Source: an uncultured Mycoplasmatota bacterium (GTDB lineage Bacteria; Bacillota_I; Bacilli_A; RF39; UBA660). Taken from it: 64,000 nt of DNA. Positions 1 through 64,000 of the stretch are shown here, one piece after another. The notes beneath the pieces were generated by a model. It saw only the letters and a program-made list of their open reading frames with translations. It was not told the DNA's origin and did no database searches. Positions within the stretch are counted from its first letter, which is position 1; the number at the start of each line of letters is the position of its first letter. Where the stretch lies: the NCBI GenBank assembly GCA_900546245.1, contig URBY01000001.1, positions 10,038 to 74,037 of the forward strand, read 5' to 3'. The position numbers were made by a program, and so were the translations under genes.

Positions 1-2
1 TA

Positions 3-125
3 TCAGGAAATAAAGAATCTTATTTAAGTGAGCAAGCTAAAGCTTTTAGTAAATATTATAAACAAGCACTAATTAATATTAAAAATAATAGCAATAAAAT
101 CTTAAGTTTAAAACAAAAAAAATAA
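3..125 (+). CDS. C-terminal end of a plus-strand ORF that runs off the window start (hypothetical)
   Basis: Frame 3 is open from the window start to a TAA at about 123-125 (…KYYKQALINIKNNSNKILSLKQKK*). It is followed by a hairpin and T-run. No recognisable domain. Confidence 0.2.
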   Translation, partial: SGNKESYLSEQAKAFSKYYKQALINIKNNSNKILSLKQKK

Positions 126-142
126 AGTATAATTTTTACTTT
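124..142. terminator. Bidirectional intrinsic terminator between convergent genes
   Basis: AAAGTA-(7 nt)-TACTTT stem with an A-run upstream and a T-run downstream, between the plus ORF end and the xfp stop. Confidence 0.45.
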
Positions 143-148
143 ATTTTT

Positions 149-2509
149 TTATATATCTTTTTCCCATTTCCAATTAGTTATAATGTCCATATCTTTTCCA
201 TATTCACGAATATATTCATTGTGTTCAACTAATTTATTTTTGCACCACTCAATTAATTCAGATGACTTATCTAAATCTTTAGTATATTTAAGTGCATCAA
301 TAATTAAATTAAATCTATCTATCTTATTTTGTACTCTCATATCAAATGGAGTTGTTATTGTACCTTCTTCTTGATATCCATGTACATGCATATTTTTATT
401 ATGTCTATTATATGTTAATTGATGTATTAAAGATGGATAACCATGGAAAGCAAATATTATTGGTTTATTTTTAGTAAATATTGCATCATAATCAGAATCA
501 CTTAATCCATGTGGATGTTTATCATTTGATTCAAGGCGCATTAAGTCAACTACATTTACTACTCTAATTTTTAACTTAGGCATTTCTTTATTTAATATAG
601 AAGTTGCCGCAAGTACTTCAAGTGTTGGTGTATCTCCTGCACACGCAAATACTATATCGGGACTCTTTCCTTCATCGTTAGATGCCCAATCCCATATTCC
701 AATACCTTTTGTGCAATGTTTAATTGCTTCATCCATAGAAAGCCATTGATATCTTGGATGTTTTGATGCTACAACTACATTTATATAGTTTTTAGTTTTT
801 ATAATATGATCAAATGTTGAAATTAATGTATTAGCATCTGGTGGTAAATACATTCTAACAATATCTGCTTTTTTAGTAACTAAATGATTTAAGAAACCTG
901 GATCTTGATGTGTATAACCATTATGATCTTGTTGCCAAATATGAGAAGATAAAATTATGTTAAGTGATGAAATATCTTCTCTCCAAGAAAGTGATTTTGT
1001 TACCTTTAACCATTTTGCATGTTGTGAAACCATTGAATCTATTATTCTAGCAAATGCTTCATAACTATGTATAAAACCATGTCTTCCTGTTAAAATATAT
1101 CCTTCTAAAGCACCTTCACAAAAGTGTTCTGATAAATATGAATCAATTACTCTTCCATCAACACCTAAAAATTCATCATTTTCATATGTCTTATTTACCC
1201 ACTGTCTATTTGTTTCTTCAAACATAGCATTTAATCTATTTGAAAGTGCTTCATCTGGTCCAAATATTCTAAAATTTCTTTCTTCTTCATTAAGTTTAAG
1301 TAAATCTCTTACATATTTACCTAATTCCATCATATCCTGAGCAACTATGCTTCCATGTTTTTTAACCTCAACACCATATTTTTTAAAATCAGGAGTTCTA
1401 AGTTCTTTTAAAAGCTTTCCACCATTCGCATGCATATTTGCGCCCATTCTTCTGTTTCCTTTTGGAGTTAATTCTTTTAAATCTTTTCTAAGAACACCAT
1501 TTTTATCAAATAACTCTTCTGGTTTATAACTTCTAAGCCATTCTTCTAATAATTCTAAGTTTTTATCATTAGTACTATTTACAACAATTGGAACTTGATG
1601 CGCTCTAAATGTACCTTCTATTTGTTTTCCTTCTACAACTTTAGGTCCTGTCCATCCTTTTGGAGTTCTAAGTATAAGCATAGGATAAGCAGGTCTTCTA
1701 ATTCTTCCATTTTTAGCATCTGCTTTTATTATCTGAAGTTTTTCAACTATTTCATCCATAATAAGTGCCATTTGTTTATGAAGTTCTATTTCATCTTTTC
1801 CTTCTAGATAATATGGATCCCATCCACAACCTTTAAAATAATTCAAAAGTTCATCATTTGAAATTCTAGAAAGAACTGTAGGATTTGCAATTTTATATCC
1901 ATTTAAATGAAGTATTGGTAATACTATTCCATCTGTTCTAGGATTTAAAAATTTATTTAAATGCCAACTTGTCGCAAGTGGACCTGTTTCTGCTTCACCA
2001 TCACCTACTACACACGCAGCGATTAAAGATGGATTATCTAATACCGCACCAAATGCATGTGATAAACTGTATCCAAGTTCTCCACCTTCATTTATAGATC
2101 CTGGTGTTTCAGGAGCAACGTGACTAGATATTCCTCCTGGAAAACTAAATTGTTTGAATAATTTTTTTAATCCTTCTTTATCCTCTGTTATATTTGGATA
2201 AATTTCACTATAGGTACCTTCTAAATAAACATTTGATACAATAGAATTCCCACCATGACCAGGTCCTGATATATAAATCATATCTAAATCATATTTATTT
2301 ATTATTCTATTTAAATGTGTATATATAAAGTTTTGTCCTGGAACAGTTCCCCAATGTCCAACTATATTTGCTTTTAGGTCTTCTTTTTTTAATTTTCTTT
2401 CTAAAAGTGGGTTATCAAGTAAATATAATTGACACGCTGATAAATAGTTTGCCGCTCTAAAATATTCATCTAATTTTTTTATTTCTTTATTACTTATTTC
2501 TTTTGCCAT
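149..2509 (-). CDS. xfp: Xylulose-5-phosphate/fructose-6-phosphate phosphoketolase (TPP-dependent), 786 aa
   Basis: Full-length 786-aa ORF with the N-terminal signature …NPLL…L…[16 protein letters not shown]… and GPGHGG typical of phosphoketolases. GAGGTG RBS 5' of the ATG. Confidence 0.9.
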
Positions 2510-2603
2510 TTTATCACACCTCTACTATATATCATTATATAATATTTACAAAATAATAACAATTATGTACCTAGCATTTTTCAAAAAAAGAAAACCTGCA
2601 CTT

Positions 2604-2786
2604 TTATTTGCAAGTTTTTTTACTATTTTTATTTAATCCTAGTTCAAGCTTTTTTAATTCATTTTGTTCTTCAATAGCTTTTCTTAATAATCTAAGTTCA
2701 CTAACTAAGCCATCTTTTTGAAGATTTCTTAAAGCTATACGTAATGATTGAATTTGATCTGCTTCATATGACATATTTAACACCAC
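2604..2786 (-). CDS. Small (60 aa) charged helical hypothetical protein
   Basis: 60-aa ORF with an AGGTGG RBS about 8 nt upstream, which is long for a chance ORF in an AT-rich genome. Its 3' end overlaps a hairpin/T-run, so the true C-terminus may be shorter. Confidence 0.3.
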   Translation of the reverse strand: MVLNMSYEADQIQSLRIALRNLQKDGLVSELRLLRKAIEEQNELKKLELGLNKNSKKTCK

Positions 2787-2837
2787 CTTTTTTTGAAAAG
2801 TATTTTAATATATCATACATAAAAACTAAAATCAATA

Positions 2838-3461
2838 TTATTGATTATATTTATTAACAAACTCATTTAATTGTTGCATTTTTTCATCTAATTTTCTTAT
2901 GTCAAGTGAACAATTATACATTTCTTTTTTTACTTCTTCTGGTATTTCACTTGGAAATTTATATTGTACCTTGTGATCAATACTAGCCCAGAAATCCATC
3001 GCACTTGTTCTTATTTGAATTTCAGCTTCCACATGTTCAACTGTTTCATTTAAATATATTGGAACTAAAACAATTAAATGATAACTCATATATCCAGTTG
3101 ATTTAGGATTTTTTATATAATCTTTTTCTTCTTTTATTTTAAACTGTTTTGAACTTTTTATTATATCAACAATATCATATACATCATCTAGAAATGAGCA
3201 AACTATTCTAATACCAATTATATCATGTACATGTGATATCATATTTTTAGTAGTTACTTCATAACCCTTTTTATTAAGTTTATCAATAATACTTTTTTCA
3301 GTTTTAAGTCTTGATTTCATATGTTCAACTGGGTTATATTTATTTTTAAATTCAAATTCTTTTATAAGTATATTAAACTGTGTTTCAAGAAGTTGAAGAG
3401 CAAAATTATATTTAAGCATTAATTCAGATACTTCTCTTTCATTTATTAATATATTATTCAT
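2838..3461 (-). CDS. Small alarmone synthetase (RelA/SpoT-family (p)ppGpp synthetase domain only; RelQ/RelP-like), 207 aa
   Basis: Synthetase-domain motifs HDIIGIRIVC, YMSYHLIV, EIQIRTSAMDFWA and HKVQYK. The 207-aa size matches single-domain SAS proteins. AGGAGA RBS. Confidence 0.8.
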   Translation of the reverse strand: MNNILINEREVSELMLKYNFALQLLETQFNILIKEFEFKNKYNPVEHMKSRLKTEKSIIDKLNKKGYEVTTKNMISHVHDIIGIRIVCSFLDDVYDIVDIIKSSKQFKIKEEKDYIKNPKSTGYMSYHLIVLVPIYLNETVEHVEAEIQIRTSAMDFWASIDHKVQYKFPSEIPEEVKKEMYNCSLDIRKLDEKMQQLNEFVNKYNQ

Positions 3462-3537
3462 AAACTTCTCCTTTCTTTTTTATAAAAAATAAAGCAATCC
3501 TAAAATTGGATTACTTCTAAATTTATGGGCAAATAGG

Positions 3538-3565
3538 ATTATAACATTATATTAATTTCTTGTAA
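3538..3565 (-). promoter_or_regulatory. Candidate sigma-A promoter for the SAS gene
   Basis: On the minus strand: TTACAA - 16 nt - TATAAT, about 75 nt upstream of the SAS start and downstream of the ABC gene stop. Confidence 0.3.
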
Positions 3566-3591
3566 AGTACTTTTTTTAATTTTTTTATATT

Positions 3592-6021
3592 CTATAAATC
3601 ATGTCTTGATAATATTCCAGCAGGTCTTTTCTTAAGCACATTAAATACTGGGAATAAACCAATAATAAGATTAAACAAATATGTACAAACTATAGTTATT
3701 ATAATTATATTAGCATTAATCAAAAACATACCACTTATATATTTTATTTTAGATAAATTATAAAGTATGTAAGCCATAAATACTATTCCTGGTAAACCCG
3801 CAATTGTTGTAATTGCAAATATCTCAGATGAAAACATTTTATAAATATCACTCTTTTTAACACCTATTGCTCTATAAATACCTATTTCTTTTATCCTAGA
3901 CATAAATGATGATCTGATCATAAAGAATATTTCTATAAGTGATATTGCAAGTATTATTCCAGAAAGTATTAATGTACTTGTTATATTATCTTTTACTTCA
4001 TCAAGATATTTATCTTTACTATAATTATAACTATCATTTATATTTAGATTCATACTTCTAAACTCTTCTAAAGTTTTCGATTTATCAGATGAATAAATTG
4101 TTAAATCAGATGTATTTTTTATTAAATTATATTTTATAGTATTATCATTAACAAAATAATAATTATAGTTATATTTTGAATCATAGTATCCTACAACTAC
4201 TAATTTTCTTCCATTTATTTTTTCATTTATTTCTTTATTTAAAGGCATATCATCCTTATTAGATATATTTACTATAGTTTCATAATCATTTTCTGGTGCT
4301 CTACCTTTTTTAAGTTCTATTTTATCAGTAAAAAGTGAATACTTCATAAAATTATTTTCTTTTGTTTCTGAAGAATACATATTATTTGATGTATTACTAG
4401 AATTATATATTATATCTAAAAATTTTGATTTATCTGTATAGATAGTTGGACTACTAGTATTAGATATACCAACAATTTTAAAATCAGGTAATGAATTTAC
4501 TGATAACGTTCTATCAAGTAATTTACTTGAATCTGTTATACCTGCCATTTGAAGTGATGAATCATTATCAAATGCATTATCTATAATCATTTTATCAACT
4601 ACAACTTCATTATCATTTTCTGGCATTCTACCATAAATTAAATTATCTTTATTAATCATTTCATAAGAAGATAATGAACCTGATATAGAATTTTCCATTT
4701 TACTTGTTTGATAATAATCATTTATATTAATTTTCATACTTACAAGTGAATCACCTGGTAAAATATAATTTATGTTTTCTTTTTGCTCGAATGACAAATA
4801 ATCATCTACATTTATTTTCTTTAAATTAACAATTAAATAGTTTTTATTATATTTAACAAAATTTTCATCTTTAATATTAAATAATGCACAAATTGAACTA
4901 ATAGAAAACATTATAAACATTGCACTTATAAAAAATCCAAGTAATAATATTTTCTTTAAAACAGGATAATCAAATACTTTCTTAAAACCATTTTTAATTA
5001 AAGTAATAGGATTAAATATAGATGAATATTTCTTTTTAAAATTACTATTTATTACATTTTTAAAATCAAAATTATACTTATCTATATCTTCTTTAGCAAT
5101 ACTTTTATAATGGTCATCAATAAGTTCTATACTAGAATTATCATCAATTACTTTTATCTTTTTACTTTCGTTACTTCTTAAATAAATATTACCATTTTTA
5201 ACAATTATATCTATTTTTATATTATCATTATTATTTCTATATATATTTATATCTGTATTATCTTTTTTTATCTCATCTATTTTTTCAAAATCTTTTAAAT
5301 ATATATTATTATCTATTTCGTAATCTAATTCATCATTTTGTGTATTTTCAAAATCTTTTATTGCCTTACCATCACTAAGTTCAATTATTCTATCAGCATA
5401 AAATCTCGCTAAAGACTCTTCATGAGTTACAAGTAAAACAAGTCTTTCCTTTGAAATTGATTTTATTATTTTCATTATTTCAAGTGAATTTTTGCTATCC
5501 AAATTTCCTGTTGGTTCATCCGCTAAGATTATATCTGGATCTTTTACGATTGCTCTTGCAACTGCGACTCTTTGTCTTTCACCACCCGAAAGCATTGATG
5601 ATGGTCTATTTTTATATCTTTCCATTCCTACTTTTTCAAGTACATACTCTACTCTTTTTTTAATCTCTTTTTTATCTTTTATACCAATCATAGTAAGAAC
5701 TAAAGCAACATTATCAAAAACACTTAGATTATCTATTAATTTATAGTCTTGAAATATATATCCAATATTTATATTTCTAATTTTATCTACTTTGTATGAA
5801 CATTTAGAACTTATTTTTTTATTATCAATATAAATTTTACCACTTTTTATCTTATCAAGACCACCAATTACATTAAGCAGAGTTGTTTTACCACATCCAG
5901 ATGGTCCTAGAAATGCGACTAATCCATTATTTTTTAGGTTAAGAGATATATTATTAATTACATGTACTTGATTTTTCTTATGTCTATTAAAATATTTATT
6001 AACATTTTCTAAAGTAATCAT
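3592..6021 (-). CDS. Fused ABC transporter ATP-binding/permease protein, MacB-like (ATPase + FtsX-type permease with a large extracytoplasmic loop), 809 aa
   Basis: N-terminal Walker A GPSGCGKTT, signature LSGGERQR and Walker B ILADEPT. A long low-complexity extracellular region is followed by C-terminal TM helices (FtsX-like). Confidence 0.8.
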   Translation of the reverse strand: MITLENVNKYFNRHKKNQVHVINNISLNLKNNGLVAFLGPSGCGKTTLLNVIGGLDKIKSGKIYIDNKKISSKCSYKVDKIRNINIGYIFQDYKLIDNLSVFDNVALVLTMIGIKDKKEIKKRVEYVLEKVGMERYKNRPSSMLSGGERQRVAVARAIVKDPDIILADEPTGNLDSKNSLEIMKIIKSISKERLVLLVTHEESLARFYADRIIELSDGKAIKDFENTQNDELDYEIDNNIYLKDFEKIDEIKKDNTDINIYRNNNDNIKIDIIVKNGNIYLRSNESKKIKVIDDNSSIELIDDHYKSIAKEDIDKYNFDFKNVINSNFKKKYSSIFNPITLIKNGFKKVFDYPVLKKILLLGFFISAMFIMFSISSICALFNIKDENFVKYNKNYLIVNLKKINVDDYLSFEQKENINYILPGDSLVSMKININDYYQTSKMENSISGSLSSYEMINKDNLIYGRMPENDNEVVVDKMIIDNAFDNDSSLQMAGITDSSKLLDRTLSVNSLPDFKIVGISNTSSPTIYTDKSKFLDIIYNSSNTSNNMYSSETKENNFMKYSLFTDKIELKKGRAPENDYETIVNISNKDDMPLNKEINEKINGRKLVVVGYYDSKYNYNYYFVNDNTIKYNLIKNTSDLTIYSSDKSKTLEEFRSMNLNINDSYNYSKDKYLDEVKDNITSTLILSGIILAISLIEIFFMIRSSFMSRIKEIGIYRAIGVKKSDIYKMFSSEIFAITTIAGLPGIVFMAYILYNLSKIKYISGMFLINANIIIITIVCTYLFNLIIGLFPVFNVLKKRPAGILSRHDL

Positions 6022-6024
6022 ATT

Positions 6025-8244
6025 TTATACCTCCTCTTTTATCGTACTTATCGCACTTTTTTTGAATAATTTTTTTGAAAACTTTTGACTAATTAAATAT
6101 GACATCATTATAAGCACAATATATAAAATTGCATAATCTTTAAAATTAAGATAAGTAAGTATTGTATTTATAAACTCAAGATTAATTATGTGTATACTAT
6201 TTAAATAGATAAATATCATAAATGAGAAGAACGCCAAATTTGAAACAGTAAGTAATTCAATTATAAGTAACTCTTTTGAAACCTTTTTAGTGGCACCAAG
6301 CATTCTTATAACCCCAAAATATTCATTTCTAGATTTCAAAATAATATTGATTACAAAATATGAAATAAAGAATATTGTTATTATTAAAACTATTTTTGTA
6401 ACTGTTCCTATTATTTTAGTAACTTGTTCATATCCACCTGTTACTAAAGTATCCTTTATATATAAAGTTTTAAAGCCTGCATCCTCAAGAGAAGAAATTG
6501 TATTTCTTACATCTTGTACATCTTTAACAAATACACTGCTTTGGTAATTTCCTTTATTAAATAATTTATTATAATCTTCAGAATTTATATAAATATTACC
6601 ATTATTTTCTTTAAAATCAAGACCAAGTAATTTTTTCATATTATTTTTATTATAAACTTTACTAACATTTAATGATAAATTTTCAGTGTAATATAAATTA
6701 CTAGCCTCTATATTTAATGATTGATTTATACAATTTTCTTTAGGACAAGAATATTCTAAATCAGATGAAATATATACATTATTAACTGGCACATTATCAT
6801 TTGTTTTTATATTAAAATTTTCAGTATTTTCATCATAATATTTATTTTGAAATAATACTTTTAATTTACTATAAGACTGATTTATTTGATATAAGTAATC
6901 ATTTAAAAGTGAATCGCTTAAATATACAACACTATTTCCATAAGCGCTTTTAGCATACTTAATACCTACTATTTTTATCTTCTTATTTTCATCTATTTCA
7001 CCTGTATCATAGTTTTGAGCATATATATCTTTATTTAAAATGCTTTCATTTATATAATAGTCATCTTTATCTCCTTCTAATATGACTTCATTATCATTTT
7101 CTGGCATTTTTCCAAGATCTACTTTACCTCTAAAATTTTTAAGTTCATTTATAGTAGGTGAGATATAATAATTTTTATTATCTGTAAAACTTGCATTATA
7201 ATCTAAAAGAACATCATTTTTAACTATATAATCAACATTTGAAAATTTACTTATTTTATCATAATCATCACTTGTAAATTCACTTTTATCATTTTTCTTA
7301 ATTACTATTCTTTTATCACTAGTATTATTAAATATATAATTACTACCTTGAGTACTTGCTTCATATGTTTTCTTTTCTTCTTCAGCATACTCACTAATTA
7401 CTGATACTGTCATAAATAGATAGATTAAGAAAATAAGTATAAATTTTGGAATTATATTAAATGTATTTCTAAGTGCTAATCTTAATTTATTTAAAAAAGT
7501 AATATTTTTATAATCTATTTTACTATTTTCGGGTGCTGGATTAGCATCTTTTATTTTCTTATCCTCTAACACTTTTCCATCATGCATTTTTATTTTCCTA
7601 GTTACATATTTTTCCACTTGTTCATAATTATGAGTTACTATTATTACTAATTTATCTTTTGATATTTGACTAAGAAGTTTAATAATTTCTTCTGCAGATT
7701 TTTTATCAAGATTACCAGTTGGTTCATCCGCAATTATTATAGGTGTATCTTTCGCAAGCGCTCTTGCTATACCAACTCTTTGCTTTTGTCCACCAGATAA
7801 CTTTGATACTTTGGTATTTCTAAATTTATATAAACCAACATTTTTAATTAATTCTAATACTTTTGGTTTTATATTCTTTTTCTTTTCACCATTAAGAAGT
7901 AAAACAAGTTCTATATTTTGATATACTGTATAACTATTTACTAAGTTAAAGTTTTGAAATATATTTCCTATATATTTTCTTCTATAATCTTCAAAATCTT
8001 TTTCTGTATAATGACTTGTTTCTTTTCCATCAATATACATTTCCCCTTCTTCATATGTATCAAGTCCACTTATTACATTTAAAAGTGTTGATTTACCACT
8101 ACCTGATTCACCTGTTATTGCAACAAATTCACCAATATTAAATTCAAGATTTATTTTATTAAATCCGCTAGCAATCACACCTTTGCTATAATAAAATTTT
8201 GATACATTTTTTAATTTAATCATAATATTTCTCCTATCTGACAA
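6025..8244 (-). CDS. Fused ABC transporter ATP-binding/permease protein, MacB-like paralog, 739 aa
   Basis: Walker A GESGSGKST, LSGGQKQR and IIADEPT, with a C-terminal FtsX-like permease. Lies 3 nt upstream of its paralog, so probably co-transcribed. Confidence 0.8.
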   Translation of the reverse strand: MSDRRNIMIKLKNVSKFYYSKGVIASGFNKINLEFNIGEFVAITGESGSGKSTLLNVISGLDTYEEGEMYIDGKETSHYTEKDFEDYRRKYIGNIFQNFNLVNSYTVYQNIELVLLLNGEKKKNIKPKVLELIKNVGLYKFRNTKVSKLSGGQKQRVGIARALAKDTPIIIADEPTGNLDKKSAEEIIKLLSQISKDKLVIIVTHNYEQVEKYVTRKIKMHDGKVLEDKKIKDANPAPENSKIDYKNITFLNKLRLALRNTFNIIPKFILIFLIYLFMTVSVISEYAEEEKKTYEASTQGSNYIFNNTSDKRIVIKKNDKSEFTSDDYDKISKFSNVDYIVKNDVLLDYNASFTDNKNYYISPTINELKNFRGKVDLGKMPENDNEVILEGDKDDYYINESILNKDIYAQNYDTGEIDENKKIKIVGIKYAKSAYGNSVVYLSDSLLNDYLYQINQSYSKLKVLFQNKYYDENTENFNIKTNDNVPVNNVYISSDLEYSCPKENCINQSLNIEASNLYYTENLSLNVSKVYNKNNMKKLLGLDFKENNGNIYINSEDYNKLFNKGNYQSSVFVKDVQDVRNTISSLEDAGFKTLYIKDTLVTGGYEQVTKIIGTVTKIVLIITIFFISYFVINIILKSRNEYFGVIRMLGATKKVSKELLIIELLTVSNLAFFSFMIFIYLNSIHIINLEFINTILTYLNFKDYAILYIVLIMMSYLISQKFSKKLFKKSAISTIKEEV

Positions 8245-8420
8245 ACTGATTATAACACATACTATGCTTTACAATCAATAAATTATGAGTTGCTTTTTGT
8301 AAATTTTAGGTTGCAAAAATAAAACATATATAAAGTAAAAATTTATTATCAATGAATATGCCTATAGAAGACATATCAAAAGCAACAGGTTTATCAATAG
8401 AAAATTTAAATGAACTAAAA

Positions 8421-8448
8421 AAGAACTGTAAGAACAATTTTTCTTACA
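8421..8448 (-). terminator. Intrinsic terminator downstream of mscL
   Basis: Perfect 11-bp stem AACTGTAAGAA / TTCTTACAGTT. The A-run on the plus strand gives the T-run for the minus-strand transcript. Confidence 0.55.
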
Positions 8449-8459
8449 GTTTTTATATA

Positions 8460-8870
8460 CTATTTATTTTTTAATATATCTCTAATTTCTTCTAATAATA
8501 CCTCTTCATTAGATTTTACTTTAACTTCTTCTTTCTTTTCTTCATGTTTAAATCTTTCAAATAATCTAACCATAATAAATATACAGAAAGCTACAATTAG
8601 AAAGTCAACAATTGATTGAATAAATGAACCATAATGAATAACCGCATCATTTATTCTAATTGTGAGTGCTGTAAAATCAAGTCCACCAAGTAATACTCCT
8701 ATTATAGGCATTAAAATATCATTAACAAGACTTGTTACTATTTTACCAAAAGCACCACCTACGATAACACCAACAGCCATATCAACTACGTTACCTCTTG
8801 ATATAAATTTTTTAAATTCACTAAGTTCTGTTGTTACTGCTTTTTTTGCATCTATTTTTTCCTTTTTCAT
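8460..8870 (-). CDS. mscL: Large-conductance mechanosensitive channel MscL, 136 aa
   Basis: N-terminus …[27 protein letters not shown]…, two TM helices, 136 aa. AGGAGG RBS. Confidence 0.85.
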
Positions 8871-8896
8871 AACTATTCCTCCTAAAAATATTATAG

Positions 8897-8926
8897 CATA
8901 AAAAAACTCTTACAACTGTAAGAACT
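8897..8926. terminator. Hairpin/T-run terminator between mscL and the coiled-coil gene
   Basis: CTTACA..TGTAAG palindrome flanked by A and T runs. Shares the core ACTGTAAGAAC with the mscL terminator. Confidence 0.35.
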
Positions 8927-8936
8927 TTTACTTTTT

Positions 8937-9278
8937 TTATTTTTCATCTAACTCTGCTTGAGCTTCTAATGCTTCTAAAAATGATAATTTTGCTTCACTC
9001 GCAAGAGTTAATGCAAGAGAAATACAATCAGATGTATATTCAAGTCTATTATCAATATACTTTTCTAATTTTTCTTTGTCTCTAGCTTCTCTTTTATCTT
9101 CTAATTTTTCTTTTGCTTCATTAATACTATCTTCAATTTTGCTTAAATGTTTTGAAAAAATTTTTTTAGTATCAGATTTTTTCTTATTTAATTCTTCCTT
9201 TGCTTCATCAAGATTTTTTTTAGTTTCTTCAATTTTATCATCTAGCTCATCTTTAGCGTACATGCCCTTTATAACCAT
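8937..9278 (-). CDS. Coiled-coil hypothetical protein (113 aa, Lys/Glu-rich)
   Basis: ORF is open upstream but has no earlier ATG. Heptad-like K/E/L-rich sequence. No enzymatic motif. Confidence 0.35.
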   Translation of the reverse strand: MVIKGMYAKDELDDKIEETKKNLDEAKEELNKKKSDTKKIFSKHLSKIEDSINEAKEKLEDKREARDKEKLEKYIDNRLEYTSDCISLALTLASEAKLSFLEALEAQAELDEK

Positions 9279-9496
9279 AGTATCTGTTGAGTCTTTTAAT
9301 TTTTCATTTATTTTATTTAACTCATCATTTATTTTATTTAATTTTTCTTCTAATTCTTTATTTTTTATTTTTTTATCTTCCTTTCTTTTATATAATGTAA
9401 AATATTTAAATATTTATTCAATATATTTTGTACCACATCCTTTTACCCTACAATTCAATTATAAAATCTATAATATAAATTTTAAAACGCATAAAA

Positions 9497-9519
9497 AAAA
9501 GTGTCATTATTTTTGACAC
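9497..9519 (-). terminator. Intrinsic terminator at the 3' end of the P-loop gene
   Basis: AAGTGTC-(9 nt)-GACACTT stem. An A8 run on the plus strand gives a U-run on the minus transcript. Confidence 0.4.
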
Positions 9520-9869
9520 TTGCTACATTTTGTCATATTTACGTAATTATTTATATTACCATCTAATAATATTTTTACTTTATTTACTAATGTATCTATA
9601 TCATGTGGATATATATGAGCGCAGTCAATAATAAACTTTTCATCAGTATCATTAATAATATCCGTTATTGTTTTAAAAAGTGTACATAATATTTTACTTG
9701 TATCATTAAATATTACATCACTTTTTACTCCCTATTCTGAATAATTTCTTTTCATAGAGGCAGTTATATAATCAAATGTAATATGGTTATATCTTTTCTC
9801 TTCACAAATTTTCTCACATATTGTTGATTTACCTGATTTTGCAACTCCCGCAATTAATAAATTTTTCAT
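9507..9869 (-). pseudogene. Small P-loop NTPase/kinase-like gene interrupted by an in-frame TAG (codon 46 of 121)
   Basis: ATG at 9869-9867 sits behind a strong AGGAGG RBS. The product begins MKNLLIAGVAKSGKSTICEKI (Walker A). TAG at 9732-9734 is followed in the same frame by …IIDCAHIYPHD… up to a TAA at 9507. Confidence 0.45.
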
Positions 9870-9922
9870 AATCCTCCTTTTAATATAAAAATAAAATCCT
9901 TAAAAAGGATTTATTTCATTAA

Positions 9923-9999
9923 TGGGGCGAAATAAGGGAGTCGAACCCTTGCATAACAGAGCCACAATCTGCCGTGTTAACCACTTCACCAATTCCGCC
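9923..9999 (-). tRNA. tRNA-His (anticodon GUG)
   Basis: Cloverleaf with a G-1:C73 extra base pair, anticodon loop TTGTGGC, T-loop GGTTCGACTCC and an encoded CCA. Confidence 0.9.
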
Positions 10000-10062
10000 A
10001 TAAAAATTACTCTATTAATATAACATATAATTTGTTAAATAACAAGTATTTAAAAGAAAAAA

Positions 10063-11319
10063 GTGTTCAAATTAGTAATGGTGATAAATATGTTTGATAG
10101 TTATATAGTAAAAAATGAAACACTTTATATAGATTTAAATATTAATTATGATTTTGGGAACTTTAGAAATACTAAAACAAGTTTTAAAAATGAACTAAAG
10201 AAATTTTTAAATAATCTAAAAATAAATTTTAATAAAATTGTTCTTACATGTTCTGGAGTAATAATTGGAAGTATTATACTAACAAATAATAATTTTAATA
10301 ATGAAGTATCTATGAAATATGTTCCAAATATTGATACAAGTATTCCATATGTTACGCATTATGATAACGAAAAAAAAGATGACAATATATCAGTAAACAA
10401 TGATGTAAATGAAACTACAAAAAATGTAAATAATGGTCAAATTATTAACAATAATGTAGAAAAATCTGTAAATACAGAGCATTCAAACATAGATAATGTA
10501 AGCTTTAATAGCACAACTAATTCTAGTGTGTCAGAAATTACTGTTTATAGGTCAAATGGAAGCGTAATTAACCTTAATATGACTGATTATTTAATAGGAG
10601 TTGTATCATCTGAGATGCCAGCATCATTTAATTTAGAAGCATTAAAGGCACAAAGTGTACTTGCTAGAACATATGCATTAAAAGCAAAACAAACTGGAAA
10701 AAAATTAACAGATACAGTAAGTACTCAAAGTTATATTGACATAGATCAAATGAAAAATAAATGGGGAAATAGTTTTAATACATATTATAATAAAATTAAA
10801 AATGCTGTGGAAAATACAAATGAAGAATATTTAAGCTACAATGGAAATTATATTGAAGCATTATATCACTCTACAAATAATGGTAAGACAGAATCATCCC
10901 TTGATGTATTTGGAAATTATTATCCATATCTTATTTCAGTATCATCCGAATATGATAAAAATGCATCAAGTTATTTAAGAACAATAAATATGCCACTTGA
11001 TACAATATCAAATAAACTTGGATTAAGTTTAAATAATGATTCTGTAATAAGTATTCTTAGTTATACAGATGGAGGCAACATAAAAGAAATTAATATTAAT
11101 GGAAATAATTTTTCTGGTAAAAAAGTAAGAGAACTATTGGGTCTTAGAAGTGCTGACTTCGATATTAGTATTAGTGATAATAATGCAAATATTACAACTA
11201 GAGGATATGGTCATGGTGTAGGTATGAGCCAATATGGCGCAAACGGTATGGCAAATGCTGGATATAGTTATAAAGATATTTTATCTCATTATTATCCAGG
11301 AACAACACTTACTAAATAA
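10063..11319 (+). CDS. SpoIID/LytB-domain protein (stage II sporulation protein D-like lytic transglycosylase/amidase enhancer), 418 aa
   Basis: N-terminal TM segment and a C-terminal SpoIID/LytB domain (…LEALKAQSVLARTYALK…EALYHSTNNGKTES…). The start may instead be the ATG at 10090, which is preceded by GGTGAT. Confidence 0.7.
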   Translation: MFKLVMVINMFDSYIVKNETLYIDLNINYDFGNFRNTKTSFKNELKKFLNNLKINFNKIVLTCSGVIIGSIILTNNNFNNEVSMKYVPNIDTSIPYVTHYDNEKKDDNISVNNDVNETTKNVNNGQIINNNVEKSVNTEHSNIDNVSFNSTTNSSVSEITVYRSNGSVINLNMTDYLIGVVSSEMPASFNLEALKAQSVLARTYALKAKQTGKKLTDTVSTQSYIDIDQMKNKWGNSFNTYYNKIKNAVENTNEEYLSYNGNYIEALYHSTNNGKTESSLDVFGNYYPYLISVSSEYDKNASSYLRTINMPLDTISNKLGLSLNNDSVISILSYTDGGNIKEININGNNFSGKKVRELLGLRSADFDISISDNNANITTRGYGHGVGMSQYGANGMANAGYSYKDILSHYYPGTTLTK

Positions 11320-11321
11320 AA

Positions 11322-11349
11322 AAACATAAAACTTATTTACGTTTTATGT
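11322..11349 (-). terminator. Intrinsic terminator of rluB
   Basis: Perfect 10-bp stem AACATAAAAC / GTTTTATGTT followed by a U-run on the minus transcript. Confidence 0.5.
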
Positions 11350-12061
11350 TATTAGTATATGCATATAATTGTTTTACTTCTTTTATAGTAAGTTTTCTAA
11401 ATTCGCCAGATGATAAACCTTGAAGAGTTAAAAATGCGATTGACTCTCTTTTTAATTTAATAACATTATATCCGGCACTTTCAAATATTCTTTTAACCTC
11501 ATGATTTCTTCCATCATGAATAGTTATTTCAACAATACATGTATTACTCTTTTTATCAGCACTTTTTAATTTTACTCTATCAGGAATACATTTTATACCA
11601 TCTATTACAATTCCACTTTTTATTTTTTTAATTGAATAACCATCTATAATTCCTTCTAGTTTTGCAATATAAACCTTAGGAATTTTATTTTTTGGATGAA
11701 GCATCATATTAGCAAATTCTCCATCATTAGTTAAAAGTATAATACCTGTTGTATCATAATCAAGTCTTCCAACTGGATAAAGTCTTTTATTTGAACTAAA
11801 GAAATCTACTACTGTTTTTCTTCCTTTATCATCTTTTGTAGATGATATTACTCCTCTTGGTTTATATAAAATATAATACTCTTTATCTTGCTTTGATATA
11901 GTATTTCCGTCTACAATAATTTCTTCATTACCTTCTACTTTTGATCCTAATTCAGTAATTCTCTCACCATTAACAAATACTTTTCCCTTTACTATATATT
12001 CTTCTGCTTTTCTTCTAGAACAAAAACCTGAATCCGCAATTGCTTTTTGTAATCTAACCAT
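11333..12061 (-). CDS. rluB: rRNA pseudouridine synthase (RsuA/RluB family, S4 domain + PseudoU synthase), 242 aa
   Basis: MVRLQKAIADSGFCSRRKAEEYI… (S4) and the catalytic-region motif PVGRLDYDTTGIILLTNDG. GAGGAGG RBS. Confidence 0.8.
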   Translation of the reverse strand: MVRLQKAIADSGFCSRRKAEEYIVKGKVFVNGERITELGSKVEGNEEIIVDGNTISKQDKEYYILYKPRGVISSTKDDKGRKTVVDFFSSNKRLYPVGRLDYDTTGIILLTNDGEFANMMLHPKNKIPKVYIAKLEGIIDGYSIKKIKSGIVIDGIKCIPDRVKLKSADKKSNTCIVEITIHDGRNHEVKRIFESAGYNVIKLKRESIAFLTLQGLSSGEFRKLTIKEVKQLYAYTNNIKRK

Positions 12062-12122
12062 AAGAATTCCTCCTCGCTAGAAAAGTATACCATGAATAGA
12101 TAAAATTAGCAAATGTTACACA

Positions 12123-12150
12123 GAAAAAGTTATTCCAGTACACTGTAATA
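12123..12150 (-). terminator. Candidate terminator downstream of the DD-carboxypeptidase gene
   Basis: AAGTTATT-(12 nt)-AATAACTT stem followed by a modest U-run on the minus transcript. Confidence 0.3.
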
Positions 12151-12154
12151 ACTT

Positions 12155-13165
12155 TTATCTTACATATATTGGTTCTTTATGAACACTATTATTTTTATAG
12201 AATACTTCAATATAACCAACTGAACCATCAATTCTATCTTTTTTATTATACATAATTACATTAGTATTAATATTATCTCTTTCATTATTTTTCATTAGAT
12301 AATAATAATTACTCTTTACATATAAATTTTTATATTTTTTAGACTTTATCCTTATTTTCTCCTTATTTATAATCAAATAATTACTATAATTTGCAAACCC
12401 ATATTCATATAATTTTTTATGTGTATTAAAATCATCTCTATCATTAAATGTAACCGCAATTAAATTAACATTCCTTTTAGTTGCACTTGTTACAAGTGTT
12501 CTTTTAGCTTTTACTGTATAACCTGTTTTACCACCTGTTGCATATTTATATGAAAATAATAACTTATTTTTATTTGTCCAAGAATATACATTTGCATTTG
12601 TCTCAACCATTATTTTTTTAGTACTATCTATTTCCTTAAAATCATATAAATTATTTGCATATTTCATTAAAAGTGCCATATCATAGCAAGTTGAATAATT
12701 TCCAGTCTCATCATCATCAAGACCAGATGGATTATTAAATACAGTATTTTTCATACCAATTTCTCCTGCTTTTTCATTCATTTTATTAACAAATTTATCA
12801 TGGCCTCCTAAATAATCTTCAATAGCAAGTGCAGCATCATTTCCACTTCTAAGAAGTAGTCCATATACTAAATTTCTAAGACTTATTTTTTCTCCTTCTT
12901 TAATATATATACCAGAACCATGTGATTTTAATATACTTTCATTAATAGTAACCATATCATCTAGTTTACCAGATTCAATTGCAAGTACTGCCGTCATTAT
13001 TTTTGTAGTACTCGCAATTAAATGTTTTTCATTAATATTTTTAGAAAACAATATTCTACCAGAATCCTGATCGATAAGTATAGCATTATTACTTGGTACT
13101 GATATAGCAAAACAAGTATTTAAACCTATAAAAAATGTAATTATAAAAACTATAAATTTCTTCAT
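12155..13165 (-). CDS. D-alanyl-D-alanine carboxypeptidase (peptidase S11, PBP5-like), 336 aa
   Basis: Signal peptide, then SxxK (ASTTKIMT), SxN (RSGND) and KTG (GGKTGYT) motifs. Confidence 0.75.
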   Translation of the reverse strand: MKKFIVFIITFFIGLNTCFAISVPSNNAILIDQDSGRILFSKNINEKHLIASTTKIMTAVLAIESGKLDDMVTINESILKSHGSGIYIKEGEKISLRNLVYGLLLRSGNDAALAIEDYLGGHDKFVNKMNEKAGEIGMKNTVFNNPSGLDDDETGNYSTCYDMALLMKYANNLYDFKEIDSTKKIMVETNANVYSWTNKNKLLFSYKYATGGKTGYTVKAKRTLVTSATKRNVNLIAVTFNDRDDFNTHKKLYEYGFANYSNYLIINKEKIRIKSKKYKNLYVKSNYYYLMKNNERDNINTNVIMYNKKDRIDGSVGYIEVFYKNNSVHKEPIYVR

Positions 13166-13210
13166 ATTTATACCTCTAATAAACTATATGAAAAAAGACT
13201 ATAAATAGTC

Positions 13211-13819
13211 TTATGAAGTATATATTCCATGTAATTTTTCAATATCACTATTACTTAATTGGTCTAATTGCCATTCACCATTTACTTTTGTTAAAGTAAA
13301 TTCAATAGTATATTTTACTGTATCAGTTACTTTTTCCATTTCAGATATTTTATATTCCATAAATTTATCTTCATCATAATCAGTAGCTGTAATATTATCT
13401 GTTTCATCTGATTTTTCATTAGTAGTTACAGTATCTTCTTCTTTAGCAGTTGTTTTATCTTCTTTTTTAAATTCATCAGGATGTGAATTTAAATATTCAT
13501 TTGCTTTTTTAATAGCTGATCCATAATCATATACTGTTATTTCTGCTTCTACAACAGCATTATTATCCTCTATTATTTCATCTTTAATCTCATATTTCAT
13601 ATTCTTATATTGCTTAGTCATAAGAGTTTTGTATCTTTCTTGATGATCTGCTACTTTTATATCATTTTTAATTGTATTTACTAAATCTTCTATAATATCA
13701 GAATTTTCATTTTTATATTTATCTAAAAATTCTGATACCTTTTGTTTTGGTGTAGTAGCAGCACCTAATGTACATGCAGATAAAAGAATTACAAATAATG
13801 CTAAAAATACTTTTTTCAT
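13211..13819 (-). CDS. Lipoprotein, hypothetical (203 aa from the RBS-supported start)
   Basis: An AGGAGG RBS precedes the internal ATG at 13819-13817 (MKKVFLALFVILLSAC… lipobox LSAC), upstream of which the ORF remains open. No known domain. Confidence 0.5.
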   Translation of the reverse strand: MKKVFLALFVILLSACTLGAATTPKQKVSEFLDKYKNENSDIIEDLVNTIKNDIKVADHQERYKTLMTKQYKNMKYEIKDEIIEDNNAVVEAEITVYDYGSAIKKANEYLNSHPDEFKKEDKTTAKEEDTVTTNEKSDETDNITATDYDEDKFMEYKISEMEKVTDTVKYTIEFTLTKVNGEWQLDQLSNSDIEKLHGIYTS

Positions 13820-13880
13820 AAAAATCCTCCTTCTTTTTATATTTTGATTAAATTCCAAATTTTTATTCAAAAAAATAAAA

Positions 13881-13907
13881 AAATGAGTAATTATTTTTTA
13901 CCCATTT
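13881..13907 (-). terminator. Intrinsic terminator at the end of the SpaA-like gene
   Basis: 8-bp stem AAATGAGT…ACCCATTT (one G·U) followed by a long U-run on the minus transcript. Overlaps the last codons of the gene. Confidence 0.5.
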
Positions 13908-16470
13908 TTTTGTTTAAAATTATTAATCCTGCAATTGCTACAACTAATACTGTTATTATAATAGCATATCTAATTCTTTGTTGTCCTGTTGAAATATTAA
14001 TAATTAATTCTGCTTGTGCTTCAGCACCTTCACCAACAGTAACTTTTTTATTAATGATTGTTGTTGTACCAATTACATATCCATTTTCATTAACAACAAA
14101 ATCAGCATTTGTTTCACTTACCTTTGGAAGTACAAATCCTTCTGGTGCTTCTATTTCAACCACTCTGTACTTTCCTTTAGCATTTACATCTACAAAGCAA
14201 GTTTCACCATTCGCAACTGGTGAAAATGTATATATATCACTTTTACCAGTTGTATCAAATGTATAATTATTTTCCTTTTCATGGAATATTAATGATACAT
14301 CTTCATATGTTGAATTTTTTTCATTATATACTTGTATTTTAAACTTACCATCAGCTAAATAGTTGCCATCTTCATCTATTTTATAGAAACAGAACTCTCC
14401 TTTTGCATTTGGCCACTCTAATATCTGAGCTGGAGATGTTTGTCCACTTCTTGTTACTACAACTTTAATTTCTTTCCATTCAACAGTTGGATCAATCACA
14501 TATCCATCCACAGTTTTAACTTCTTTTAAATAATATGTCCCAACTGGTAAATAATTAATTGTTATTTTACCAGATGCATTTGTAATTAATTGAATTGGTG
14601 TTCCTGTTCCACCTTCTGGATATTGATATATTCCTTCACCTGTTTTAGTCAAATTAATTTGCTTTGACTTATCACTGTTATATAATTCAAAAGTTACACC
14701 CGGTAATTTTACATTATTCTTACCTTTTTTAATAATCTCAACCTTTGTTTTATAATTATTAACAGTTACAGATGCATTTGATGCTCTTTCATATTTTTTA
14801 GTAGTGTAATTATATACGAATAAATCATAATTAACATCTATTTTTATTTTTGTTTCTCTTTCTTCTTTGGTACTAGAAAGCGTATATGGATATACAACTC
14901 CTGTTTCTTCAATTATATATTCACCTTTAGGTAAAAGTGCAAATACATATGTACTTTTATTTGCATCATATAATGTATTTACATCTCCACTAGATGAATA
15001 AACATAACTTCCACTATTTAATTTTTTAAATTTAATATAATTACCATTAGAATCTTTTATTCTAAAATGAGTTCCCTTTACTACTTCCTTAGTTGTTCCA
15101 TCAATTTTATTAATAGAATATTTTTTACTTTCATTATAAATATTTACAAGTGCTATCTCATTTTCAGAGCCAGGTTTTACACTGTTTTTATTAGCTTCAG
15201 GAACACTTACAACTGTTTTACCATTTTTTATACTAAATAGAACATAAAAATCTCCTATTTTTTCATATCCTGGTGGTGTTTGTGTTTCTCTAAATAAATA
15301 ATAACCTGTTTTTAATAATTTATATTCTTTAGAAGTAGAATTATTTGATAAATCAATTGTATAAGCAACATTTTTTAAGTCACAATCTCCAGTTGTATTA
15401 GTACATTTAAATACATTAAATTTTGCTCCCTTTAAATCTGTTCCTGTATCTTTATCCTTTTTTACAATTTTAAATTTACCTTCCTCTGTTTTTACATTTA
15501 ATGATCTTTCAAATACTTTTTGATAGTTACCCATTAATACATCTTGTAATCCAGCAGTAGCAAATCTAAACCATCTAAATGATGAACTACCTGCAACTGT
15601 AGTACCTTTTACTAATTTAAATTTTATACTTGCAGGATTTTCAATTGTATTTTTTGAATAAAATTTAACTTTACCTCCATTTTTATCAGATATTGATACA
15701 CCACTTGGAAGTGATGATGTATCTATATTGTATGAACCAACATCAATACCTTCTGATTCATATTGTTTAGTCGAATCATTCCAAGATAAAGTAAATGTTT
15801 GTCCAAATGCTGCTGGAACATTACCTTCTCCTGATAAATCACGAGCTTGATCTAGTATATTCTTATATATTGATAGAAGAGCTGGATCACTTGAAACATA
15901 ATTATATGTATTATTAGGTACACCATTTTGTGGATCATAATTATAATTATGTCTAGCATTTTCCATTACTTCCCATACAAGTATTTGTGTAACTAATACC
16001 CTTCTACATACATTTGCGTCTCTACATGTTGCTTTAAATCCACCACTGTTTGGAACAACAATTGTTCCTTCTATATTATTATTACCATTTTGATATCCAC
16101 TTGCTAATATATTTTTTAAAAGTTCTTGCTGTGATGCAGATAGTGTTTGTCCTGTTGTTGTACTATATAAATCTGCAAAACCACTATGCTCATAAACAGT
16201 TTCTTTTTCATGAACACCTTTACCAGCATGTAAACAGTAACCATGGTAATAATCATTTCCTTGATAAACTTCATGTATATTAAACCAAGATGATTGATAA
16301 AAGTTATGTGCAACACTATTACTTATATTATATCTACCACCAGGTGCAGTAGTAAATGTTGATAATTTAACCCATTTTGTACTATATTCCCATGCTGAAA
16401 CATTTCGAAATGGAAAGAAGATAATAATTGAAATAAATAATATAATAAATAATCTTAACTTCTTATTCAT
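13891..16470 (-). CDS. Secreted multi-domain surface protein with SpaA/CnaB-type (prealbumin-like) domains and a C-terminal sorting-signal-like anchor (NISTGQ + TM + KKMGKK), 859 aa
   Basis: The start is the RBS-supported (AGGAGG) ATG at 16470-16468 (MNKKLRLFIILF… signal peptide). CnaB-like segments (YYLFRETQTPPGYEK; TYYLKEVKTVDGYV; GKYRVVEIEAPEGFV). C-terminus …NISTGQQRIRYAIIITVLVVAIAGLIILNKKMGKK. Confidence 0.6.
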   Translation of the reverse strand: MNKKLRLFIILFISIIIFFPFRNVSAWEYSTKWVKLSTFTTAPGGRYNISNSVAHNFYQSSWFNIHEVYQGNDYYHGYCLHAGKGVHEKETVYEHSGFADLYSTTTGQTLSASQQELLKNILASGYQNGNNNIEGTIVVPNSGGFKATCRDANVCRRVLVTQILVWEVMENARHNYNYDPQNGVPNNTYNYVSSDPALLSIYKNILDQARDLSGEGNVPAAFGQTFTLSWNDSTKQYESEGIDVGSYNIDTSSLPSGVSISDKNGGKVKFYSKNTIENPASIKFKLVKGTTVAGSSSFRWFRFATAGLQDVLMGNYQKVFERSLNVKTEEGKFKIVKKDKDTGTDLKGAKFNVFKCTNTTGDCDLKNVAYTIDLSNNSTSKEYKLLKTGYYLFRETQTPPGYEKIGDFYVLFSIKNGKTVVSVPEANKNSVKPGSENEIALVNIYNESKKYSINKIDGTTKEVVKGTHFRIKDSNGNYIKFKKLNSGSYVYSSSGDVNTLYDANKSTYVFALLPKGEYIIEETGVVYPYTLSSTKEERETKIKIDVNYDLFVYNYTTKKYERASNASVTVNNYKTKVEIIKKGKNNVKLPGVTFELYNSDKSKQINLTKTGEGIYQYPEGGTGTPIQLITNASGKITINYLPVGTYYLKEVKTVDGYVIDPTVEWKEIKVVVTRSGQTSPAQILEWPNAKGEFCFYKIDEDGNYLADGKFKIQVYNEKNSTYEDVSLIFHEKENNYTFDTTGKSDIYTFSPVANGETCFVDVNAKGKYRVVEIEAPEGFVLPKVSETNADFVVNENGYVIGTTTIINKKVTVGEGAEAQAELIINISTGQQRIRYAIIITVLVVAIAGLIILNKKMGKK

Positions 16471-19400
16471 TGTCATATCCTCCTTCTTCCATTTCATCTT
16501 CTGTAACCTCATTATCTATAATTGTATATTCATCATCATCAACAATTTCTAAGAAATTAGTAATAATTGGCTTTATTTTTAAATCTGTTGCTGCAACAAA
16601 ATTTATATAATCTCCACCATTATTTGTAACTAAATCTAATACAATTGTTATATAATATTTTTCACCAGGCATAATCATTGTTTTATTAAGGTCTTTATAA
16701 TATAAATTACCTTCACTTTCATACCATCCATCATTTTCTGGTAGATTTGGATTAAATGTCATACCTTCTGGTATTGTTTCTATAATATTTCCGATTGTAC
16801 CTGGAAAATATCTTGAGTTTTCAAGTTCAATTAAGTAACTTACTCTAAATGATGTATTTTTTAAGTTTTTAACATCTATTTTAACTTTATTTTGTTTTTC
16901 ATAATCATATGATTGAACACCTTTATTAGATGTTACTGTTACATTTGTTATATATTTATTCATTTTAATATCAAAATCTTGTCTTACTCTTAAACCTAAA
17001 TCGATATTTGATGCCGCAACTATATCATTATCTAACTTAACTATATTAGACACTGCTGAACAAGTTCCATCGTTTAACATATCTGCATCAGAATCTACTA
17101 AAGATAAATCTCCTTTACCTGTAGGATCCTGTTTATTTTTTTCTGTTACAGTATATTTATCACAATCAAATGTATATTTAACATAATAATTACCAGATGT
17201 TAATGCTTTAAATTTATAAGCACCTTTTAAATTTGTTACAGTTTCTTCAACTAATTCATCACTATCACTTATAACTTCTAATGGCTTTTTATAATCTGTT
17301 ACATTTGAAGATGCTTTATATAATTGAACTATAATATCTGATAATCTTGGTTCTTTATTAGAATATATTCCATCATAATTTTGATCTTCAAATACATAAC
17401 CTGATATTGTTCTATTATATACAGAAACTGTTGAAACATTTGAGCTATATACTCTTGTACCTATTTCAGTAGATGTACATTCATTTTCATTTGCATCTTC
17501 ATCCTTACAAATTAAACTATTTTTATGTAACATATAGAAATTATTATTATATGTATCTAATTCTTTGTTACCTTTTGTTGTTATTACAATATTTATTCCG
17601 GTTTCACCTGCGAAATAACTTCCCTTTTGAATTGGATTTGATGAAACAATTTTTATTGCAGTAACATCATTAGTTACAAAAGTATAGTTTGTCCATTTTG
17701 TCCAATTAACAGAATTTGAATTTTTCATTTCATTATTTAATATTGTTTTAGGATTATCCTTTGTATAATATGCTTCATAACCTGCTGGTAATGTATTATA
17801 TATAGAAACACCAATAGTTCCACTATAAGTTGATCCATATGATGAACCAACACCATCACCATTATAAGGAAGTATATTTAATAATTCTAAGTTGGCATTA
17901 TCTGCTACAAGATTTGTAGCCTTCATATTATAACCATAACTTCCATTTGCCTCGATATAATTTAGACCAACAGAACCAAGTGCTGTAATATCATTTGTAT
18001 TTCTCAAAATTATTTCTTTTGTATTTGTTCTTAAACTTTCTGGTGTATTTGCTGGAATTTCAAGTGTTGCATTTGTATTAGGTTTTACCTTACCTGTTAT
18101 TACCGCTTTTATATTAGCAGCAGTATTATCCAAAGTATTAATAACTACATAAGCATGAATTTTTAATACTGGTATAGTTCCTGCGGCTGAAACACTTTCT
18201 TTTTTTATTTCCTCTGCACTATAGCTATATGAATATGTTAAATAACTTTTACCATTAGCATCTGTAGCTTCAGATGGAGTACCTACTGGTTTTTTATCTC
18301 CCTTTAATACTGCAACCGTCATAGATGTTGGAAGTGTAACACTTACTGTAGCACCTGATATTTCAGCATTCATATCTGATTTATATATTACTGGTCTTAT
18401 TTGAATTTCCATTGGATCATTTTGTCCAGAATATATTTCATTTTTCTCTGAATTATTTTTATCAAGAACTGTTATATCATCTATTGATGCTTTTAATCCT
18501 GTTACAATAATACTATTACCATATTTACTTTTTGGGCTTTCCTCTTTTGATACTTTATACATTGCATTATCATATAATGTTTTGCTATAAGACATATCAC
18601 TTGTTTGTTTAGACAAATTAACTGGTATTACATTTTTTCCTGATTCATACATATAAAATCTTTCTTTATTACCATCTTGTTCCCAGTCTGTAAATCCACG
18701 TGAGACAACTTGATATGAATTACCAACTAAATTTGTGTTATTTTTAACTTGTGCTTTAAATCTAAGAGTTGTTGTAACACCTGTTTTGTATGTACTTGAA
18801 ACATTTAATCTAATAAGAATTATTTTATCACTATTACTGCTATTTACAGCTGTTGCTTCATTTATTGATTCATACCATTTAACAGATGAATTTTCTTCTA
18901 TACATGGTCCGCCATAATAATTCATTAATTCTTCTTTTGATAATTTTGATAAATTAGTTGGACAATAGCTTGGTGCATCACTTTTAACTTTAAAATAATT
19001 TGAATTCCATTCACCAATACCATAATTTAATGTATATTGATGATTTTTATCCTTATCACTAAAGTTAATATAATAATCTTTACTTTCATCTGATAAATTA
19101 TTTATATTTATAATTTTTATTGCTGTATTATCTATTTTTAAATAGTTTGTGATTCCATTTGGTAAATCATCACCTACATTAAGCCCATAATTTATTGTAT
19201 CTTGTATATAAAATTCTTCATTATAGTTATAAAATGCAGAATTTGGTAATGTAGTAACTGGTTTATCTGTTATTTCAGATGTTTGAATATTATTTGAATT
19301 AATAAAATCAACTTTTGATAGATAATCCCCTACAAAAGGGACATAATTATCTAACATAGTTATACTCTCACCATTTGCTGATATTGTATAATTAATATTA

Positions 19401-20512
19401 CTCTTATTTGTAAAATCTGTTCTTTCAGTATTAATAATTAATTGTTTTGTTGATACATAATTTACATTAACCGGTTTATCTTCTGTACCTAAATTAATTG
19501 TTTTATCATGATACATTAAATTTTTTATTGTTATTTTGTATGTATTATCATTTACTTTTTCAATACCAGAATTACCATTTTTATTACCATCATATGAATA
19601 AGGAAGCTCTGCAATTACATATTCACTATCACTATTATAATTTCCAACAGTAGGAGTATCTAATACTCTTGAAATTGCTAAATCAGAAGAAATATTTACA
19701 TCAAAAGATATTTTTGAAGGAACCTGTAATCCAAATATTCCCTTGTTAGAATCAAATGGTAAATATATAGCAATACCTACTGGTAATGAAGCACTACCAA
19801 CTTCTTTTCCTTTAACAACACCATTATATAATTTTAAATTCCATGCTTCTTTTGCAGTTACTGTTACTTCTTTAACACTTATGCTATCAGATACATCTGA
19901 ATCATCTGTATAAATTTTATAATTTTCATCTGTTGATTCTCTAACTCTTATAAGTGGATTAATTGTTTGATTATTTTTCGAATTTATATTAGAAACATTA
20001 ATTCTAGCTGTATTTTTATCAGTTAAAACTGAATCAGGTATATCAAAAATATAATAATTATAATTTTTACCATCAATTGTAATATTCTCATGTTTTGATG
20101 CTGCAGTTGCAGTTGATGAATCACCTTTTTCAGATACATCTGCTGTTATATCTGATGGTAAAAGAAAATCAACTATAACATGACGTTGTGGATCTGTAGG
20201 TTTTTCATCTAAACTAGAATCTTCTTTATAATCAAGATTATAAGATATATCATATTCTACCGAATCAAAACTTCTTACAATTCCATTACTATCAGATGAA
20301 TCATTTCCTTCTTCATCATTAGAATCAAAATTACCATCTTTATTTGGTGTACCATCTATAACAGATACTTTTGCATTTTTTACTTCAATTTGATTAGCAA
20401 AAGGATCTTCTTCTGCAGTAACAAATAAATATATACCGAATGATAATATTAAAAATGCAAAAACTGATAATACAATTCTATATTTATATATAAATTTTTT
20501 TATAGTTTTCAT
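16463..20512 (-). CDS. Giant secreted adhesin-like protein (1349 aa) with SdrD B-like/CnaB and DUF11-like repeat domains and an acidic C-terminus
   Basis: The start is the GGAGG-supported ATG at 20512-20510 (MKTIKKFIYKYRIVLSVFAFLILSFGIYLFVTA signal). SdrD-B-like SGYVFEDQNYDG…, DUF11-like …GTIGNIIETIPEGMTFNP…. The stop overlaps the start of the next gene (ATGAATAA). Confidence 0.6.
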   Translation of the reverse strand: MKTIKKFIYKYRIVLSVFAFLILSFGIYLFVTAEEDPFANQIEVKNAKVSVIDGTPNKDGNFDSNDEEGNDSSDSNGIVRSFDSVEYDISYNLDYKEDSSLDEKPTDPQRHVIVDFLLPSDITADVSEKGDSSTATAASKHENITIDGKNYNYYIFDIPDSVLTDKNTARINVSNINSKNNQTINPLIRVRESTDENYKIYTDDSDVSDSISVKEVTVTAKEAWNLKLYNGVVKGKEVGSASLPVGIAIYLPFDSNKGIFGLQVPSKISFDVNISSDLAISRVLDTPTVGNYNSDSEYVIAELPYSYDGNKNGNSGIEKVNDNTYKITIKNLMYHDKTINLGTEDKPVNVNYVSTKQLIINTERTDFTNKSNINYTISANGESITMLDNYVPFVGDYLSKVDFINSNNIQTSEITDKPVTTLPNSAFYNYNEEFYIQDTINYGLNVGDDLPNGITNYLKIDNTAIKIININNLSDESKDYYINFSDKDKNHQYTLNYGIGEWNSNYFKVKSDAPSYCPTNLSKLSKEELMNYYGGPCIEENSSVKWYESINEATAVNSSNSDKIILIRLNVSSTYKTGVTTTLRFKAQVKNNTNLVGNSYQVVSRGFTDWEQDGNKERFYMYESGKNVIPVNLSKQTSDMSYSKTLYDNAMYKVSKEESPKSKYGNSIIVTGLKASIDDITVLDKNNSEKNEIYSGQNDPMEIQIRPVIYKSDMNAEISGATVSVTLPTSMTVAVLKGDKKPVGTPSEATDANGKSYLTYSYSYSAEEIKKESVSAAGTIPVLKIHAYVVINTLDNTAANIKAVITGKVKPNTNATLEIPANTPESLRTNTKEIILRNTNDITALGSVGLNYIEANGSYGYNMKATNLVADNANLELLNILPYNGDGVGSSYGSTYSGTIGVSIYNTLPAGYEAYYTKDNPKTILNNEMKNSNSVNWTKWTNYTFVTNDVTAIKIVSSNPIQKGSYFAGETGINIVITTKGNKELDTYNNNFYMLHKNSLICKDEDANENECTSTEIGTRVYSSNVSTVSVYNRTISGYVFEDQNYDGIYSNKEPRLSDIIVQLYKASSNVTDYKKPLEVISDSDELVEETVTNLKGAYKFKALTSGNYYVKYTFDCDKYTVTEKNKQDPTGKGDLSLVDSDADMLNDGTCSAVSNIVKLDNDIVAASNIDLGLRVRQDFDIKMNKYITNVTVTSNKGVQSYDYEKQNKVKIDVKNLKNTSFRVSYLIELENSRYFPGTIGNIIETIPEGMTFNPNLPENDGWYESEGNLYYKDLNKTMIMPGEKYYITIVLDLVTNNGGDYINFVAATDLKIKPIITNFLEIVDDDEYTIIDNEVTEDEMEEGGYDNE

Positions 20513-20587
20513 ATGAGCCTCCATATTATTATTTCTTATAATAATTAAACCATTTTTTTTAAATAAAATCAATAAAATACAAAAAAA

Positions 20588-20607
20588 TTATGAGTTATTA
20601 CTCACAA
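20588..20607 (-). terminator. Candidate terminator after the 221-aa gene
   Basis: TTATGAGT-(4 nt)-ACTCACAA stem with an A7 run on the plus strand, giving a U-run on the minus transcript. Confidence 0.35.
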
Positions 20608-21253
20608 TTTTCTTATTTTCTATTAAACATATTAAATTCTTCAATTTTATAAATTTACTATCCTTATTTTTTGTTATATTTATAAGCTTACTATATATTC
20701 TATCTACATCATCTGTTTTTTCATTATAAATTTCATAAAATATATATTTAAGTTTAGAATCCTCATTATTTTTTAACATTTTTTCTAGTTTATTTAATAA
20801 ATATTTTTGAATTTCTCTTTCTTCTCTTGTGCAAAAATTTAATTTTTTATTTTTTTTATTTGTTACTTTGTAATCAATTATAGAATATTTAATATCAGAA
20901 ACATAATCAAGTATTTCCTCTTCTTCATCAACACTTATATTACTTTTCATATAACTTTTTCCATCTGAATCAAATTCTAGTGCAACTACACTTTTTTCAC
21001 AAGCAAAAACACATGAATACTTAATTATTTTAATTGAATTAGGCGCATATACTTCAGTTTTATCTAAAATTAAATTTAAAAAATTTTTGCTTACAATAAT
21101 ATCATTATTTTTTATACTAATAAAATCTTCATAACTTACTTTAAATACAGGTATTTTTAAAATAAATTCTACTTCATCTTCATCTTTCCATTCATAAAAT
21201 TCATATAAATTATTTTTGTTAAAATTTAATGTTATATCATAAATATAATTCAT
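20588..21253 (-). CDS. Hypothetical cytoplasmic protein, 221 aa
   Basis: Strong AGGAGG RBS. No recognisable motif. Confidence 0.45.
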   Translation of the reverse strand: MNYIYDITLNFNKNNLYEFYEWKDEDEVEFILKIPVFKVSYEDFISIKNNDIIVSKNFLNLILDKTEVYAPNSIKIIKYSCVFACEKSVVALEFDSDGKSYMKSNISVDEEEEILDYVSDIKYSIIDYKVTNKKNKKLNFCTREEREIQKYLLNKLEKMLKNNEDSKLKYIFYEIYNEKTDDVDRIYSKLINITKNKDSKFIKLKNLICLIENKKIVSNNS

Positions 21254-21458
21254 TTTCTTTTCCTCCTATAAATGTACTTATAATCATAAAAATTACTCCA
21301 AACACAAAATTTAAACATTCAATACGTCTAATAATAAAATTAACATATTCTAAAAAATTATACCCAATACTTAATAAATTTAAATATATTACTATATATG
21401 ATAAACCAATAACTGTAAGACCAAAACCAAATAAAAATATTAAAAATTTTATAGACAA
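21237..21458 (-). CDS. Small two-TM membrane protein (73 aa), probable TTG start
   Basis: An AGGTGA RBS lies 5 nt before the TTG. Two hydrophobic helices. Overlaps the downstream gene by 17 nt. Confidence 0.3.
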   Translation of the reverse strand: MSIKFLIFLFGFGLTVIGLSYIVIYLNLLSIGYNFLEYVNFIIRRIECLNFVFGVIFMIISTFIGGKENELYL

Positions 21459-21520
21459 ACTTGATCACCTGTTATAATTTTATTTATTATTTTTGAAATT
21501 TATTATATAATTATTATGAG

Positions 21521-22330
21521 GTGAATAAAATGTTATTATTAAAATATTTAATTCTGGGGATAATACAAGGTTTCACAGAACCACTTCCTATTTCATCTAG
21601 TGGACATTTAAGAATATTTAAATCTCTATTCAATAGTGAAGTATTAAGTGATATGAATTTTGAAATCATTGTTAATTTTGGTTCACTTATCGCAATCTTA
21701 ATTCTGTATAGAAAGGAAATAATAAGTATTATTAAAGATTTCTTTATGTATATTAAAACTAAAGAAAAAAAATATAGTACTAATTATAAATATGCATGGC
21801 TTATAGTTATAGGTACTATACCTGCGGCACTTTTAGGTTTATTTGTAAAAGACTTTATTGAAGAATATTTTACAACAAAACTAGTCGGTTTAATGCTTAT
21901 AATTACATCTATACTATTATTTATGATTAAAGATATAAAAGGAAAAAAAGAAAAAAAGGATATGACTTACTTAGATGCACTTAAAATTGGATGTTTTCAA
22001 GTAGTAGCACTTCTTCCTGGAATAAGTAGAAGTGGAGCAACTGTTGTTGGAGGTATGAAATCTAATCTAACAAGAGAAACTGCTCTTAACTATTCATTTA
22101 TGCTTTATATTCCAATAAGTGTAGCAAGTATGGTACTTGGTGTTAAAGATCTTGTTACTGCTGGTAATATTGGAACTCTTGCAATCCCTTATTTAGTAAG
22201 TATGATTGCAGCTGGTATTGTAACATATTTTGCAGCAAAACTATTTATTGACATTATGAAAAAAGGTAAATTAATTTACTTTTCAATATATTGTTTTATA
22301 GTTGGAATAATTACATTTTTAGTATTTTAA
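21521..22330 (+). CDS. uppP: Undecaprenyl-diphosphatase (BacA/UppP), 269 aa
   Basis: N-terminal signature GIIQGFTEPLPISSSGHL and multiple TM helices. GAGGTGA RBS. Confidence 0.85.
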   Translation: MNKMLLLKYLILGIIQGFTEPLPISSSGHLRIFKSLFNSEVLSDMNFEIIVNFGSLIAILILYRKEIISIIKDFFMYIKTKEKKYSTNYKYAWLIVIGTIPAALLGLFVKDFIEEYFTTKLVGLMLIITSILLFMIKDIKGKKEKKDMTYLDALKIGCFQVVALLPGISRSGATVVGGMKSNLTRETALNYSFMLYIPISVASMVLGVKDLVTAGNIGTLAIPYLVSMIAAGIVTYFAAKLFIDIMKKGKLIYFSIYCFIVGIITFLVF

Positions 22331-22352
22331 AAAAACATCATTTGATGTTTTT

Positions 22353-23420
22353 TTATTCAATTATATTTTTATCATCTAATTCTACACTATTTATACTATT
22401 AAACCTTTTAGTAATTTTCTCTGTTGTTGTATGTATATCTTCAATATCTTTATTAACTGTTTGAATACTTCTAGAAAGTTTGTCCCATCTTTCTTTATAT
22501 CTACCAAACTCAATAGATAGTTTTGATAATTCATCTCTTATTACTTTAGCATATTTATCTCTTTCTTCATTTTTAATAATTACCTCAATAGTAGTAAGCG
22601 TACTCATTAACGTTGTTGGAGAAGTTATCCACACCCTTTTTTTATAAGCATATTCAATTATATCACTATGATATGCATTAAGTTCTGCAAATATTGCTTC
22701 TGCAGGTAAAAACATTATTGCTTGATCACTTGTTACACCCTCTATAATATATTTACTAGCTATTGCATCAATATGTTTTTTAACATCACTTTTAAATAGT
22801 TTAGCAGCTGTTTCTCTATCAGATACACTATATCTTTTATCAACCATTATTCTGTAATGTTCTAGAGGAAACTTTGAATCAATTCCAACAAGACCAAGTG
22901 GTTCTGGTGCGAATAATGCTGCATCTACTATTGTACTATTCGGAAGAGTATATTGAAGACGATAAATCTTATCATTCTTTTCACCAAATACACTAGATAA
23001 AATATGTTTTAAGTTTACTTCACCATATATACCTCTACTCTTTTTATCAGTTAATATTCCTTGAAGTGAAACTATATCATTAGATAAAGTATCTATTTTC
23101 TTTTGAGCTTCATCTATTTTACTTAATCTTTCAAGTACTGATGTAAATGTTTTATTAGTTTTCTCAAAATTTTCATCTAGTCTTTCATTTACTTTATCAT
23201 TTATCATGTTTAATCTTAGTTCTATCTTATCATTTAATGCATTAATATCTTCATTAAGATTTTTATTAATATCATTTTTAAAATCATAAAGATCTCTTGT
23301 TACATTATTTTCGAGTTTACCAAGTCTTTCAGTAATATTTCCTTCATTAATATTTTTAAATAAACTTATTGTTACAAGTACAACAAGTAAAATAAGTATT
23401 CCAATTATTATATATTCCAT
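22353..23420 (-). CDS. rmuC: DNA recombination protein RmuC-family, 355 aa
   Basis: N-terminal TM segment, a long coiled-coil and a C-terminal RmuC-like domain. Assigned on architecture. Confidence 0.55.
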   Translation of the reverse strand: MEYIIIGILILLVVLVTISLFKNINEGNITERLGKLENNVTRDLYDFKNDINKNLNEDINALNDKIELRLNMINDKVNERLDENFEKTNKTFTSVLERLSKIDEAQKKIDTLSNDIVSLQGILTDKKSRGIYGEVNLKHILSSVFGEKNDKIYRLQYTLPNSTIVDAALFAPEPLGLVGIDSKFPLEHYRIMVDKRYSVSDRETAAKLFKSDVKKHIDAIASKYIIEGVTSDQAIMFLPAEAIFAELNAYHSDIIEYAYKKRVWITSPTTLMSTLTTIEVIIKNEERDKYAKVIRDELSKLSIEFGRYKERWDKLSRSIQTVNKDIEDIHTTTEKITKRFNSINSVELDDKNIIE

Positions 23421-23432
23421 ATTTTGTACCTC

Positions 23433-23999
23433 CTATTTTATAAATTTATTTGCAAGCCTGCTTACTAAATACGCAATTAAAACCATAAATACGACCTGTG
23501 CGATTGTATATGGATCTGTTATACTTTCAAGTAAACTTTTTCCTATAAATCCCCAAAAATAAACCATTGGTAATTTTCCTATCATAAGAGCTGAAAAATA
23601 TTTTTTAGCATCTATATCAGTTAAACCTGCGGCTATATTAACCGCAAATGCAGGTGTAAATGGTAAAGCAATTAATATAACTAAATTGCTATACGATAAT
23701 TTATTAATATATTTTTTAAACTTCTTAACTTTTTCGTTATTTCCATATTTCTTTTCAAATTTATTACGTAGTTTTCTACATAAATAAAATGAAATCATAC
23801 AACCAGTAACCGTTGCTACCCAAGATAATATAAAACCAAATAATGACCCAAAAGTCATAATATTAAGTGCTATAAAAACAGCAAGTGGTAAAACAGGTAT
23901 CATTGATTCAAATATAATAAGCAAAAATCCTGATATAAATCCAAGACTACCCATTAAATCTGTTGCTTTACTAATTAATTCTGTTAAAAATGTTTCCAT
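23433..23999 (-). CDS. DedA/TVP38 (SNARE-associated) family membrane protein, 188 aa
   Basis: Polytopic 188-aa protein with DedA-like topology. Confidence 0.5.
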   Translation of the reverse strand: METFLTELISKATDLMGSLGFISGFLLIIFESMIPVLPLAVFIALNIMTFGSLFGFILSWVATVTGCMISFYLCRKLRNKFEKKYGNNEKVKKFKKYINKLSYSNLVILIALPFTPAFAVNIAAGLTDIDAKKYFSALMIGKLPMVYFWGFIGKSLLESITDPYTIAQVVFMVLIAYLVSRLANKFIK

Positions 24000-24070
24000 G
24001 TTATCCTCCTTTAATATTATAAACCATTTTTAATACAAAAAAAATAAGTTTTTTAAACTTAACTTATTTT

Positions 24071-24340
24071 TTATATAAAACCTTCATACCCATCTATTAC
24101 ATTAACTACATCGTATCCCATTACTTCAAGAAATTTACAGCATCTTTTACTTTTAAATCCTTCTGTACAATATATGTAATATGTTTTATCTTTATCCAAA
24201 TACATATTAGGCATATCTGTTAAATTATTCATATCAATATTTTTTGAATTATATATATGTCCTTTCATATATGCACCTTTTGTTCTTAAATCAATTATAT
24301 TGTATTCTGGTTTTAAATCACATGCTTTTATATTTTTCAT
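24071..24340 (-). CDS. Single-domain rhodanese-like sulfurtransferase, 89 aa
   Basis: 89-aa rhodanese fold with an active-site Cys loop YCTEGFKS. Confidence 0.6.
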   Translation of the reverse strand: MKNIKACDLKPEYNIIDLRTKGAYMKGHIYNSKNIDMNNLTDMPNMYLDKDKTYYIYCTEGFKSKRCCKFLEVMGYDVVNVIDGYEGFI

Positions 24341-24403
24341 ATTTCCACCAGTCCACTATATAATATGAAAATATTTATTTTATAACTATATCAATAGCCT
24401 AAA

Positions 24404-24492
24404 GAAAAAAATGCACAAAATATTGAAAATATTGTGCATTCTTATATTTTTTAAGCACTATTTTGCGCAATCATTGTGCATTTTTTATTCTT
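24404..24492. repeat. Direct repeat copy A (about 87 bp) carrying two palindromic hairpins; the 3' flank of the Fic gene
   Basis: …AATGCACAAAATATTGAAAATATTGTGCATT…TGCGCAATCATTGTGCATTTTTTATTCTT. About 85% identical to copy B at 25604-25690. Includes the stop and last codon of Fic. Confidence 0.6.
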
Positions 24493-25567
24493 TTCCTACA
24501 AATACATTATATATTTCACTATATCTATATGCTAGTTTTGCATAATTATCATCAATATCTAATATACCTATTTTAACAAGCTCATCAATTAATGTTGAAA
24601 CTGTATTTCTTGATACACCAGATTCTTCTTCTATCTCTTTTTTTGTAAATACAATTTGATGTATTAATGATGGCATAATTCTATAAACAGCATTACTATT
24701 GAGTGTTTTAATTTTTTGCATATCTTTATTATATATTTCTTTAATTCTATTTATTTTAGCAATATAATTATTACACTGTTCAATAATACACTGCAAAAAG
24801 AATTTAATAAATCCAGCCATATTACCTTTTCTACTTTCATTTAAATATTTATGATAACTTGGTTTATAAAGTTCAATTACTTCTGATAAAAAAAGTATTG
24901 GTTTATCATCAGTTAACATTGCAAGTTGTATTGGAATAAGTGCTCTACCTAATCTTCCATTACCATCTCTATATGCATGTATTGTTTCAAATTGAGAATG
25001 AGAAATAGCCATATTTACAAATATTGGATCAATAAATTCATCATTCATATATTTAAATAAATTATCTAAAAGAATTGGAACATCTTCCGGAATAGGAGGA
25101 ACATAAATAGCCTCTTTAATTGTACATCCTCTTGGACCAATCCAATTTTGAATATTTCTAATTTTTCCAGGTTCTTTATTTTGACCTCTAACACTATCTA
25201 ATAATATCTTATGAATATTATTTACAAAAACTAAATCTATTTTTCTATTTGTCTTGATATAATTTTCCGAATATTCAATTACTTCTTTTAAATTTTGTAT
25301 CTCACTCTTCTCATCATTATTTGGCATATATTTTATATAATACATATCATCTTGAGAAATTTGTGTTCCTTCAATTTGTGTAGATTTCAAACTTTCGCTT
25401 AAGATAATTGAATCTAAAAAATATCTTGAGTCAAAATCAATATTTTTTAAATAAGTTTTATACTCTCCATATTTTTCATTTGCCTCAGATAATAACTTTA
25501 ATAACTCTTTATCAATTTTATATTCAATTGGTAACTCATTTACTTTAATTGGTTCCATTTTCATCAC
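24485..25567 (-). CDS. Fic-family protein (AMPylation-type motif, probable N-terminal inhibitory helix, C-terminal winged-helix), 360 aa
   Basis: Canonical Fic motif HAYRDGNGRLGR. An upstream STQIEG matches the (S/T)xxxE(G/N) auto-inhibition motif. C-terminus is wHTH-like (…VSRNTVSTLIDELVKIGIL…). Confidence 0.8.
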   Translation of the reverse strand: MMKMEPIKVNELPIEYKIDKELLKLLSEANEKYGEYKTYLKNIDFDSRYFLDSIILSESLKSTQIEGTQISQDDMYYIKYMPNNDEKSEIQNLKEVIEYSENYIKTNRKIDLVFVNNIHKILLDSVRGQNKEPGKIRNIQNWIGPRGCTIKEAIYVPPIPEDVPILLDNLFKYMNDEFIDPIFVNMAISHSQFETIHAYRDGNGRLGRALIPIQLAMLTDDKPILFLSEVIELYKPSYHKYLNESRKGNMAGFIKFFLQCIIEQCNNYIAKINRIKEIYNKDMQKIKTLNSNAVYRIMPSLIHQIVFTKKEIEEESGVSRNTVSTLIDELVKIGILDIDDNYAKLAYRYSEIYNVFVGKE

Positions 25568-25603
25568 CTATCGAGATATTAACATTTTTTTTATTAAAAG
25601 TAA

Positions 25604-25690
25604 AGAAAATGCACAATATTTTCGATATTTTGTGCATTTTTACTTTTTTTAGACACTATTTTGCACAATGATTGTGCATTTTTTATTCTT
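25604..25690. repeat. Direct repeat copy B (about 87 bp) at the 3' end of the T4CP gene
   Basis: …AATGCACAATATTTTCGATATTTTGTGCATT…TGCACAATGATTGTGCATTTTTTATTCTT. Perfect palindrome TGCACAAT-G-ATTGTGCA plus a T-run, so it is terminator-like. Includes the stop and last codon of the coupling-protein gene. Confidence 0.6.
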
Positions 25691-27926
25691 CAAAGAAGAA
25701 ATCATCAAAGAAATCATCATAATCAGAATCATTATCTTTTTTGACATTATTTTTTTGTTCTTCTTTATTTTCATTATCCATTTTTTCTTTATCATCTTTT
25801 ATTTTAAAGTTTTCAAAATCAACCATATTACTATGAATAATCTCATTTACATTTGGATCAGTTGATATATTTCTTGTATCAAATAATTTTTCTTCTTCAC
25901 TATTACTCTTAATAGGTTCTGGTTCTGATGCAGGTTTATCTATATTTTTTTCTTCTAAATTATTAATTACTTCTTCTTTAGATTCTATTTTTTTATTTTT
26001 TTCTGCTTCTTGTTTCTTCTTTTCTTCTTCCTCTTCTTTTTCAAGTTCAGCAATTTTAGCATCAATTTCCTTGATCATTTTATCAATATCCATATCTGAA
26101 CCCATACCTTTTATACCACCAAAAGGATTCATACCAAAAGGTGAACCACCACCCATTGGTGAAGAAGAATTACCATCAAAACCTGCATTTTGAAGCTTTT
26201 CTTGTTTTTGTTTTCTAACAAATTCTTTCAAATCAAATGTTTTAATCTCATCCATAGTTCTTTGTGGATAAACAACATTTTTTCCATAGTGATCAACACC
26301 TCTACCAAAACCAAAATCAGTATCCCAGTCCATTTTTAGTTTTCCCCTGAAAGGCGCACATCTTTGTTTAATTAATATGATTTCATCAGGCTTCATTCTT
26401 TGAAGTTCTGATACAGTAACAAGAGGTCTTGTTTCTTCTTTTTTATCTTTACCAACTCTAACAAGTTTATCACCACATAATTTACTAATTTCTTCCAAAG
26501 CTGATAATTCTCCTGTTAATAAATATATTAAGTTACCACAGTTACCACGAATAGTTTCAGCATCATGATCACCATAATTTTGTTTTAACTGTGCAAAATT
26601 CTGAATGATAAATGTAAATCTAATTTGTCTTGAACGAGCAGCAGTAACCATTGTTGTAATATCTTTAAACTTAGGCATGTTAGCAAACTCATCAAGTAAG
26701 AAATTTGTTCTAACAGGAAGTTTTCCACCATGTTGTTGTGCAACATTTATTAAAGCTTCATAACATTGTTTAACAAATATAGTAGCAAGTGAATGGTATG
26801 TTGTTTTTTCATCTTGTATAATCATAAATACTGCTGTTGGTTTTTCACCTATACTATCCATATCAAAATCACTCTTAGAAAGCATTTCAGATAAGTTTTT
26901 AGTAACAGCTAGTGTTTTAACCTTGTCCTTTAATACAGATACGATACCACCTTTTGTTTCATTTGGTGCATTAACTGTACCTAAAGCATTAACACATGCT
27001 GGCGAAGCTGGATCTTTAGCATTAAAATATTCCTTTAAATAGTTTGATGCACCATATTTATCTTCACCTGTTGTCATCATTAAATTAACACTATTTATAT
27101 TTATTTCTTCTTCTGGAGCATCCTCAAATAAAGCAAGTGATAAACCTGTTAAATAACTAGCAGCAGAATTTTGCCAGAATGGATCTTGTCCTTGACCATC
27201 TACAACTATATTAAGTGATAAGTCATTTAAAAGTTCATTTGCTTTATCAAAATTACCTTCCTTTTGATATTTGTATGGTAAATGATAAGGATTCCAACAG
27301 TTACCTTTTTGTGGATCACGGAAATTAAGTATTATAATTTGATAACCTAGTTCCCTCATTATTCCAGAATTATCATTATATATTTCACCTTTAGGGTCAG
27401 ATATAATCATTGATTCTCTACCCTTTATAAGCATTTGAACAGTTGGATTAATTATACCTTGAGTTTTACCTGAACCTGTCGCACCAATAACAAGTGTATG
27501 ACTTTCACCATTATCTACATAAGCTGCTTCTTTATCATATACTAAAGGTGTACCACCTGCTTTTGCTTCTTTTTCAACATATGGAACTCTTACAACACCT
27601 TTGGCTTTTTTTATTTCTCCCTCTTTTGCCCATCTAGCATAACCATCTTCTTTTTTCTCACTAGTATAACCAAAACCTTTTTCTCTAGTAAAGAAATATG
27701 ATGATGTACTTGCAAATAGAAATGCAATAGAAGCAATCCAAAGCATTATTGTTACACCAATATATTTTGGAGTAAACGCTAAAAATGGATTTAATCCCCA
27801 AGGTGTACCTTCATTTATAATAAATGAGAAATTAAGTACACATAAACATACTAAATAAAGCATAAAAACAGATATTACTGCAAACGCTATTACATCTTTT
27901 TTTTCTGCCCTAAACTTTAATTTCAT
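25683..27926 (-). CDS. Type IV secretion coupling protein (VirD4/TraG-family T4CP), 747 aa
   Basis: N-terminal TM helices, Walker A VIGATGSGKTQG, Walker-B-like FLLDEFANM and an acidic/charged C-terminal tail. Confidence 0.7.
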   Translation of the reverse strand: MKLKFRAEKKDVIAFAVISVFMLYLVCLCVLNFSFIINEGTPWGLNPFLAFTPKYIGVTIMLWIASIAFLFASTSSYFFTREKGFGYTSEKKEDGYARWAKEGEIKKAKGVVRVPYVEKEAKAGGTPLVYDKEAAYVDNGESHTLVIGATGSGKTQGIINPTVQMLIKGRESMIISDPKGEIYNDNSGIMRELGYQIIILNFRDPQKGNCWNPYHLPYKYQKEGNFDKANELLNDLSLNIVVDGQGQDPFWQNSAASYLTGLSLALFEDAPEEEININSVNLMMTTGEDKYGASNYLKEYFNAKDPASPACVNALGTVNAPNETKGGIVSVLKDKVKTLAVTKNLSEMLSKSDFDMDSIGEKPTAVFMIIQDEKTTYHSLATIFVKQCYEALINVAQQHGGKLPVRTNFLLDEFANMPKFKDITTMVTAARSRQIRFTFIIQNFAQLKQNYGDHDAETIRGNCGNLIYLLTGELSALEEISKLCGDKLVRVGKDKKEETRPLVTVSELQRMKPDEIILIKQRCAPFRGKLKMDWDTDFGFGRGVDHYGKNVVYPQRTMDEIKTFDLKEFVRKQKQEKLQNAGFDGNSSSPMGGGSPFGMNPFGGIKGMGSDMDIDKMIKEIDAKIAELEKEEEEEKKKQEAEKNKKIESKEEVINNLEEKNIDKPASEPEPIKSNSEEEKLFDTRNISTDPNVNEIIHSNMVDFENFKIKDDKEKMDNENKEEQKNNVKKDNDSDYDDFFDDFFFEE

Positions 27927-27969
27927 AAAATCTCTTCCTTCTTATCAATTTACTATATTATAACAAAAA

Positions 27970-27993
27970 AATAAGTATTTTGAAATACTTATT
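27970..27993 (-). terminator. Intra-operon intrinsic terminator/attenuator between the hydrolase and T4CP genes
   Basis: Perfect 10-bp stem AATAAGTATT / AATACTTATT with a 4-nt loop. The A-run on the plus strand gives a U7 run on the minus transcript. Confidence 0.45.
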
Positions 27994-27996
27994 TAA

Positions 27997-30900
27997 TTAT
28001 TGGTTTGCATATCTATTATAAATTTGATTTGCATTCGATACTCTTGAATTCTGAGCACTTATTGATTGGTCTGCAGGACGTTCAAACTTAAGCATAAACG
28101 CTTTTGTAGCAGAATCAACACTAACATTAGGATTTTGCAATGTATTATATAGGTCACTAAACTGAGTTGGAAGTATTCTATTAAGATAATCTATTTGCAT
28201 TGCAGTATCACCAATAGACAATTTTCTTTCAGTTTTTGCATAATCATACAATCCTTCTTTTAATGTGTAGTAAGTCCACTGGACAATACCATATCCTCCA
28301 CCATTTGGTCCATTTTTAGAAAATGAAGTACGATTTATAGACCCTTTATCTACATTATCTGTATAAGTAATACTCGTTTCTGTAACACTACCATTCCCAG
28401 ATGTATCACCTTGTAAAACTCTACCATCAAATGTTGCCGCAGATTCAGTATACATATTTCCCATTATACCAGCAACAGCAGTTTTAGGATATCCTAAACC
28501 TACTAAATAGTTCCAAACTGCTTCTTCATTATTTGAACCAGCAAATATACCTCCAGAAGAACATTGAATAAATAAATTTGTTGGATCAATAGCTGAATCC
28601 TGATCATTATGAAATTCAAAATGTAACCCTGGATTAGATGAAGCACCAATCACTCCAATTTTAGTACCTTTTGATACATTAGTTCCTTTTGTAAGAGTTA
28701 CAGAATCTAAATTATTATATACTGAGTAAAAATTATATTCATTATTACCAATAACAATATTATGTTTTATCTTAACCCAAGATCCATATGTATCATTCAC
28801 TGAACCACCAATAGCATTTTTTATATTATTTACAAGGATAGCTTGACCACTAGAATTTAAATGTAAACCATCATTTGTATATGAAGACTTAATATATCCA
28901 TTTGATTCATTAAGTCCATTTGTTACATCAACATATGTTGCCCAAGAATTTGATGAACACCAAGAACTCATAGTTTGATTAAAGCTATCTATCATAGCAT
29001 TTGTAACAGAACCTCTATACTTAGTTCCAACATGATATACACTATTAACATATATTTGAGCACTTGGATATCTTGTATGAAGACTATTTAACATATTTTG
29101 CATATTTGAAGTCTGACTAACATTATTTACCCCTAACATAACTGATATACCATTTGCAGTACTTGGCAAAGCAATTCTTGTTCCTAACACAGTACCACTA
29201 CCATTACTTGCTACGCTCTCCCACTGTGCTGGAGTAGAACTTGTAACCGCCGCTACTGTGTTATTTTGACCTAAACCTTCAAGATTACTTTTAATTCCTA
29301 CATATCTTGAATCACCTATAAATAAATAATTTGATATTGATGATGTACTTTGATTTGAACTTCCACTTGTTCCAACACTATCAACAACACCATTTGCAAT
29401 AGCAAATACATCAGTTCCAGCTGAAACACCTGCAGTAGATGAATTTAAATCAACACCTCCATGAAATCCAGCAGAAGTAACACCAAAAGAATTATTTTCA
29501 CCAAAAGAAACCGTTGTTCCTTCTGGTATATTTACAGGTTTTTGAAGTTCGGATACTAAATTTGCATCAATTGCTCCCAAACAACTATCAGCATAACCTT
29601 CACTATCAGAATCAATATATTGTAAAAATATATCTTTAAATAAATTTTTATTTGATACTATATCTTTATATAAATATTCCTTTTTTTCTTCTCTTGCATC
29701 TCCTGTAAGTCCACCTAACATACTTCTAAACTCAGGCATACGTTCAAAATAGTAATTCATTAAATAATTTTTATAATTTTCTTCATCAAAAGCAAATTGT
29801 CTATATGTTACTTTTATACCTGTAAGTGATACATCAACATCTGTTATATCTGCAATACCATAAAATATATCACTAACGAGCACTTTAAACGTATCTACAA
29901 AATCTCCACCAATTAATGATAAATTTTGAAAATATTCTCCGGAATATTTTGATCCTATGGCATCCGCATATATTTCATTAAACGGTAATAATATCGAAGT
30001 AAATGTATAGGCTACGAAATCAGATAGCATATCCTTTACATCATTAGCGATATTACTACCATATTCATCTAAAAAATCGGATAAAGATACTGTTTTTGTT
30101 GGCCCTTTTCTCTCTGATAAACCAAATGAATTTGTATAAAATTGGTTCCTAGCTAGTTTACGTAACCTATATATTTTACCAACATTATATGTAAGGCCAT
30201 CTTCTCCTACAGTTTCTTTTGACATGTCATATTTTTCTCTCAAATATTCTTTTACAACATTTTGACTACCAGAATTAGACCCTATTGATGATCCATCAAG
30301 AACAGAATCATCATCCATTTCACCATATTCAGTATCATAACCCATGCCTTCTGTATAAAATAATGTTGCCAAAATAAGAGGTACATCCATACCGGTTTCA
30401 TCGTTTGAACAACCATATCTATCGCACAAATCATCTAATTCATCATAAAAAGCCTCTTTTGAATCTTGAAATCCAAAACCATTATAAAAATTAGTTAACT
30501 TTTCACTAAAATCTGCAGTCTTAGTAATAGCTTCATCTATATTACCCCAAACTTCCATTAATGGACCTAGTATTAATTCTATTACAAAAAATGCAAGTGC
30601 TAAACCTAGAATTAAACCTGCTGCATATGGTGCAATTGCAAGCAATATTTTTTTTGCTACCTTTTTGGCAGCTGTTTTTACAGCTGCCTCAGCAGTACTC
30701 TTAGCAGCTTCTATAGGATGCCTTGCTTGATATGCTTTAGATTTTAAATTATCTTTTTTTGCATTAAAAATATCTTTTTTAGCATCTTTTAAATTATTTT
30801 TTTCTTTTTTCTCATTTGCTTTTGCTTCTTTAGCTTCTGATTTAGCATTTTTATATTCTTCCTTATCAGAACTAGTTCTTTGTCCTCTTGGGATAGAATT

Positions 30901-39525: not shown

Positions 39526-40605
39526 CTAGTCCTTTTCAATTAATTTCATATCAAGTGTACTTTCTTTTCCATCTCTTATATATGTTACTTTAATAGTATC
39601 ACCTGTTTTATGTTCGTATAAATAATATCTAAGTGTACTAACGTTAGTTACTTTATTATCATCAAATTTAGTTATTACATCTCCAACTTTTAATCCTGAT
39701 TTTTCTGCTGAATAACCATTTTCTAATTTTACTATTACAACACCTGATTTTATATTACTACCTAAATTTATGTTATATCTATATAAACTATATTTATTAC
39801 TTGCTTCTATTACTGATATACCTATTGATGGTCTTTTTATTTCTTCTCCTTTTTCTAGATATGTAACATAGTTCTTAACATCATTTATTGGTATTGCAAA
39901 TCCCATACCTTCTATTTCTTCTGTTGCAAGTTTCATAGATGTAATACCTATTACTTCACCAGCTAAATTAACAAGTGGTCCACCACTATTACCAGGGTTT
40001 ATTGCAGCATCTGTTTGTATTACTTTTGCTATTATAGAATTAGATTCTATCATTCTATCTTTACCAGATATAATACCTCTTGTTATTGAGCCACTATAAT
40101 CTGATCCCATAGGGCTACCAATTGCTATTACTGTTGATCCTAAATTAATATTATCACTATTGCCTAAAGTAGCAACCTTCTTAACTTTACTTTTATCTAT
40201 TGAAAGAACAGCTATATCAGTATATTCATCACTACCAAGTAATTTAACCTCTACTGTTTCATTGTCTGATAAAATAACTTCTATTTTATCTGCAGAATCT
40301 ATTACATGATGATTTGTAAGTATATAACCTTTATTATCATCTACTTTATATACAAATCCTGATCCACTACCTATATTTTGATTATTTTTATAGCTTTCTA
40401 CAGTTACAACAGAATCATATGCTTTATCTATTGAATCTTCTATTGCTGTTTCACTTAATTTTGTTTCATTAACTGTTTTCTTTTCTGTTATTACTTTTGA
40501 CTCTACTGGAAAATATTTTAAATATATAATAACTGCAAATACAGCACTAAATATTGTGAATACATAAGCTAAAAAATATTTAAATAACCTTTTTCTATCT
40601 TTCAT
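39526..40605 (-). CDS. htrA: HtrA/DegP-family serine protease with PDZ domain, 359 aa
   Basis: TM anchor; catalytic triad contexts TNHHV, DIAVL and GNSGGPLVN; a C-terminal PDZ-like region. Confidence 0.8.
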   Translation of the reverse strand: MKDRKRLFKYFLAYVFTIFSAVFAVIIYLKYFPVESKVITEKKTVNETKLSETAIEDSIDKAYDSVVTVESYKNNQNIGSGSGFVYKVDDNKGYILTNHHVIDSADKIEVILSDNETVEVKLLGSDEYTDIAVLSIDKSKVKKVATLGNSDNINLGSTVIAIGSPMGSDYSGSITRGIISGKDRMIESNSIIAKVIQTDAAINPGNSGGPLVNLAGEVIGITSMKLATEEIEGMGFAIPINDVKNYVTYLEKGEEIKRPSIGISVIEASNKYSLYRYNINLGSNIKSGVVIVKLENGYSAEKSGLKVGDVITKFDDNKVTNVSTLRYYLYEHKTGDTIKVTYIRDGKESTLDMKLIEKD

Positions 40606-40616
40606 ATTATCATCCT

Positions 40617-41552
40617 CTATTCTATATTTATTAAATCCATATAATTTTCTGGGAAACCTAATGTATCATATAATTTATTAATTTTTACTGATTTTATTTG
40701 CCATGTTAAATCTTGAAGTTTAAGATTTATTTCATCCATCATATGCATAAATTCATCTTTTGTAAGCATTTGTTTTAATATTATTATTAACGCAAATATA
40801 TCATTTTTTCCTTTTATGTATTCACCAAATTCATCTTGCTTTATTTTTAGTTCATTATGATATTTAGTATTAGAAATATATTTTTGTGTTCTATGATCAA
40901 ACACTATATCTTCATGTGCACATAAATTTCTATAATTTGCAAGTAACGATAAATATACTTCCATATCTTCCATTTCAATTCCATAAAGATCTGCTATTTC
41001 TTTTTGATCCTCCGGTTTTAGTATTCCATAAAGTTCATTTATTAAACCAAATGACAGCACTTTTACAAGTACCCATAAAGGAATATAACCATAATTTGTT
41101 ACATAATGAAGAGTCGCACTATGATTTTGACTATTTACTCTAATCTGTCTTTTCATTTTATTTATTACATCACTAACTCTTCTTTTATTTTTATTGTCAG
41201 TTGTAAAATTTGATTCTTTTAAATAATTTTTCTCTTTATAACCATATTTAACAGATAATTTATAAGATATTATGCTTTTAATATTATTTTCTACTATAAG
41301 CAAATTTTTAAATAATATATTTCTAAATTCTCTATCAAACATAAAAATTGCATATAATTCATCAAAGGTTGCACCTTTTACAAATTTCTTTTCTTTTGAT
41401 GAAACCATTAATACTCTTCTATAACCATTTATAAAAAAGTAATTTTCTTTTAAAAGTATATTTCTTGCTTCTTCTTCATCATTTATAGTAAGACCTTTAC
41501 TTTTAAAAATTCCAAGTTGTTCATCAAGAGTTTTAAATTCCTTTTTATTCAT
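40617..41552 (-). CDS. Abortive-infection protein, Abi_2 (AbiD/AbiF) family, 311 aa
   Basis: N-terminus …LDEQLGIFKSKGLTINDEEEARNILLKENYFFINGYRR… is typical of Abi_2. 311 aa. Confidence 0.65.
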   Translation of the reverse strand: MNKKEFKTLDEQLGIFKSKGLTINDEEEARNILLKENYFFINGYRRVLMVSSKEKKFVKGATFDELYAIFMFDREFRNILFKNLLIVENNIKSIISYKLSVKYGYKEKNYLKESNFTTDNKNKRRVSDVINKMKRQIRVNSQNHSATLHYVTNYGYIPLWVLVKVLSFGLINELYGILKPEDQKEIADLYGIEMEDMEVYLSLLANYRNLCAHEDIVFDHRTQKYISNTKYHNELKIKQDEFGEYIKGKNDIFALIIILKQMLTKDEFMHMMDEINLKLQDLTWQIKSVKINKLYDTLGFPENYMDLINIE

Positions 41553-41898
41553 ATTTAAATCACCCTACTATTATAAATTATAACATAATTTTTTTTAGAC
41601 TTAAAGTATTTAAATTTATTTCTACAACTTAACACTTTTTTCACATATTTTCACATATTTTATATTTTTGGTCGAAATCTTCGAACAAAAGTTTTTCGGA
41701 TTCTTTTCATGCAAACAAAACAAAAAAACATTCTGAAAATCTATATGGGTTATATCTTCTGCCACCATAACCATTTTCTAAACTTGAGGTCGAAAATTTC
41801 AACCTCAAGTCTGTAAATTCAAAATCAATAAAAAAAATCTTTATGGTAATTTATATACATTGTTTTTTACTGTCTCATTTATTTTATTTGTTCATACA

Positions 41899-42753
41899 TT
41901 AATCTTCTTCTATATTTTTGATTATTGTTTCTAAATACTCTTTATCCTTTATCTTAGTAATCGCAAAACATTTATTACCTAAATCTTTATAGCTTGCTCC
42001 TGAATGATACAATACTTTTTTATCAAGTATTATGAATCTATCATGAAACTTATCACTGTATATTACTTTCAAATTATGGTATTGCCTATTATATTTTTTT
42101 ATATCTATATCTTTTAATAAATTAAATTTTTTAGTTACAATAGTTACTTTTACATTTAGGTTCGTAATCATATCTAAAATACTTTTGTCTTCATAATTAT
42201 CTATTATAATTATTTCTTTCTTTGCTTCTTTAAATATATCAATTAATAGTGAATATGCATCATATATTTGTCCTTCATAAAATATTGTATTAATTTTCTC
42301 TTTTTCATTTAACTTATCAAAAGATTCCTCTAATTTTAAAATTCTTTCTTCATGATTTAATATTATTGAAGTTTTATTTTCAAATGATAAATACCTTTTC
42401 ATATAAACAAATGCATCGATTATTTTCATACTTACAATATCTGCAACAGGTGTTTTAAGTATTGTTGCAAGCATTGCGACTCCCTGTTCTGTAAACGCAT
42501 ATGGCATTGTTCGAATTTTATTAACTTGCGGTCCCATGTTGGGACCGCAAATATTTTTAAATTCTAATTCATTAAGTTGAAACATATATCTTTCTGGAAA
42601 CTTATTTATATGTCTCTTTACTGCTTGATTAATAGTTTTAGTTCCGTTTGTACATTCATATAATCTTGCTAAATCCGAATCTAGCATTACTTGTTTACCT
42701 CTTATTTCATATATCATATCTTCTATGCTTAAATCTTCTTTTAATTCGTACAT
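41899..42753 (-). CDS. ORF6N-domain (Ant/antirepressor-like DNA-binding) protein with an uncharacterised C-terminal domain, 284 aa
   Basis: N-terminus IYEIRGKQVMLDSDLARLYECTNGTKTINQAVKRHINKFP… (ORF6N). AGGAGG RBS. Confidence 0.6.
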   Translation of the reverse strand: MYELKEDLSIEDMIYEIRGKQVMLDSDLARLYECTNGTKTINQAVKRHINKFPERYMFQLNELEFKNICGPNMGPQVNKIRTMPYAFTEQGVAMLATILKTPVADIVSMKIIDAFVYMKRYLSFENKTSIILNHEERILKLEESFDKLNEKEKINTIFYEGQIYDAYSLLIDIFKEAKKEIIIIDNYEDKSILDMITNLNVKVTIVTKKFNLLKDIDIKKYNRQYHNLKVIYSDKFHDRFIILDKKVLYHSGASYKDLGNKCFAITKIKDKEYLETIIKNIEED

Positions 42754-42813
42754 AATTCGCCTCCTATACTTATATTCTCTATAAATAACTAAAATTCCAC
42801 TAAAAAAAGAGAA

Positions 42814-43758
42814 TTAATTAGAATTTTCTTTAGCTTTTCTAACTAATTCCCTTATTTTTCTAAGTCTATGATTAATACAAGACTTCGTTACCTTATTACC
42901 TGTTTCTATTGAAATTATCTCACTTAATTCTATTAATGAACTTTCAGGATACTTTAATCTATAATTTGCAACTTCTTTAACTTTATCATCAAGTAAATCA
43001 TATGCATCTATTTCTTTTAAATAATTAATATCATCAACTTGACTTTGAGCAGATTTCATACTCTTTTCTATATTTGCTTGTTCACAGTTATTTATTCTAT
43101 TAGTCATATTAACTTTTTCTCTATATGTTCTTATATCTTCATAATAAAGTACTTCTTCATAAGCCTTTATTATAGTTAATAATTCACTAATCTTTTCTGA
43201 TTCTTTAATATAAACCATATAACCTTTTTTTCTTCTATGTACTTTTGAATTTAAATTATATTCATTTAATAGATTATTCAAAAATTCTGCAAATTCCAAA
43301 TTTTCTATTAAAAACTCCAAATGATATCTTGATGTCTTTGGATCATTTACACTTCCACATATTAGGAAACATCCTCTTATAAATGCTCTTTTAAGTTCAT
43401 CATCCGCAACTATAAACTCACTAGGAACCTTTAGTAAATCAAAACCTTTTTCATTAAGTAAACCTAAATCTTTTATTATTGTAAGTACATCTTTTTTAAT
43501 TTCAATAATATATACTTCATTCTTTTTAAAGTTATAATTCTTCTTTATAGTTATATTAGATGTAACATTATATATTTCTTTAACTATTTTAAATATTCTA
43601 TTTGCAACATTTATATTTTCTGTTTGAATTCTTATTGCATACAATTTTATATCAGCGCTTGTTCTAATTATTCCAGATAATTCTGATATATATTCAAGTT
43701 TAGTACATTCTAGATTTGATATTTCTTTTTTTATTTTTCCTGAAAAAGTCATAGCCAT
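42814..43758 (-). CDS. whiA: Sporulation/cell-division regulator WhiA (LAGLIDADG-like + HTH), 314 aa
   Basis: MTFSGKIKKEIS… N-terminus and a C-terminal HTH region. The likely true start is the second ATG at 43752. Confidence 0.8.
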   Translation of the reverse strand: MAMTFSGKIKKEISNLECTKLEYISELSGIIRTSADIKLYAIRIQTENINVANRIFKIVKEIYNVTSNITIKKNYNFKKNEVYIIEIKKDVLTIIKDLGLLNEKGFDLLKVPSEFIVADDELKRAFIRGCFLICGSVNDPKTSRYHLEFLIENLEFAEFLNNLLNEYNLNSKVHRRKKGYMVYIKESEKISELLTIIKAYEEVLYYEDIRTYREKVNMTNRINNCEQANIEKSMKSAQSQVDDINYLKEIDAYDLLDDKVKEVANYRLKYPESSLIELSEIISIETGNKVTKSCINHRLRKIRELVRKAKENSN

Positions 43759-43764
43759 TACTCC

Positions 43765-44616
43765 TTACTTTAAATCTTTTATTATTGATAAAGCCGCTAT
43801 TGCTCCATCTGATGCCGCAGTTACTATTTGATATACTTTTTTCTTAATTATATCTCCTGATGCATAAATACCATCTATATTAGTTTTCATATTTTCATCT
43901 ACAACAATATAATTATTATCAAGTTTTATATTAAGTGATTTTATAAAATCAATATTAGGTGTGTATCCATTTTCTATAAACAATCCATCTATAGCATATT
44001 CTTTATCATCTATAGTTACAGTTTTAATAATTTCATCATTAACATTTAAATTGCTTATTTTTTTATTAATAACTTTAATATTATCTTTATCAAAAGTTAT
44101 ATCATCATCACTATAATTAACATATATTAAACTGTTTACTATATTACTTAAGTATATTGCATCATTTTCACTTTCTTTATTATTACCAATAAGCATAACA
44201 TCTTTACCATTATATAGTGAACCATCACATTTAGCACAATAACTTATATTAAGTGCATGTTTTTTTAATATATCAAGTTTTTTTTCTACTCTGCCACACG
44301 CAATTAATATAGTTTTAGTTTTATATTCATTCTTTTCTGTTTTGACAACCTTTTCTTTACCATCTATAACATCAATTACTTTTTCTGTTTTAATAGGAAC
44401 TCCTAAATTAATTACTTGTTCATACATATCATAAGCAAGAGAGCTTGCATCTATATTTTTAAATCCTAAATAATTATTTATTTTATCAGTTTTAAGCAAT
44501 TTCCCACCAGGTACATTTTTTTCTAAAATAAGTATATTTTTATTTGCATTCTTAAGATAAAGTGCCGCACTTAAAGATGCTGGTCCCGCACCTATTATAA
44601 TAGAGTCATAAATCAT
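43765..44616 (-). CDS. Thioredoxin-reductase-like flavoprotein (FAD-dependent disulfide oxidoreductase), 283 aa
   Basis: FAD-binding GAGPAS, redox CxxC (CAKCDG) and a C-terminal ASGD. The NAD(P)H-binding Gly motif is degenerate. Confidence 0.6.
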   Translation of the reverse strand: MIYDSIIIGAGPASLSAALYLKNANKNILILEKNVPGGKLLKTDKINNYLGFKNIDASSLAYDMYEQVINLGVPIKTEKVIDVIDGKEKVVKTEKNEYKTKTILIACGRVEKKLDILKKHALNISYCAKCDGSLYNGKDVMLIGNNKESENDAIYLSNIVNSLIYVNYSDDDITFDKDNIKVINKKISNLNVNDEIIKTVTIDDKEYAIDGLFIENGYTPNIDFIKSLNIKLDNNYIVVDENMKTNIDGIYASGDIIKKKVYQIVTAASDGAIAALSIIKDLK

Positions 44617-45404
44617 TATTTTACCTCCATTTCATTATAGTACTTTTTATTTCTATTTGTTACTATAATAATTATTCCAATTATTATACCTATTAATGAT
44701 ACAATTTGGGCAATCTTTAAACCGAAGAACATTAAACTATCTGTTCTAAGTGCTTCTATAAAAAATCTTCCTATTCCATACCATATAAAATAAAAACCTA
44801 TTTGAAAACCTTTTCTTAAATTTTTATTTCTTCTTGCAATCATTAATATTATAAATCCTATTAAACACCAAATACTTTCAAAAAAGAATGTTGGATAATA
44901 ATATTTACCTTCTATATGCATTCCATTTATTATAAATTCAGGTATATGCATATTTTTTAAATTTTGATATGTTGTAATTCCTCCATGTGCTTCTTGATTA
45001 AAGAAATTACCCCATCTTCCAAAACTTTGTGCAATTATAACCGCAGGCGCTACTATATCTAATATTTTTATAAAACTAACATTCTTTTTCTTAGTATAAA
45101 AGTATACAAATATAAGTCCCGCAATTACCCCTCCATGAATCGCAAGTCCACCATTATATATTTTTAATATTTCTGATGGATTTGCTAGATAATAATCTAA
45201 GTTAAATACACAGTAATAAACTCTCGCACCTAATATTCCAATTATTAATGTATAAAATATTAAATCACTTGTAAATTCTTTTGTTAATCCTTGTTTTTTT
45301 CCTTCTCTTGTTATTAATATGTACGCTACTATAACACCTAAAAGTATACACAAAGAATAATAATATACATTAAATCCAAATATATTAAATGCAACTCTAT
45401 TCAT
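44616..45404 (-). CDS. lgt: Prolipoprotein diacylglyceryl transferase, 262 aa
   Basis: Lgt signature region …GARVYY…HGG.IAG… and polytopic topology. Confidence 0.85.
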   Translation of the reverse strand: MNRVAFNIFGFNVYYYSLCILLGVIVAYILITREGKKQGLTKEFTSDLIFYTLIIGILGARVYYCVFNLDYYLANPSEILKIYNGGLAIHGGVIAGLIFVYFYTKKKNVSFIKILDIVAPAVIIAQSFGRWGNFFNQEAHGGITTYQNLKNMHIPEFIINGMHIEGKYYYPTFFFESIWCLIGFIILMIARRNKNLRKGFQIGFYFIWYGIGRFFIEALRTDSLMFFGLKIAQIVSLIGIIIGIIIIVTNRNKKYYNEMEVK

Positions 45405-45813
45405 TATTACACCTTCTTATTATTGGTTTTACTATTAATTCTTCTACAAAGAAATTCATAATACTAATACATATTGCGATTAAAAGTCCACTCCAAAATC
45501 CATATATATTAAAATGATCCCCAAGTATTAAATCCACAATTTTTAATATTAAAAAGTTTATAAATGGATAAAATAGTCCAAATGTTAAGGCTGTTATTGG
45601 TATTGTTAACTTAAATATAATTGGTCTTATTGTTTTATTTAATACATAAATAATAACTACCGCTAAAAGTTCATACCAAAAGTTATCCACATCAAAAGAA
45701 TTAAATATAGCATCTACAATAAGAAATACAAGTGTATAACCTAATATATATAACACTGAATCTAAAAACTTATTAATTCTAACACTATTTTTTTCTTTTA
45801 TTACCACTTTCAT
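45397..45813 (-). CDS. YvlD/DUF360-family four-TM membrane protein (holin-superfamily-IV-like), 138 aa
   Basis: Four hydrophobic helices in 138 aa. Overlaps the lgt start by 8 nt. Confidence 0.45.
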   Translation of the reverse strand: MKVVIKEKNSVRINKFLDSVLYILGYTLVFLIVDAIFNSFDVDNFWYELLAVVIIYVLNKTIRPIIFKLTIPITALTFGLFYPFINFLILKIVDLILGDHFNIYGFWSGLLIAICISIMNFFVEELIVKPIIRRCNNE

Positions 45814-46065
45814 ATTATCATATTCCTCTCTCTTATTCTTTTATAACAAATATTTTCTTTCCAAAGAGATTATAACACAAATATTTTAAAATAAAAAGAT
45901 GTTTTCCTAAAAACATCCACTATTTTTCTTCTTATTTTATTTAATTATCTTGTACAATTCTCTCTGGTGTTTCAAAAAATTATTATTTTAACAGTTAATA
46001 CATATAATTATTGTTAATATTTTTGATCAAAATTATATAAACAAGATATTTCAATTCTGAAAATA

Positions 46066-46270
46066 AAAGAACTTTTATAATAAAAGTCCTTCTATACATT
46101 TCTATCATTTTATCTCTACTTATAGTAATAAAAATATGACACCTATTCATTAAAATTATATGTCTCTTTGATTATTCAGGTTAGACACTCAACTCGACAA
46201 AACTGAATGTTCCCTTTTTTTATGAAGTTTCCTTCATCTATATTCATAATAACATATATTTTATATTTTA
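46066..46270. repeat. Degenerate copy 1 of a roughly 230-bp duplicated module (peptide ORF without start/RBS, antisense promoter retained)
   Basis: Shares AAAAGAACTTTTATAATAAAAGTCCTTC and …TATGAAGTTTCCTTCATCT(A/G)TATTCATAATA… with copy 2. Confidence 0.5.
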
Positions 46271-46393
46271 TCAATAAATTTGTATAAAATTGTACTTGTT
46301 CGCTTGTTTTACATTATTAACTATGAGATAATATATTTGGAACATTTAATGTGAGTGCTATCCTCCAATCTTAAGAAAGAAAGGAGGGATACA

Positions 46394-46486
46394 ATGAAGA
46401 AAAGAACTTTTATAATAAAAGTCCTTCGTCTTATTGCTATCATTTTATTACTCCTTACCTTACTGGTAATAGCAATAAAATTATAA
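46394..46486 (+). CDS. 30-aa hydrophobic peptide (candidate type I toxin)
   Basis: MKKRTFIIKVLRLIAIILLLLTLLVIAIKL. An AGGAGGG RBS lies 5 nt upstream and can pair with an upstream CCTCC. Confidence 0.4.
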   Translation: MKKRTFIIKVLRLIAIILLLLTLLVIAIKL

Positions 46487-46589
46487 GGCACTCTATCATC
46501 TCTGATTGAGTGCCACCCAAAACTTTGAGGATGACATTCACTTGCAGATTTAAATGTTCCTCTTTTTTATTTTATGAAGTTTCCTTCAT

Positions 46590-46626
46590 CTGTATTCATA
46601 ATATCATATTATTTAATATTTTTCAA
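46590..46626 (-). promoter_or_regulatory. Convergent promoter (TTGAAA-17-TATTAT) for a putative antisense RNA
   Basis: Minus strand TTGAAAaatattaaataatatgaTATTAT. Copy 1 has TTGATA-17-TATTAT at the equivalent place. Confidence 0.3.
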
Positions 46627-46637
46627 CATTAAAAAAA

Positions 46638-47330
46638 TTATTCATTATTTAAATTTATTCCATCTATACAATTTTCATAAATCCAAATCTTTAAATTATC
46701 CATGATACCACTTTCATAATATTTAATAAGTTTTTCATAAAACTCTGCTTGTTTATCTTGTGCAATACTTATAATTCCATTTCCATTATCTATCATTATT
46801 TTATTGGCAAACAACATTGCTACCCTTTTATTACCATCAATAAACATTTGTCTTCTCATAATATATAACATCACTTCAATTGCAATTTCTGTTGTGGTTT
46901 TATCTTGTTCACTAAGTAATTCTTCTAATTCTTCTTTTATTTTACTTTCTATAGGAAAATCAGGTTTCCAAGTTGTACCTCCTATATTAACTGGAGTAGT
47001 TCTAAGTTTACCAAGGTTTTGTTCTAATACTAGTTTATCTACAGTCAACTTATGAATATAACATAAAGTATTGTAATCACTTTTTATATCTTTATTTTCT
47101 AATATAAATTCCCAGGCATATTTTAAATTATTTATAGCAATTATATTATCTACTGTAAGCCCATTTACTATTCCACCATCATATATTGCTTGTGTTTCTG
47201 GATATGTAACACCTATACCTTCTAAATTTGCACTTTTCCATATATAGTCAACAATGTTTCTTTTTGCTATAAATACATTTTGTTCTCTTGTTAAATTATA
47301 TTTATTTTCCATATGTAAACACCTCATCAT
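46638..47330 (-). CDS. Fic/Doc-family protein with a Doc-type motif lacking the catalytic His (QMFIDGNKR), 230 aa
   Basis: SANLEG (inhibitory-helix-like motif) and RRQMFIDGNKRVAM, which matches Doc HxFx(D/N)(A/G)NKR except for Gln in place of His. Confidence 0.6.
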   Translation of the reverse strand: MMRCLHMENKYNLTREQNVFIAKRNIVDYIWKSANLEGIGVTYPETQAIYDGGIVNGLTVDNIIAINNLKYAWEFILENKDIKSDYNTLCYIHKLTVDKLVLEQNLGKLRTTPVNIGGTTWKPDFPIESKIKEELEELLSEQDKTTTEIAIEVMLYIMRRQMFIDGNKRVAMLFANKIMIDNGNGIISIAQDKQAEFYEKLIKYYESGIMDNLKIWIYENCIDGINLNNE

Positions 47331-47386
47331 TAACTAAATTATAACACAAAATACATATTATTAAAATCTTTTAGAAAAAAGAACGT

Positions 47387-50197
47387 CTATAAAACGTCCT
47401 TTAAATACATTCCTGTATAGCTCTTTTCATCTTGTACTATCTTTTCTGGAGTACCTGTGAATATTACTTCACCGCCTAAATCTCCACCTTCCGGTCCTAA
47501 ATCAATTATATGATCTGCTTGCGCAATTACATCTAAGTTATGTTCAATAACAATAATAGTATCACCATTATCAACAATTCTATTTAATATTTCAAGTAAT
47601 TTTTTAACATCATGAGTATGTAAACCAGTTGTAGGTTCATCAAGTATAAATAAACTTTTACCTGTAGGTTTCTTTTGAAGTTCTTTCGCAAGTTTTACTC
47701 TTGATGCTTCACCACCAGATAGTGTTGGTGCACTTTGTCCAAGTTTCATATATCCAAGTCCTACATCTTTTAATACTTCAAGTTTAGATTTTACTTTAGG
47801 TATATTTTCAAAGAATACATAAGCATCTTCAACAGTCATATCAAGTACTTCACTAATATTTTTACCCTTATATTTTATTTCTCTTGTTTCACTATTATAT
47901 CTAGTACCTTTACATACTTCACAAGGAACATATACATCAGGTAAGAAATGCATTTCAATTCTTTTAACACCATCACCAGAACAAGCTTCACATCTTCCAC
48001 CTTTTACATTAAATGAAAATCTACCTTTATCATATCCTCTTATTTTCGCTTCTTTAGTAACCGCGAATACTTCTCTTATATCATCAAATACGCCTGTATA
48101 AGTTGCAGGATTACTTCTTGGTGTTTTACCAATTGGATCTTGAGTAATACATACAAGTTTATCAAGATTTTCAATACCCTTTACTTCTTTACATTTACCA
48201 GGTTTCTCTTTTGATTTATAAAGTTTATTTCTAACAGTTTTAGATAATATTTCATTAACAAGTGTACTTTTACCAGAACCAGATACGCCTGTTACACATA
48301 TAAATTTTCCAAGTGGAAATTTTACATTAATATTTTTTAAATTATTTTCTTTTGCGCCTTTTACTTCAAGATATAATCCATTACCTTTTCTTCTCTTTTT
48401 AGGTACTTCTATTCTTTCTTTACCAGATAAGTATCTTCCTGTTAAACTATTTTCATTATTCATTACTTCTTCTGGAGTACCTGCTGCGACTACTTCACCA
48501 CCATGTACGCCTTGAAGTGGACCAATATCTACTAAATAATCAGCTTGTTTCATAGTATCATGGTCGTGTTCTACTACAATTAAAGTATTACCTAAATCTC
48601 TCATTTCAAGCATTGAATTAATAAGTCTTTGATTATCTCTTTGATGAAGACCTATTGATGGCTCATCAAGTACATAAAGTATTCCAGTAAGCCTTGAACC
48701 AATTTGAGTCGCAAGTCTAATTCTTTGACTTTCACCACCAGATAAAGTTGCGGCACTTCTATTTAATGTTAAATATTCAAGTCCAACATTATTTAAAAAT
48801 GATAGTCTATCTTTTATATCTTTTAATACTACTTCAGATATTTTTGCTTGTTCTTTTGTAAGTTTTAATTTACTCATAAAATCAAAGCATTTTTTAATAC
48901 TTAAATTACATACATCATATATGTTTTTTCCATTTATAAATATATTTAACACGCTATCATTAAGTCTCGCACCATGACAATGTTCACACTCTTGATCTAT
49001 CATATATCCTTCAAGCCAATCTCTAATAAATGATGAATTTGTTTCTTTATATCTTCTTTCTAAAAGACCAATAACTCCTTCATATATTTCAATCTTGTCA
49101 TATGCATTTCCGCCTTTTGATTTAAACTTAAATCTAATTGCGTCATTACTTCCATATAATACCAAATTAAGTTCTTTTTTAGTAAGTTTTTCAATTGGTT
49201 TATTCATATCAATTTTATACTTATCACAGAATATTTCTAACTTTTGAATATATATATTAGTGTCTTCCATATTCTTAAATGGTAATATTGCGCCATTATT
49301 TAATGATTTTGTTTTATCTGGAATAACTAAATCTACATCCATTTTTTGTTTAAATCCTAAACCTTTACAATATGGACATGCTCCATATGGCGCATTAAAT
49401 GAAAATATTCTAGGTTCAAGTTCTCTTAATGAATAATTACAATGTGGACATGAAAAGTTTTCACTAAAAATTATTTCTTCTCCACCAACAACACTTATTA
49501 CAACTTTTCCACCAGATAACTTTGTACTTGTTTCTAATGATTCATAAAGTCTACTTCTTATTCCATCCTTTATAATTAATCTATCTACAACAACATCTAT
49601 ATTATCTTTTATATTTTTTTCTAGAGTAATTTCTTCATTTAAATCATATATCTCACCATTTACTCTAACTCTTGAATATCCTTCTTTTCTAATTCTATTA
49701 AATGTATCTGCGTGAGTTCCTTTTTCTCCTTCAACTATAGGGCTTAATACCATAATTTTTGTGCCTTCATCAAAATTCATTATCTTATTTGTCATTTCTT
49801 CAATAGATTGACTTGTTATTGGTATATGATGAGTAGGACAATATGGTACTCCAACTCTCGCAAATAAAAGTCTTAAATAATCATATATTTCTGTTACTGT
49901 ACCTACTGTTGATCTTGGATTTCTATTTGTTGTTTTTTGATCAATACTAATCGCTGGACTTAAACCCTCTATTAAATCAACATCAGGTTTCTCAGAACCT
50001 CCTAGGAATTGTCTTGCATAACTGCTTAAGCTTTCTACATATCTTCTTTGTCCTTCTGCGTATATTGTATCAAATGCTAATGATGATTTACCTGAACCAG
50101 ACACACCTGTCATAACAATTAATTTATTTTTTGGTAAATCTATATTTATATTTTTTAAATTATTTTCTCTTGCTCCTCTTATTATTATTTTATCCAT
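47387..50197 (-). CDS. uvrA: Excinuclease ABC subunit A, 936 aa
   Basis: MDKIIIRGARENNLKNI…, two ABC modules (GVSGSGKSS and GVSGSGKST) and Zn-finger Cys clusters. The ORF is open six codons further upstream, but the RBS supports the start at 50197. Confidence 0.9.
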   Translation of the reverse strand: MDKIIIRGARENNLKNINIDLPKNKLIVMTGVSGSGKSSLAFDTIYAEGQRRYVESLSSYARQFLGGSEKPDVDLIEGLSPAISIDQKTTNRNPRSTVGTVTEIYDYLRLLFARVGVPYCPTHHIPITSQSIEEMTNKIMNFDEGTKIMVLSPIVEGEKGTHADTFNRIRKEGYSRVRVNGEIYDLNEEITLEKNIKDNIDVVVDRLIIKDGIRSRLYESLETSTKLSGGKVVISVVGGEEIIFSENFSCPHCNYSLRELEPRIFSFNAPYGACPYCKGLGFKQKMDVDLVIPDKTKSLNNGAILPFKNMEDTNIYIQKLEIFCDKYKIDMNKPIEKLTKKELNLVLYGSNDAIRFKFKSKGGNAYDKIEIYEGVIGLLERRYKETNSSFIRDWLEGYMIDQECEHCHGARLNDSVLNIFINGKNIYDVCNLSIKKCFDFMSKLKLTKEQAKISEVVLKDIKDRLSFLNNVGLEYLTLNRSAATLSGGESQRIRLATQIGSRLTGILYVLDEPSIGLHQRDNQRLINSMLEMRDLGNTLIVVEHDHDTMKQADYLVDIGPLQGVHGGEVVAAGTPEEVMNNENSLTGRYLSGKERIEVPKKRRKGNGLYLEVKGAKENNLKNINVKFPLGKFICVTGVSGSGKSTLVNEILSKTVRNKLYKSKEKPGKCKEVKGIENLDKLVCITQDPIGKTPRSNPATYTGVFDDIREVFAVTKEAKIRGYDKGRFSFNVKGGRCEACSGDGVKRIEMHFLPDVYVPCEVCKGTRYNSETREIKYKGKNISEVLDMTVEDAYVFFENIPKVKSKLEVLKDVGLGYMKLGQSAPTLSGGEASRVKLAKELQKKPTGKSLFILDEPTTGLHTHDVKKLLEILNRIVDNGDTIIVIEHNLDVIAQADHIIDLGPEGGDLGGEVIFTGTPEKIVQDEKSYTGMYLKDVL

Positions 50198-50409
50198 GAA
50201 AAACACTTCCTTCAAACATGTATTATACCAAATTATTTTAAATTAACACAAGCGAACAAATTAATTTTTTTGAATATTATATTATGGGTGATAATAATAT
50301 AATTATTTTTATATATTTATAATTGATGAATTAAATAAAATAAATAAATAAAATAATTGAATTTAATAGAAAATTCTACTATAATTGTTAGTAAATAAGG
50401 GAGAATATT

Positions 50410-51234
50410 ATGAGCGAATTAGATAGAATATTAAAAGAAATGTCAAGAGTAAGTAATGAAAAATTAGACGATAGACTAAAAAAACATATAATTGAAAATT
50501 TATATAATTCTTACTTAACAGAAAAAGAAAGATTTGGAATAAGTGAAAACAATGAAGATTATATAATAAATACTAAACCAGAAATAAAAAATATACCAGA
50601 CAAAGAAGTAACTAGAGTTATTAAAGACTATAAAACAAACAATACATTATCAATTAGTGAAGCAAAAATGATTTTAGATTGGATTATAGATTATGTAAGA
50701 AACTATTTTTCTACATTTGGAATAAATATTATGAATCATAGTCTTGATGGTTACTGTGAATTATCTCAATATTTAACAATTTGTCCTCTTGAAAAACTAG
50801 GGTTAGAAGTTACAAAAAACACTGCACAAAATTGCTTTGATTATCCATTAAATCATGCATTTGGAACAGTAAGTTTTAATATATTAGAAAATGGTAAAAT
50901 AACTAAACAAACATTTTTAATAGATGCGACATACAGACAATTCTTTACAAAAGAAAAATGTAATAAAGGTATGTATTACTTAGATAGAAAGCCAGATGTT
51001 GGATATTTTGTAAAAGATAAAGATTTCGCAAGTAACTTAATAAAGGATGGATATATATTATTAACAAAAGAAAATGCAAAAAAATATGGAGAAGCATTCT
51101 TTAAAGTTTCTCTTGATTTAAATCAAAGAGGTAATGTTAACCATATTGATTATTATGATAGAATAATTAATTCAAAAGAAAATTATGCTTCTAATGAAAA
51201 TGAAATTAATTATGAAAATATTCCAAAATTATAA
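50410..51234 (+). CDS. Hypothetical protein, 274 aa
   Basis: AAGGGAG RBS. A spaced Cys…His…Asp arrangement (DGYCELSQ, NHAFGT, LIDATY) hints at a papain-like fold. Confidence 0.35.
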   Translation: MSELDRILKEMSRVSNEKLDDRLKKHIIENLYNSYLTEKERFGISENNEDYIINTKPEIKNIPDKEVTRVIKDYKTNNTLSISEAKMILDWIIDYVRNYFSTFGINIMNHSLDGYCELSQYLTICPLEKLGLEVTKNTAQNCFDYPLNHAFGTVSFNILENGKITKQTFLIDATYRQFFTKEKCNKGMYYLDRKPDVGYFVKDKDFASNLIKDGYILLTKENAKKYGEAFFKVSLDLNQRGNVNHIDYYDRIINSKENYASNENEINYENIPKL

Positions 51235-51285
51235 AAAATTTATTAACAAAAATGTAAGAATATAATATTTTTAGGATGTGGCAGT

Positions 51286-52569
51286 ATGAATAAAATAAGA
51301 AAAAAGAAAAAAAGATATAAAATAAAAAATATATTAATGTTAGTAATAATAATCTTTTTAATAGTTAAACTATTTAGTGTGCTTATTAATTCAGGTAAAG
51401 ATAATAAAGATGAAATAGTAAAAAAAAGTGAACCCAAAACATATTTAAATAAAGTAAATAAGACAGATAATTATAATGAAGATATAGATAAGGATATTCA
51501 AAATACAATTGTAAAATATATGGATTCTTATTTTAAATCTATTACTACATTAAAAGAAGTAGATATGACTAACCTATTTTGTGATGATTCCTATGAAGAA
51601 GCATATATTAATCAAACAGCAATCTCACTACTTATTAATTCTAGAAAACTTGAAAGAAATAAAATGACCATAAGTAATGCTAAATATGATATTATTTTTG
51701 ATAATATAAATAAAAAAAATGATACAGTTACTGTAAAAGTGCTTGAAAATGATTACTTTTATTTTGACTTTATGAAGGATATAGAATCTAAAGTATATGA
51801 AGTTGAAAACACATTTGTATTAAAGAAAACTAATAATACATATAAAATAAAAAGCTTAAGAAAAGTTCAAGATTTTTATGTAATGATAACAAATGAATAT
51901 AAAACAGGGAAATCTGATAAGGTTGCTAAAAAAGAACTTGATAAAATGAAAAAGGATTATATATCTGATTTTAAAGATGAAGTATCAGATTTTAAAACTT
52001 ATTTAAGTAGATATGAAAATAAAAAAGATAATATTACTAAAACCTGTGATTATAAATATGATAGAACAAAAGCATTAAATTACGCTAAAAAATATGTAAC
52101 AAGTAGAAATAGTAAATGGTCAAACTTTAGCGAATATGGTGGAAACTGTCAAAACTTCGCATCACAAGTAGTGTATAATGGCGGAGTCCCTATGGATTTA
52201 CAAGGTGATGCAATTTGGAAATATTATGGAAATGATTTAGATGAAACCAAAAGTAAAAATGGTAGATCAACATCATGGACAGGTGTAAGATTCTTTTATG
52301 ATTACGCTAAAGCAAATAAAGGTTATGGATTATGTTCTGAAGTAGATATAAATCCTTTTTATGCTGAAGCTGGTGATATTGGACAAGTTGGTTATAATAA
52401 TAACTATAGACATACAGTTGTTATAATAGGTAACGTCAAAGATAATAATGGAAAAATAACTGATTTACTAATAAATTCTAATTCTCTTAACTTAGAAAAT
52501 TATCCATTATCTGGTTATGTTTATCCTAATAAGAGAATTATAAAAATACTTGGTTGGAATAAAGATTAA
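51286..52569 (+). CDS. Membrane-anchored protein with C-terminal putative amidase (Cys/His) domain, 427 aa
   Basis: N-terminal TM segment and a C-terminal …GGNCQNFASQVVYNGG…H… region resembling the 'putative amidase domain' family. Confidence 0.4.
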   Translation: MNKIRKKKKRYKIKNILMLVIIIFLIVKLFSVLINSGKDNKDEIVKKSEPKTYLNKVNKTDNYNEDIDKDIQNTIVKYMDSYFKSITTLKEVDMTNLFCDDSYEEAYINQTAISLLINSRKLERNKMTISNAKYDIIFDNINKKNDTVTVKVLENDYFYFDFMKDIESKVYEVENTFVLKKTNNTYKIKSLRKVQDFYVMITNEYKTGKSDKVAKKELDKMKKDYISDFKDEVSDFKTYLSRYENKKDNITKTCDYKYDRTKALNYAKKYVTSRNSKWSNFSEYGGNCQNFASQVVYNGGVPMDLQGDAIWKYYGNDLDETKSKNGRSTSWTGVRFFYDYAKANKGYGLCSEVDINPFYAEAGDIGQVGYNNNYRHTVVIIGNVKDNNGKITDLLINSNSLNLENYPLSGYVYPNKRIIKILGWNKD

Positions 52570-52939
52570 AATAATGAAGAATCATCAAAAATACTAGAGC
52601 AAATGCAAAGTATAATGATGCAGTTGCAAAATTTTAATAAAAAATTTGAAGAAGAGATTATTGATTCTAATGCAAGCATTACAGAACAAACACTAGAACA
52701 AGAAAAAAAATTATATTTAGATATAAGATACTTAAATAGTATTGATGTTGATTAAATTTTAAAAATAAGATATATAGGAAGTCATAATGACTTCCTTGTT
52801 TTATTATAAAATAAGTGGTAAAATAATTTACTAGAAAACATTTATATTTACTTTGCTCTATTTAGCAAATCTATGAAAAAAATATATCATAATTTCATTT
52901 GATTAAATGTATTAAAAAATATATAAGGAGAAAATACAA

Positions 52940-53917
52940 ATGAAGAGTATAGATACAATAAAACCAGTATTTTATATTACAGAAGATAATAAAAAAATTA
53001 TAAGAGAAATAGAAAATAAACTTAATTTAATTGTTATGGATGATAATGATAAAAAAAGAAAATTAAAAGTTAAATCTAAGGTAAGATCAATCCACTCTTC
53101 ATTAGCAATTGAAGCAAATTCTTTATCATTAGAATCAGTTAAAAATATTGTTGACAACAAAATGGTTTTGGGCGATAGAAAAGAAATTCAAGAAGTTAAA
53201 AATGCTAATGAACTATATGAACATATAAATGAATATAATTGGAAAAATGAAAGTGATTTTTTAAAAGCACATACATTAATGATGAAATATTTTGATGATG
53301 ATAATGGATTTTATAGAAATCACGTTGAAGGAGTAAAAAAAGGAAATGAAATCATTTATACCGCACCACATTCTATATTAGTTCCATCTCTTATGAAAAG
53401 TTTATTTAACTTTATAACTGAAAATGAAAATAAAATTCATCCACTAATTTTATCAAGTATATTTCATTATTATTTTGTGTATATACACCCATTTAGTGAT
53501 GGTAATGGTAGAATGGCCAGATTTTGGGTAAGCTTGATTTTAACTAATTGGAACTCAAAGTTTGAATATATTCCTATTGAAGAAGAAATTTATTTAAATC
53601 AAACAAAATATTATGATTCTATTGCACAATGTCACATTAATGGAAATGTAAATGTATTTACTGACTTTATGTTAATGTGCATTAATTCAGCATTAGAAAA
53701 AACTACCCAAAAAACTACCCAAAAAAGAAAATTAAATAATAATCAGTTAAAAATTATAGAATTAATAAAAGAAAATCCAAAAATTACAAGAAATAAATTA
53801 GCAAGCGAATTAAATATTACATCAGATGGTATTAAATATAATTTAAGAAAATTAGTTAATAATGGTATTATTGAAAGAATTGGACCAAACAATGGTGGAT
53901 ATTGGAAAATAAAATAA
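52940..53917 (+). CDS. Fic-family protein (canonical HPFSDGNGRMAR) with C-terminal winged-HTH, 325 aa
   Basis: Motif HPFSDGNGRMARFW. C-terminus …LKIIELIKENPKITRNKLASELNITSDGIKYNLRKLVNNGIIER (wHTH). AAGGAG RBS. Confidence 0.8.
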   Translation: MKSIDTIKPVFYITEDNKKIIREIENKLNLIVMDDNDKKRKLKVKSKVRSIHSSLAIEANSLSLESVKNIVDNKMVLGDRKEIQEVKNANELYEHINEYNWKNESDFLKAHTLMMKYFDDDNGFYRNHVEGVKKGNEIIYTAPHSILVPSLMKSLFNFITENENKIHPLILSSIFHYYFVYIHPFSDGNGRMARFWVSLILTNWNSKFEYIPIEEEIYLNQTKYYDSIAQCHINGNVNVFTDFMLMCINSALEKTTQKTTQKRKLNNNQLKIIELIKENPKITRNKLASELNITSDGIKYNLRKLVNNGIIERIGPNNGGYWKIK

Positions 53918-53941
53918 TAACTTTTATAATAAGGAGGATCT

Positions 53942-55894
53942 ATGTTTAAATTAGTATCAAAATATAAGCCAAGTGGTGATCAACCTGATGCTATAAAAGA
54001 ATTAGTAGACGGAATTAATAATCATGAGAAATACCAAGTTTTACTAGGGGCTACGGGGACTGGTAAAACTTTTACAATCGCAAATGTTATTGCAAAAGTT
54101 AATAAACCAACGCTAGTTTTAGCTCATAATAAGACTCTTGCAGGTCAATTGTACTCAGAATTAAAAGAGTTGTTTCCTGAAAATCGTGTTGAATACTTCG
54201 TTTCATACTATGATTATTATCAGCCGGAAGCCTATGTTCCATCAAGTGATACATTTATTGAAAAAGATGCATCTATTAATGATGAAATAGATGAACTAAG
54301 GCATAGCGCAACTAGTGCACTTATTTCTAGAAATGATGTAATAGTTGTCGCATCTGTTTCATGTATATATGGTTTAGGTGAAAAAGAAGAATATGAAAAT
54401 AAAACATTATCACTAAAGGTTGGAGATGTAATTGACAGAGATCAAATACTTGAAAAATTAGTTGAGATGCTTTATGAAAGAAATAATATGGATTTAGTTC
54501 GTGGAACATTTAGAACTAAAGGAGACACTATTGAAGTAGTACCTGCTTATTCTAGAACTACTGCATACAGAATAGATTTGTTTGGAGATGAAGTTGAAAA
54601 ATTAATTGAATTTGATACTACAACAGGCGCAGTTATCTCTCAAAAACAAACAATAACAATATTTGCAGCATCACACTTTGTTACAAGTGAAGATAAATTA
54701 AAATTAGCGGTTAAAAATATAAAAGAAGAATTAAGAGAAAGACTCGCATACTTTAAAAATAATAATAAACTATTAGAACTACAAAGACTAGAACAAAGAA
54801 CTAATTATGATATTGAAATGATGGAAGAAACTGGTTTTTGTAAAGGTATAGAAAACTATAGTAGACATTTAGCATTTAGAAAAGAAGGAGAAACTCCTAC
54901 TACCTTGCTTGATTTCTTTCCTGATGATTATTTAATGGTTATTGATGAATCACACGTTACTCTTCCACAAGTTCGTGCGATGTATAATGGAGATAGAATG
55001 AGAAAAAGTGTCCTTGTTGAATATGGTTTTAGACTTCCAAGTGCACTTGATAATAGACCTTTAAAATTTGATGAATTTGAGAAAAAGATTAATGAAGTTA
55101 TATACGTATCCGCAACTCCTGGAGATTATGAACTAGAAAAAGTACATAATAAAGTTGCTGAACAAATAATAAGACCTACTGGTTTACTTGATCCAACTAT
55201 TGAAGTAAAACCATCACAAAATCAAATAGATGACTTAATAGAACAAATACAAAATAGAATAGAAAAGAATGAAAGAACACTTGTTACTACTTTAACAATT
55301 AGAATGAGTGAAGAACTTACTAATTATTTAAAAGGTGCGAATATAAAAGTTGCATTTCTTCATAATGAAATTAAAACTTTAGAAAGAATGGAAATAGTTC
55401 GTGATTTAAGACTTGGTAAATATGATGCCATAGTAGGTGTTAACCTTTTAAGAGAAGGAATAGATATACCAGAAGTATCACTTATCGCAATACTAGATGC
55501 GGATAAACAAGGTTTCTTAAGAAGTGAAAGAAGTTTAATACAAACTATAGGAAGAGCTGCTAGAAACTCTAGTGGTCACGTAATAATGTATGCTGATACT
55601 ATTAGTGATGCTATGGAAAAAGCAATTAAAGAAACAGAAAGAAGAAGAACTATTCAAATTGCTTATAATAAAGAACATAATATTACACCTACTACTATAA
55701 AGAAAGAAATTAGAGATGTAATTAAAAATACAGATACTAGCAAGAATAAAGAAATTAGTAAGGCATATAATAAAAAAGATAAACAAAAGATGATGGAAAA
55801 AATAGAAAAAGAAATGATGGAAGCTGCTAAAGAATTAGATTTCGAAAGAGCTACAGAACTTAGAGATATTTTATTTGAAATGAAAATGGAATAG
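53942..55894 (+). CDS. uvrB: Excinuclease ABC subunit B, 650 aa
   Basis: …[14 protein letters not shown]…[10 protein letters not shown]…, helicase motifs and a C-terminal UVR domain ([12 protein letters not shown]). Confidence 0.9.
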
Positions 55895-55933
55895 TAGTAT
55901 AATATATTTACTAAAAAGGATGTGGATTAATAG

Positions 55934-56365
55934 ATGAAATATGTAAAAAAAGAAAATAATAAGGAAATTTTGTATATTCAAAATAAAGATATTAATTTTA
56001 TTATAAATTATTCATATATGCCTAAATATATAAAGGATACAATTCCTTTAGAAGCACTTATTTTATCTTCTATGGATGAATATAGAAAGTATGCTGATCA
56101 ATCCATAGTAAAATGGTTTAAAGATGCTTTTTATATATTAGATTCAGATGAAGTTAATTCAATGAGTATTTCAGAAATAAATGATAAAATTATATCAAAC
56201 ACAAAAAAAGTTAATGATTTATTAGACAGATGGAAAAAGATACCAAGGAAAAAGAGGAAAGAAAACAATGAATTATATAATCTTTCTACTTTAATAAATT
56301 ATCAAACAAAAAGTTTAAAAGAGGAACTTGATAAAAGAAAAAGAACTAATATGTTAAAATATTAG
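55934..56365 (+). CDS. Hypothetical protein, 143 aa
   Basis: 143-aa ORF after uvrB. Basic C-terminus. No recognisable domain. Confidence 0.35.
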   Translation: MKYVKKENNKEILYIQNKDINFIINYSYMPKYIKDTIPLEALILSSMDEYRKYADQSIVKWFKDAFYILDSDEVNSMSISEINDKIISNTKKVNDLLDRWKKIPRKKRKENNELYNLSTLINYQTKSLKEELDKRKRTNMLKY

Positions 56366-56370
56366 TTCTT

Positions 56371-59300
56371 TTATTCTACAATAATATTTTTACTAGAAAC
56401 TGTCACAACAGGTCTAATTTCTTTCTTTATATTTGCAATATCATCTTTTATAGTTGATGAGCTTTTACTTATATATTTTGCATAATTTTTTACATTTGTA
56501 CTTTCTATTATATTTCCATATACATCATATTTTTGTTTCATATATACTGAATTCATCAACCAGAAATCACTATTTCCATATAACCAAGATAAATCAGCAT
56601 TATTACTTGAAATAAGTTTGTTATATTCAGTTTCTGTTAATAATCTTACTTTATAATTTTTATATATATTTGACTGACATTTACCTTCTGATAAAAGTGT
56701 TCCACCATAAGATGCTGCTTGTAATCCTGATGCATCATCACACACACTATTATCATATAATATAGGTAAATTCAATGTATTCATATTAACAAATTCATTA
56801 TTTATAAATCCATTAATTAAAGAATCACTCCATTTATATATGTCATTATTAGATGTAGTATGTCCTAATTTAGTTGATATTGTTCCTGAATCTGCTAATA
56901 AAGTTAATATTTGACCATTATTATCACTATTTTCAGTATTAATTACATGGAAGTCAACTCCACCATATCTTATTGCTTCACCAATACTATAACTATTATA
57001 ATCAGTTGATGCATCAGTTGCTTCACTTTCTGGTTCATATGAACTTATTTCTAAAAGTGTTACCGTATTAATAAAACTTCTAGCTTCTAATTGTGTTGGC
57101 ATATTTAGCATTATTGTAAGATATCTTTTTTCACCTGGCATAATTAAATCATTTTCAAGTGCTACACTCCTAATTTCATCATTTGAAACAAACCAATCTT
57201 TATTTGCAGGATCATCTATATTAAATGTTAATCCAACAGGAATATCTTCATTTATTAATTTTACATATCCTGGTGTTGAAGAATTGTTTGTAATTTCAAT
57301 TCCATAGTATACTTTTGCAGATGCACGTAAACTATTTTTTACACTTAATGAAACCTTTTTTTCATTATTATAAGTTAAAATACTATTCGAATTATTATAA
57401 TTTAAATCTATTTTTGTAATATATTTATTTATAGAAAAACCAAATGTTTTTCTTGAAATTAGACCAATATTCATATCAGTTACTGATTCTATTTCTCTAG
57501 TAACCTTAATACCATCAGATTCTTCAGGAGTTTTCTTATTACTTATTTCAATCATATTATCAGAAACTTTATATCCATCTGAATCAATAGCAGTATTTTC
57601 ACTAGCGTATCTTAATGTTAAATCATATACAGAATTATCAAAATTTGCTCTTATTTTATATCTACCAACATTTAAGTTTTTAAATATATATTTACCATCT
57701 TTATCTGTAACTGTTGTATCTACTTCTGTCATATTATTTTCTGAATCAAGTTTATATAATGTAACCGGCATATCACTATAATATGTATCGCCTATATCTT
57801 CTACACCATTTTCATTATTATCAATAAATACTCTACCTGAAATATTTCTACTTATAACTCTTGCCTCTATTTTATTTGATTCATTTTGAGCATATGTTTT
57901 AGAAGCACCAACATAGGAATTAATATATTTATTAGAATAATTATTATCTTTAGGTTTAATCCATAATTTAATATCATCAGCATATGAATTTGCATTTACT
58001 GAAATATTAGTTATTTTTATTGCAGTTGCATCTACATATTCATTTAATGCATTACATTCCTTAAATTCATTCTTTTCATTAAATACTTCATTTGATAATT
58101 TATTATATTCTGAATTTGAACAATATACTTTTACATTTCCAAAAGTACTTGGTAATTCAAGTTTAACTTTATATGTACCATTAAACTCAGAACCATTTTT
58201 ATCACCATTACCTGGTAATATATCCATAATAGCATAGTCTTTTATATTATTATTTGTATTATTATAAATACTTAATAAATAATTAAATTCACTATTCTTT
58301 TCTAATTTAGATCCTTTATCACCAATTTTTTGTGAAACAATTACATTTTCTATACCTGTTGCATAAATCGTATATGAACCTGTTAAATATCCAAAATAAC
58401 TTGTATCTGTTTCACCATTTACATTTATTGCATCAACTCTTGATTCAACAGTTAATGGAATTGAACTTCCTTTAAGTGTTGGCGATATTGTTGCTTTAAA
58501 ATTAATATCTTTTATTTTCATATTAGGCTTAGTATATGGAAGCTTATACGTCAAATATGTGTTATCTGGATCACTTGTAACTTCAGGAGTCCCTAAATCT
58601 TTATCAGGAACATAAACAAGTCCATTTGGTACTTTTACTCTAACACTTAAATAATTAATATACCATGTATCATCCGCACCAGAATTCATACTATCATCTG
58701 TAATTGTTGTTTTAATATTATAATAAATAGTTTCTCCATTATTTGCATTAAATCTATTTTTTAATGTACCATCATTATTTTTATTAGTAACAGTTACTTC
58801 TTCTCTTGATGTAAAATTAACTATTTTTAATGTATCCCCCCAAGGGCTATCAGTATCTATACTAGCAATATCACTTCCATTATATGTTGTTTTCTTATAG
58901 TTATTTGGATTTGTTATACTATTTTCATCATTTGTTACTCTAGGCGCAAAATATGAGATTTTAGCATCATAATCTGATGATGAAGCTAAAGAAGTTGCTT
59001 GATAAGTTCTTGTTATATCAGATACATCTCTAACTCTTACATTAGCATCAATAGTTACTTTTATATTATCAGGTAATTTTATACCTTTCTTAGTTTGTAC
59101 AATTATCTTTGTAATTGGAATTTCTATATTTTCTTTATCTTTTGCTTCACTTACTTTTTTAAATGTTTGTTCTACACCTGATTTTGCTTTAATGCAAGGA
59201 CCGCCATATAAATTCATTATTTGATCACTTAAATAATTATTTATATTTTTTTGAATATTAGCACAGCTTGACTTAACTATACTTAAGTCTTCATCAGAAA

Positions 59301-60945
59301 TATTTGATTTAGTTTCTGAAACATAATTAGAATTATTAAAATCACCTGTTACATATGTAATTTCAAAATCATCTGGTGATATTTTTTTATCACTTACACC
59401 TTCTATATTTATTTTTATATCATCTGTTAATCTTAAAGCATTAGGATCTATTTTAATTACTTCTTTTAATCCTTGATCTGACATAGTTTTCTTATAATTA
59501 AAAGTTGTTTTATATATTAAATTTGTACCCTTTGATACAGCACCTGTTCCATTTGTATCTTTTGAAACTTTAGATGAACCATTATAGAATTCACCAGTTA
59601 ATGAATAATCAATTTCTTCATAATATTTATTTACTAAATTTTTACTTATTGTTGGAAGAGTAATTAATGAACCATTTGTATCTTGAATCTTAAAGTTACT
59701 GATGCTTAAAGATGTTGTAATATCATTTTTACCATCATTTACTGTTCTAGGTGAAAATACAGTTAATGCATATGTTCCTAAATAATGTTCATTTTTACCA
59801 ATATTACTTCCTTTGGCACTTACGGTAGCGCTATTATATGTTACTTTATAACCATTTATAATACCATTAAATAAATCATTAGTTTTTTTAGATAATTTAA
59901 CATTCCCAACATTTTTTATAAGTTTTGAATTATCAACTTGTGATGTACTATAAGGTTCATTTACAATTACTGATTCTATTTCAGATAAATTATCTTTTCC
60001 ATAAAGTCTTCCCCAAGTTTCCTCCATTGAAACGACTTTTGAAGAACCATTTTGATTAACGTTTACATCAAATGTAATATCATTACCATTTGGCATTGAT
60101 AAACCTTTTATACCTTTTGAATTATTTCCGTTTATTTTATATCCAAAAACATAAGTTAAATATCTACCTAAATTATTATTATATGTTGCCTTTTGTCCTT
60201 CTGATTCTTGAGTTAATAATTCTAAAGAAAAATCACCAGATTTTGAAGATACTACTGTTGGCATATAATTTAAAAATCCATTAATAGTACTTACCATACT
60301 ATATTTATTAGCATTTTCACTATTATATTCATAATTATATTTCTCAGTATCAAATGTTATACTGCCCAAATTTACTATATAATTTTCATCTGTATTTGTA
60401 CTTTCTTGGATTTCAAATTTAGGACTTATTTTCATACCATTTGGAGCACCTAAAACATATAATGTTACTTTCGCATCAAATGATCCATAAGTATCTACAC
60501 CATTAAATGAATATATATGACTTGTTTCTCCTGGAGCACTATCTTTATCAAATGTTACATACTTTGAAACATCTTCTGGTAAAGTTACTTTAATATTTAC
60601 TGTTCTTTCTTCATAATCATCATTACCATTTTTATCCATTATTTCATAATTAAAATTATAAGATAATTCATCAAAAGATCTAACTATTCTATTTTTTGAA
60701 TTATTGTCATTACCAGGAATATAACCTGTTACACTAGAATAATTTGCTGAATTTGAATAATCTAATCCATCACTATTATCAAAATCAGAAATACCTGTTT
60801 CTATACTAGTTAAACTTATGTTTTTAATTGCAACCTTATTTTGAGCAACATCTGCACTAGCAAACCTATTATATACAAAAAAACTAATTACAATTAAAAT
60901 TAACACAAAAAATATTATTAATATTTTTTTATTTTTAGTCTTCAT
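56371..60945 (-). CDS. Giant secreted adhesin-like protein (1524 aa), paralog of 16463-20512, with SdrD-B/CnaB and DUF11-like domains plus an extra C-terminal Cys-containing domain
   Basis: AGGTGA-supported ATG at 60945 (MKTKNKKILIIFFVLILIVISFFVYNRFASA signal). Shares the NYYGGPCIE-type motif (NLYGGPCIKA), an SdrD-B-like segment (SGRVFIDNNENGVEDIGD…) and a DUF11-like segment with the 1349-aa protein. Confidence 0.6.
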   Translation of the reverse strand: MKTKNKKILIIFFVLILIVISFFVYNRFASADVAQNKVAIKNISLTSIETGISDFDNSDGLDYSNSANYSSVTGYIPGNDNNSKNRIVRSFDELSYNFNYEIMDKNGNDDYEERTVNIKVTLPEDVSKYVTFDKDSAPGETSHIYSFNGVDTYGSFDAKVTLYVLGAPNGMKISPKFEIQESTNTDENYIVNLGSITFDTEKYNYEYNSENANKYSMVSTINGFLNYMPTVVSSKSGDFSLELLTQESEGQKATYNNNLGRYLTYVFGYKINGNNSKGIKGLSMPNGNDITFDVNVNQNGSSKVVSMEETWGRLYGKDNLSEIESVIVNEPYSTSQVDNSKLIKNVGNVKLSKKTNDLFNGIINGYKVTYNSATVSAKGSNIGKNEHYLGTYALTVFSPRTVNDGKNDITTSLSISNFKIQDTNGSLITLPTISKNLVNKYYEEIDYSLTGEFYNGSSKVSKDTNGTGAVSKGTNLIYKTTFNYKKTMSDQGLKEVIKIDPNALRLTDDIKINIEGVSDKKISPDDFEITYVTGDFNNSNYVSETKSNISDEDLSIVKSSCANIQKNINNYLSDQIMNLYGGPCIKAKSGVEQTFKKVSEAKDKENIEIPITKIIVQTKKGIKLPDNIKVTIDANVRVRDVSDITRTYQATSLASSSDYDAKISYFAPRVTNDENSITNPNNYKKTTYNGSDIASIDTDSPWGDTLKIVNFTSREEVTVTNKNNDGTLKNRFNANNGETIYYNIKTTITDDSMNSGADDTWYINYLSVRVKVPNGLVYVPDKDLGTPEVTSDPDNTYLTYKLPYTKPNMKIKDINFKATISPTLKGSSIPLTVESRVDAINVNGETDTSYFGYLTGSYTIYATGIENVIVSQKIGDKGSKLEKNSEFNYLLSIYNNTNNNIKDYAIMDILPGNGDKNGSEFNGTYKVKLELPSTFGNVKVYCSNSEYNKLSNEVFNEKNEFKECNALNEYVDATAIKITNISVNANSYADDIKLWIKPKDNNYSNKYINSYVGASKTYAQNESNKIEARVISRNISGRVFIDNNENGVEDIGDTYYSDMPVTLYKLDSENNMTEVDTTVTDKDGKYIFKNLNVGRYKIRANFDNSVYDLTLRYASENTAIDSDGYKVSDNMIEISNKKTPEESDGIKVTREIESVTDMNIGLISRKTFGFSINKYITKIDLNYNNSNSILTYNNEKKVSLSVKNSLRASAKVYYGIEITNNSSTPGYVKLINEDIPVGLTFNIDDPANKDWFVSNDEIRSVALENDLIMPGEKRYLTIMLNMPTQLEARSFINTVTLLEISSYEPESEATDASTDYNSYSIGEAIRYGGVDFHVINTENSDNNGQILTLLADSGTISTKLGHTTSNNDIYKWSDSLINGFINNEFVNMNTLNLPILYDNSVCDDASGLQAASYGGTLLSEGKCQSNIYKNYKVRLLTETEYNKLISSNNADLSWLYGNSDFWLMNSVYMKQKYDVYGNIIESTNVKNYAKYISKSSSTIKDDIANIKKEIRPVVTVSSKNIIVE

Positions 60946-60969
60946 ATGCTTCACCTATTCTTTAATAAA

Positions 60970-60998
60970 ATTATATCAATATATGCACTTTTTTTCAA
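60970..60998 (-). promoter_or_regulatory. Near-consensus sigma-A promoter of the 1524-aa gene
   Basis: Minus strand TTGAAA - 17 nt - TATAAT, about 25 nt upstream of the RBS. Confidence 0.45.
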
Positions 60999-61010
60999 TG
61001 AAAACGAAAA

Positions 61011-61035
61011 AAAATATCTATGTTTTTAGATATTT
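61011..61035. terminator. Bidirectional intrinsic terminator after the 224-aa gene
   Basis: Perfect 10-bp stem AAAATATCTA / TAGATATTTT with a 5-nt loop, flanked by A and T runs. Confidence 0.5.
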
Positions 61036-61036
61036 T

Positions 61037-61711
61037 TTACTCAAAATCATAACTCCAACTAATTTTTGTAATTTTTCCATATTTATAAGAAATATTTAAT
61101 CTTGAAATATTAGATACAGTATCACCTACTAATGCATCTCTATTTATGTATACTACCTCTTTATCATTTCTTATACCTAAATAAATTGTATCTTTTATTT
61201 CTTCTTCATTTAATGCATCTACTGAGTAATTTCCATATAAATATGTTCCTTTTTTATTTTCAACTTTAAATTTCTTTATAGTTTTGATAATTTTATCATT
61301 TACCTTTATATTTCTGCTTACTTTATATTTATTATTTGTTACCTCTACTTTAGTTAACATATAATCACTATAATTTTCTTTTAAAGTTAATTTTAAGCCC
61401 TTATATTCTAATATTTTATAACTATATTTATCTTTAGTTATTTTATCTTCTTTTACGGGAGTACCAAATTTCTTTTTTACTTCTTTTTCACTTGTTCCAT
61501 ATTTTACACCATCTATTACTAAATCAGACATTGAAAATATTTTATTATTATTTTTACTTACCATAACTGTATCAAATTCTCTGTAATTTCTTGAAGCAAG
61601 TAATAGGATTAATAATATTACAATTATTATAGATGTTATTTTTAGAATTAATTTATCTCTTTTTAACTCTTGTTCTATTGTTTTTTTAGTTTTCTTTTCA
61701 TTCTTTTTCAT
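61037..61711 (-). CDS. N-terminally membrane-anchored hypothetical protein (no Cys), 224 aa
   Basis: Signal-anchor LILKITSIIIVILLILLLA followed by a β-rich polar domain. Lies between the sorted protein and the giant protein of locus B. Confidence 0.4.
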   Translation of the reverse strand: MKKNEKKTKKTIEQELKRDKLILKITSIIIVILLILLLASRNYREFDTVMVSKNNNKIFSMSDLVIDGVKYGTSEKEVKKKFGTPVKEDKITKDKYSYKILEYKGLKLTLKENYSDYMLTKVEVTNNKYKVSRNIKVNDKIIKTIKKFKVENKKGTYLYGNYSVDALNEEEIKDTIYLGIRNDKEVVYINRDALVGDTVSNISRLNISYKYGKITKISWSYDFE

Positions 61712-61719
61712 ATTTTCAC

Positions 61720-64000
61720 CTACTTAGCCTTTTTCTTTAATATCATTAATAAAGATATTAAAGCAACTAATATTGATATTATTAATCCATATTTTATTAC
61801 AGTTTGTCCTGTTTGTATACTTACTATAAGTTCAGCACTTGAACTTGATTTTATCTCTATCTTTTCTGTTTTTCCTTTATTTACTATTATTGAATTTCCA
61901 TATACATTTCCGCTTCCATCTACAAAGAATGTCGCTACATTTGGATTTTTATTTAATTCTTTTCCTGGTGCAGCTTTTGTTTCTACTATTCTATATTGTC
62001 CTTCTTCTAAATAATATACTGTTGCACTTCCATTTTTTGTTTCTATCTTTGTATTTGTTGTATTACTATCTGCTTTATAATAAAATCCATTTTCTGTTAC
62101 TTCTTTTGTAACTGTCACATCATGATATTTTTTATTATCATCTAATTTTTGAAGTTTAAATTCTGCTCCATCTAATAGTTTATTATATTCATCATATTTA
62201 TAGAACGTAAATGGTGTTGGTTTATTTACAAGTTCCTTATATGTATCTGCTATATAATCTTTGTTTGCTTCTATTGTTACCATTGTATATCTATCTTCTT
62301 CTTTTTTTGGAAGTGAATATCCTTTTGGTGCTTTTACTTCTTCTATTATATAACAATGTCCATATTCTAAATATTGGATTAATGCTTCTCCTTGTTTTAT
62401 TTCTACTTTTTCATTTTTTGTATTTTCTGTATTTTCAAATTCTGACCATGTTCCTAGATATTTTACATATGTTAGTTTTGTAATATCATTTACTGGTATA
62501 TCACTACATTTTGCATCTTCTCTATCTGTACATGTTTTTATTGTATCTGTATCTTTCTCTGGTCTATTTTCATATACTCCATCTCTTATTGTTTTTAATT
62601 TTAATAATGTCTTTGGTTGATTCATTGCTGATAAATTTGCATCACATGTTGTTCCTTCATATACTTTAAATTCTGCACCTTCTAGTAACTCTCCATCATC
62701 AGAATATTTTCTTATTAATAATGATGTTGGTTTATTTGGAACATCTACTTCATCTACTTTTACTGTTGTACTTGTTACAGTAAATGATGTTTCAGCATTT
62801 ACTCCTTCTGGTAATGTATAATTTTTTGGTGCCACTGTTTCAAGTAATACATAATTATAATCTGCTTCTAAATATCTAAGTACTAGTATTCCATTATATG
62901 GATGAAGTTCTGTTACATAACTTGCACCTTTTTTTACATCACTATCACTTATTTTTTTGTATACTTCAACACCAGATAATCCTGCTTCATCATTAGGATC
63001 TTCTTCATCACCAGCAATAACTGCACGTTTACTAAATTTAACAAGTGTCATACCATTTTTTTCTCTTTCTTCTTTTGTTGTATAATTTCCTGGATGACAT
63101 TTTTCATTCTTTTTACATTTATATACTTCAAATGTAGTTGTTTCATCATTTATTAAATAATTATATTTAGAGTCTCTTTTTTCAAATCTAACTCTTGTTG
63201 GTTTATCTTTAATAATATTTGTTGTACTGTTATGAGTTGTATCACCACTTGTACATGGTATCTTATATTCAACACTCGTTGGTGTATTTGTAGTATTTTC
63301 TTTAACGTATACTGATCCTTCTGGAACACTTATTTCTTCCATAGTATACTTTTTACCCCTGCATAAATTAGTTATTTTTATGTGTCCACCACAAGCATGA
63401 AGTTCAGTACCATTACTATCTGTTTGATCAGAACTTACATATCTATATTCACTATAACTGCTATCACTTGTGCAATCACCAACATCTCTTACTTTCTTAA
63501 GAGTTAAATACTTACCATTTTCATCTTTTAATTTAAATACAATCTTATCAAAATCATTTCTTTCTTTAGCATCGACAAAATCAACATTTTCATCGCTTTT
63601 ATTTTTATCAGCCGCATCATAATATGAATAATAATCTTTTTTAGTAAATGTAATTTCTGTTGGTTTATTTTCTAATTGTTGTTTAGATATTTCATATTTA
63701 CCATTTCCGCATGCACTAGCATTTGAATTAGAACAATTATTTATAGTGAATTTATAACTGCTTTCTTCTTTATATTCTGGGTAGTAATATCCTACACATT
63801 CACTATAATTTGATGATGCTTCACATGTATTACTATTTTTTTCCTTAATACTGTATGTTCCAACAGGTAAATGATGTATTTTTATTTTTCTTGTATTATC
63901 TAGATGTAATCCTGTTACTTTGTCCCCACTAATACCATCTACATCATTTTCACTATATTCATAAATTCCATCTTTTAATATAAATGATACTAAATTATTA
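61720..64000 (-). CDS. Large secreted protein, partial (open to the window end): Cys-rich N-region + CnaB/SpaA-like domains + C-terminal sorting-signal-like anchor (SIQTGQ + TM + KKKAK)
   Basis: The reading frame is uninterrupted from 61720 to 64000 on the minus strand; the track's 540-aa ORF is only its C-terminal part from the first Met. C-terminus …AELIVSIQTGQTVIKYGLIISILVALISLLMILKKKAK. Confidence 0.6.
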   Translation of the reverse strand, partial: NNLVSFILKDGIYEYSENDVDGISGDKVTGLHLDNTRKIKIHHLPVGTYSIKEKNSNTCEASSNYSECVGYYYPEYKEESSYKFTINNCSNSNASACGNGKYEISKQQLENKPTEITFTKKDYYSYYDAADKNKSDENVDFVDAKERNDFDKIVFKLKDENGKYLTLKKVRDVGDCTSDSSYSEYRYVSSDQTDSNGTELHACGGHIKITNLCRGKKYTMEEISVPEGSVYVKENTTNTPTSVEYKIPCTSGDTTHNSTTNIIKDKPTRVRFEKRDSKYNYLINDETTTFEVYKCKKNEKCHPGNYTTKEEREKNGMTLVKFSKRAVIAGDEEDPNDEAGLSGVEVYKKISDSDVKKGASYVTELHPYNGILVLRYLEADYNYVLLETVAPKNYTLPEGVNAETSFTVTSTTVKVDEVDVPNKPTSLLIRKYSDDGELLEGAEFKVYEGTTCDANLSAMNQPKTLLKLKTIRDGVYENRPEKDTDTIKTCTDREDAKCSDIPVNDITKLTYVKYLGTWSEFENTENTKNEKVEIKQGEALIQYLEYGHCYIIEEVKAPKGYSLPKKEEDRYTMVTIEANKDYIADTYKELVNKPTPFTFYKYDEYNKLLDGAEFKLQKLDDNKKYHDVTVTKEVTENGFYYKADSNTTNTKIETKNGSATVYYLEEGQYRIVETKAAPGKELNKNPNVATFFVDGSGNVYGNSIIVNKGKTEKIEIKSSSSAELIVSIQTGQTVIKYGLIISILVALISLLMILKKKAK

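Follow-up and report, generated by a model that had tools for sequence, protein, structure and literature searches.

Sorting-signal-like tails of two adhesins

The locus presented here raises the question of how a predicted surface adhesin is retained at the cell when its C-terminus is built like a sortase substrate and the LPXTG pentapeptide is missing. Sortase substrates are usually found by searching for LPXTG-like motifs with patterns or HMMs, and the Pro at position P4 of the motif is usually taken as almost obligatory. The minus strand is the coding strand of the feature at 13891-14040, which comprises a stop codon and the final 49 codons of an open reading frame at 13891..16512 (locus A; Table 1). 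Its translation ends in ...VTVGEGAEAQAELIINISTGQQRIRYAIIITVLVVAIAGLIILNKKMGKK before the stop, as quoted in a preliminary description of this DNA, and consists of AELIINISTGQQRIRY, a hydrophobic helix and the basic end NKKMGKK. A second adhesin gene in the window (the whole stretch of 64,000 nucleotides that was analysed) ends in ...SSSSAELIVSIQTGQTVIKYGLIISILVALISLLMILKKKAK, in which AELIVSIQTGQTVIKY precedes the helix and KKKAK (locus B). Both tails have the tripartite sortase-signal layout that had been proposed for them, with a pentapeptide position, a hydrophobic helix and a basic end. When all six frames of the window were scanned for TG followed by a hydrophobic stretch, a basic tail and a stop, exactly these two tails were recovered.

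The pentapeptide had been read as I-S-T-G-Q. This register is off by one, because LPXTG models align their own T-G with the T-G of the tail, which gives N-I-S-T-G in locus A and S-I-Q-T-G in locus B. The locus A tail holds all three parts of such a signal: the candidate motif, with its T-G 30 residues from the end and T842-G843 as the putative scissile bond, a predicted membrane segment of 17 residues and a basic end. The motif-bearing peptide is AELIINISTGQQ and the extended tail peptide is GAEAQAELIINISTGQQRIRY. An open reading frame on the plus strand that overlaps the tail (13844..14266) was rejected as a low-complexity antisense artefact.

Table 1. Features of loci A and B, in coordinates of the window.
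Feature	Coordinates	Strand	Remarks
Locus A pentapeptide N-I-S-T-G, residues 839-843	13984..13998	-	LPXTG position; register from PF00746/TIGR01167 alignments
Locus A upstream conserved element A-E-L-I-I, residues 834-838	13999..14013	-	Family consensus A-E-[LF]-[IV]-[IV]
Locus A post-motif spacer Q-Q-R-I-R-Y, residues 844-849	13966..13983	-	Family consensus Q-x-x-[IV]-[KR]-Y
Locus A hydrophobic membrane-spanning segment AIIITVLVVAIAGLIIL, residues 850-866	13915..13965	-	From sequence and AF2 helix
Locus A basic tail NKKMGKK, residues 867-873	13894..13914	-	Stop codon 13891-13893
Locus A adhesin gene	13891..16470	-	Likely start M15 at 16470; mechanical ORF to 16512, 873 codons
Locus A partner gene, secreted protein of 1369 codons	16463..20572	-	SdrD_B 41.7 bits (Pfam)
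Locus B partner gene, secreted SdrD_B protein of 1527 codons, without anchor	56371..60954	-	SdrD_B 53.8 bits (Pfam)
N-terminally anchored protein of 224 aa, between locus B adhesin and partner	61037..61711	-	No Pfam/NCBIfam match
Locus B adhesin gene, 3' part	61720..>64000	-	Runs off window end; SpaA domains, same tail type
Locus B pentapeptide S-I-Q-T-G	61807..61821	-	AELIV (61822..61836) before; QTVIKY, helix and KKKAK after

An AGGAGG stands 8 nt ahead of the likely start codon of the locus A adhesin, which overlaps with the 3' end of the gene before it. From M15 the protein reads MNKKLRLFIILFISIIIFFPFRNVSA, after which the mature chain would begin with WEY; a basic n-region, a hydrophobic core and VSA suggest, by inspection, an N-terminal Sec signal peptide. 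The signal peptide is followed by a thioester domain (TED), four SpaA/CnaB-type stalk domains and the sorting-signal-like tail. In Pfam the SpaA (123 bits) and TED (PF08341, 29.5 bits; cutoff 22) matches are both over cutoff. The TED contains the Cys and Gln of a predicted thioester, Cys93 (HGYCLHAG) and Gln176 (VTQILVWEV) in ORF numbering, and C93, Q176, W180, K711 and N821 were unchanged in 17 of 17 orthologues. The protein shares with TED adhesins of the Streptococcus pyogenes Cpa/SfbI type the N-terminal Cys...Gln pair (C93 and Q176, in a TQxxxW context), a stalk of SpaA/CnaB domains in which Lys/Asn are conserved, and a predicted wall anchor at the C-terminus. It differs from them in its anchor motif, in its obligate pairing with an SdrD_B giant that lacks an anchor, and in a locus without a pilus sortase.

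In the AF2 model, GEGAEAQAELIINISTGQ is without secondary structure (pLDDT<50) and lies between the last SpaA domain and a single helix (model residues 155-181, pLDDT ~86-88) that starts at the spacer QQRIRY and corresponds to the hydrophobic segment. The motif is unstructured and exposed in this model, and a sequence that is conserved although it lies in a disordered linker is suggestive of a recognition site. AELIINI was also considered as a closing beta-strand of the last SpaA domain; this was rejected, as the modelled domain ends in ...TTIINKK and residues 827-844 are unstructured.

Partner genes of the adhesins

The adhesin genes are accompanied by genes for very large secreted proteins. 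The locus A partner has an acidic C-terminus and no anchor, the end of its coding sequence runs into the start of the adhesin gene, and an SdrD_B partner adjoins the adhesin gene in every A-type locus. The complete locus B adhesin is ~1763 aa long in matching contigs (P0092, 1763 aa; L084, 4823..10129), and the arrangement of the locus B partner is repeated in loci L032 and L034. Homologues of the 224-aa protein occupy the same position in L032, L033 and L034, and the protein is conserved in B-type loci. It was considered as a cryptic sortase and rejected: it matches no family, and it contains neither Cys nor His, so it is not a sortase. A 221-aa neighbour of locus A (20588..21253) was rejected in the same role, having no signal or membrane segment and a weak DUF3603 match.

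This pairing allows a reading in which AELIINI would serve the giant SdrD_B partner as a docking or donor strand, its conservation reflecting the assembly of a two-protein adhesin instead of, or besides, sorting. AELI-type tails occur on SpaA proteins whose gene adjoins an anchorless SdrD_B giant, with translational coupling in locus A, and a cadherin-like protein of the LPQTG type has neither the AELI element nor a partner. We nevertheless consider this reading very unlikely, as a protein with AEYIIQIQTG (P0215) has no SdrD_B gene beside it and the element is just 7 residues long, disordered in the AF2 model and ~10 residues from the membrane.

Conservation of the tail family

About 50 orthologues (30-95% identity) retain AEL[IV][IV]xIxTG[QRN]xx[IV]xY together with the helix and the basic tail, a degree of conservation far beyond chance. 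Among the 17 orthologues of the locus A adhesin, E835 and L836 never vary, and the conservation of A834 and I838 reaches at least 90%. A profile of the tail (A2, 43 positions) was searched against 1.84 billion proteins (1.84e9) and matched 199 cluster representatives at E<=1e-3, 73 of them at E<=1e-10; the motif common to the two proteins of the window is thus real, conserved and lineage-wide, as had been supposed. The best 150 of the 199 matches lie at the extreme C-terminus in all but one case. The exception among the matches listed (P0212) is a weak internal-repeat match of 12 stretches inside a protein of 4003 aa.

Over ~180 unique tails the T and the G are invariant, with parent proteins down to 30% identity. 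At P4, Ile is found in 151 of 180 tails (~84%), Pro in 15 and Val in 6. The upstream element is AELII, AELIV, AELVI, AEFII or AELVV in 115 of the 180, the spacer Tyr is present in 174, and Gln directly follows TG in 114. The distance of T-G to the C-terminus ranges from 20 to 40 residues across the family, with a mean of 30. Such tails are carried by TED, SpaA, cadherin-like and transglutaminase-like proteins, domains that are typical of sortase substrates.

Relation to LPXTG anchors

Neither tail of the window conforms to L-P-x-T-G, since N-I-S-T-G and S-I-Q-T-G keep T-G alone, and both fall below the curated HMM thresholds for LPXTG anchors. The locus A tail matched neither PF00746 nor TIGR01167 even at E<=10, and the locus B tail scored 14.3 bits with TIGR01167 (cutoff 15.9) and 12.8 bits with PF00746 (gathering score 20). 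When the bare tails were searched against NCBIfam at E<=10, there was no match for locus A, no match to boutique signal models, and weak matches to LPXTG models only. The earlier placement of the motif outside the classical signals holds to this extent: no curated model covers it.

Relatives with Pro at P4 connect the tails to ordinary anchors. Locus B orthologues of 59-63% identity (60-100% query coverage) have SPRTG (P0061), APRTG (P0056) or GPRTG (P0057, P0058 and P0060) where the window has SIQTG, which indicates that Ile and Pro interchange at P4. Profile A2 also recovered LPQTG, MPQTG, FPQTG, TPQTG and LAQTG proteins, with the motif at the identical position and the same continuation of QxVIKY, helix and KK. 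PF00746 (Gram_pos_anchor) was the top Pfam match for 8 of 10 variant tails, in a constant register; it exceeded the gathering score for MPQTG (24.5 bits), TPQTG (21.8 bits) and the LPQTG protein P0200 (24.9 bits), and gave 16.2 bits for an NIQTG tail. Pro-bearing members of the family thus meet or come near the threshold. The SPRTG/GPRTG/APRTG relatives and the LPQTG/MPQTG/TPQTG sister subgroup mark the tail as a diverged LPXTG-type sorting signal, and by sequence comparison the tails are homologous to, and continuous with, LPXTG anchors. With the LPXTG signal (PF00746; TIGR01167; substrates of housekeeping sortases) they share the tripartite layout, the C-terminal distance, the T-G of the scissile site and surface-adhesin passengers with an N-terminal signal peptide. 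They differ in P5, where Leu is replaced by Asn, Ser, Thr, Gly or Glu, in P4, where Pro is replaced by Ile in ~84%, and in the additional conserved flanks AE[LF][IV][IV] and QxxI[KR]Y.

The reading that we favour, and hold to be reasonably likely, is that the tail is a sortase substrate with a new variant of the motif, a diverged LPXTG-type cell-wall sorting signal. The alignments that establish its architecture, its conservation and its continuity with LPXTG anchors suggest that the predicted sortase of this lineage probably accepts an unusual motif, as judged from the two adhesin tails. Precedents for a departure from Leu-Pro with T-G kept are the class E signal LAXTG, in which P4 departs as well as P5, and the pilin signals IPQTG, YPRTG and QVPTG. 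To our knowledge, none of these class E or pilin signals places a beta-branched Ile at P4 or carries a conserved hydrophobic element of five residues upstream, and we know of no case in which Ile at P4 has been validated as a sortase site. In the literature searched, IQTG was not found paired with a sortase, and mentions of ISTG were incidental.

Comparison with class B sortase substrates and CTERM domains

A class B (SrtB-like) specificity for NxxTG had been suggested for these tails. The substrates of Clostridioides difficile SrtB, (S/P)PXTG, have in common with them a small polar residue at P5 and x-T-G, the SPRTG of locus B relatives fits (S/P)PXTG, and both organisms are low-GC gut Firmicutes. 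P4, however, is Ile here and Pro or Val there, and the window tails (N-I and S-I) do not follow the class B rule of Ser/Pro at P5 with Pro at P4. The nearest published motif is the NVQTG of C. difficile CbpA, proposed as a sorting motif and found exactly in three members of the tail family; in vitro, C. difficile SrtB cleaved SPKTG, PPKTG, SPSTG and SPQTG, and not NVQTG (PMC4155245). The suggestion is a guess; no sortase of any class was found in the window, within +-10 kb of 118 related loci or with C. difficile SrtB as query.

The PEP-CTERM, PGF-CTERM and GlyGly-CTERM domains, which are processed by exosortase, archaeosortase and rhombosortase, likewise consist of an extended lineage-specific motif that abuts a helix and a basic cluster, and like these tails they are shared, within one genome, by many surface proteins that are otherwise unrelated. 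Their signature motifs differ, and the tails resemble LPXTG anchors instead. No curated CTERM model (NCBIfam) matched, and no enzyme family recurs nearby.

Search for the sorting enzyme

In the window, a TLxTC regular expression and Pfam searches of 27 of its larger ORFs, the remainder of which include UvrA, UvrB and the ABC transporters, revealed no sortase. No sortase was present among the Pfam-annotated neighbours in the looked-up loci, nor did phmmer queries (SrtA of S. aureus, SrtB of C. difficile and two locus sortases) and the TLxTC pattern reveal one in ~1.8 Mb of loci of this lineage. Across 12 encoding contigs, 27 loci of GTDB genomes and 75 metagenome loci, sortases occurred only in Lachnospiraceae/Bacillus loci with ordinary xPxTG proteins, and phmmer with C. 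difficile SrtB matched only the Lachnospiraceae loci L026 and L028. The same query gave 7115 matches in a protein database search, the best 120 of which were from Clostridioides, Romboutsia, Paraclostridium or Clostridium or were unnamed. When all ORFs of the collected loci were clustered, no enzyme recurred beside the signal genes; the recurrent genes were the adhesin, the SdrD_B partner and housekeeping flanks.

The flank proteins of the window are 93-99% identical to those of Clostridium sp. CAG:433, and the GTDB family CAG-433 belongs to the order RF39 (PMC8035907). According to a KEGG-based survey, srtA/B are lacking in RFN20 and ML615J-28, their retention in RF39 being by implication only, and the peptidoglycan toolkit of the whole group is reduced (PMC10868615). 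This reported loss and reduction (PMC10868615), together with the lack of a sortase in any sequence that we examined (the window and related loci), would fit an LPXTG-derived tail whose sole remaining role is to tether the adhesin to the membrane, in a bacterium with a thin wall and a reduced genome, with no cut at T-G and no link to the wall. The conservation of QxxI[KR]Y at the start of the helix (Tyr in 174 of 180) is also expected if the mature protein keeps its helix. A relic should decay, yet T-G is invariant and A-E-L-I-I-x-I strongly conserved down to 30% identity. The motif is moreover kept across paralogous families with differing passenger domains, it lies in an unstructured linker (AF2) where it has no evident structural role, and canonical LPQTG and MPQTG members survive within the family. 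An uncleaved anchor is unlikely on these grounds.

A different enzyme might also read the tail. An intramembrane or membrane-face protease or transpeptidase (compare exosortase, archaeosortase, rhombosortase and CPBP-type enzymes) would recognize AE[LF][IV][IV]x[IP]xTGQxxI[KR]Y at the membrane interface. The ~16 conserved positions that abut the helix are more like PEP-CTERM or GlyGly-CTERM than like a five-residue LPXTG, the absence of a curated match for locus A and of a sortase in the window and related loci agrees with such an enzyme, and an Rce1-like/CPBP gene lies ~9 kb from one B-type cluster (L032). That gene was met in one locus only, however, no candidate recurs beside the signal-bearing genes, and ordinary LPXTG ancestry is indicated by the graded similarity to PF00746 and by the interchange of Ile and Pro. 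We regard a non-sortase enzyme as quite unlikely.

Proposed sorting route and significance

A diverged sortase signal that serves a surface-protein family of an uncultured human-gut Bacilli lineage (Clostridium sp. CAG:433 and relatives, order RF39) remains the best explanation of the tail. In the proposed route, the N-terminal signal peptide would export the adhesin, and the C-terminal helix and Lys-rich tail would hold it in the membrane. A membrane sortase would then cut the Thr842-Gly843 bond of N-I-S-T-G (in locus B, the corresponding bond of S-I-Q-T-G) and pass the adhesin to peptidoglycan, so that the TED would be displayed on an isopeptide-type SpaA stalk. We infer the presence of this sortase in the genome and the cleavage between Thr and Gly; any class assigned to the enzyme would likewise be inferred. 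Leu-Pro at P5-P4 would have been replaced in the lineage, mostly by Asn-Ile, and recognition has probably spread to the flanks, A-E-[LF]-[IV]-[IV] before the motif and Q-x-x-I-[KR]-Y where the helix starts. The near-invariant Tyr in the part that would be discarded, and conservation on both sides of T-G, are atypical of LPXTG and could point to a different recognition machinery.

A more far-reaching version, to which we give a small chance, is a new sorting system with AE[LF][IV][IV]-x-I-x-T-G-Q-x-x-I-[KR]-Y as its recognition motif. Its enzyme could be a re-specified sortase, with a groove that reads a beta-branched P4 and the upstream hydrophobic strand. Alternatively, as the lineage sheds its wall machinery, LPXTG-derived signals could have passed to an enzyme that is not a sortase. 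In either case the system would act on a hypervariable adhesin cassette of two genes, in an uncultured order that is prevalent in the human gut. A specificity for xIxTG, if validated, would widen the sortase recognition code and might provide an orthogonal sortase/tag pair for protein ligation.

Since these tails reach neither of the curated thresholds, standard annotation of surface proteomes does not see the main adhesins of this gut lineage, which is widespread and uncultured, and missed adhesins may feed statements of "reduced surface protein expression" in related orders. Within one species, the adhesin is 43-56% identical overall, compared to 68-75% in the 44-aa tail and 97-100% in the flanks. 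By these identities the adhesin is hypervariable within the species while its tail stays conserved, and such strong diversification of thioester adhesins is the pattern expected at an interface with host or phage.

Two adhesin tails with an xIxTG motif

The locus A adhesin carries a thioester domain (TED; Pfam, 29.5 bits) and four SpaA/CnaB-type domains (123 bits). The thioester residues Cys93 and Gln176 and the Lys711/Asn821 pair of the last stalk domain are invariant in 17 orthologues. Its tail reads VTVGEGAEAQ-AELII-NISTG-QQRIRY-AIIITVLVVAIAGLIIL-NKKMGKK. The locus B adhesin, about 1763 aa when complete (from matching contigs), ends in SSSS-AELIV-SIQTG-QTVIKY-GLIISILVALISLLMIL-KKKAK. Both C-termini quoted in the preliminary description are present, both on the minus strand, and both have the tripartite layout described there (motif, hydrophobic stretch and basic tail), which is conserved in about 50 locus A orthologues. 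The proposed pattern search, performed as a six-frame scan of the whole window for TG followed by a hydrophobic stretch, a basic tail and a stop, returned only these two loci.

The pentapeptide had been read as I-S-T-G-Q. This register is wrong, as LPXTG models put their T-G on the T-G of the tail. TIGR01167 (14.3 bits) and PF00746 (12.8 bits) match the locus B tail weakly; from their alignment there, and that of PF00746 on several family tails, the equivalents of L-P-x-T-G (P5-P4-P3-P1-P1') are N-I-S-T-G in locus A and S-I-Q-T-G in locus B.

The last 183 residues of the locus A protein were modelled with AlphaFold2 (24-sequence alignment; mean pLDDT 78). The final SpaA domain is confident up to its last residues ...TTIINKK, residues 827-844 (GEGAEAQAELIINISTGQ) have pLDDT <50 and no secondary structure, and one helix runs from directly past TGQ to the C-terminus. 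Because residues 827-844 are unstructured, the model places the conserved motif outside any folded domain, in a predicted exposed linker at the membrane face, which is what a recognition site would look like.

Features of the window and of related loci
Feature	Position	Strand	Remark
Antisense ORF	13844..14266	plus	140 codons; overlaps adhesin 3' end; Ile/Phe/Thr-rich translation
Locus A tail-coding stretch	13891-14040	minus	stop codon and last 49 codons of 873-codon ORF 13891..16512
Adhesin pair (TED-SpaA and SdrD_B giant)	13891..20572	minus	
Overlap of the paired genes	16463..16470	minus	adhesin ATG at 16470 within partner's last codons (...GAC AAT GAA TAA)
221-aa gene	20588..21253		neighbour of adhesin pair
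Fic gene	24485..25567		near conjugation/type IV secretion module
Conjugation/type IV secretion module	25683..37602	minus	
VirD4-like coupling protein	25683..27926	minus	in module
GDSL + M23 + lysozyme wall hydrolase	27997..31302	minus	in module; 1101 aa
VirB4/TraG-like ATPase	31313..33103	minus	in module
TrbL_4-like membrane protein	33954..36026	minus	in module
Abi_2 (abortive-infection-like), ORF6N-domain and second Fic/DOC genes	40617..42753 and 46638..47330	minus	amid WhiA, Lgt, UvrA
~220-aa conserved protein	61037..61711; L032 9417..10091; L033 11654..12307; L034 6387..7049	minus (window)	N-terminal membrane anchor; without Cys/His
Locus B adhesin	61720..>64000	minus	ORF leaves window; only C-terminal part inside
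~170-200-aa membrane-anchored proteins	L032 5061..5576, 10187..10780; L034 2166..2672		outside window; repeated YYRTYTKEKGWTKWSKNG-type motif

Conservation and relation to LPXTG anchors

About 50 locus A orthologues (30-95% identity) retain AEL[IV][IV]-x-I-x-T-G-[QRN]-x-x-[IV]-x-Y, hydrophobic stretch and basic tail, and E835, L836, I840, T842, G843 and Y849 are invariant in the tails of 17. The locus B family has SIQTG, NIQTG, NIDTG or NISTG; APRTG, GPRTG and SPRTG also occur in it, and the proteins with these last three share 59-63% identity with the window protein across 60-100% of its length. Ile and Pro at P4 are swapped between close orthologues. A profile of 43 positions built from 31 tails (A2) found 199 matches among 1.84 billion cluster representatives at E<=1e-3, 73 of them at E<=1e-10. 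Among the 150 listed of the 199, all lie at the extreme C-terminus except in P0212, a protein with a weak 12-stretch internal match; the proteins bearing them are full-length (about 500-4800 aa) or short gene fragments. T-G is present in 180/180 unique tails, at a mean distance of 30 residues (range 20-40) from the C-terminus. P4 is Ile in 151, Pro in 15 and Val in 6 of these tails, P5 is Asn in 94, Thr in 24, Gly in 20 and Ser in 18, and P3 is Gln, Ser or Arg in most. Gln follows TG in 114/180 and Tyr stands five residues past it in 174/180.

The profile also recovers a cadherin-like subgroup of 500-680 aa with LPQTG, MPQTG, FPQTG, TPQTG, LAQTG or IAQTG at the same position, in which the QxVIKY-helix-KK continuation is present and the upstream AELI element absent. 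One LPQTG member (P0200) passes the Pfam Gram_pos_anchor gathering score (24.9 bits against 20). As isolated tails, PF00746 scored MPQTG at 24.5, TPQTG at 21.8, GPRTG at 17.7, FPQTG at 17.4, IAQTG at 16.3, NIQTG at 16.2, LAQTG at 14.2 and APRTG at 13.1 bits, and did not match the NVQTG and SPRTG tails. The scores of P0200 and the isolated tails place the sequences in a graded series that runs from a genuine LPXTG anchor to the window motif. As passengers the family has TED, SpaA, cadherin-like and transglutaminase-like domains, all typical of sortase substrates. The earlier placement of the motif outside the classical class A-F sortase motifs agrees with this search: no curated model or publication covering xIxTG was found, nor a publication pairing IQTG with a sortase.

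Search for a sortase and proposed mechanism

No sortase was found in the 64-kb window (window scan; Pfam on 27 of the larger ORFs), among Pfam-annotated neighbours in 12 context look-ups, or in about 1.8 Mb of loci, where the search used a TLxTC/His/Arg regex and phmmer queries of S. aureus SrtA, two fetched-locus sortases and C. difficile SrtB (sequence checked against PDB 5GYJ). Sortases in the fetched DNA are confined to Lachnospiraceae or Bacillus relatives, and the adhesins of these relatives have ordinary xPxTG ends. Seeded with C. difficile SrtB, a database search gave 7115 matches, and among the best 120 the only named sources are Peptostreptococcaceae and Clostridium. Genes for housekeeping sortases often lie apart from those of their substrates, and absence from the loci examined is therefore not decisive. 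A comparison of 2650 Bacilli genomes found srtA/B missing in RFN20 and ML615J-28 and listed RF39 with orders otherwise encoding most wall genes (PMC10868615), implying that RF39 retains srtA/B.

That no sortase was found in the loci searched would agree, like the conserved helix start, with a tail acting as an uncleaved membrane anchor. We consider this unlikely, since T-G and AELI stay invariant in a linker without structure even between deeply diverged proteins, which such an anchor does not fit. In the sortase mechanism that we propose, an N-terminal signal peptide would direct Sec export, and the C-terminal helix and Lys-rich tail would retain the adhesin, as follows from the sequence. By homology, a sortase would then cut Thr842|Gly843, and transfer to peptidoglycan would leave the thioester domain displayed on a stalk stabilised by isopeptide bonds.

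The extra conserved flanks of the motif suggest that recognition moved from Leu-Pro to neighbouring residues. The probability of a re-specified or non-sortase sorting system is low. Reading of the tail specifically by a non-sortase enzyme agrees with the extended motif but is also unlikely; in the loci clustered, none of the genes recurring beside the substrates is a candidate.

Organism, adhesin pair and neighbouring genes

The GC content of the window is 25%. Flanking housekeeping genes follow the order seen on Clostridium sp. CAG:433 scaffold FR893547.1, and their proteins match that scaffold's at 93-99% identity; the two genomes are of one species, or nearly so. The GTDB family CAG-433 lies within the order RF39 (PMC8035907), this genome being placed in it by GTDB naming convention.

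A secreted SdrD_B-domain protein of 1300-1500 aa, without an anchor, adjoins every AELI-type SpaA adhesin examined (types A and B; L114, L032, L117), and the locus A partner also has an acidic C-terminus. This pairing would suit an AELI stretch that serves as docking strand for the partner, but P0215, whose tail is of the AEYII type, lacks a partner, and we regard such docking as improbable. The locus A adhesin probably does not use the mechanically called start at 16512; Met15 at 16470, invariant in orthologues, 8 nt downstream of AGGAGG and overlapping the upstream gene's last codons, is the likely start codon. The overlap suggests translational coupling of both genes. The antisense ORF at the adhesin 3' end was rejected as spurious, its product being of low complexity and no relatives having been found; low-complexity Ile/Phe/Thr-rich products are typical antisense readings of AT-rich genes.

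Comparison with loci L001-L003, L009 and L038-L075 revealed at least three allele classes of the adhesin pair within one species (88-96%, ~55% and 43-48% amino-acid identity to the window), in contigs that match the window at 97-100% in the RluB, PBP-S11 and lipoprotein genes on the flanks. The 221-aa neighbour is also divergent (~69%). Hypervariable adhesins of 43-56% identity have yet conserved the tail at 68-75%, and this variability inside one species, which suggests cassette replacement or diversifying selection, adds interest. The conjugation module, which lies between both adhesin loci, probably represents an integrated conjugative element, and the Abi_2, ORF6N and Fic/DOC genes may be defence or mobile-element remnants.

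In loci of type B the ~220-aa protein, for which no family match was found, always separates the SpaA adhesin from the SdrD_B partner. In B-type clusters of related contigs, the YYRTYTKEKGWTKWSKNG-motif proteins are encoded directly upstream of each SpaA adhesin gene; for locus B of the window, that site falls past base 64000.

Follow-up and report, generated by a model that had tools for sequence, protein, structure and literature searches.

A SoFic-family Fic gene between two copies of a double-palindrome element behind a T4SS coupling protein gene in an uncultured gut Bacilli member

A Fic gene bracketed by two similar direct repeats lies directly behind the coupling protein gene (T4CP) of a chromosomal type IV secretion system (T4SS) in an uncultured gut Bacilli member, which raises the question of whether gene and repeats belong to the secretion system or form a unit of their own. 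An earlier note on this DNA had read the repeats as a T4CP 3' end duplicated upon insertion of a Fic module and had likened the protein to T4SS-delivered effectors. The answer that we favour, and hold to be probable, is that the unit E-promoter-SoFic-E at 24405-25682, E denoting an element of ~80 nt within each repeat, constitutes a self-contained defence cassette in which E would act as operator and insulating terminator, and that its place next to the T4SS would be incidental. All coordinates refer to the window, i.e. the whole stretch of 64 kb that was analysed.

The repeat pair and the gene between its copies

Repeat search and alignment in the window gave one direct repeat of 88 nt with a spacing of 1198 nt, whose copies (24405-24492 and 25603-25690) align without gaps at 84% identity, close to the roughly 85% reported before, and bracket the gene for a 357-aa Fic protein; the repeat is present in these two copies only in the 64-kb window. 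Both palindromes and the T-run that had been described were located in each copy (Table 1), namely h1, which is short and perfect, and the longer h2, which is followed on the coding (minus) strand by the T-run, a U-run in RNA (U7 in copy A). In copy B, h1 reads TGCACAAT-C-ATTGTGCA. Over the 64-kb window the palindrome TGCRCAATSATTGTGCA was found only at 24464 and 25662 (0.49 expected) and TGCACAA-N-TTGTGCA pairs only at 24412, 25610 and 25662 (0.01 expected). RNA folding of the two E copies against shuffled controls yielded z = -5.2 and -3.2, and an Rfam search with E returned no family above threshold, the best match being STnc240 with 30.7 bits at a gathering score of 55.

As stated earlier, the repeats supply the stop and last Glu codon of the gene that each follows, GAATAA ending both Fic and T4CP within the last 8 nt of the 88-nt repeat, which is probably trivial, these being largely native gene ends. 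In relatives without E, T4CP natively ends in GAAGAATAA and keeps the terminus ...DDFFDDFFFEE*, and Fic homologues at other loci end in GGAAAAGAT.../GGTAAAGAT... (GKD...), so that five of the eight terminal repeat bases are native to Fic. T4CP itself is the last gene of the chromosomal T4SS block, with synteny in about 80 species, and the identities of both adjoining genes as given before were upheld by Pfam; for T4CP, NCBIfam conju_CD1115 scored 323 bits at a cutoff of 250. Between copy B and the Fic gene a consensus match predicts a promoter, in which a -35-like TTTACT adjoins the T-run of h2 and is followed by a 17-nt spacer, an extended -10 box TGTTAATAT and the RBS AGGTGA. The arrangement E-(C/G)TTTAC-~17 nt-TGnTAxxAT-RBS precedes Fic in all other genomic contexts too. 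Copy A is likely both the Fic terminator and the second recombination partner.

Table 1. Features of the Fic locus in window coordinates
Feature	Position	Strand	Basis or remark
Rhodanese gene, conserved downstream neighbour of T4CP	24071..24340	(-)	Pfam Rhodanese
Element E copy A (downstream, 'right')	24405..24484	(-)	Adjoins Fic stop codon; repeat alignment, folding
Copy A, h2	24410-24440		Followed by U7
Copy A, h1	24464-24480		Perfect palindrome
SoFic-family class II Fic AMP-transferase, 357 aa	24485..25558	(-)	PADLOC SoFic; Pfam Fic_N+Fic
Putative C-terminal wHTH region of Fic	about 24560-24622		Weak Pfam HTH_36 match
Fic active-site motif (residues 194-205)	24944-24979		
Inhibitory motif (residues 59-64)	25367-25384		
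Predicted Fic promoter and RBS	25564..25604	(-)	Consensus match in sequence; same layout in other contexts
RBS	25564-25569		
Extended -10 box	25576-25584		
-35-like box	25599-25604		Adjoins h2 T-run
Element E copy B (upstream in transcription direction, 'left')	25606..25682	(-)	Directly 3' of T4CP stop codon
Copy B, h2	25608-25638		Followed by U-run
Copy B, h1	25662-25678		Perfect palindrome
T4SS coupling protein (VirD4/T4CP, CD1115 family)	25683..27926	(-)	Pfam T4SS-DNA_transf 1e-60; NCBIfam conju_CD1115

The protein encoded between the repeats carries the Pfam domains Fic_N and Fic and matches the PADLOC SoFic model (PDLC03963) with E=1.6e-86, residues 6-352 of 357 aligning to profile positions 11-357 of 361. 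The NCBIfam SoFic equivalog gave 99 bits at a cutoff of 550, which marks a distant family member and not an ortholog of the Shewanella SoFic. The inhibitory motif noted before, S59TQIEG64, is present; it is of the class II type, (S/T)xxxE(G/N), lies N-terminal to the Fic core and is invariant in an alignment of 10 homologues. The active site, claimed to be a canonical HxFxDGNGRxxR, is likewise in place (HAYRDGNGRLGR, H194AYRDGNGRLGR205), with all catalytic positions and no variation among the homologues, although it has Y where the canonical motif has F. At the C-terminus a winged helix-turn-helix (wHTH) is suggested by a Pfam HTH_36 match below cutoff (E=0.0015), and phmmer aligned residues 148-334 to residues 152-342 of SoFic (PDB 3EQX/3ZCN), a span that includes the SoFic wHTH; these structures are the best full-architecture PDB relatives. 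Judged by its domains and motifs, the protein is a full-length member of the SoFic family of class II Fic+wHTH proteins. SoFic is a toxic class 2 Fic protein acting as a single-protein defence, and abortive-infection protection against phages is known for other members of the family (PMC12249575), by analogy with which an anti-phage function may be assumed here. As a dimer, SoFic binds to its own promoter, in the 100 bp that precede the ATG (bioRxiv 10.64898/2026.07.09.737422), and CccR (inhibitory helix S59ARIEG), a related Fic-wHTH protein that is secreted by a T6SS, represses its own gene via two inverted 10-bp repeats, 26 bp apart, near the -35/-10 boxes (PMC9755527).

Presence, loss and exchange of cargo behind T4CP

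When T4SS loci were compared across relatives, as the earlier note had suggested, the presence of Fic between the repeats turned out to vary even within the species. Same-species strains (T4CP 97-99% and rhodanese 99-100% identical) show the order T4CP-solo E-rhodanese without Fic (L147, L174, L181, L213), and the sister species Clostridium sp. CAG:433 (L012) lacks Fic as well. These alleles support the proposal that Fic is an inserted module, dispensable at this spot; the repeats are tied to the cassette. Their supposed origin as a T4CP 3' end duplicated at insertion is contradicted by the 16% difference between the copies, set against 97-100% identity of the flanking genes among strains, by the lack of any such element in outgroups with 74-82% identical T4CP, and by the same E bracketing Fic homologues at other loci. 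On sequence grounds E is the cassette's own cis module and not a copy of the T4CP end. The outgroups keep the T4SS-T4CP-rhodanese synteny, the rhodanese gene following only 52 nt after T4CP, and neither E nor Fic was found in them (L014, L248-L251).

The solo E is copy-B-like in four same-species contigs (L174, L213, L181, L186), copy-A-like over its full length in L147 and chimeric in the sister species (L179), and these three crossover types indicate that Fic was lost via recombination between the repeats. Among 80 species with this T4SS, Fic was located within 10 kb of it in L013 only. At the nucleotide level Fic is 93.5% identical between the window and L013, the T4CP core 92.5% and RmuC 92.9%; as the Fic value about equals that of the flanks, a recent horizontal transfer of Fic between the two was discarded.

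Other cargo found in the T4CP slot comprises IrrE-Fic plus XRE and an MqsR/Panacea pair, and different cargo adjoins the same E right edge in L188 and L146/L216. A two-cassette array, E-Fic-E-TA, is present in L101. There the cassette is preceded by an endolysin gene and by 30 nt from the tail of T4CP, for which prophage integration into the 3' end of T4CP is the best explanation. L243/L169 hold an array-like locus, 117 aa-E-177 aa-E. A universal hot spot between T4CP and rhodanese was rejected, since in distant relatives that position is taken by a conserved gene for 410-435 aa.

The exchange of cargo at one E edge and the arrays would suit an attachment site, resembling attC of integrons or pdif of Acinetobacter, at which a host recombinase swaps cassettes beside a resident E. 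Like recombinase sites, E also contains one short motif several times in inverted copies, and in L156, L242 and L175 the order is resident E, partial cassette-type E, promoter, Fic and resident-type E. We nevertheless consider this explanation improbable: no recombinase, integrase or transposase was found among the ORFs of the 64-kb window, the cassette has its own predicted promoter, and the arms of E fit neither the attC core sites (RYYYAAC/GTTRRRY) nor an 11-6-11 Xer site, which speaks against the attC-like site considered before. Furthermore, the three crossover positions in the solo alleles are unlike a fixed cleavage site, and the extent of the duplication varies by locus: L098 has the recA tail together with E, L156 has E and a further 17 nt, and L212 has a tmRNA end of 38 nt.

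Element E at other chromosomal sites

SoFic homologues with flanking E occupy about ten unrelated sites on the chromosomes of related gut Bacilli, located between cadherin-like and Fur, recA and rny, rlmH and spoIIR, Zn-ribbon and AraC, and DUF4097 and ABC genes, at tRNA-Thr, at an AlaX-like gene and at tmRNA, where only the upstream E copy is present. In a second lineage (L156), a different T4CP-like gene follows E-Fic-E after ~600 nt. Across 10 contexts the homology begins 125-130 nt before the Fic ATG, with E in every context occupying the same interval, 45-130 nt ahead of it, and ends 82-88 nt past the last Fic codon where the downstream E adjoins the stop codon. The same outer boundaries at about ten unrelated sites imply that the unit has relocated; no two contexts were seen to share an identical Fic protein, which together with the divergence of Fic in step with its flanks points to movement that is rare and old. 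The two E copies of a locus usually share a locus-specific linker (L226, L098, L156, L259), which suggests that insertion involved either duplication of the target element or gene conversion. Regarding the orthology of left and right copies across loci, several left copies have a 'TGTCTAAAAAAAGT' linker in common (window, L013, L238, L212 and the partial E of L156), while elsewhere both copies are locus-specific. Carriage on phages or plasmids was dismissed: a phage collection gave no match, a plasmid search matched only a 66-nt Fic_N stretch on one Bacillus plasmid, and IMG/VR yielded three contigs with Fic at the contig end only. Contigs of ~1.2 kb containing Fic alone were not taken for circles either, assembly breaks at E being the simpler explanation in view of near-identical flanking copies and mixed alleles.

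This distribution also bears on the idea that Fic is a T4SS-delivered effector of the Bartonella Bep/VbhT type placed behind its coupling protein, the repeats being the target duplication of the insertion. The co-oriented position directly downstream of T4CP would fit, as would the T4CP-like gene near the L156 cassette and the secretion of the related CccR, though by a T6SS (PMC9755527), yet we regard such a role as very unlikely. The protein is a class II Fic with a putative wHTH from the SoFic defence family, lacks a BID domain (Pfam gives only Fic_N, Fic and a weak HTH) and has no separate antitoxin, no small ORF being found between the E copies; it is dispensable within the species while the T4SS is conserved across about 80 species, and sites such as recA, rlmH, tRNA and tmRNA carry homologous cassettes, with close homologues away from any T4SS. 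The repeats are 16% diverged and absent from outgroup T4CP 3' ends. The adjacency of our cassette to the T4SS hence looks incidental from the sequences compared, although its occurrence beside T4CP-type genes in two independent contexts, the window and L156, may be more than pure coincidence.

Aligning 73 unique copies revealed four TGCACA-type half-sites at fixed spacings of 5/25/15, TGCACA-5-TGTGCA being followed after 25 nt (61 copies) or 24 nt (12 copies) by TGCACA-15-TGTGCA. The inverted half-sites ATTGTGCA-N25(24)-TGCACAAT are present in all 73, with the edge of E adjoining the -35 box. The arms do not vary in at least 76 of the 78 unique copies, which were drawn from about a dozen genomic contexts and from species whose proteins share only about 50-80% identity, while linkers and loops vary and provide a single compensatory pair, so that it is the sequence, not structure alone, which is conserved. 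The conservation of h1 is inflated because the collection scan used the h1 pattern; h2 and the spacings are unaffected by this ascertainment bias. E lies 0-45 nt from the stop codons of many unrelated genes, it faces the same way with respect to the upstream gene in nearly every context, and many solo E were found at sites for which no Fic-occupied allele was seen (after endolysin, MBL hydrolase and other genes).

A perfect 13-bp terminal inverted repeat (TIR), AAAAATGCACAAT...ATTGTGCATTTTT, ends both solo E and E-Fic-E. E could thereby be the end of a non-autonomous MITE-like transposon, with E-Fic-E as a composite moved by a trans-acting, unseen transposase that has the TGCACAAT termini as its recognition sites, and with solo E as independent insertions or internal-deletion derivatives; it may be operator and terminator at the same time. 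The TIR on both unit and solo E, sharp and identical boundaries in about ten contexts, solo E after many unrelated genes, the conservation of arm sequence beyond structure and the existence of IS elements in related genomes (TnpB in L258, ISL3 in L261, IS3 in L007) argue for this origin, which we still judge rather unlikely. There is no short duplication flanking E in 78 unique copies, no target-site duplication on comparison with never-occupied sites, and no conserved flanking tetranucleotide. The copy number is very low, with two copies in the 64 kb and none in 1.36 Mb of T4SS loci from 78 relatives, where the 7-mer ATGCACA stays at background (69 and 31 observed, about 54-67 expected). The window contains no transposase, and the nearly always fixed orientation, the locus-specific linkers shared by both copies, the divergence of Fic along with its flanks and the lack of an identical Fic in two contexts are further points against transposition.

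The proximity to stop codons of many unrelated genes and the look of an intrinsic terminator might also suggest a generic REP or terminator repeat that brackets Fic by accident, the finding which, according to the earlier note, would undo a link with Fic. E does follow many unrelated genes across species; it is rare, however, and largely Fic-linked in the sampled sequence, as both copies in the window flank Fic and the T4SS loci of the 78 relatives have none. With an invariance of the arms across species that exceeds the needs of a terminator, and a constant position relative to the Fic promoter at all Fic loci, an accidental bracketing is scarcely credible. A genome-wide uptake signal or REP was likewise rejected, the 7-mer not being enriched in the 1.36 Mb of relatives.

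Proposed working of the cassette and its relation to known systems

We propose that E and Fic arrived directly 3' of the T4CP stop codon in an ancestor that the sister clade shares with the window species, and that Fic thereafter diverged in step with the neighbour genes. A Fic dimer would bind the half-sites of E as a putative operator and repress its own toxic gene, while two RNA hairpins, the second with a U-run, would end transcription, the upstream E shielding Fic against read-through from the T4SS operon and the downstream E terminating the Fic transcript. Recombination between the direct E copies would delete Fic and leave one solo E, which would explain why Fic is now polymorphic, and the slot would take other toxin or defence cargo in some strains. 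As the cassette encodes no recombinase, relocation would need host or trans-acting functions. By analogy, the CccR-like geometry of E adjoining the -35 box and the binding of SoFic to its own promoter make E most likely a Fic-dimer operator and binding site for autorepression. The half-sites of CccR and SoFic are unrelated in sequence to TGCACAAT, which weakens this role, and an operator function alone leaves the strong conservation of Fic-less solo E sites unexplained. As a bolder variant, to which we assign little likelihood, E-SoFic-E might be a new recombinase-less mobile defence cassette whose cargo protein aids its own mobility. The Fic-wHTH dimer would bind TGCACAAT half-sites of both E and pair them, the unit would be excised as an E-Fic circle and re-integrated by host recombination at E-like or terminator sites, and the wHTH would be repressor and recombination-directionality factor in one; this would account for the 40-110-nt target/element duplications, the solo E and the cargo exchange at E.

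For the SoFic-type protein a DNA site can thus be predicted, consisting of TGCACAAT half-sites at 5/25/15 spacing, at a time when the study of regulation in this family is just beginning. The locus would illustrate how a toxic single-gene defence can be packaged for a safe place behind a highly conserved operon, flanked on either side by a putative terminator/operator. It also documents how defence genes are gained, lost and replaced at fixed chromosomal slots in an abundant, uncultured, genome-reduced lineage of human-gut Bacilli; if relocation depends on E, it would represent a new type of non-autonomous cassette. For annotation, position beside T4CP alone does not make a Fic protein a secreted effector. 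In the literature searched we found no description of flanking double-palindrome repeats or insertion/deletion polymorphism for SoFic, nor any of RF39 with a T4SS or of mobile Fic cassettes.

Compared with integron cassettes, the unit has a predicted promoter of its own, the E termini TGCACAAT/ATTGTGCA contain no RYYYAAC...GTTRRRY cores, and no IntI was found among the ORFs of the window. Like IS200/IS605 PATE and REP/RAYT elements E has hairpins, yet without a conserved flanking tetranucleotide and without TnpA/RAYT in the window. A single TnpB was observed, in the related contig L258. Bartonella Bep/VbhT proteins share the Fic domain and the location beside a coupling-protein gene, but are class I Fic proteins with a separate antitoxin (VbhA/BiaA) and a C-terminal BID signal, whereas the Fic studied here is of class II with a putative wHTH and no BID, and its T4SS linkage is neither conserved nor required. 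Phage 'morons' are autonomous promoter-gene-terminator units inserted between neighbouring genes, which our cassette resembles in its layout of putative terminator, predicted promoter, gene and putative terminator and in its place between two genes that are adjacent in relatives; it differs in being chromosomal, not part of a phage genome, and in having sequence-conserved copies of one element as flanks.

MITE-bounded composites of the Correia, RUP and IMU/TIME-COMP type and the pdif modules of Acinetobacter carry small cargo, often toxin-antitoxin or defence genes, without their own recombinase, have short palindromic bounds and occur as solo elements elsewhere. The E cassette resembles them in its small recombinase-less cargo, its palindromic bounds and its 13-bp TIR, and differs in its direct E copies, very low copy number, lack of target-site duplication and of an 11-6-11 Xer-type site, and in its chromosomal location at gene 3' ends in fixed orientation. 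The empty alleles recall solo-LTR formation and direct-repeat deletion in retaining exactly one repeat with variable crossover points, though the E repeats measure only 80 nt, involve no reverse transcription and were not necessarily identical at insertion.

With Shewanella SoFic and E. coli EcSofic the protein shares the (S/T)xxxE(G/N) motif at residues 59-64, the Fic active site, a C-terminal wHTH (putative here) and the layout of a single gene with its own promoter (predicted here). In contrast to them it has Y for the canonical F of the active site, no 47-aa AS1-like antitoxin ORF downstream, where E adjoins the stop codon instead, and an uncultured host from the gut Bacilli with ~25% GC. 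CccR of Yersinia pseudotuberculosis agrees with our protein in architecture (the wHTH being putative here) and in the residue at which the inhibitory helix lies (S59ARIEG, here S59TQIEG). CccR is a T6SS effector, whereas no T6SS was seen in the window. Its half-sites comprise 10 bp and those of E 8 bp, of unrelated sequence (AGATAATCAT in CccR, ATTGTGCA here), and E has four half-sites, doubles as hairpins and sits on both sides of the gene. The layouts nonetheless match, with inverted repeats 26 bp apart by the -35/-10 boxes in the experimentally defined CccR operator and inverted 8-mers 24-25 bp apart adjoining the -35 box in E.

The repeat pair, its Fic gene and the surrounding chromosome

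All genes in this part of the window lie on the minus strand, in the order T4CP (the T4SS coupling protein gene), Fic and rhodanese gene (see the table below). The earlier note had described direct repeats with palindromes and a T-run on both sides of Fic, and a repeat search confirmed them as an ungapped pair of 88 nt (24405-24492 and 25603-25690), 84% identical and 1198 nt apart. Both copies of this element (copy B upstream of Fic, copy A downstream) contain a perfect 8+1+8 palindrome, h1 (TGCACAAT-S-ATTGTGCA), and a longer palindrome, h2, which is followed by a T-run on the coding strand. Neither palindrome was found elsewhere in the 64 kb (expected 0.01-0.5), and in RNA folding both copies scored far better than shuffled sequences. 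The repeat is real and meaningful. It is the mark of a SoFic defence cassette with its cis element. The stop and last codon of each gene do fall inside the repeat, both genes ending in GAATAA, but this is probably coincidence or microhomology, because relatives that lack the element natively end T4CP in GAAGAATAA, and GGAAAAGA belongs to Fic itself.

The PADLOC SoFic model gives a full-length match (E=1.6e-86) to the 357-aa Fic protein (domains Fic_N+Fic), and among structures its best relatives with the full architecture are SoFic entries. The Fic motif is present as HAYRDGNGRLGR, with a Y in place of the F stated earlier.

Features of the window and Fic inserts at other chromosomal sites of relatives
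Feature	Location	Strand	Description
T4SS block	25683-37984		pilin-like genes, VirB6/TrbL_4, PrgI-like, TraC-like, VirB4, GDSL+M23+lysozyme hydrolase, T4CP
T4CP	25683-27926	minus	
Fic	24485-25558	minus	true start is the ATG at 25558
Rhodanese gene	24071-24340	minus	
AbiD/Abi_2 gene	40617-41552		PADLOC AbiD 2e-57
ORF6N/PDC-S05 gene	41899-42753		candidate defence gene (2e-86)
Tandem noncoding units	46062-46626	minus	two units of ~340 nt, downstream of the 230-aa Fic
Fic/Doc-like gene	46638-47330	minus	230 aa, adjoins uvrA
Fic+wHTH gene	52940-53917	plus	325 aa, HTH_24, PADLOC SoFic 7e-39, immediately upstream of uvrB
Surface-protein clusters	13891-20572 and 56371-63342		very large proteins with SpaA/prealbumin-like, SdrD-B and thioester (TED) domains
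Fic insert	L092		between cadherin-like gene and Fur
Fic insert	L098, L255		between recA and rny
Fic insert	L259		between rlmH and spoIIR
Fic insert	L158		after tRNA-Thr
Fic insert	L212		after tmRNA
Fic insert	L156		between Zn-ribbon protein and AraC-T4CP-like, beside polC and suf genes
Fic insert	L226		between DUF4097 and ABC transporter
Fic insert	L218		after AlaX-like gene
Fic insert	L238		divergent promoter region

Exact T4CP and Fic proteins were found on human-gut metagenome scaffolds, the closest species representatives being Clostridium sp. CAG:433 and other uncultured 'Bacilli/Tenericutes' MAGs. The 64 kb (GC content ~25%) are ordinary chromosome, with phosphoketolase, uvrA/uvrB, whiA, lgt, bacA, rmuC and similar genes; integrase, transposase and relaxase genes are absent. 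Many of 80 uncultured gut Bacilli species, down to a T4CP identity of ~50%, keep the gene order T4SS-T4CP-(one gene)-rhodanese-DedA-RmuC. The T4SS therefore looks like a vertically inherited chromosomal feature and is not the edge of an integrative element. Among strains of one species its cell-wall hydrolase is hypervariable (940 vs 1098-1101 aa, with domains gained or lost) and VirB6 is only ~48% identical, whereas identity reaches 99-100% for VirB4, T4CP and the small T4SS proteins (window 27997-31302 and 33954-36026; L002, L004, L006). Distant relatives (L019, L024, L030, L042, L051; ~12100-13500) carry a conserved 400-435-aa gene between T4CP and rhodanese gene, missing from the window clade, which ends in ...GKGT..PY.VR and appears translationally coupled to T4CP.

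Two further Fic-type genes of the window, the 230-aa and the 325-aa gene, are not flanked by the element. The tandem units next to the former are 84-85% identical, and each has a promoter-like start and a hairpin (AAGAACTTTTATAATAAAAGTCCTTC); they had no Rfam match at the gathering threshold and may represent a small RNA that was duplicated or an antitoxin-like locus of type I/III. Together, the AbiD and ORF6N/PDC-S05 genes, which follow an HtrA-like protease just upstream of the T4SS block, make up a second small patch of defence genes. Both surface-protein clusters look like pilus or adhesin genes, notable for a small, low-GC genome.

Fic polymorphism and other cargo behind the coupling protein

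Fic lies between T4CP and rhodanese gene in only one of the 80 species loci, L013 (HRGM_Genome_2006), and the slot of its sister CAG:433 (L012) has no Fic. Metagenome contigs were scanned with the h1 pattern to recover further alleles. Besides occupied ones (L209, L236), five contigs of the window species carry T4CP, a single element and the rhodanese gene without Fic (L147, L174, L181, L213, L186; T4CP 97-99%, rhodanese 99-100%). Compared across related T4SS loci, Fic is an insert that is polymorphic even within the species of the window. The solo element is copy-B-like throughout in L174, L213, L181 and L186 and copy-A-like throughout in L147, while in the sister clade (L179 and relatives) h1 and linker are B-like and h2 is A-like. 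These three kinds are the expected products of recombination between two direct repeats, with the crossover at the right edge, left edge or middle, and loss of Fic by this route is well supported. One more deletion, this time between h1 5' arm and h2 3' arm, would account for the hairpin of CAG:433 (AAAAATGCACAATATTTTGTGCATTTTT).

The element is missing from relatives whose T4CP is 79-82% or 74% identical; their T4CP-rhodanese spacer is 52 nt or short. Between window and L013, nucleotide identity is 93.5% for Fic, 92.5% for the T4CP core and 92.9% for RmuC. Most economically, the ancestor of both clades acquired element and Fic a single time, right behind the T4CP stop codon, and vertical inheritance and repeated loss of Fic followed. 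The earlier reading of the repeats as a fresh target duplication made when Fic was inserted did not hold, since copies A and B differ by 16% and flanking genes are 97-100% identical between strains, which rules out a recent duplication in situ. On one 1630-nt contig (L228) a pnp (PNPase) frame of ~190 codons runs into the last 27 T4CP codons, then the element and Fic; this junction is a metagenome assembly chimera or a real rearrangement.

The same slot also holds other cargo. In L188 (same or nearly same species; 1310-3830) the element is followed by an XRE-HTH gene, a 468-aa IrrE(M78)-Fic fusion with capP-like N-terminus and a 131-aa Gly-rich repeat protein, and in L146 (1091-2655) and L216 by an MqsR-like toxin / Panacea (SocA) antitoxin pair with the antitoxin on the opposite strand. 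L101 (L101/L252) has element-Fic-element and then the MqsR-like/Panacea pair in tandem, and in L243 and L169 two copies surround an uncharacterised 177-aa gene. Alternative cargo behind one element at this slot, together with the tandem of L101, lends some support to a site for cargo exchange, as in integrons or pdif modules, although the defining features of such sites are lacking.

Fic cassettes and solo elements at other chromosomal sites

Elsewhere on the chromosome, at sites unrelated to one another, Fic homologues (69-84% identical) occur as inserts of one gene that point the same way as the genes beside them. In pairwise comparison of ten contexts, cassette homology begins at the left edge of the upstream element, 125-130 nt ahead of the ATG, and, where a downstream element abuts the stop codon, stops at the right edge of that copy, 82-88 nt past the last codon. 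Constant everywhere upstream of Fic is the arrangement h1-linker-h2, (C/G)TTTAC, ~17 nt, extended -10, RBS, Fic; the downstream element is usual, not universal, being absent in L212 and 130 nt away in L238. Solo elements follow endolysin, MBL hydrolase, EF-P and a 552-aa membrane protein, among others, always 0-45 nt past the stop codon and in the same orientation.

A common genome-wide REP or terminator, which the earlier note had considered, is rejected: a search with an nhmmer model through the T4SS loci of 78 other species gave no copy, and the core 7-mer occurs there at about the background rate. The sharp ends of the element-Fic-element unit and its perfect 13-bp terminal inverted repeats are a clue to a transposon-like entity, against which stand the absence of a target-site duplication, the very low copy number and the lack of a transposase in view. 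Footprints at the new sites differ from each other. L156, L242 and L175 show a resident element, a partial 'cassette-type' element, promoter, Fic and a second resident-type element. In L212 (2132-3850) element and Fic come directly after the tmRNA gene, between direct repeats (38 nt) of the tmRNA 3' end plus native terminator (CACCAGATTTGATTGATACTCGAACTTTTCGAGTTTAT). L098 has a duplication that takes in the last ~30 nt of recA as well as the element; its recA is only 88% identical to that of the empty allele L233, vs 98.5% on the downstream side. These footprints point to Campbell-type or homology-facilitated events, whose end points vary, rather than to a precise enzyme.

Further insertions were seen around these loci. 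At L255:2584-2880 (also L256, L258) an extra ~290-nt insert separates recA from the element. It contains a consensus promoter, a short hairpin + U-run and a ~25-codon ORF, and the final ~25 nt of recA stand at both of its ends; at that site it is thus the second small insertion whose target end is duplicated. An ISL3 transposase element (L261:4120-5610, L262) sits within the h2 loop of a downstream element with an 8-bp duplication (CAAAAAAT). Other IS sequences are an IS605-type TnpB behind rny (L258) and an IS3 element behind rmuC (L007).

Element conservation, proposed working and known systems

Of the 78 unique copies, at least 76 have the arms AAAATGCACA...TGTGCATTTT unchanged, with figures for h1 inflated because h1 was the scan pattern, and those for h2 arms and spacings free of that bias. 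Linker and loop sequences vary, with one compensatory change only. Spacings are fixed: TGCACA-5-TGTGCA, then 25 nt (61 copies) or 24 nt (12 copies), then TGCACA-15-TGTGCA. Both sequence and spacing are therefore conserved, beyond what a terminator would require. The central base of h1 is C or G about equally, sometimes T or A, even in otherwise identical alleles (L174 vs L181), as would be expected if the palindrome occasionally inverts.

SoFic, as a dimer, binds its own promoter no more than 100 bp from the start codon (bioRxiv 10.64898/2026.07.09.737422), and CccR represses itself through two inverted 10-bp repeats, 26 bp apart, beside the -35/-10 boxes (PMC9755527). The window Fic is related to CccR, the inhibitory motif starting at S59 in both, and the element resembles the CccR operator: it has inverted 8-mers 24-25 bp apart and itself abuts the -35 box. 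By analogy, a Fic dimer most likely binds the element and holds its own toxic gene repressed; the upstream hairpin + U-run would block read-through from the T4SS operon and the downstream one would terminate the Fic transcript. The gene would act in abortive-infection defence.

The proposal that Fic is a T4SS-delivered effector like Bep/VbhT was not borne out and keeps a small residual probability. A second lineage has element-Fic-element near another T4CP-like gene, and CccR, secreted by a T6SS (PMC9755527), shows that Fic-wHTH proteins can be exported; however, unlike Bep/VbhT, which have a BID domain and a class I Fic, the window protein is class II without BID, and its T4SS linkage is not conserved. 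As a SoFic defence gene the insert belongs to known kinds. The conserved double-palindrome on both sides, the solo copies left of it and its dispersal to the 3' ends of many genes of uncultured gut Bacilli appear to be undescribed; autoregulation by a Fic-wHTH protein and insert loss by direct-repeat recombination are likewise of known kinds.

Follow-up and report, generated by a model that had tools for sequence, protein, structure and literature searches.

A probable new family of type I toxin-antitoxin-like modules in uncultured gut Bacilli, seen as an intact copy beside a decayed tandem duplicate

Does a 30-codon hydrophobic reading frame with an occluded ribosome-binding site, accompanied by a decayed second copy of itself, belong to a toxin-antitoxin locus, to a small membrane protein of another kind or to a repeat in which the frame has no role? 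Type I toxin ORFs fall below the length that gene callers handle, and, to our knowledge, the type I families share no sequence similarity with one another. A preliminary description of the window (the whole 64-kb stretch of DNA that was analysed) had read the locus as a duplicated module of the Fst/TxpA/BsrG type. At the level of architecture this interpretation is supported by our sequence comparisons, whereas membership of those families is not, as no Pfam, NCBIfam or Rfam match was obtained. We consider it probable that copy 2, which is intact and chromosomal, represents a type I toxin-antitoxin-like family not described before, and that copy 1 is its decayed tandem duplicate (Table 1). We found no description in the literature of type I systems in this lineage of uncultured gut Bacilli.

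The duplication itself is real, since the 64 kb contain exactly two matches to a 28-mer (at 46065-46092 and at 46400-46427) and exactly two to an 18-mer (at 46222-46239 and at 46574-46591), the chance expectations being 0.00 and 0.15, respectively; the distance between the copies, previously given as 330 bp, is corrected to an offset of 335-352 bp. Copy 1 has lost its start and ribosome-binding site, as had been noticed before (there is no ATG, GTG or TTG), and it retains TTGATA-17-TATTAT.

Table 1. Features of the two copies, in window coordinates; RNAs, promoters and pairings are predicted
Feature	Position	Strand	Description
Copy 1, decayed module	46059-46274		
Copy 1 toxin ORF remnant ENKRTFIIKVLLYISIILSLLIVIKI	46059-46139	+	no start codon, no RBS, 12-nt deletion
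Copy 1 antisense-RNA-like gene	46128-46274	-	promoter TTGATA-17-TATTAT 46274-46246; identical 5' hairpin 46222-46237
Copy 2, intact module	46304-46626		~330 bp, convergent promoter at either edge
Toxin promoter	46304-46332	+	-35 TTGTTT 46304-46309; 17-nt spacer, TG 46324-46325; -10 GATAAT 46327-46332
Predicted toxin mRNA, ~232 nt	46339-46572	+	conserved GGAACAUUU 5' end through U-tract
Long-distance helix, 5' strand	46339-46357	+	pairs with 46539-46560 (fold and covariation, helices 1-3)
Anti-SD hairpin	46362-46388	+	CCUCC 46362-46366 pairs with GGAGG 46383-46387; RBS sequestered (predicted)
RBS AGGAGGG	46382-46388	+	paired in minimum-energy fold
Toxin ORF, 30-aa peptide MKKRTFIIKVLRLIAIILLLLTLLVIAIKL	46394-46486	+	basic N-terminus (MKKR), single hydrophobic span
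mRNA terminator-like end	46527-46575	+	GAGGA..ACAUU / AAUGU..UCCUC, then U6AU4
Long-distance helix, 3' strand	46539-46560	+	within mRNA terminator region and antisense overlap
Predicted antisense (antitoxin) RNA, ~115 nt	46474-46591	-	fold -33.7 kcal/mol, z -4.5
Antisense terminator	46474-46514	-	hairpin 46487-46514, then U-rich tract 46486-46474 overlapping last four codons
Antisense 5' hairpin AUGAAG-GAAA-CUUCAU	46574-46589	-	-6.1 kcal/mol, z -4.8
Antisense promoter	46598-46626	-	-35 TTGAAA 46626-46621; 17-nt spacer, TG 46606-46605; -10 TATTAT 46603-46598

The homologue query was the 43-aa GTG-start frame, and an exact 25-base pattern was used to collect the homologues, so that conservation inside this 25-base block is by construction. 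The pattern search located the module at 74 loci in ~68 species-level genomes from a group of small-genome, uncultured gut Bacilli (Clostridium sp. CAG:433, Candidatus Onthousia, Candidatus Faecimonas and relatives). In these genomes the module is a discrete unit of ~330 bp, with similarity ending at the two -35 boxes. Several genomes hold two or three module loci, tandem or nearby second copies are present in at least six other loci (L009, L015, L031, L038, L062 and L070), and diverged subfamilies exist. Together with the two copies of the window, these second copies agree with the tendency of the type I class to duplicate and to be multicopy; tandem repeats served, in fact, as a criterion in the search for type I loci by Fozo et al. 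(PMC2887945).

Several properties of the alignment would fit a repeated non-coding element, be it a structured RNA pair or a mobile intergenic repeat, in which the 30-codon frame is incidental: nucleotide conservation is near-uniform over the whole transcribed region, ORF included, much of the ORF lies within conserved RNA helices, many contigs end at the module, and the excess of variation at third codon positions is modest (79 variant cells, against 47 at first and 37 at second positions). We nevertheless regard such an element as very improbable, because the frame behaves as a coding sequence. Among the 65 intact 30-codon copies (38 distinct nucleotide sequences), the stop always falls at codon 31 and yet TGA, TAA and TAG are all used; Arg-12 is written with five different codons (CGT, CGA, CGC, CGG and AGA); and, of 65 distinct codon changes, 26 leave the amino acid unchanged (40%, where chance would give 24%). 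A strong SD lies 5-6 nt upstream of the ATG in almost all copies, and in the diverged subfamilies a peptide of 29-30 aa built on the same plan is retained although the nucleotide sequences differ. The ORF for a hydrophobic 30-aa peptide named in the preliminary description is present, and the kept frame and the synonymous share do not agree with a repeated intergenic element without coding potential, which that description had named as the counter-case.

The peptide is very highly conserved among homologues, its replacements occurring mostly within I, L, V, F and M. Its hydrophobic stretch of ~17 residues and the predicted mRNA of ~232 nt lie within what is described for the class, namely a hydrophobic, membrane-spanning peptide of ~20-60 aa encoded by an mRNA of 150-400 nt (PMC8594479). 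The charges are N-terminal, and the polar or charged C-terminal tail that Gram-positive type I toxins usually have is absent (PMC2887945; PMC6563280). Searches with the peptide returned no Pfam match at E up to 1, no relevant NCBIfam match at E up to 10 and nothing in PADLOC, and Rfam, searched at E up to 10 over 45700-46800, gave chance-level matches only (PyrR and MCS4 among them) and no antitoxin family. A phmmer search against 1.84 billion representative proteins retrieved five matches, all from this same peptide family, at least two of which are read-through artefacts. Two other frames were rejected as genes: the plus-strand ORF MKFPSS... (46574-46705; 46207-46287 in copy 1) is without a ribosome-binding site, and in the module's homologues this stretch forms the covarying antisense 5' hairpin, with other sequence and early stops; the minus-strand 56-aa ORF at 46321-46491 mirrors the toxin ORF over a partly palindromic block and is unsupported.

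The toxin frame is preceded by a predicted promoter of moderate strength and sigma-A type. In the homologues its -35 box is TTGTTT in 31 of 52 copies, its -10 box TATAAT in 43 of 52, and the 17-nt spacing is kept in 44 of 52. The transcript that would start there is predicted to be strongly folded, with a minimum free energy of -71.1 kcal/mol (z -7.6). In an alignment of 50 homologues, pairing is kept in 92.9% of the structure cells (43-52% in slid controls), and 18 pairs have changed on both sides, against 6.9 +/- 1.5 in shuffles, none of the 500 shuffles reaching 18, although these shuffle statistics overstate independence owing to the relatedness of the homologues. In helices 1-4, pairing is kept in 91-98% of cells and compensatory changes are present. 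In the long-distance helix, which joins the 5' and 3' ends of the mRNA, pair 14/251 is GC in 28 sequences, GU in 14 and AU in six, pair 15/250 is AU in 39, GC in three and UA in two, and pair 13/252 is UG in 30, UA in 18, AU in one and CG in one; because of its G-U pairs, this helix is valid on the plus strand only.

The pairing of AGGAGGG with the upstream CCTCC, noticed earlier by inspection, is part of the minimum-energy fold, and the corresponding anti-SD/SD helix (helix 4) keeps its pairing in 96% of alignment cells. The SD has an unpaired probability of at most 0.05 in eight of nine homologues, and the AUG start lies inside a predicted helix and would therefore be sequestered as well. 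Antisense binding as the event that closes the SD is not supported, since in constrained folding the SD is closed both with and without the antisense RNA. At its 3' end, the mRNA has a terminator-like structure that is weak in the window (-7.2 kcal/mol, z -1.0; -12.4 kcal/mol, z -3.3 for the family consensus type), is conserved in sequence among homologues and was missed by a simple terminator scan because its loop exceeds 8 nt. The toxin promoter, the mRNA terminator, the sequestration of the start codon and the covarying long-distance helix had all been overlooked in the preliminary description, and so had the absence from a close relative of the segment that carries copy 2 (below).

On the opposite strand, the previously described TTGAAA-17-TATTAT was found by the promoter scan, and its hexamers and spacing are kept in the homologues (TTGACA in 22/53 and TTGAAA in 11/53, TATTAT in 36/53, TGn in 47/53, 17-nt spacing in 48/53), with 38 of the 53 copies scoring 10-11 of 12. 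Judged by its sequence, this promoter, with an extended -10, is stronger than the toxin promoter. The RNA predicted to start there would be fully complementary to the last four toxin codons and to the whole 3' UTR, overlapping the mRNA by ~100 nt (46474-46572; perfect duplex with mRNA 46473-46572, -170 kcal/mol), and has a predicted A-rich single-stranded stretch. An antisense RNA of ~100 nt starting near 46583 had been proposed; the antisense architecture stands, and the start is more likely near 46591 and the length ~115 nt. Directly after the toxin stop, the perfect GGCACTC/GAGTGCC hairpin is present, with a stability of -16.7 kcal/mol (z -4.1) on the minus strand, where it is followed by UUAUAAUUUUAUU, in agreement with the proposal that the antisense RNA ends at this hairpin and its U-rich flank. 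The stem (helix 8) carries compensatory changes from A-U to G-C and from C-G to U-A.

Could these minus-strand features be by-products of an AT-rich sequence, with the post-stop hairpin acting only in the mRNA and no antisense transcript made? The hairpin is about equally stable on both strands, and promoter-like sites are not enriched in the single sequence (nine in the window, 11.3 expected from shuffled sequence), which would favour this explanation; both promoters appear convincing only via the comparison of homologues. In the light of that comparison we regard the absence of an antisense transcript as very improbable. The -35, the -10, the TGn and the 17-nt spacing are kept in ~50 homologues with diverged spacers (on both strands the hexamers are kept and the promoter spacers are only 54% identical pairwise), and similarity runs beyond the mRNA terminator exactly to the antisense promoter and then stops. 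Between this promoter and the mRNA end, that is, outside the mRNA, lies the antisense 5' hairpin, which covaries, being retained in homologues with differing stem sequences. Of 37 variants of this hairpin, 33 fold more stably as the minus strand (p = 2e-6). It was examined sequence by sequence because its register varies between variants, RNAalifold on a MAFFT alignment having given only 12 pairs. The U-tract after the post-stop hairpin, moreover, is found on the minus strand only. The conserved minus-strand promoter, the 5' hairpin, the terminator and the 100-nt perfect overlap together point to an antisense gene.

If a peptide is made and an antisense RNA controls it, the product could still be a non-toxic small membrane protein, such as a regulatory or accessory subunit, whose gene is tuned by the 3' antisense RNA and is no addiction or toxin module. 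The N-terminal rather than C-terminal charge cluster and the lack of a match to toxin families are compatible with this, and the very high conservation of the peptide would also fit a specific protein partner. The copies are, in addition, chromosomal: plasmid and phage collections gave no blastn match to the module and IMG/VR viral contigs no match to the 25-base pattern, giving no evident sign that plasmids or phages carry the module. We consider a non-toxic protein unlikely, however, given how the module is distributed. Gene neighbourhoods differ at almost all loci and include no conserved partner gene; the 115 proteins encoded beside the module form 96 clusters, and the module therefore does not accompany one given gene as a cis-element. 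Its presence is polymorphic between close relatives, and tandem duplication and pseudogenised and truncated copies are frequent. The predicted three-layer lock on translation and the stronger antisense promoter are, furthermore, the pattern of products that must stay off. For the toxin-antitoxin reading, we infer that both RNAs are transcribed and that the peptide is toxic.

Judging from these features, the module would work like TxpA/RatA, BsrG/SR4 or Fst, yet it is not a member of those families. As in TxpA/RatA of the Bacillus subtilis skin element and in SprG/SprF, toxin and antitoxin genes are convergent, and, as in TxpA/RatA and BsrG/SR4, the convergent antisense RNA would cover the mRNA from the end of the ORF to the 3' end. 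By analogy with TxpA/RatA, duplex formation followed by RNase III cleavage would be its expected action (PMC8167048; PMC8594479). TxpA, with 59 aa and another layout, has no sequence similarity to the 30-aa peptide, there is no Rfam match to RatA, and the present mRNA, unlike that of TxpA/RatA, has an additional covarying 5'-3' long-distance helix and a local anti-SD hairpin. In BsrG/SR4, which shows no sequence similarity to the module and resides in the B. subtilis SPbeta prophage, whereas the present module is chromosomal and not evidently prophage-borne, the antitoxin promoter is the stronger one and binding at the 3' end of bsrG alters the structure around a partly sequestered SD (PMC8167048). 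The long-distance helix provides a comparable link between 3' end and 5' UTR here, but the SD, unlike that of bsrG, is predicted to be fully sequestered even without the antisense RNA.

The dimensions are close to those of Fst/RNA II, the par locus of pAD1 of Enterococcus faecalis (mRNA of ~230 nt and toxin of 33 aa, against ~232 nt and 30 aa), with which the module also shares convergent promoters, an SD-sequestering 5' stem-loop and a helix that hides the extreme 5' end of the mRNA (PMC7472228). The peptide has no Pfam or NCBIfam profile match to the Fst/Ldr superfamily. While par has a single shared bidirectional terminator, we identified two, one for each RNA, and the antisense RNA of ~115 nt overlaps the end of the ORF and the peptide charge cluster is N-terminal, unlike in par. 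A second complementarity at the translation start, of the DRa/DRb kind, did not emerge clearly: where the antisense RNA pairs most strongly with the 5' half of the mRNA, z-values are -0.9 to -3.1 against shuffles, and the position is inconsistent between homologues. Long-distance 5'-3' pairing that locks the full-length toxin mRNA, combined with a hidden SD, is also described for AapA1/IsoA1 of Helicobacter pylori and for hok/Sok (PMC8167048; PMC6733600); these are Gram-negative systems without sequence similarity to the module (no Hok/Gef or AapA Pfam match), and there the antisense RNA binds in the 5' part of the mRNA, whereas here the target would be the 3' strand that is paired with the mRNA 5' end. 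The type I modules of Clostridioides difficile (CD2517.1-RCd8 and relatives) likewise came to light as unannotated small ORFs with convergent, overlapping antisense RNAs; they are multicopy and without homology to other toxin families (PMC6563280). Their toxins, however, have 34-59 aa, an N-terminal membrane span and a lysine-rich C-terminus, in place of 30 aa and N-terminal charges, and the modules often lie in prophages or beside CRISPR arrays, whereas we found no phage association.

The predicted structures suggest how such a locus could operate. The mRNA would close on itself in three ways, with its first 19-22 nt paired to the 3' UTR/terminator, its SD held in the anti-SD hairpin and its AUG in a helix. 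By analogy with TxpA/RatA and BsrG/SR4, the antisense RNA would displace the 5' end of the mRNA from the 3' target site, and the resulting duplex would be cut by RNase III and then degraded, so that no peptide is made. Were the level of antisense RNA to fall, the stable folded mRNA could persist and be translated after some activating step, and the peptide could insert in the membrane and lead to cell arrest or death. We also noticed that the antisense RNA has an internal hairpin (GAGGAACAUUCGAU-loop-GUGAAUGUCGCCUC) which the first ~27 nt of the mRNA (GGAACAUUUGAU..GUGAGUGUCG.CCUC) reproduce almost exactly; one and the same strand of the 3' UTR would therefore be contested by the mRNA 5' end and by the antitoxin. 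This leads us to a tentative and rather speculative idea, a three-way switch in which the mRNA would carry a built-in cis mimic of its antitoxin that shields both its 5' end and its 3' UTR, and the antitoxin itself would act by strand displacement, exposing the mRNA to nucleases and freeing the CCUC 5' segment to reinforce occlusion of the RBS. If true, this would be a regulatory logic undescribed for the known 3'-overlap families. The module offers a compact natural case of a single target strand used both by a 5'-3' mRNA lock and by a putative antitoxin that overlaps the 3' end.

The module family would extend type I systems to unstudied, uncultured gut Bacilli with small genomes, and its ~70 aligned members, covariation-supported mRNA structure and two mapped promoters make it ready for a covariance or HMM model for annotation. 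In the window, the decayed copy 1 is matched by nhmmer over profile positions 63-234 only, and its ORF remnant is also found in Clostridium sp. CAG:433 (L027), with 81 of 81 positions identical. Its minus-strand promoter, like that of copy 2, was found by the scan and has a TG before the -10, and its antisense terminator hairpin is decayed; the fold of this antisense-RNA-like gene reaches z -1.4 only. The copy-1 antisense RNA could form a partial duplex with the copy-2 mRNA (-53.9 kcal/mol, against -34 +/- 4 in shuffles), making cross-talk between the copies possible. The intact copy 2 can be taken as a marker of accessory DNA: it travels with a gene of the Fic/Doc-like kind, the two forming a segment of 1.1 kb missing from the close relative Clostridium sp. 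CAG:433 (93-97% identical).

Two related segments lie within the 824-bp gap between a DUF360/holin-4-like gene and a Fic gene, in a window with a G+C content of about 25%. On an entirely computational basis, we consider the intact segment (copy 2) to be probably a type I toxin-antitoxin module, formed by the mRNA of a 30-aa peptide and an overlapping antisense RNA, which would represent a well-supported new family of an already well-known kind. The elements named in the preliminary description, namely the open reading frame behind AGGAGGG, the upstream CCTCC, the hairpin past the stop codon and both minus-strand promoters, were all located, and the copy-2 type of promoter is conserved among homologues.

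Features of the two copies and their surroundings (window coordinates).
Feature	Position	Strand	Remarks
DUF360/holin-4-like gene	45397-45813	minus	left border of gap
Copy-1 antisense promoter	46274-46246	minus	TTGATA-17-TATTAT; TG ahead of -10 (promoter scan)
Predicted toxin mRNA	~46339 to ~46572	plus	conserved GGAACAUUU start to U-tract; -71.1 kcal/mol, z -7.6
CCTCC, copy 2	46362-46366	plus	
AGGAGGG, copy 2	46382-46388	plus	
Peptide ORF, copy 2	46394-46486	plus	MKKRTFIIKVLRLIAIILLLLTLLVIAIKL
Perfect hairpin	46487-46514		GGCACTC/GAGTGCC
Antisense terminator hairpin	46514-46487	minus	the perfect hairpin read on the minus strand; -16.7 kcal/mol, z -4.1; then UUAUAAUUUUAUU
mRNA terminator	46524-46575	plus	-7.2 kcal/mol, z -1.0 (family consensus -12.4 kcal/mol, z -3.3)
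Antisense 5' hairpin	46589-46574	minus	AUGAAG-GAAA-CUUCAU; -6.1 kcal/mol, z -4.8; outside mRNA
Copy-2 antisense promoter	46626-46598	minus	TTGAAA-17-TATTAT; TG ahead of -10 (promoter scan)
Fic gene	46638-47330	minus	right border of gap

Chance cannot account for the proposed duplication: the 64 kb contain exactly two occurrences each of a 28-mer and of an 18-mer (expected matches 0.00 and 0.15), and the copies share 79% identity across ~340 bp. Copy 1 lacks, as previously described, the start codon and the ribosome-binding site while keeping its antisense promoter; its toxin promoter and 5' UTR are also gone, its frame carries a 12-nt deletion, its antisense 5' hairpin is identical to that of copy 2 and its antisense terminator is decayed (fold z -1.4, unremarkable). 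It is a pseudogenised tandem duplicate, shared with Clostridium sp. CAG:433 (locus L027), a close relative 93-97% identical to the window over 42211-46277 and 47389-50312, in which the copy-1 remnant is kept and the intervening 1.1 kb with copy 2 and the Fic gene (46278-47388) is missing. In folding models, copy-1 RNA could pair in part with copy-2 mRNA (-53.9 kcal/mol vs -34 +/- 4 in shuffles); we claim no function for this pairing. The start-less ORF remnant (46059-46139) is identical at 81/81 positions in the window and CAG:433, against ~94% for the surrounding intergenic DNA and 84% for the copy-1 antisense promoter, a degree of identity not expected of a pseudogene, although based on small numbers.

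A protein search with a 43-aa GTG-start frame retrieved six called proteins with the same peptide, in unrelated gene neighbourhoods, and phmmer against 1.84 billion representatives found five proteins only, all of the module's own family, two of them TGA read-through artefacts. The called proteins P0007 (136 aa) and P0008 (141 aa), in which residues 16-45 are the peptide and the next residue is W, were rejected as true long proteins, since they arise from reading the TGA stop as Trp (genetic code 4 having been used for the carrier genomes). In a one-genome-per-species collection, an exact pattern of 25 bases taken from the ORF's 5' part recovered 74 stretches from ~68 assemblies. These are labelled as uncultured Bacilli, Tenericutes or Erysipelotrichaceae, or as Clostridium sp. 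CAG:433, Candidatus Onthousia and Candidatus Faecimonas; circular genomes (1.26-1.52 Mb) account for three of them. No copy turned up in the plasmid, phage and viral-contig collections searched.

Since promoter-like sites showed no excess in the window alone (9 vs 11.3 expected in shuffles), the promoters needed independent support. In an alignment of 59 distinct full-length copies, similarity spans from the plus-strand -35 box to the minus-strand -35 box and the sequences outside are unrelated, thus delimiting a unit of ~330 bp between two convergent promoters. The toxin promoter has -35 TTGTTT (31/52), -10 TATAAT (43/52) and 17-nt spacing (44/52), with TG ahead of the -10 in 8/52, not a consistent feature. 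The antisense promoter, with -35 TTGACA (22/53) or TTGAAA (11/53), -10 TATTAT (36/53), 17-nt spacing (48/53) and TGn (47/53), is nearer consensus; the antitoxin promoter is likewise reported to be the better one in bsrG/SR4 (PMC8167048). Identity is only 54% in the spacers of both promoters, whereas the hexamers reach 71-92%; the divergence of these free positions serves as an internal control, and the conservation of hexamers and transcribed region thus reflects selection and not recent copying.

The 30-codon frame is intact in 65 copies, 38 of them distinct at the nucleotide level, and always ends at codon 31, as TGA, TAA or TAG. Five different codons are used for Arg-12, amino-acid replacements are mainly exchanges among I, L, V, F and M, and synonymous changes account for 26 of 65 distinct codon changes (40%, vs 24% expected at random). 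The third-position excess is modest, as expected given that most of the ORF also lies within conserved RNA helices. Diverged subfamilies found by nhmmer share the peptide design (MKTKTFIIKVLKLIAIILSLLIIMIVVIKK, MKKKDLLISFLILIIILLIVSLMILCIKK). We also noticed an invariant 28-nt block over codons 3-11 (46400-46427) forming a hairpin (AAG-A-ACUUUUA / UAAAAGU-C-CUU), kept in a diverged subfamily (second copy of locus L015) via compensatory changes (GAGUUUA / UAAACUC), which points to a role at the RNA level for this part of the coding region.

In the predicted mRNA fold, the first 19 nucleotides (46339-46357) form a helix with 46539-46560, in the region of the 3' UTR and terminator; CCUCC and GGAGG are paired, as had been proposed; and the AUG lies within a helix formed with codons 12-17. 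When this fold is projected onto 50 homologues, the share of paired cells is 92.9%, compared with 43-52% after sliding the partners by 1-3 columns; the percentage is favoured by construction, since the fold derives from one alignment member and the sequences are related. Stronger evidence comes from changes on both sides, seen in 18 pairs vs 6.9 +/- 1.5 in shuffles (0/500 shuffles reached 18). Covariation is clearest in the long-distance helix (pair 14/251: GC 28, GU 14, AU 6; pair 15/250: AU 39, GC 3, UA 2; pair 13/252: UG 30, UA 18, AU 1, CG 1), whose covarying 3' positions belong to the terminator hairpin's loop and therefore cannot be accounted for by the terminator itself; its numerous G-U pairs are valid on the plus strand only. 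Nine homologues of different subtypes all fold with this helix and a sequestered Shine-Dalgarno (SD) sequence (P(SD unpaired) <=0.05 in 8/9). The substitutions weakening the window's mRNA terminator leave the long-distance helix paired.

The convergent antisense RNA of the preliminary description is supported, together with its end at the terminator hairpin; its start moves to near 46591, seven nucleotides past the -10, and its predicted length to ~115 nt. Its 5' hairpin, which varies in stem among homologues (AUGUAAG/CUUGCAU; CAAG/CUUG flanked by AUG/CAU or ACG/CGU; GUAAG/CUUAC), is stabler on the minus strand in 33/37 variants (Wilcoxon p = 2e-6) and is followed by an A-rich stretch complementary to the mRNA U-tail and by the complement of the mRNA terminator. 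The entire RNA folds at -33.7 kcal/mol (z -4.5) and is perfectly complementary to mRNA 46473-46572, the last four codons and full 3' UTR.

Sequence and comparison together establish a putative architecture of two convergent genes, one coding for a 30-aa membrane-type peptide, with a predicted mRNA under a triple lock (5'-3' helix, anti-SD hairpin and buried AUG) whose 3' 100 nt are covered by an antisense RNA with the better promoter. By analogy with TxpA/RatA and BsrG/SR4, the duplex would be cut by RNase III and degraded, and the peptide would be made, and the membrane damaged, only on a fall in antisense RNA (PMC8167048). Constrained folding leaves the SD closed both with and without antisense RNA, to which we therefore assign a decay function and not a direct translational one. 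In hok and aapA1, the activating step is 3' trimming (PMC8167048, PMC6733600). In the consensus sequences, the mRNA 5' end is a near-copy of the antisense internal hairpin, so that both would compete for the same 3'-UTR strand.

The module shares with Fst/par its size, convergent promoters, SD-sequestering 5' stem-loop and a helix that conceals the mRNA's extreme 5' end (PMC7472228), with TxpA/RatA and BsrG/SR4 a long 3' overlap taking in the ORF end, and with AapA1 and hok the 5'-3' lock. However, it has two terminators where par has one shared terminator, a second complementarity of the antisense RNA at the translation start did not clearly emerge, and the charge cluster of its peptide is N-terminal, whereas most Gram-positive toxins have a C-terminal polar tail (PMC2887945, PMC6563280). 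The peptide had no match in Pfam or NCBIfam, nor the RNAs in Rfam; the module is not a member of the Fst/par, TxpA/RatA, BsrG/SR4, AapA1 or hok families, and lack of mutual homology is the rule among type I families (PMC6563280). The existence of such a locus will not surprise a specialist; what makes it useful is its spread over ~68 species in a lineage that is unstudied, how good the covariation is and that mRNA 5' end and antitoxin share a target.

Among the flanks of the homologue loci (L001-L080), the toxin gene is mostly opposite in strand to both neighbours (43 vs 18 upstream, 39 vs 15 downstream), so neighbour read-through would yield antisense and not toxin RNA. In the window, 12 bp separate the end of the Fic gene, which lacks its own terminator, from the antisense -35 box; the Fic protein matches, among the defence candidates in PADLOC, PDC-S04 (E 1.5e-10) and, weakly, Doc as well. 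A 90-aa Txe/YoeB-like protein (from sequence alone, a type II toxin) adjoins the module in L031, L038 and L051, which hints at small toxin-antitoxin islands. Diverged second and third copies near the main one (L015:2769-3009, L038:1692-1941, L070:619-858, L031:1027-1266, L062:2276-2519, L039:2905-3101) define subfamilies such as the two exemplified by their peptides, with promoters, 5' UTR design and terminators alike. In L053 (1304-1380), a copy truncated at its 3' end abuts a tRNA-Arg(tct) gene, and in L001 (2996-3100) a chimera, called as the 63-aa protein P0003, has an MKKKDLL-type ORF remnant fused upstream of a main-type ORF, in place of the usual 5' UTR and anti-SD.

Follow-up and report, generated by a model that had tools for sequence, protein, structure and literature searches.

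At one end of the 64,000-nucleotide stretch of DNA analysed here (the window), a large surface protein ends in a short motif, a hydrophobic segment and a run of lysines. This arrangement recalls the LPXTG-type cell-wall sorting signal, with an isoleucine in the place of the proline. The question raised by this locus (locus B) is whether such a tail is a sorting signal and, if so, what kind of enzyme would read it. We favour, at a probability of roughly 60%, the reading that the protein closes, over its last ~45 residues, in a non-canonical sortase-type cell-wall sorting signal, and that its paralogue at locus A does the same. Read in this way, the tail is a previously undescribed variant of the well-known LPXTG system in uncultured gut bacteria; among the papers listed by a literature search, none was relevant to the motifs NIQTG, SIQTG, IQTGQ or ISTGQ. 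The host is a relative of Clostridium sp. CAG:433 and is prevalent in the human gut, one flanking gene being indexed in 667 assembly-collection blocks.

Anatomy of the two tail proteins

The locus-B surface protein is represented in the window by its last 759 codons, which occupy the minus strand up to the window end (61720–64000) and form a single open frame (61720–63999) that reaches past it. Translation confirmed the ending first described for this 2.3-kb partial reading frame, SIQTGQTVIKY followed by a transmembrane segment and KKKAK. Full-length homologues in metagenome contigs (L001–L006; about 1763–1810 residues) put the complete gene at ~1771 residues, and their N-terminus consists of a lysine-rich n-region and a 17-residue hydrophobic segment, a putative export signal. 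The protein carries repeated SpaA/CnaB domains (PF17802, E = 2.2e-24, three stretches), with the IQTGQ tail at its end. The frame closes with AELIVSIQTGQTVIKY, an 18-residue hydrophobic segment and KKKAK, the complete terminal translation being KIEIKSSSSAELIVSIQTGQTVIKYGLIISILVALISLLMILKKKAK.

From its N-terminal side, the tail begins with the conserved segment SSAELIVS (61819–61842; family consensus [AS]xAE[LF][IV][IV]x), directly upstream of the motif IQTGQ (61804–61818), which with the preceding serine reads S-I-Q-T-G in register with L-P-x-T-G. A spacer, TVIK (61792–61803; family consensus x-[VR]-[IV]-[KR]), leads to the hydrophobic membrane segment YGLIISILVALISLLMIL (61738–61791), which starts with a near-invariant tyrosine and contains a conserved leucine. 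The basic tail KKKAK (61723–61737; lysine in 124 of 132 tails at the first conserved tail position) and the stop codon (61720–61722) follow. The motif threonine lies 30 residues before the last residue, and the hydrophobic run of 18 residues is followed at once by KKKAK. Peptide forms of the motif region of the tail are ELIVNIQTGQTVIK, ELIVNIQTGQTVIKY and ELIVSIQTGQTV.

The locus-A protein (873 residues; 13891–16512, minus strand) is complete within the window and comprises a signal peptide, a thioester domain, four SpaA domains (PF17802, E = 4e-36) and the tail. Its signal peptide is of the classical type, MNKKLRLFIILFISIIIFFPFRNVSA/WE (boundary FRNVSA/WE), with a helix at residues 17–32 in the structural model. 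The frame ends in AELIINISTGQQRIRY, a hydrophobic segment and NKKMGKK (complete terminal translation AQAELIINISTGQQRIRYAIIITVLVVAIAGLIILNKKMGKK). ISTGQ was located by the window motif scan at 13981–13995, the membrane segment lies at 13915–13968 and the basic tail at 13894–13914, all on the minus strand; here the motif threonine is 31 residues before the last residue, and an 18-residue hydrophobic run again precedes the basic end. In six-frame scans of the whole window, I.TGQ occurred only at the C-termini of the locus-A and locus-B proteins, as did the broader pattern of TG followed by a hydrophobic run and a basic end.

The two proteins are 33% identical over their last 228 residues (E = 3e-19). 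As judged from this alignment they are paralogues, that is, one inherited module seen twice rather than independent occurrences. The original prediction had argued from two independent occurrences that the motif is functional; the independence does not hold, and the case that the tail is more than a chance resemblance passes to its conservation across the family.

Conservation of the tail across the family

Among orthologues whose tails are 43–73% identical to that of locus B, the threonine, glycine and tyrosine are kept in 19 of 19. A tail profile searched against 1.84 billion representatives retrieved 178 protein clusters at E ≤ 1e-3, of which the best match (P0044) was rejected as a spurious repetitive translation. 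In the 150 matches listed, barring one spurious repeat protein, the tail stands at the C-terminus or within ~10 residues of it, and its carriers among these matches are full-length proteins of 700–4800 residues or short C-terminal fragments.

Column counts were taken from 132 distinct tails aligned with hmmalign. Threonine and glycine are present in all 132 and the tyrosine in 129, in tails chosen with a profile that already weights these three columns. The leucine of the membrane segment, often with a glycine just before it, is kept in 127 of 132, and in the upstream segment the alanine, glutamate, leucine and isoleucine are found in 113, 108, 95 and 98 tails, respectively. Position 2 of the motif, the ‘proline’ site, is isoleucine in 109 tails, proline in 8 and valine in 6; position 1 is N, T, S or G, not leucine. 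A gap-free alignment of locus-B orthologues shows SIQTG, GIQTG, GPRTG and SPRTG at the same site, and exact NVQTG[Q/K] is present in several family clusters. In Clostridium sp. CAG:433 the passenger protein is 47% identical, as against 93% for a flanking lipoprotein. Taken together, the orthologue, profile and column conservation indicates that the tail is more than chance.

The same downstream signal, TGQxVIKY followed by a membrane segment and KKK, also terminates an unrelated passenger, a cadherin-like family (PF12733), with the motifs LPQTG, IPQTG, MPQTG, LAQTG, IAQTG, LAKTG, ISQTG, SPKTG and YPKTG. The precomputed Pfam Gram_pos_anchor match in this family is confined to LPQTG members. These motifs imply that position 2 is variable in the lineage (P, A, S, I or V) while TG is fixed. 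The AELIV segment belongs to the SpaA passengers alone and is absent from the cadherin-like family. Conservation reaching so far beyond the pentapeptide, upstream into AELIV and downstream to the tyrosine, leucine and lysine, is not what sortase signals usually show, and may stem from common descent or from recognition by some other partner.

Relationship to LPXTG-type signals

The tail has in common with the LPXTG signal (TIGR01167/PF00746; Staphylococcus aureus protein A and SpaA-type adhesins) its tripartite layout, in which a motif ~30 residues short of the C-terminus is followed by a hydrophobic segment and then by a basic tail. Its T-G pair is placed within the 17–45 residues of the C-terminus required of LPXTG-type signals. 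When all NCBIfam C-terminal sorting models were compared with the tails, the sortase LPXTG anchor was the only curated sorting-signal type approached: TIGR01167 matched 32 of 43 related tails at E ≤ 1 (best 5e-7), and the EF0750_LPXTG model matched 26 of 43. TIGR01167 aligns its own TG to the TG of the tail, over model positions 4–33 and with the alignment starting at TG. The locus-B tail nevertheless scores below the TIGR01167 cutoff (13.9–14.7 against 15.9 bits), the locus-A tail gives no match to this model at all, and Pfam (PF00746) matched neither.

Proline is near-universal in the wall-anchor motif, and together with threonine it counts as a fixed point of any sortase motif. Both window tails lack this proline, reading S-I-Q-T-G at locus B and N-I-S-T-G at locus A. 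Besides the isoleucine in place of proline and N, T, S or G in place of the leucine of position 1, the family departs from the LPXTG signal in the spread of its conservation to AELIV upstream and to QxVIKY and the helix leucine downstream.

SpaA/CnaB and thioester-domain surface proteins, the carriers of the tail, belong to a class that is typically sortase-anchored. Sequence matches of the SpaA/CnaB domains in the PDB (4oq1, 3kpt and 3phs) include BcpA and are sortase-anchored pilins or adhesins. AlphaFold models predict confident β-sandwich SpaA domains in both proteins and place the conserved segment between the last of these domains and the membrane helix, touching no domain. In the model of the last 171 residues of the locus-B protein the conserved segment has a pLDDT below 50 and a helix runs from residue 142 to the end; in that of the full-length locus-A protein a confident fold (residues 39–823) is followed by a stretch with pLDDT below 50 (826–849) and a helix (849–870). 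AELIV as the final strand of a folded domain was ruled out, the segment being disordered in both models. The original description of a sorting-signal-like C-terminus is thus borne out by the tripartite layout, the LPXTG register, the SpaA/CnaB and thioester carriers and the position in a disordered linker, the LPXTG anchor being the best-matching curated model.

Sortase B of Clostridioides difficile cleaves (S/P)PXTG (PMC4155245), a motif that the SPRTG and GPRTG of some locus-B orthologues fit. CbpA (CD3145) of the same species, a collagen-adhesin-type CnaB protein, carries the disputed motif NVQTG (tail VGQNVQTGDQSNIMLDLALMFISLFFLIKNLTNKYLRRK; PMC4155245), which with its hydrophobic residue at position 2 is the nearest published motif of the kind found here. 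NVQTG is not cut by C. difficile SrtB in vitro, and the protein is regarded as unlikely to be a genuine substrate (PMC4155245, PMC5569036). By-eye comparison shows that CbpA, which continues NVQTGDQSNIMLDLALMF, has nothing in common with the tail family downstream of TG and lacks the pattern of QxVIKY, tyrosine and helix. The CbpA precedent cuts both ways.

Class E sortases of Actinobacteria accept alanine at position 2 (LAXTG; PMC5148588), so natural sortases can drop the proline, and LAQTG, IAQTG and LAKTG occur in the cadherin-like family. By their model names, the NCBIfam curated variants related to LAXTG are LAVTG, NPXTG and LPxTATN. The comparison is limited by the different phylum, by the residue concerned (alanine, not a β-branched isoleucine) and by the loci examined, at which no class E enzyme or other sortase was found.

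Search for a sortase

No sortase was found in the 64-kb window, in the 10 kb past either end or in 87 loci, with either the TLxTC signature or a relaxed regular expression. The 87 loci, together ~1 Mb and highly redundant, include at least 5 genome loci, 63 metagenome loci and the contexts of six profile matches (P0180, P0132, P0166, P0090, P0227 and P0222). In the window and in L011–L083 the expression matched only a TM2-domain protein (TLFTC) and further false positives, no sortase. An adjacent sortase is likewise absent from about ten distinct locus types, and no conserved polytopic enzyme candidate was found beside the examined loci. Extension of the contig, put forward with the original prediction as a check, yielded the full gene of ~1771 residues and no sortase.

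Several small neighbouring genes were considered as processing enzymes. A membrane-anchored protein of 224 residues (61037–61711, minus strand), encoded between the locus-B protein and its partner, is a conserved feature of B-type loci, with 62% identity to its counterpart reading frame in L011, and has no family match; it was ruled out as a sortase or processing enzyme, having neither cysteine nor histidine. Neighbours of 221, 219 and 184 residues were ruled out as cytoplasmic, as a lipoprotein and as a membrane-anchored repeat protein, respectively, and none of the four is common to all locus types. The window encodes DacA, SpoIID and UppP, and a related locus PBP2B; from these genes it follows that a cell wall exists.

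Proposed sorting route and alternatives

The observations from which a route can be drawn are the anatomy and conservation of the tail, its LPXTG register, its recurrence in passengers of two unrelated families and the disorder that the models predict for it. The proposed signal would consist of the motif [N/S/T/G]-I-[Q/S/R]-T-G, with isoleucine in the place of the LPXTG proline, a spacer of four residues, a membrane-spanning segment with tyrosine at its start and a lysine-rich cytoplasmic stop-transfer tail. The SpaA/CnaB surface protein would be exported by Sec and retained in the membrane by its tail. On the outer side, close to the membrane, the disordered motif would then be within reach of a transpeptidase, itself membrane-anchored and most probably a sortase relaxed at position 2. 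This enzyme would cleave between T and G and link the threonine to a peptidoglycan precursor. Since no sortase was found near the loci, cleavage by a sortase is something that we infer, as are the enzyme and the linkage to the wall.

The tail could instead be a plain, uncleaved C-terminal membrane anchor, in which the juxtamembrane AELIVxIxTGQxxIKY would serve as a docking or hinge element; we consider this unlikely. Such an element might bind the adjacent unanchored SdrD_B partner or a conserved envelope component. The locus-B partner (56371–60954, minus strand) is a secreted protein of 1527 residues that contains a single SdrD_B domain and lacks a C-terminal anchor, and the locus-A partner (16463–20572, minus strand; 1369 residues, SdrD_B), the end of which overlaps the start of the locus-A reading frame, is its paralogue (25% identity over 1420 residues, E = 1e-50). 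This pairing of a tail protein with an anchor-less SdrD_B protein of 1350–1550 residues, found at both window loci and in L011–L016, speaks for the docking element, as do the failure to find a sortase anywhere examined, the conservation from ~10 residues upstream of TG into the membrane helix, and the report that the NVQTG of CbpA is not a sortase substrate (PMC5569036). However, the downstream half with its invariant TG is also found on cadherin-like proteins that lack AELIV and do not stand beside an SdrD_B partner, and proline at position 2 gives some orthologues a genuine SPRTG or LPQTG motif. Moreover, a docking site so close to the membrane, only a few residues away, would sit under the wall, and a simple anchor offers no evident use for the invariant T-G pair.

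The extended conservation raises the idea of a distinct pathway, which we regard as doubtful: either a sortase subclass that does without the proline and would read an extended signal of upstream strand, TG, tyrosine and helix, or a non-sortase enzyme recognizing motif and helix. The second form, taken on its own and by analogy with the exosortase, archaeosortase and rhombosortase systems, would have a lineage-specific membrane enzyme recognize the motif and the transmembrane helix as a unit. The conservation of TG, tyrosine, membrane-segment leucine and lysine over two unrelated passenger families is consistent with such an enzyme, as are the sub-threshold scores of all curated models and the lack of a sortase at the loci examined. 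It is nonetheless improbable, given that no conserved polytopic candidate accompanies the loci, that no other model matches as well, or nearly as often, as the sortase LPXTG anchor, and that canonical xPxTG orthologues point to sortase chemistry; the PEP-CTERM (cyano_PEP), PEF-CTERM and Heimdall-CTERM models gave weak matches in just 1–4 of 43 tails, all at E ≥ 0.027.

That the proteins are pilin subunits, polymerized by a pilus-specific class C sortase that would read the motif, is very improbable: their SpaA/CnaB domains, sub-threshold scores of 52.6 and 50.0 bits (cutoff 95) with the SpaH/EbpB major pilin model NF033902 and PDB sequence matches to BcpA and other pilins are outweighed by the absence of a [FWY]PK (YPKN-type) motif from tail proteins and partners, by the lack, in about ten distinct locus types, of an adjacent sortase, which pilus operons normally encode, and by the multi-domain, adhesin-like build of chains of 870–4800 residues, that of locus A bearing a thioester tip-type domain.

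Implications

Surfaceome prediction by patterns or HMMs relies on the proline and threonine of the motif and therefore misses a conserved signal on a whole set of large adhesin-like proteins; the PGAP label of one locus-A-like member, for example, is merely ‘Cys-Gln thioester bond-forming surface protein’. If the tail proteins are sortase substrates, as we favour, the known range of sortases extends to β-branched residues at position 2, the tail profile would allow such surface proteins to be annotated in gut metagenomes, and sortase engineering would gain a natural pairing of substrate and enzyme. Otherwise, the tail is a pointer to an anchoring route not yet known. Should a distinct pathway prove true, the I-x-T-G tail would be its signature in this uncultured low-GC lineage of gut Bacilli, and would give a handle on why the only sortase of C. 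difficile leaves the NVQTG of CbpA uncut.

Anatomy of the two tails

Locus B is a single open frame of 759 codons on the minus strand (63999 to 61720), entering from past the window end, and its translation finishes in ...NKGKTEKIEIKSSSSAELIVSIQTGQTVIKYGLIISILVALISLLMILKKKAK*. The IQTGQ motif (61804–61818) is separated by a spacer of four residues from a hydrophobic run of 18 residues (61738–61791), which is followed by the basic end KKKAK (61723–61737) and the stop codon (61720–61722), all on the minus strand. The 873-aa tail protein of locus A (13891–16512, minus strand) ends in ...AQAELIINISTGQQRIRYAIIITVLVVAIAGLIILNKKMGKK*. A six-frame scan of the 64-kb window found the pattern at these two C-termini and nowhere else; the original prediction, of a second sorting-signal-like C-terminus at 61720–61870 matching that of locus A, is correct in description and coordinates.

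In protein B, SpaA/CnaB prealbumin-like domains (PF17802, E = 2e-24) occur at least three times. Protein A has four SpaA domains behind a thioester domain (PF08341), and its repeats resemble by sequence the solved pilins and adhesins 4oq1, BcpA (3kpt) and 3phs. Neither protein reached any NCBIfam model at cutoff. Metagenome contigs with an identical neighbouring 224-aa gene gave a full-length B of approximately 1763–1810 aa with a hydrophobic export segment at its N-terminus. Protein A has a classical signal peptide, with a helix at residues 17–32 in its AlphaFold2 model. As listed, its frame overlaps the end of the adjacent gene by 50 nt (16463–16512); the true start is probably the internal Met directly before the signal peptide (MNKKLRLF...).

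Conservation and portability of the tail

T, G and Tyr are kept in 19 of 19 tails (B orthologues and the A paralogue). A 42-position profile built from these tails and searched against 1.84 billion cluster representatives matched 178 clusters at E ≤ 1e-3, 49 of them at E ≤ 1e-10. Among the 150 matches listed, which are either full-length proteins of 700–4800 aa or short C-terminal fragments, the tail lies at the C-terminus or within about ten residues of it, except in one spurious repeat protein, which was rejected as a carrier. Alignment of 132 distinct tails with hmmalign gave T and G in 132/132, Tyr six residues past G in 129, a Leu in the helix in 127 and the first tail Lys in 124, counts that partly reflect selection by a profile weighting T and G; the 19 orthologue-set tails, independent of that selection, have the same T/G invariance. 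Position 2, the Pro site of LPXTG, is I in 109, P in 8 and V in 6 of the 132 tails, and is preceded by N (62), T (22), S (18) or G (14).

At the weak end of the match list are cadherin-like (PF12733) proteins of about 470–800 aa, on contigs of 24–26% G+C, with tails ...RVWLPQTGQTVIKYSLII...KKKMDK. Their homologues carry Pro-bearing motifs (WIPQTGQ, WMPQTGQ, WQPQTGQ, FSPKTGN, VYPKTGN) and others (FIAQTGQ, FLAQTGQ, WISQTGQ, WQAQTGQ, WVAATGQ, FLAKTGQ), in every case leading into x-[VI]-[IV]-[KRSN]-Y, then a helix and a basic terminus; among these tails, a precomputed Pfam Gram_pos_anchor match is listed for LPQTG members only. The AELIV stretch upstream of the motif is specific to the SpaA family. 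Because the part from TG onwards is common to the unrelated SpaA and cadherin-like passengers, it is a portable signal, and in this lineage position 2 can take P, A, S, I or V, with TG fixed.

Just past window coordinate 64000, upstream of gene B, a cadherin-like protein of 2594 aa (positions 1–318 of the related locus L003) has dockerin-like repeats (GDVNGDGVIDISD...) at its C-terminus; an adjoining 813-aa cadherin-like protein lacks the TG signal, having instead an internal membrane segment and a cytoplasmic tail that is long and acidic.

Relation to sortase signals

Close B orthologues align without gaps at SIQTGQ, GIQTGQ, NVQTGQ, GPRTGT and SPRTGQ, and the alignment of SIQTGQ with the latter two places Ile at the Pro position. 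SPRTG matches the (S/P)PXTG motif, which in Clostridioides difficile is cut between T and G by SrtB (PMC4155245). Positions 4–33 of TIGR01167 (LPXTG_anchor) align to the B tail, beginning at TG, at 13.9–14.7 bits, slightly below the 15.9-bit cutoff; the A tail did not match this model, and neither tail matched Pfam. Of 43 tails taken as representatives, TIGR01167 matches 32 at E ≤ 1 (best 5e-7); another sortase-dependent tail model matches 26.

Known variants of the sortase motif are numerous: NCBIfam model names include NPXTG, LAVTG, LAXTG and LPxTATN, and class E sortases take substrates with Ala at position 2 (PMC5148588). For Ile at position 2 of a natural signal, neither the literature searched nor the curated models yielded a description. 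The nearest published case is a C. difficile protein, CbpA, likewise a CnaB-type adhesin, with the motif NVQTG; SrtB left that peptide uncut in vitro, and CbpA is held to be probably not a true sortase substrate (PMC4155245, PMC5569036). Past TG the CbpA tail has nothing in common with the A/B family, which makes it an analogue rather than a member.

In the AlphaFold2 model of the last 171 residues of B (20-sequence alignment; mean pLDDT 83.6), a confident SpaA domain (9–121) precedes a segment with pLDDT < 50 (127–141, EIKSSSSAELIVSIQ); the remainder, starting at T142, is helical. The full-length A model (27-sequence alignment; mean pLDDT 84.3) has a confident fold from 39 to about 823, pLDDT < 50 at 826–849 (VGEGAEAQAELIINISTGQQRIRY) and a helix at 849–870. 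The conserved segment docks on no domain of its own chain in either model, and as modelled behaves as a linear motif beside the membrane, which would fit an enzyme recognition site. 
An anchor that stays uncleaved and carries a docking motif is unlikely, though the foremost of the alternatives. A sorting enzyme other than a sortase is a still less probable reader, PEP-CTERM-like, PEF-CTERM and Heimdall-CTERM models giving only 1–4 weak matches among the 43 tails. A pilin polymerization signal is very improbable. Against the SpaH/EbpB pilin model, with its cutoff of 95 bits, the tail proteins score 52.6 and 50.0 bits.

The sorting-signal reading originally proposed is the best supported, with T-G in LPXTG register, a tail portable between unrelated passengers and disorder in the models. 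We take the tail to be a sortase cell-wall sorting signal in a variant form, extended and lacking the proline, with a probability of about 0.6.

Search for a sortase

No ORF in the window or in the related loci L011–L083 carries the sortase TLxTC signature, relaxed variants included, and the gene tables of the remaining fetched loci, including extensions past both window ends, contain no sortase family. Extension beyond 64000 yielded the full B gene and no neighbouring sortase. Small neighbouring genes were rejected as processing enzymes, being neither enzyme candidates nor universal among the loci. The loci, roughly 1 Mb in total and highly redundant, rule out an operon-linked, pilus-type sortase within them; they are almost silent on whether the genome, which exceeds 1 Mb, has a housekeeping sortase at another site.

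A two-protein surface module

The two tails had been counted as independent occurrences; A and B are instead paralogues (33% identity across the last 228 residues, E = 3e-19), as are the large SdrD_B proteins encoded beside them (16463–20572, 1369 aa; 56371–60954, 1527 aa; 25% identity across 1420 aa). Both partners have one SdrD_B domain and a signal peptide, without an anchor. As the pair recurs in L011–L016, the related loci with full gene layout read, this genome carries two copies of a single conserved two-gene module. Beside each tail protein examined in the window and L011–L016 lies a secreted partner of 1350–1550 aa, its gene frequently overlapping that of the tail protein; beyond the single SdrD_B domain, the greater part of the protein has no match among families or solved structures. 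Together they look like a conserved two-component surface module. In L016 the overlap between the two genes is 11 nt, suggesting that their translation is coupled. Adjacent tail-bearing giants, each with its own NIQTG- or NIRTG-type tail, occur in L020 (1–21409; 3975 and 3802 aa) and L041 (4775–18011; 1801 and 2371 aa).

A separate conserved C-terminal tail, ...[AS]GFADIF[IV]LT[IV]I[IV]LVYA.IIINL[IV][LI][RK].K, occurs near A-type loci of related genomes on 260–360-aa proteins (L011 1807–2760; L014 13433–14212; L052 14813–15754; L081 15805–16881) and may be a further lineage-specific membrane-anchor or sorting tail.

Organism and genomic setting

The window (25.5% G+C) also holds a block resembling an integrated conjugative element (approximately 24485–41552), with a Fic/DOC-domain protein (24485–25567), a type IV coupling protein (25683–27926), a GDSL/M23/lysozyme cell-wall hydrolase (27997–31302), a VirB4/TraG-like ATPase (31313–33103), a TrbL-like protein (33954–36026), an Abi_2 protein (40617–41552) and several ORFs without a family. 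Two further Fic/DOC-domain genes (46638–47330 and 52940–53917) make three within 30 kb, the last assigned Fic and HTH solely through precomputed Pfam matches of an identical gene in L003.

Genes for DacA, SpoIID, UppP and Lgt indicate an organism with a cell wall and lipoproteins. Locus A is syntenic with Clostridium sp. CAG:433 scaffold FR893547.1 (L013), and further tail carriers are 'Bacilli bacterium' MAGs from the gut of rabbit, sheep and human. Across 13211–21253, identity to CAG:433 is 93% for the flanking lipoprotein and 69% for the upstream 221-aa protein, versus 47% for the tail protein and 49% for its SdrD_B partner. These identities suggest that the surface module diversifies rapidly while the C-terminal tail stays conserved. 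On the best-supported reading, this CAG:433-like gut bacterium has a conserved surface module of two proteins, and the tail marks the one that is anchored.
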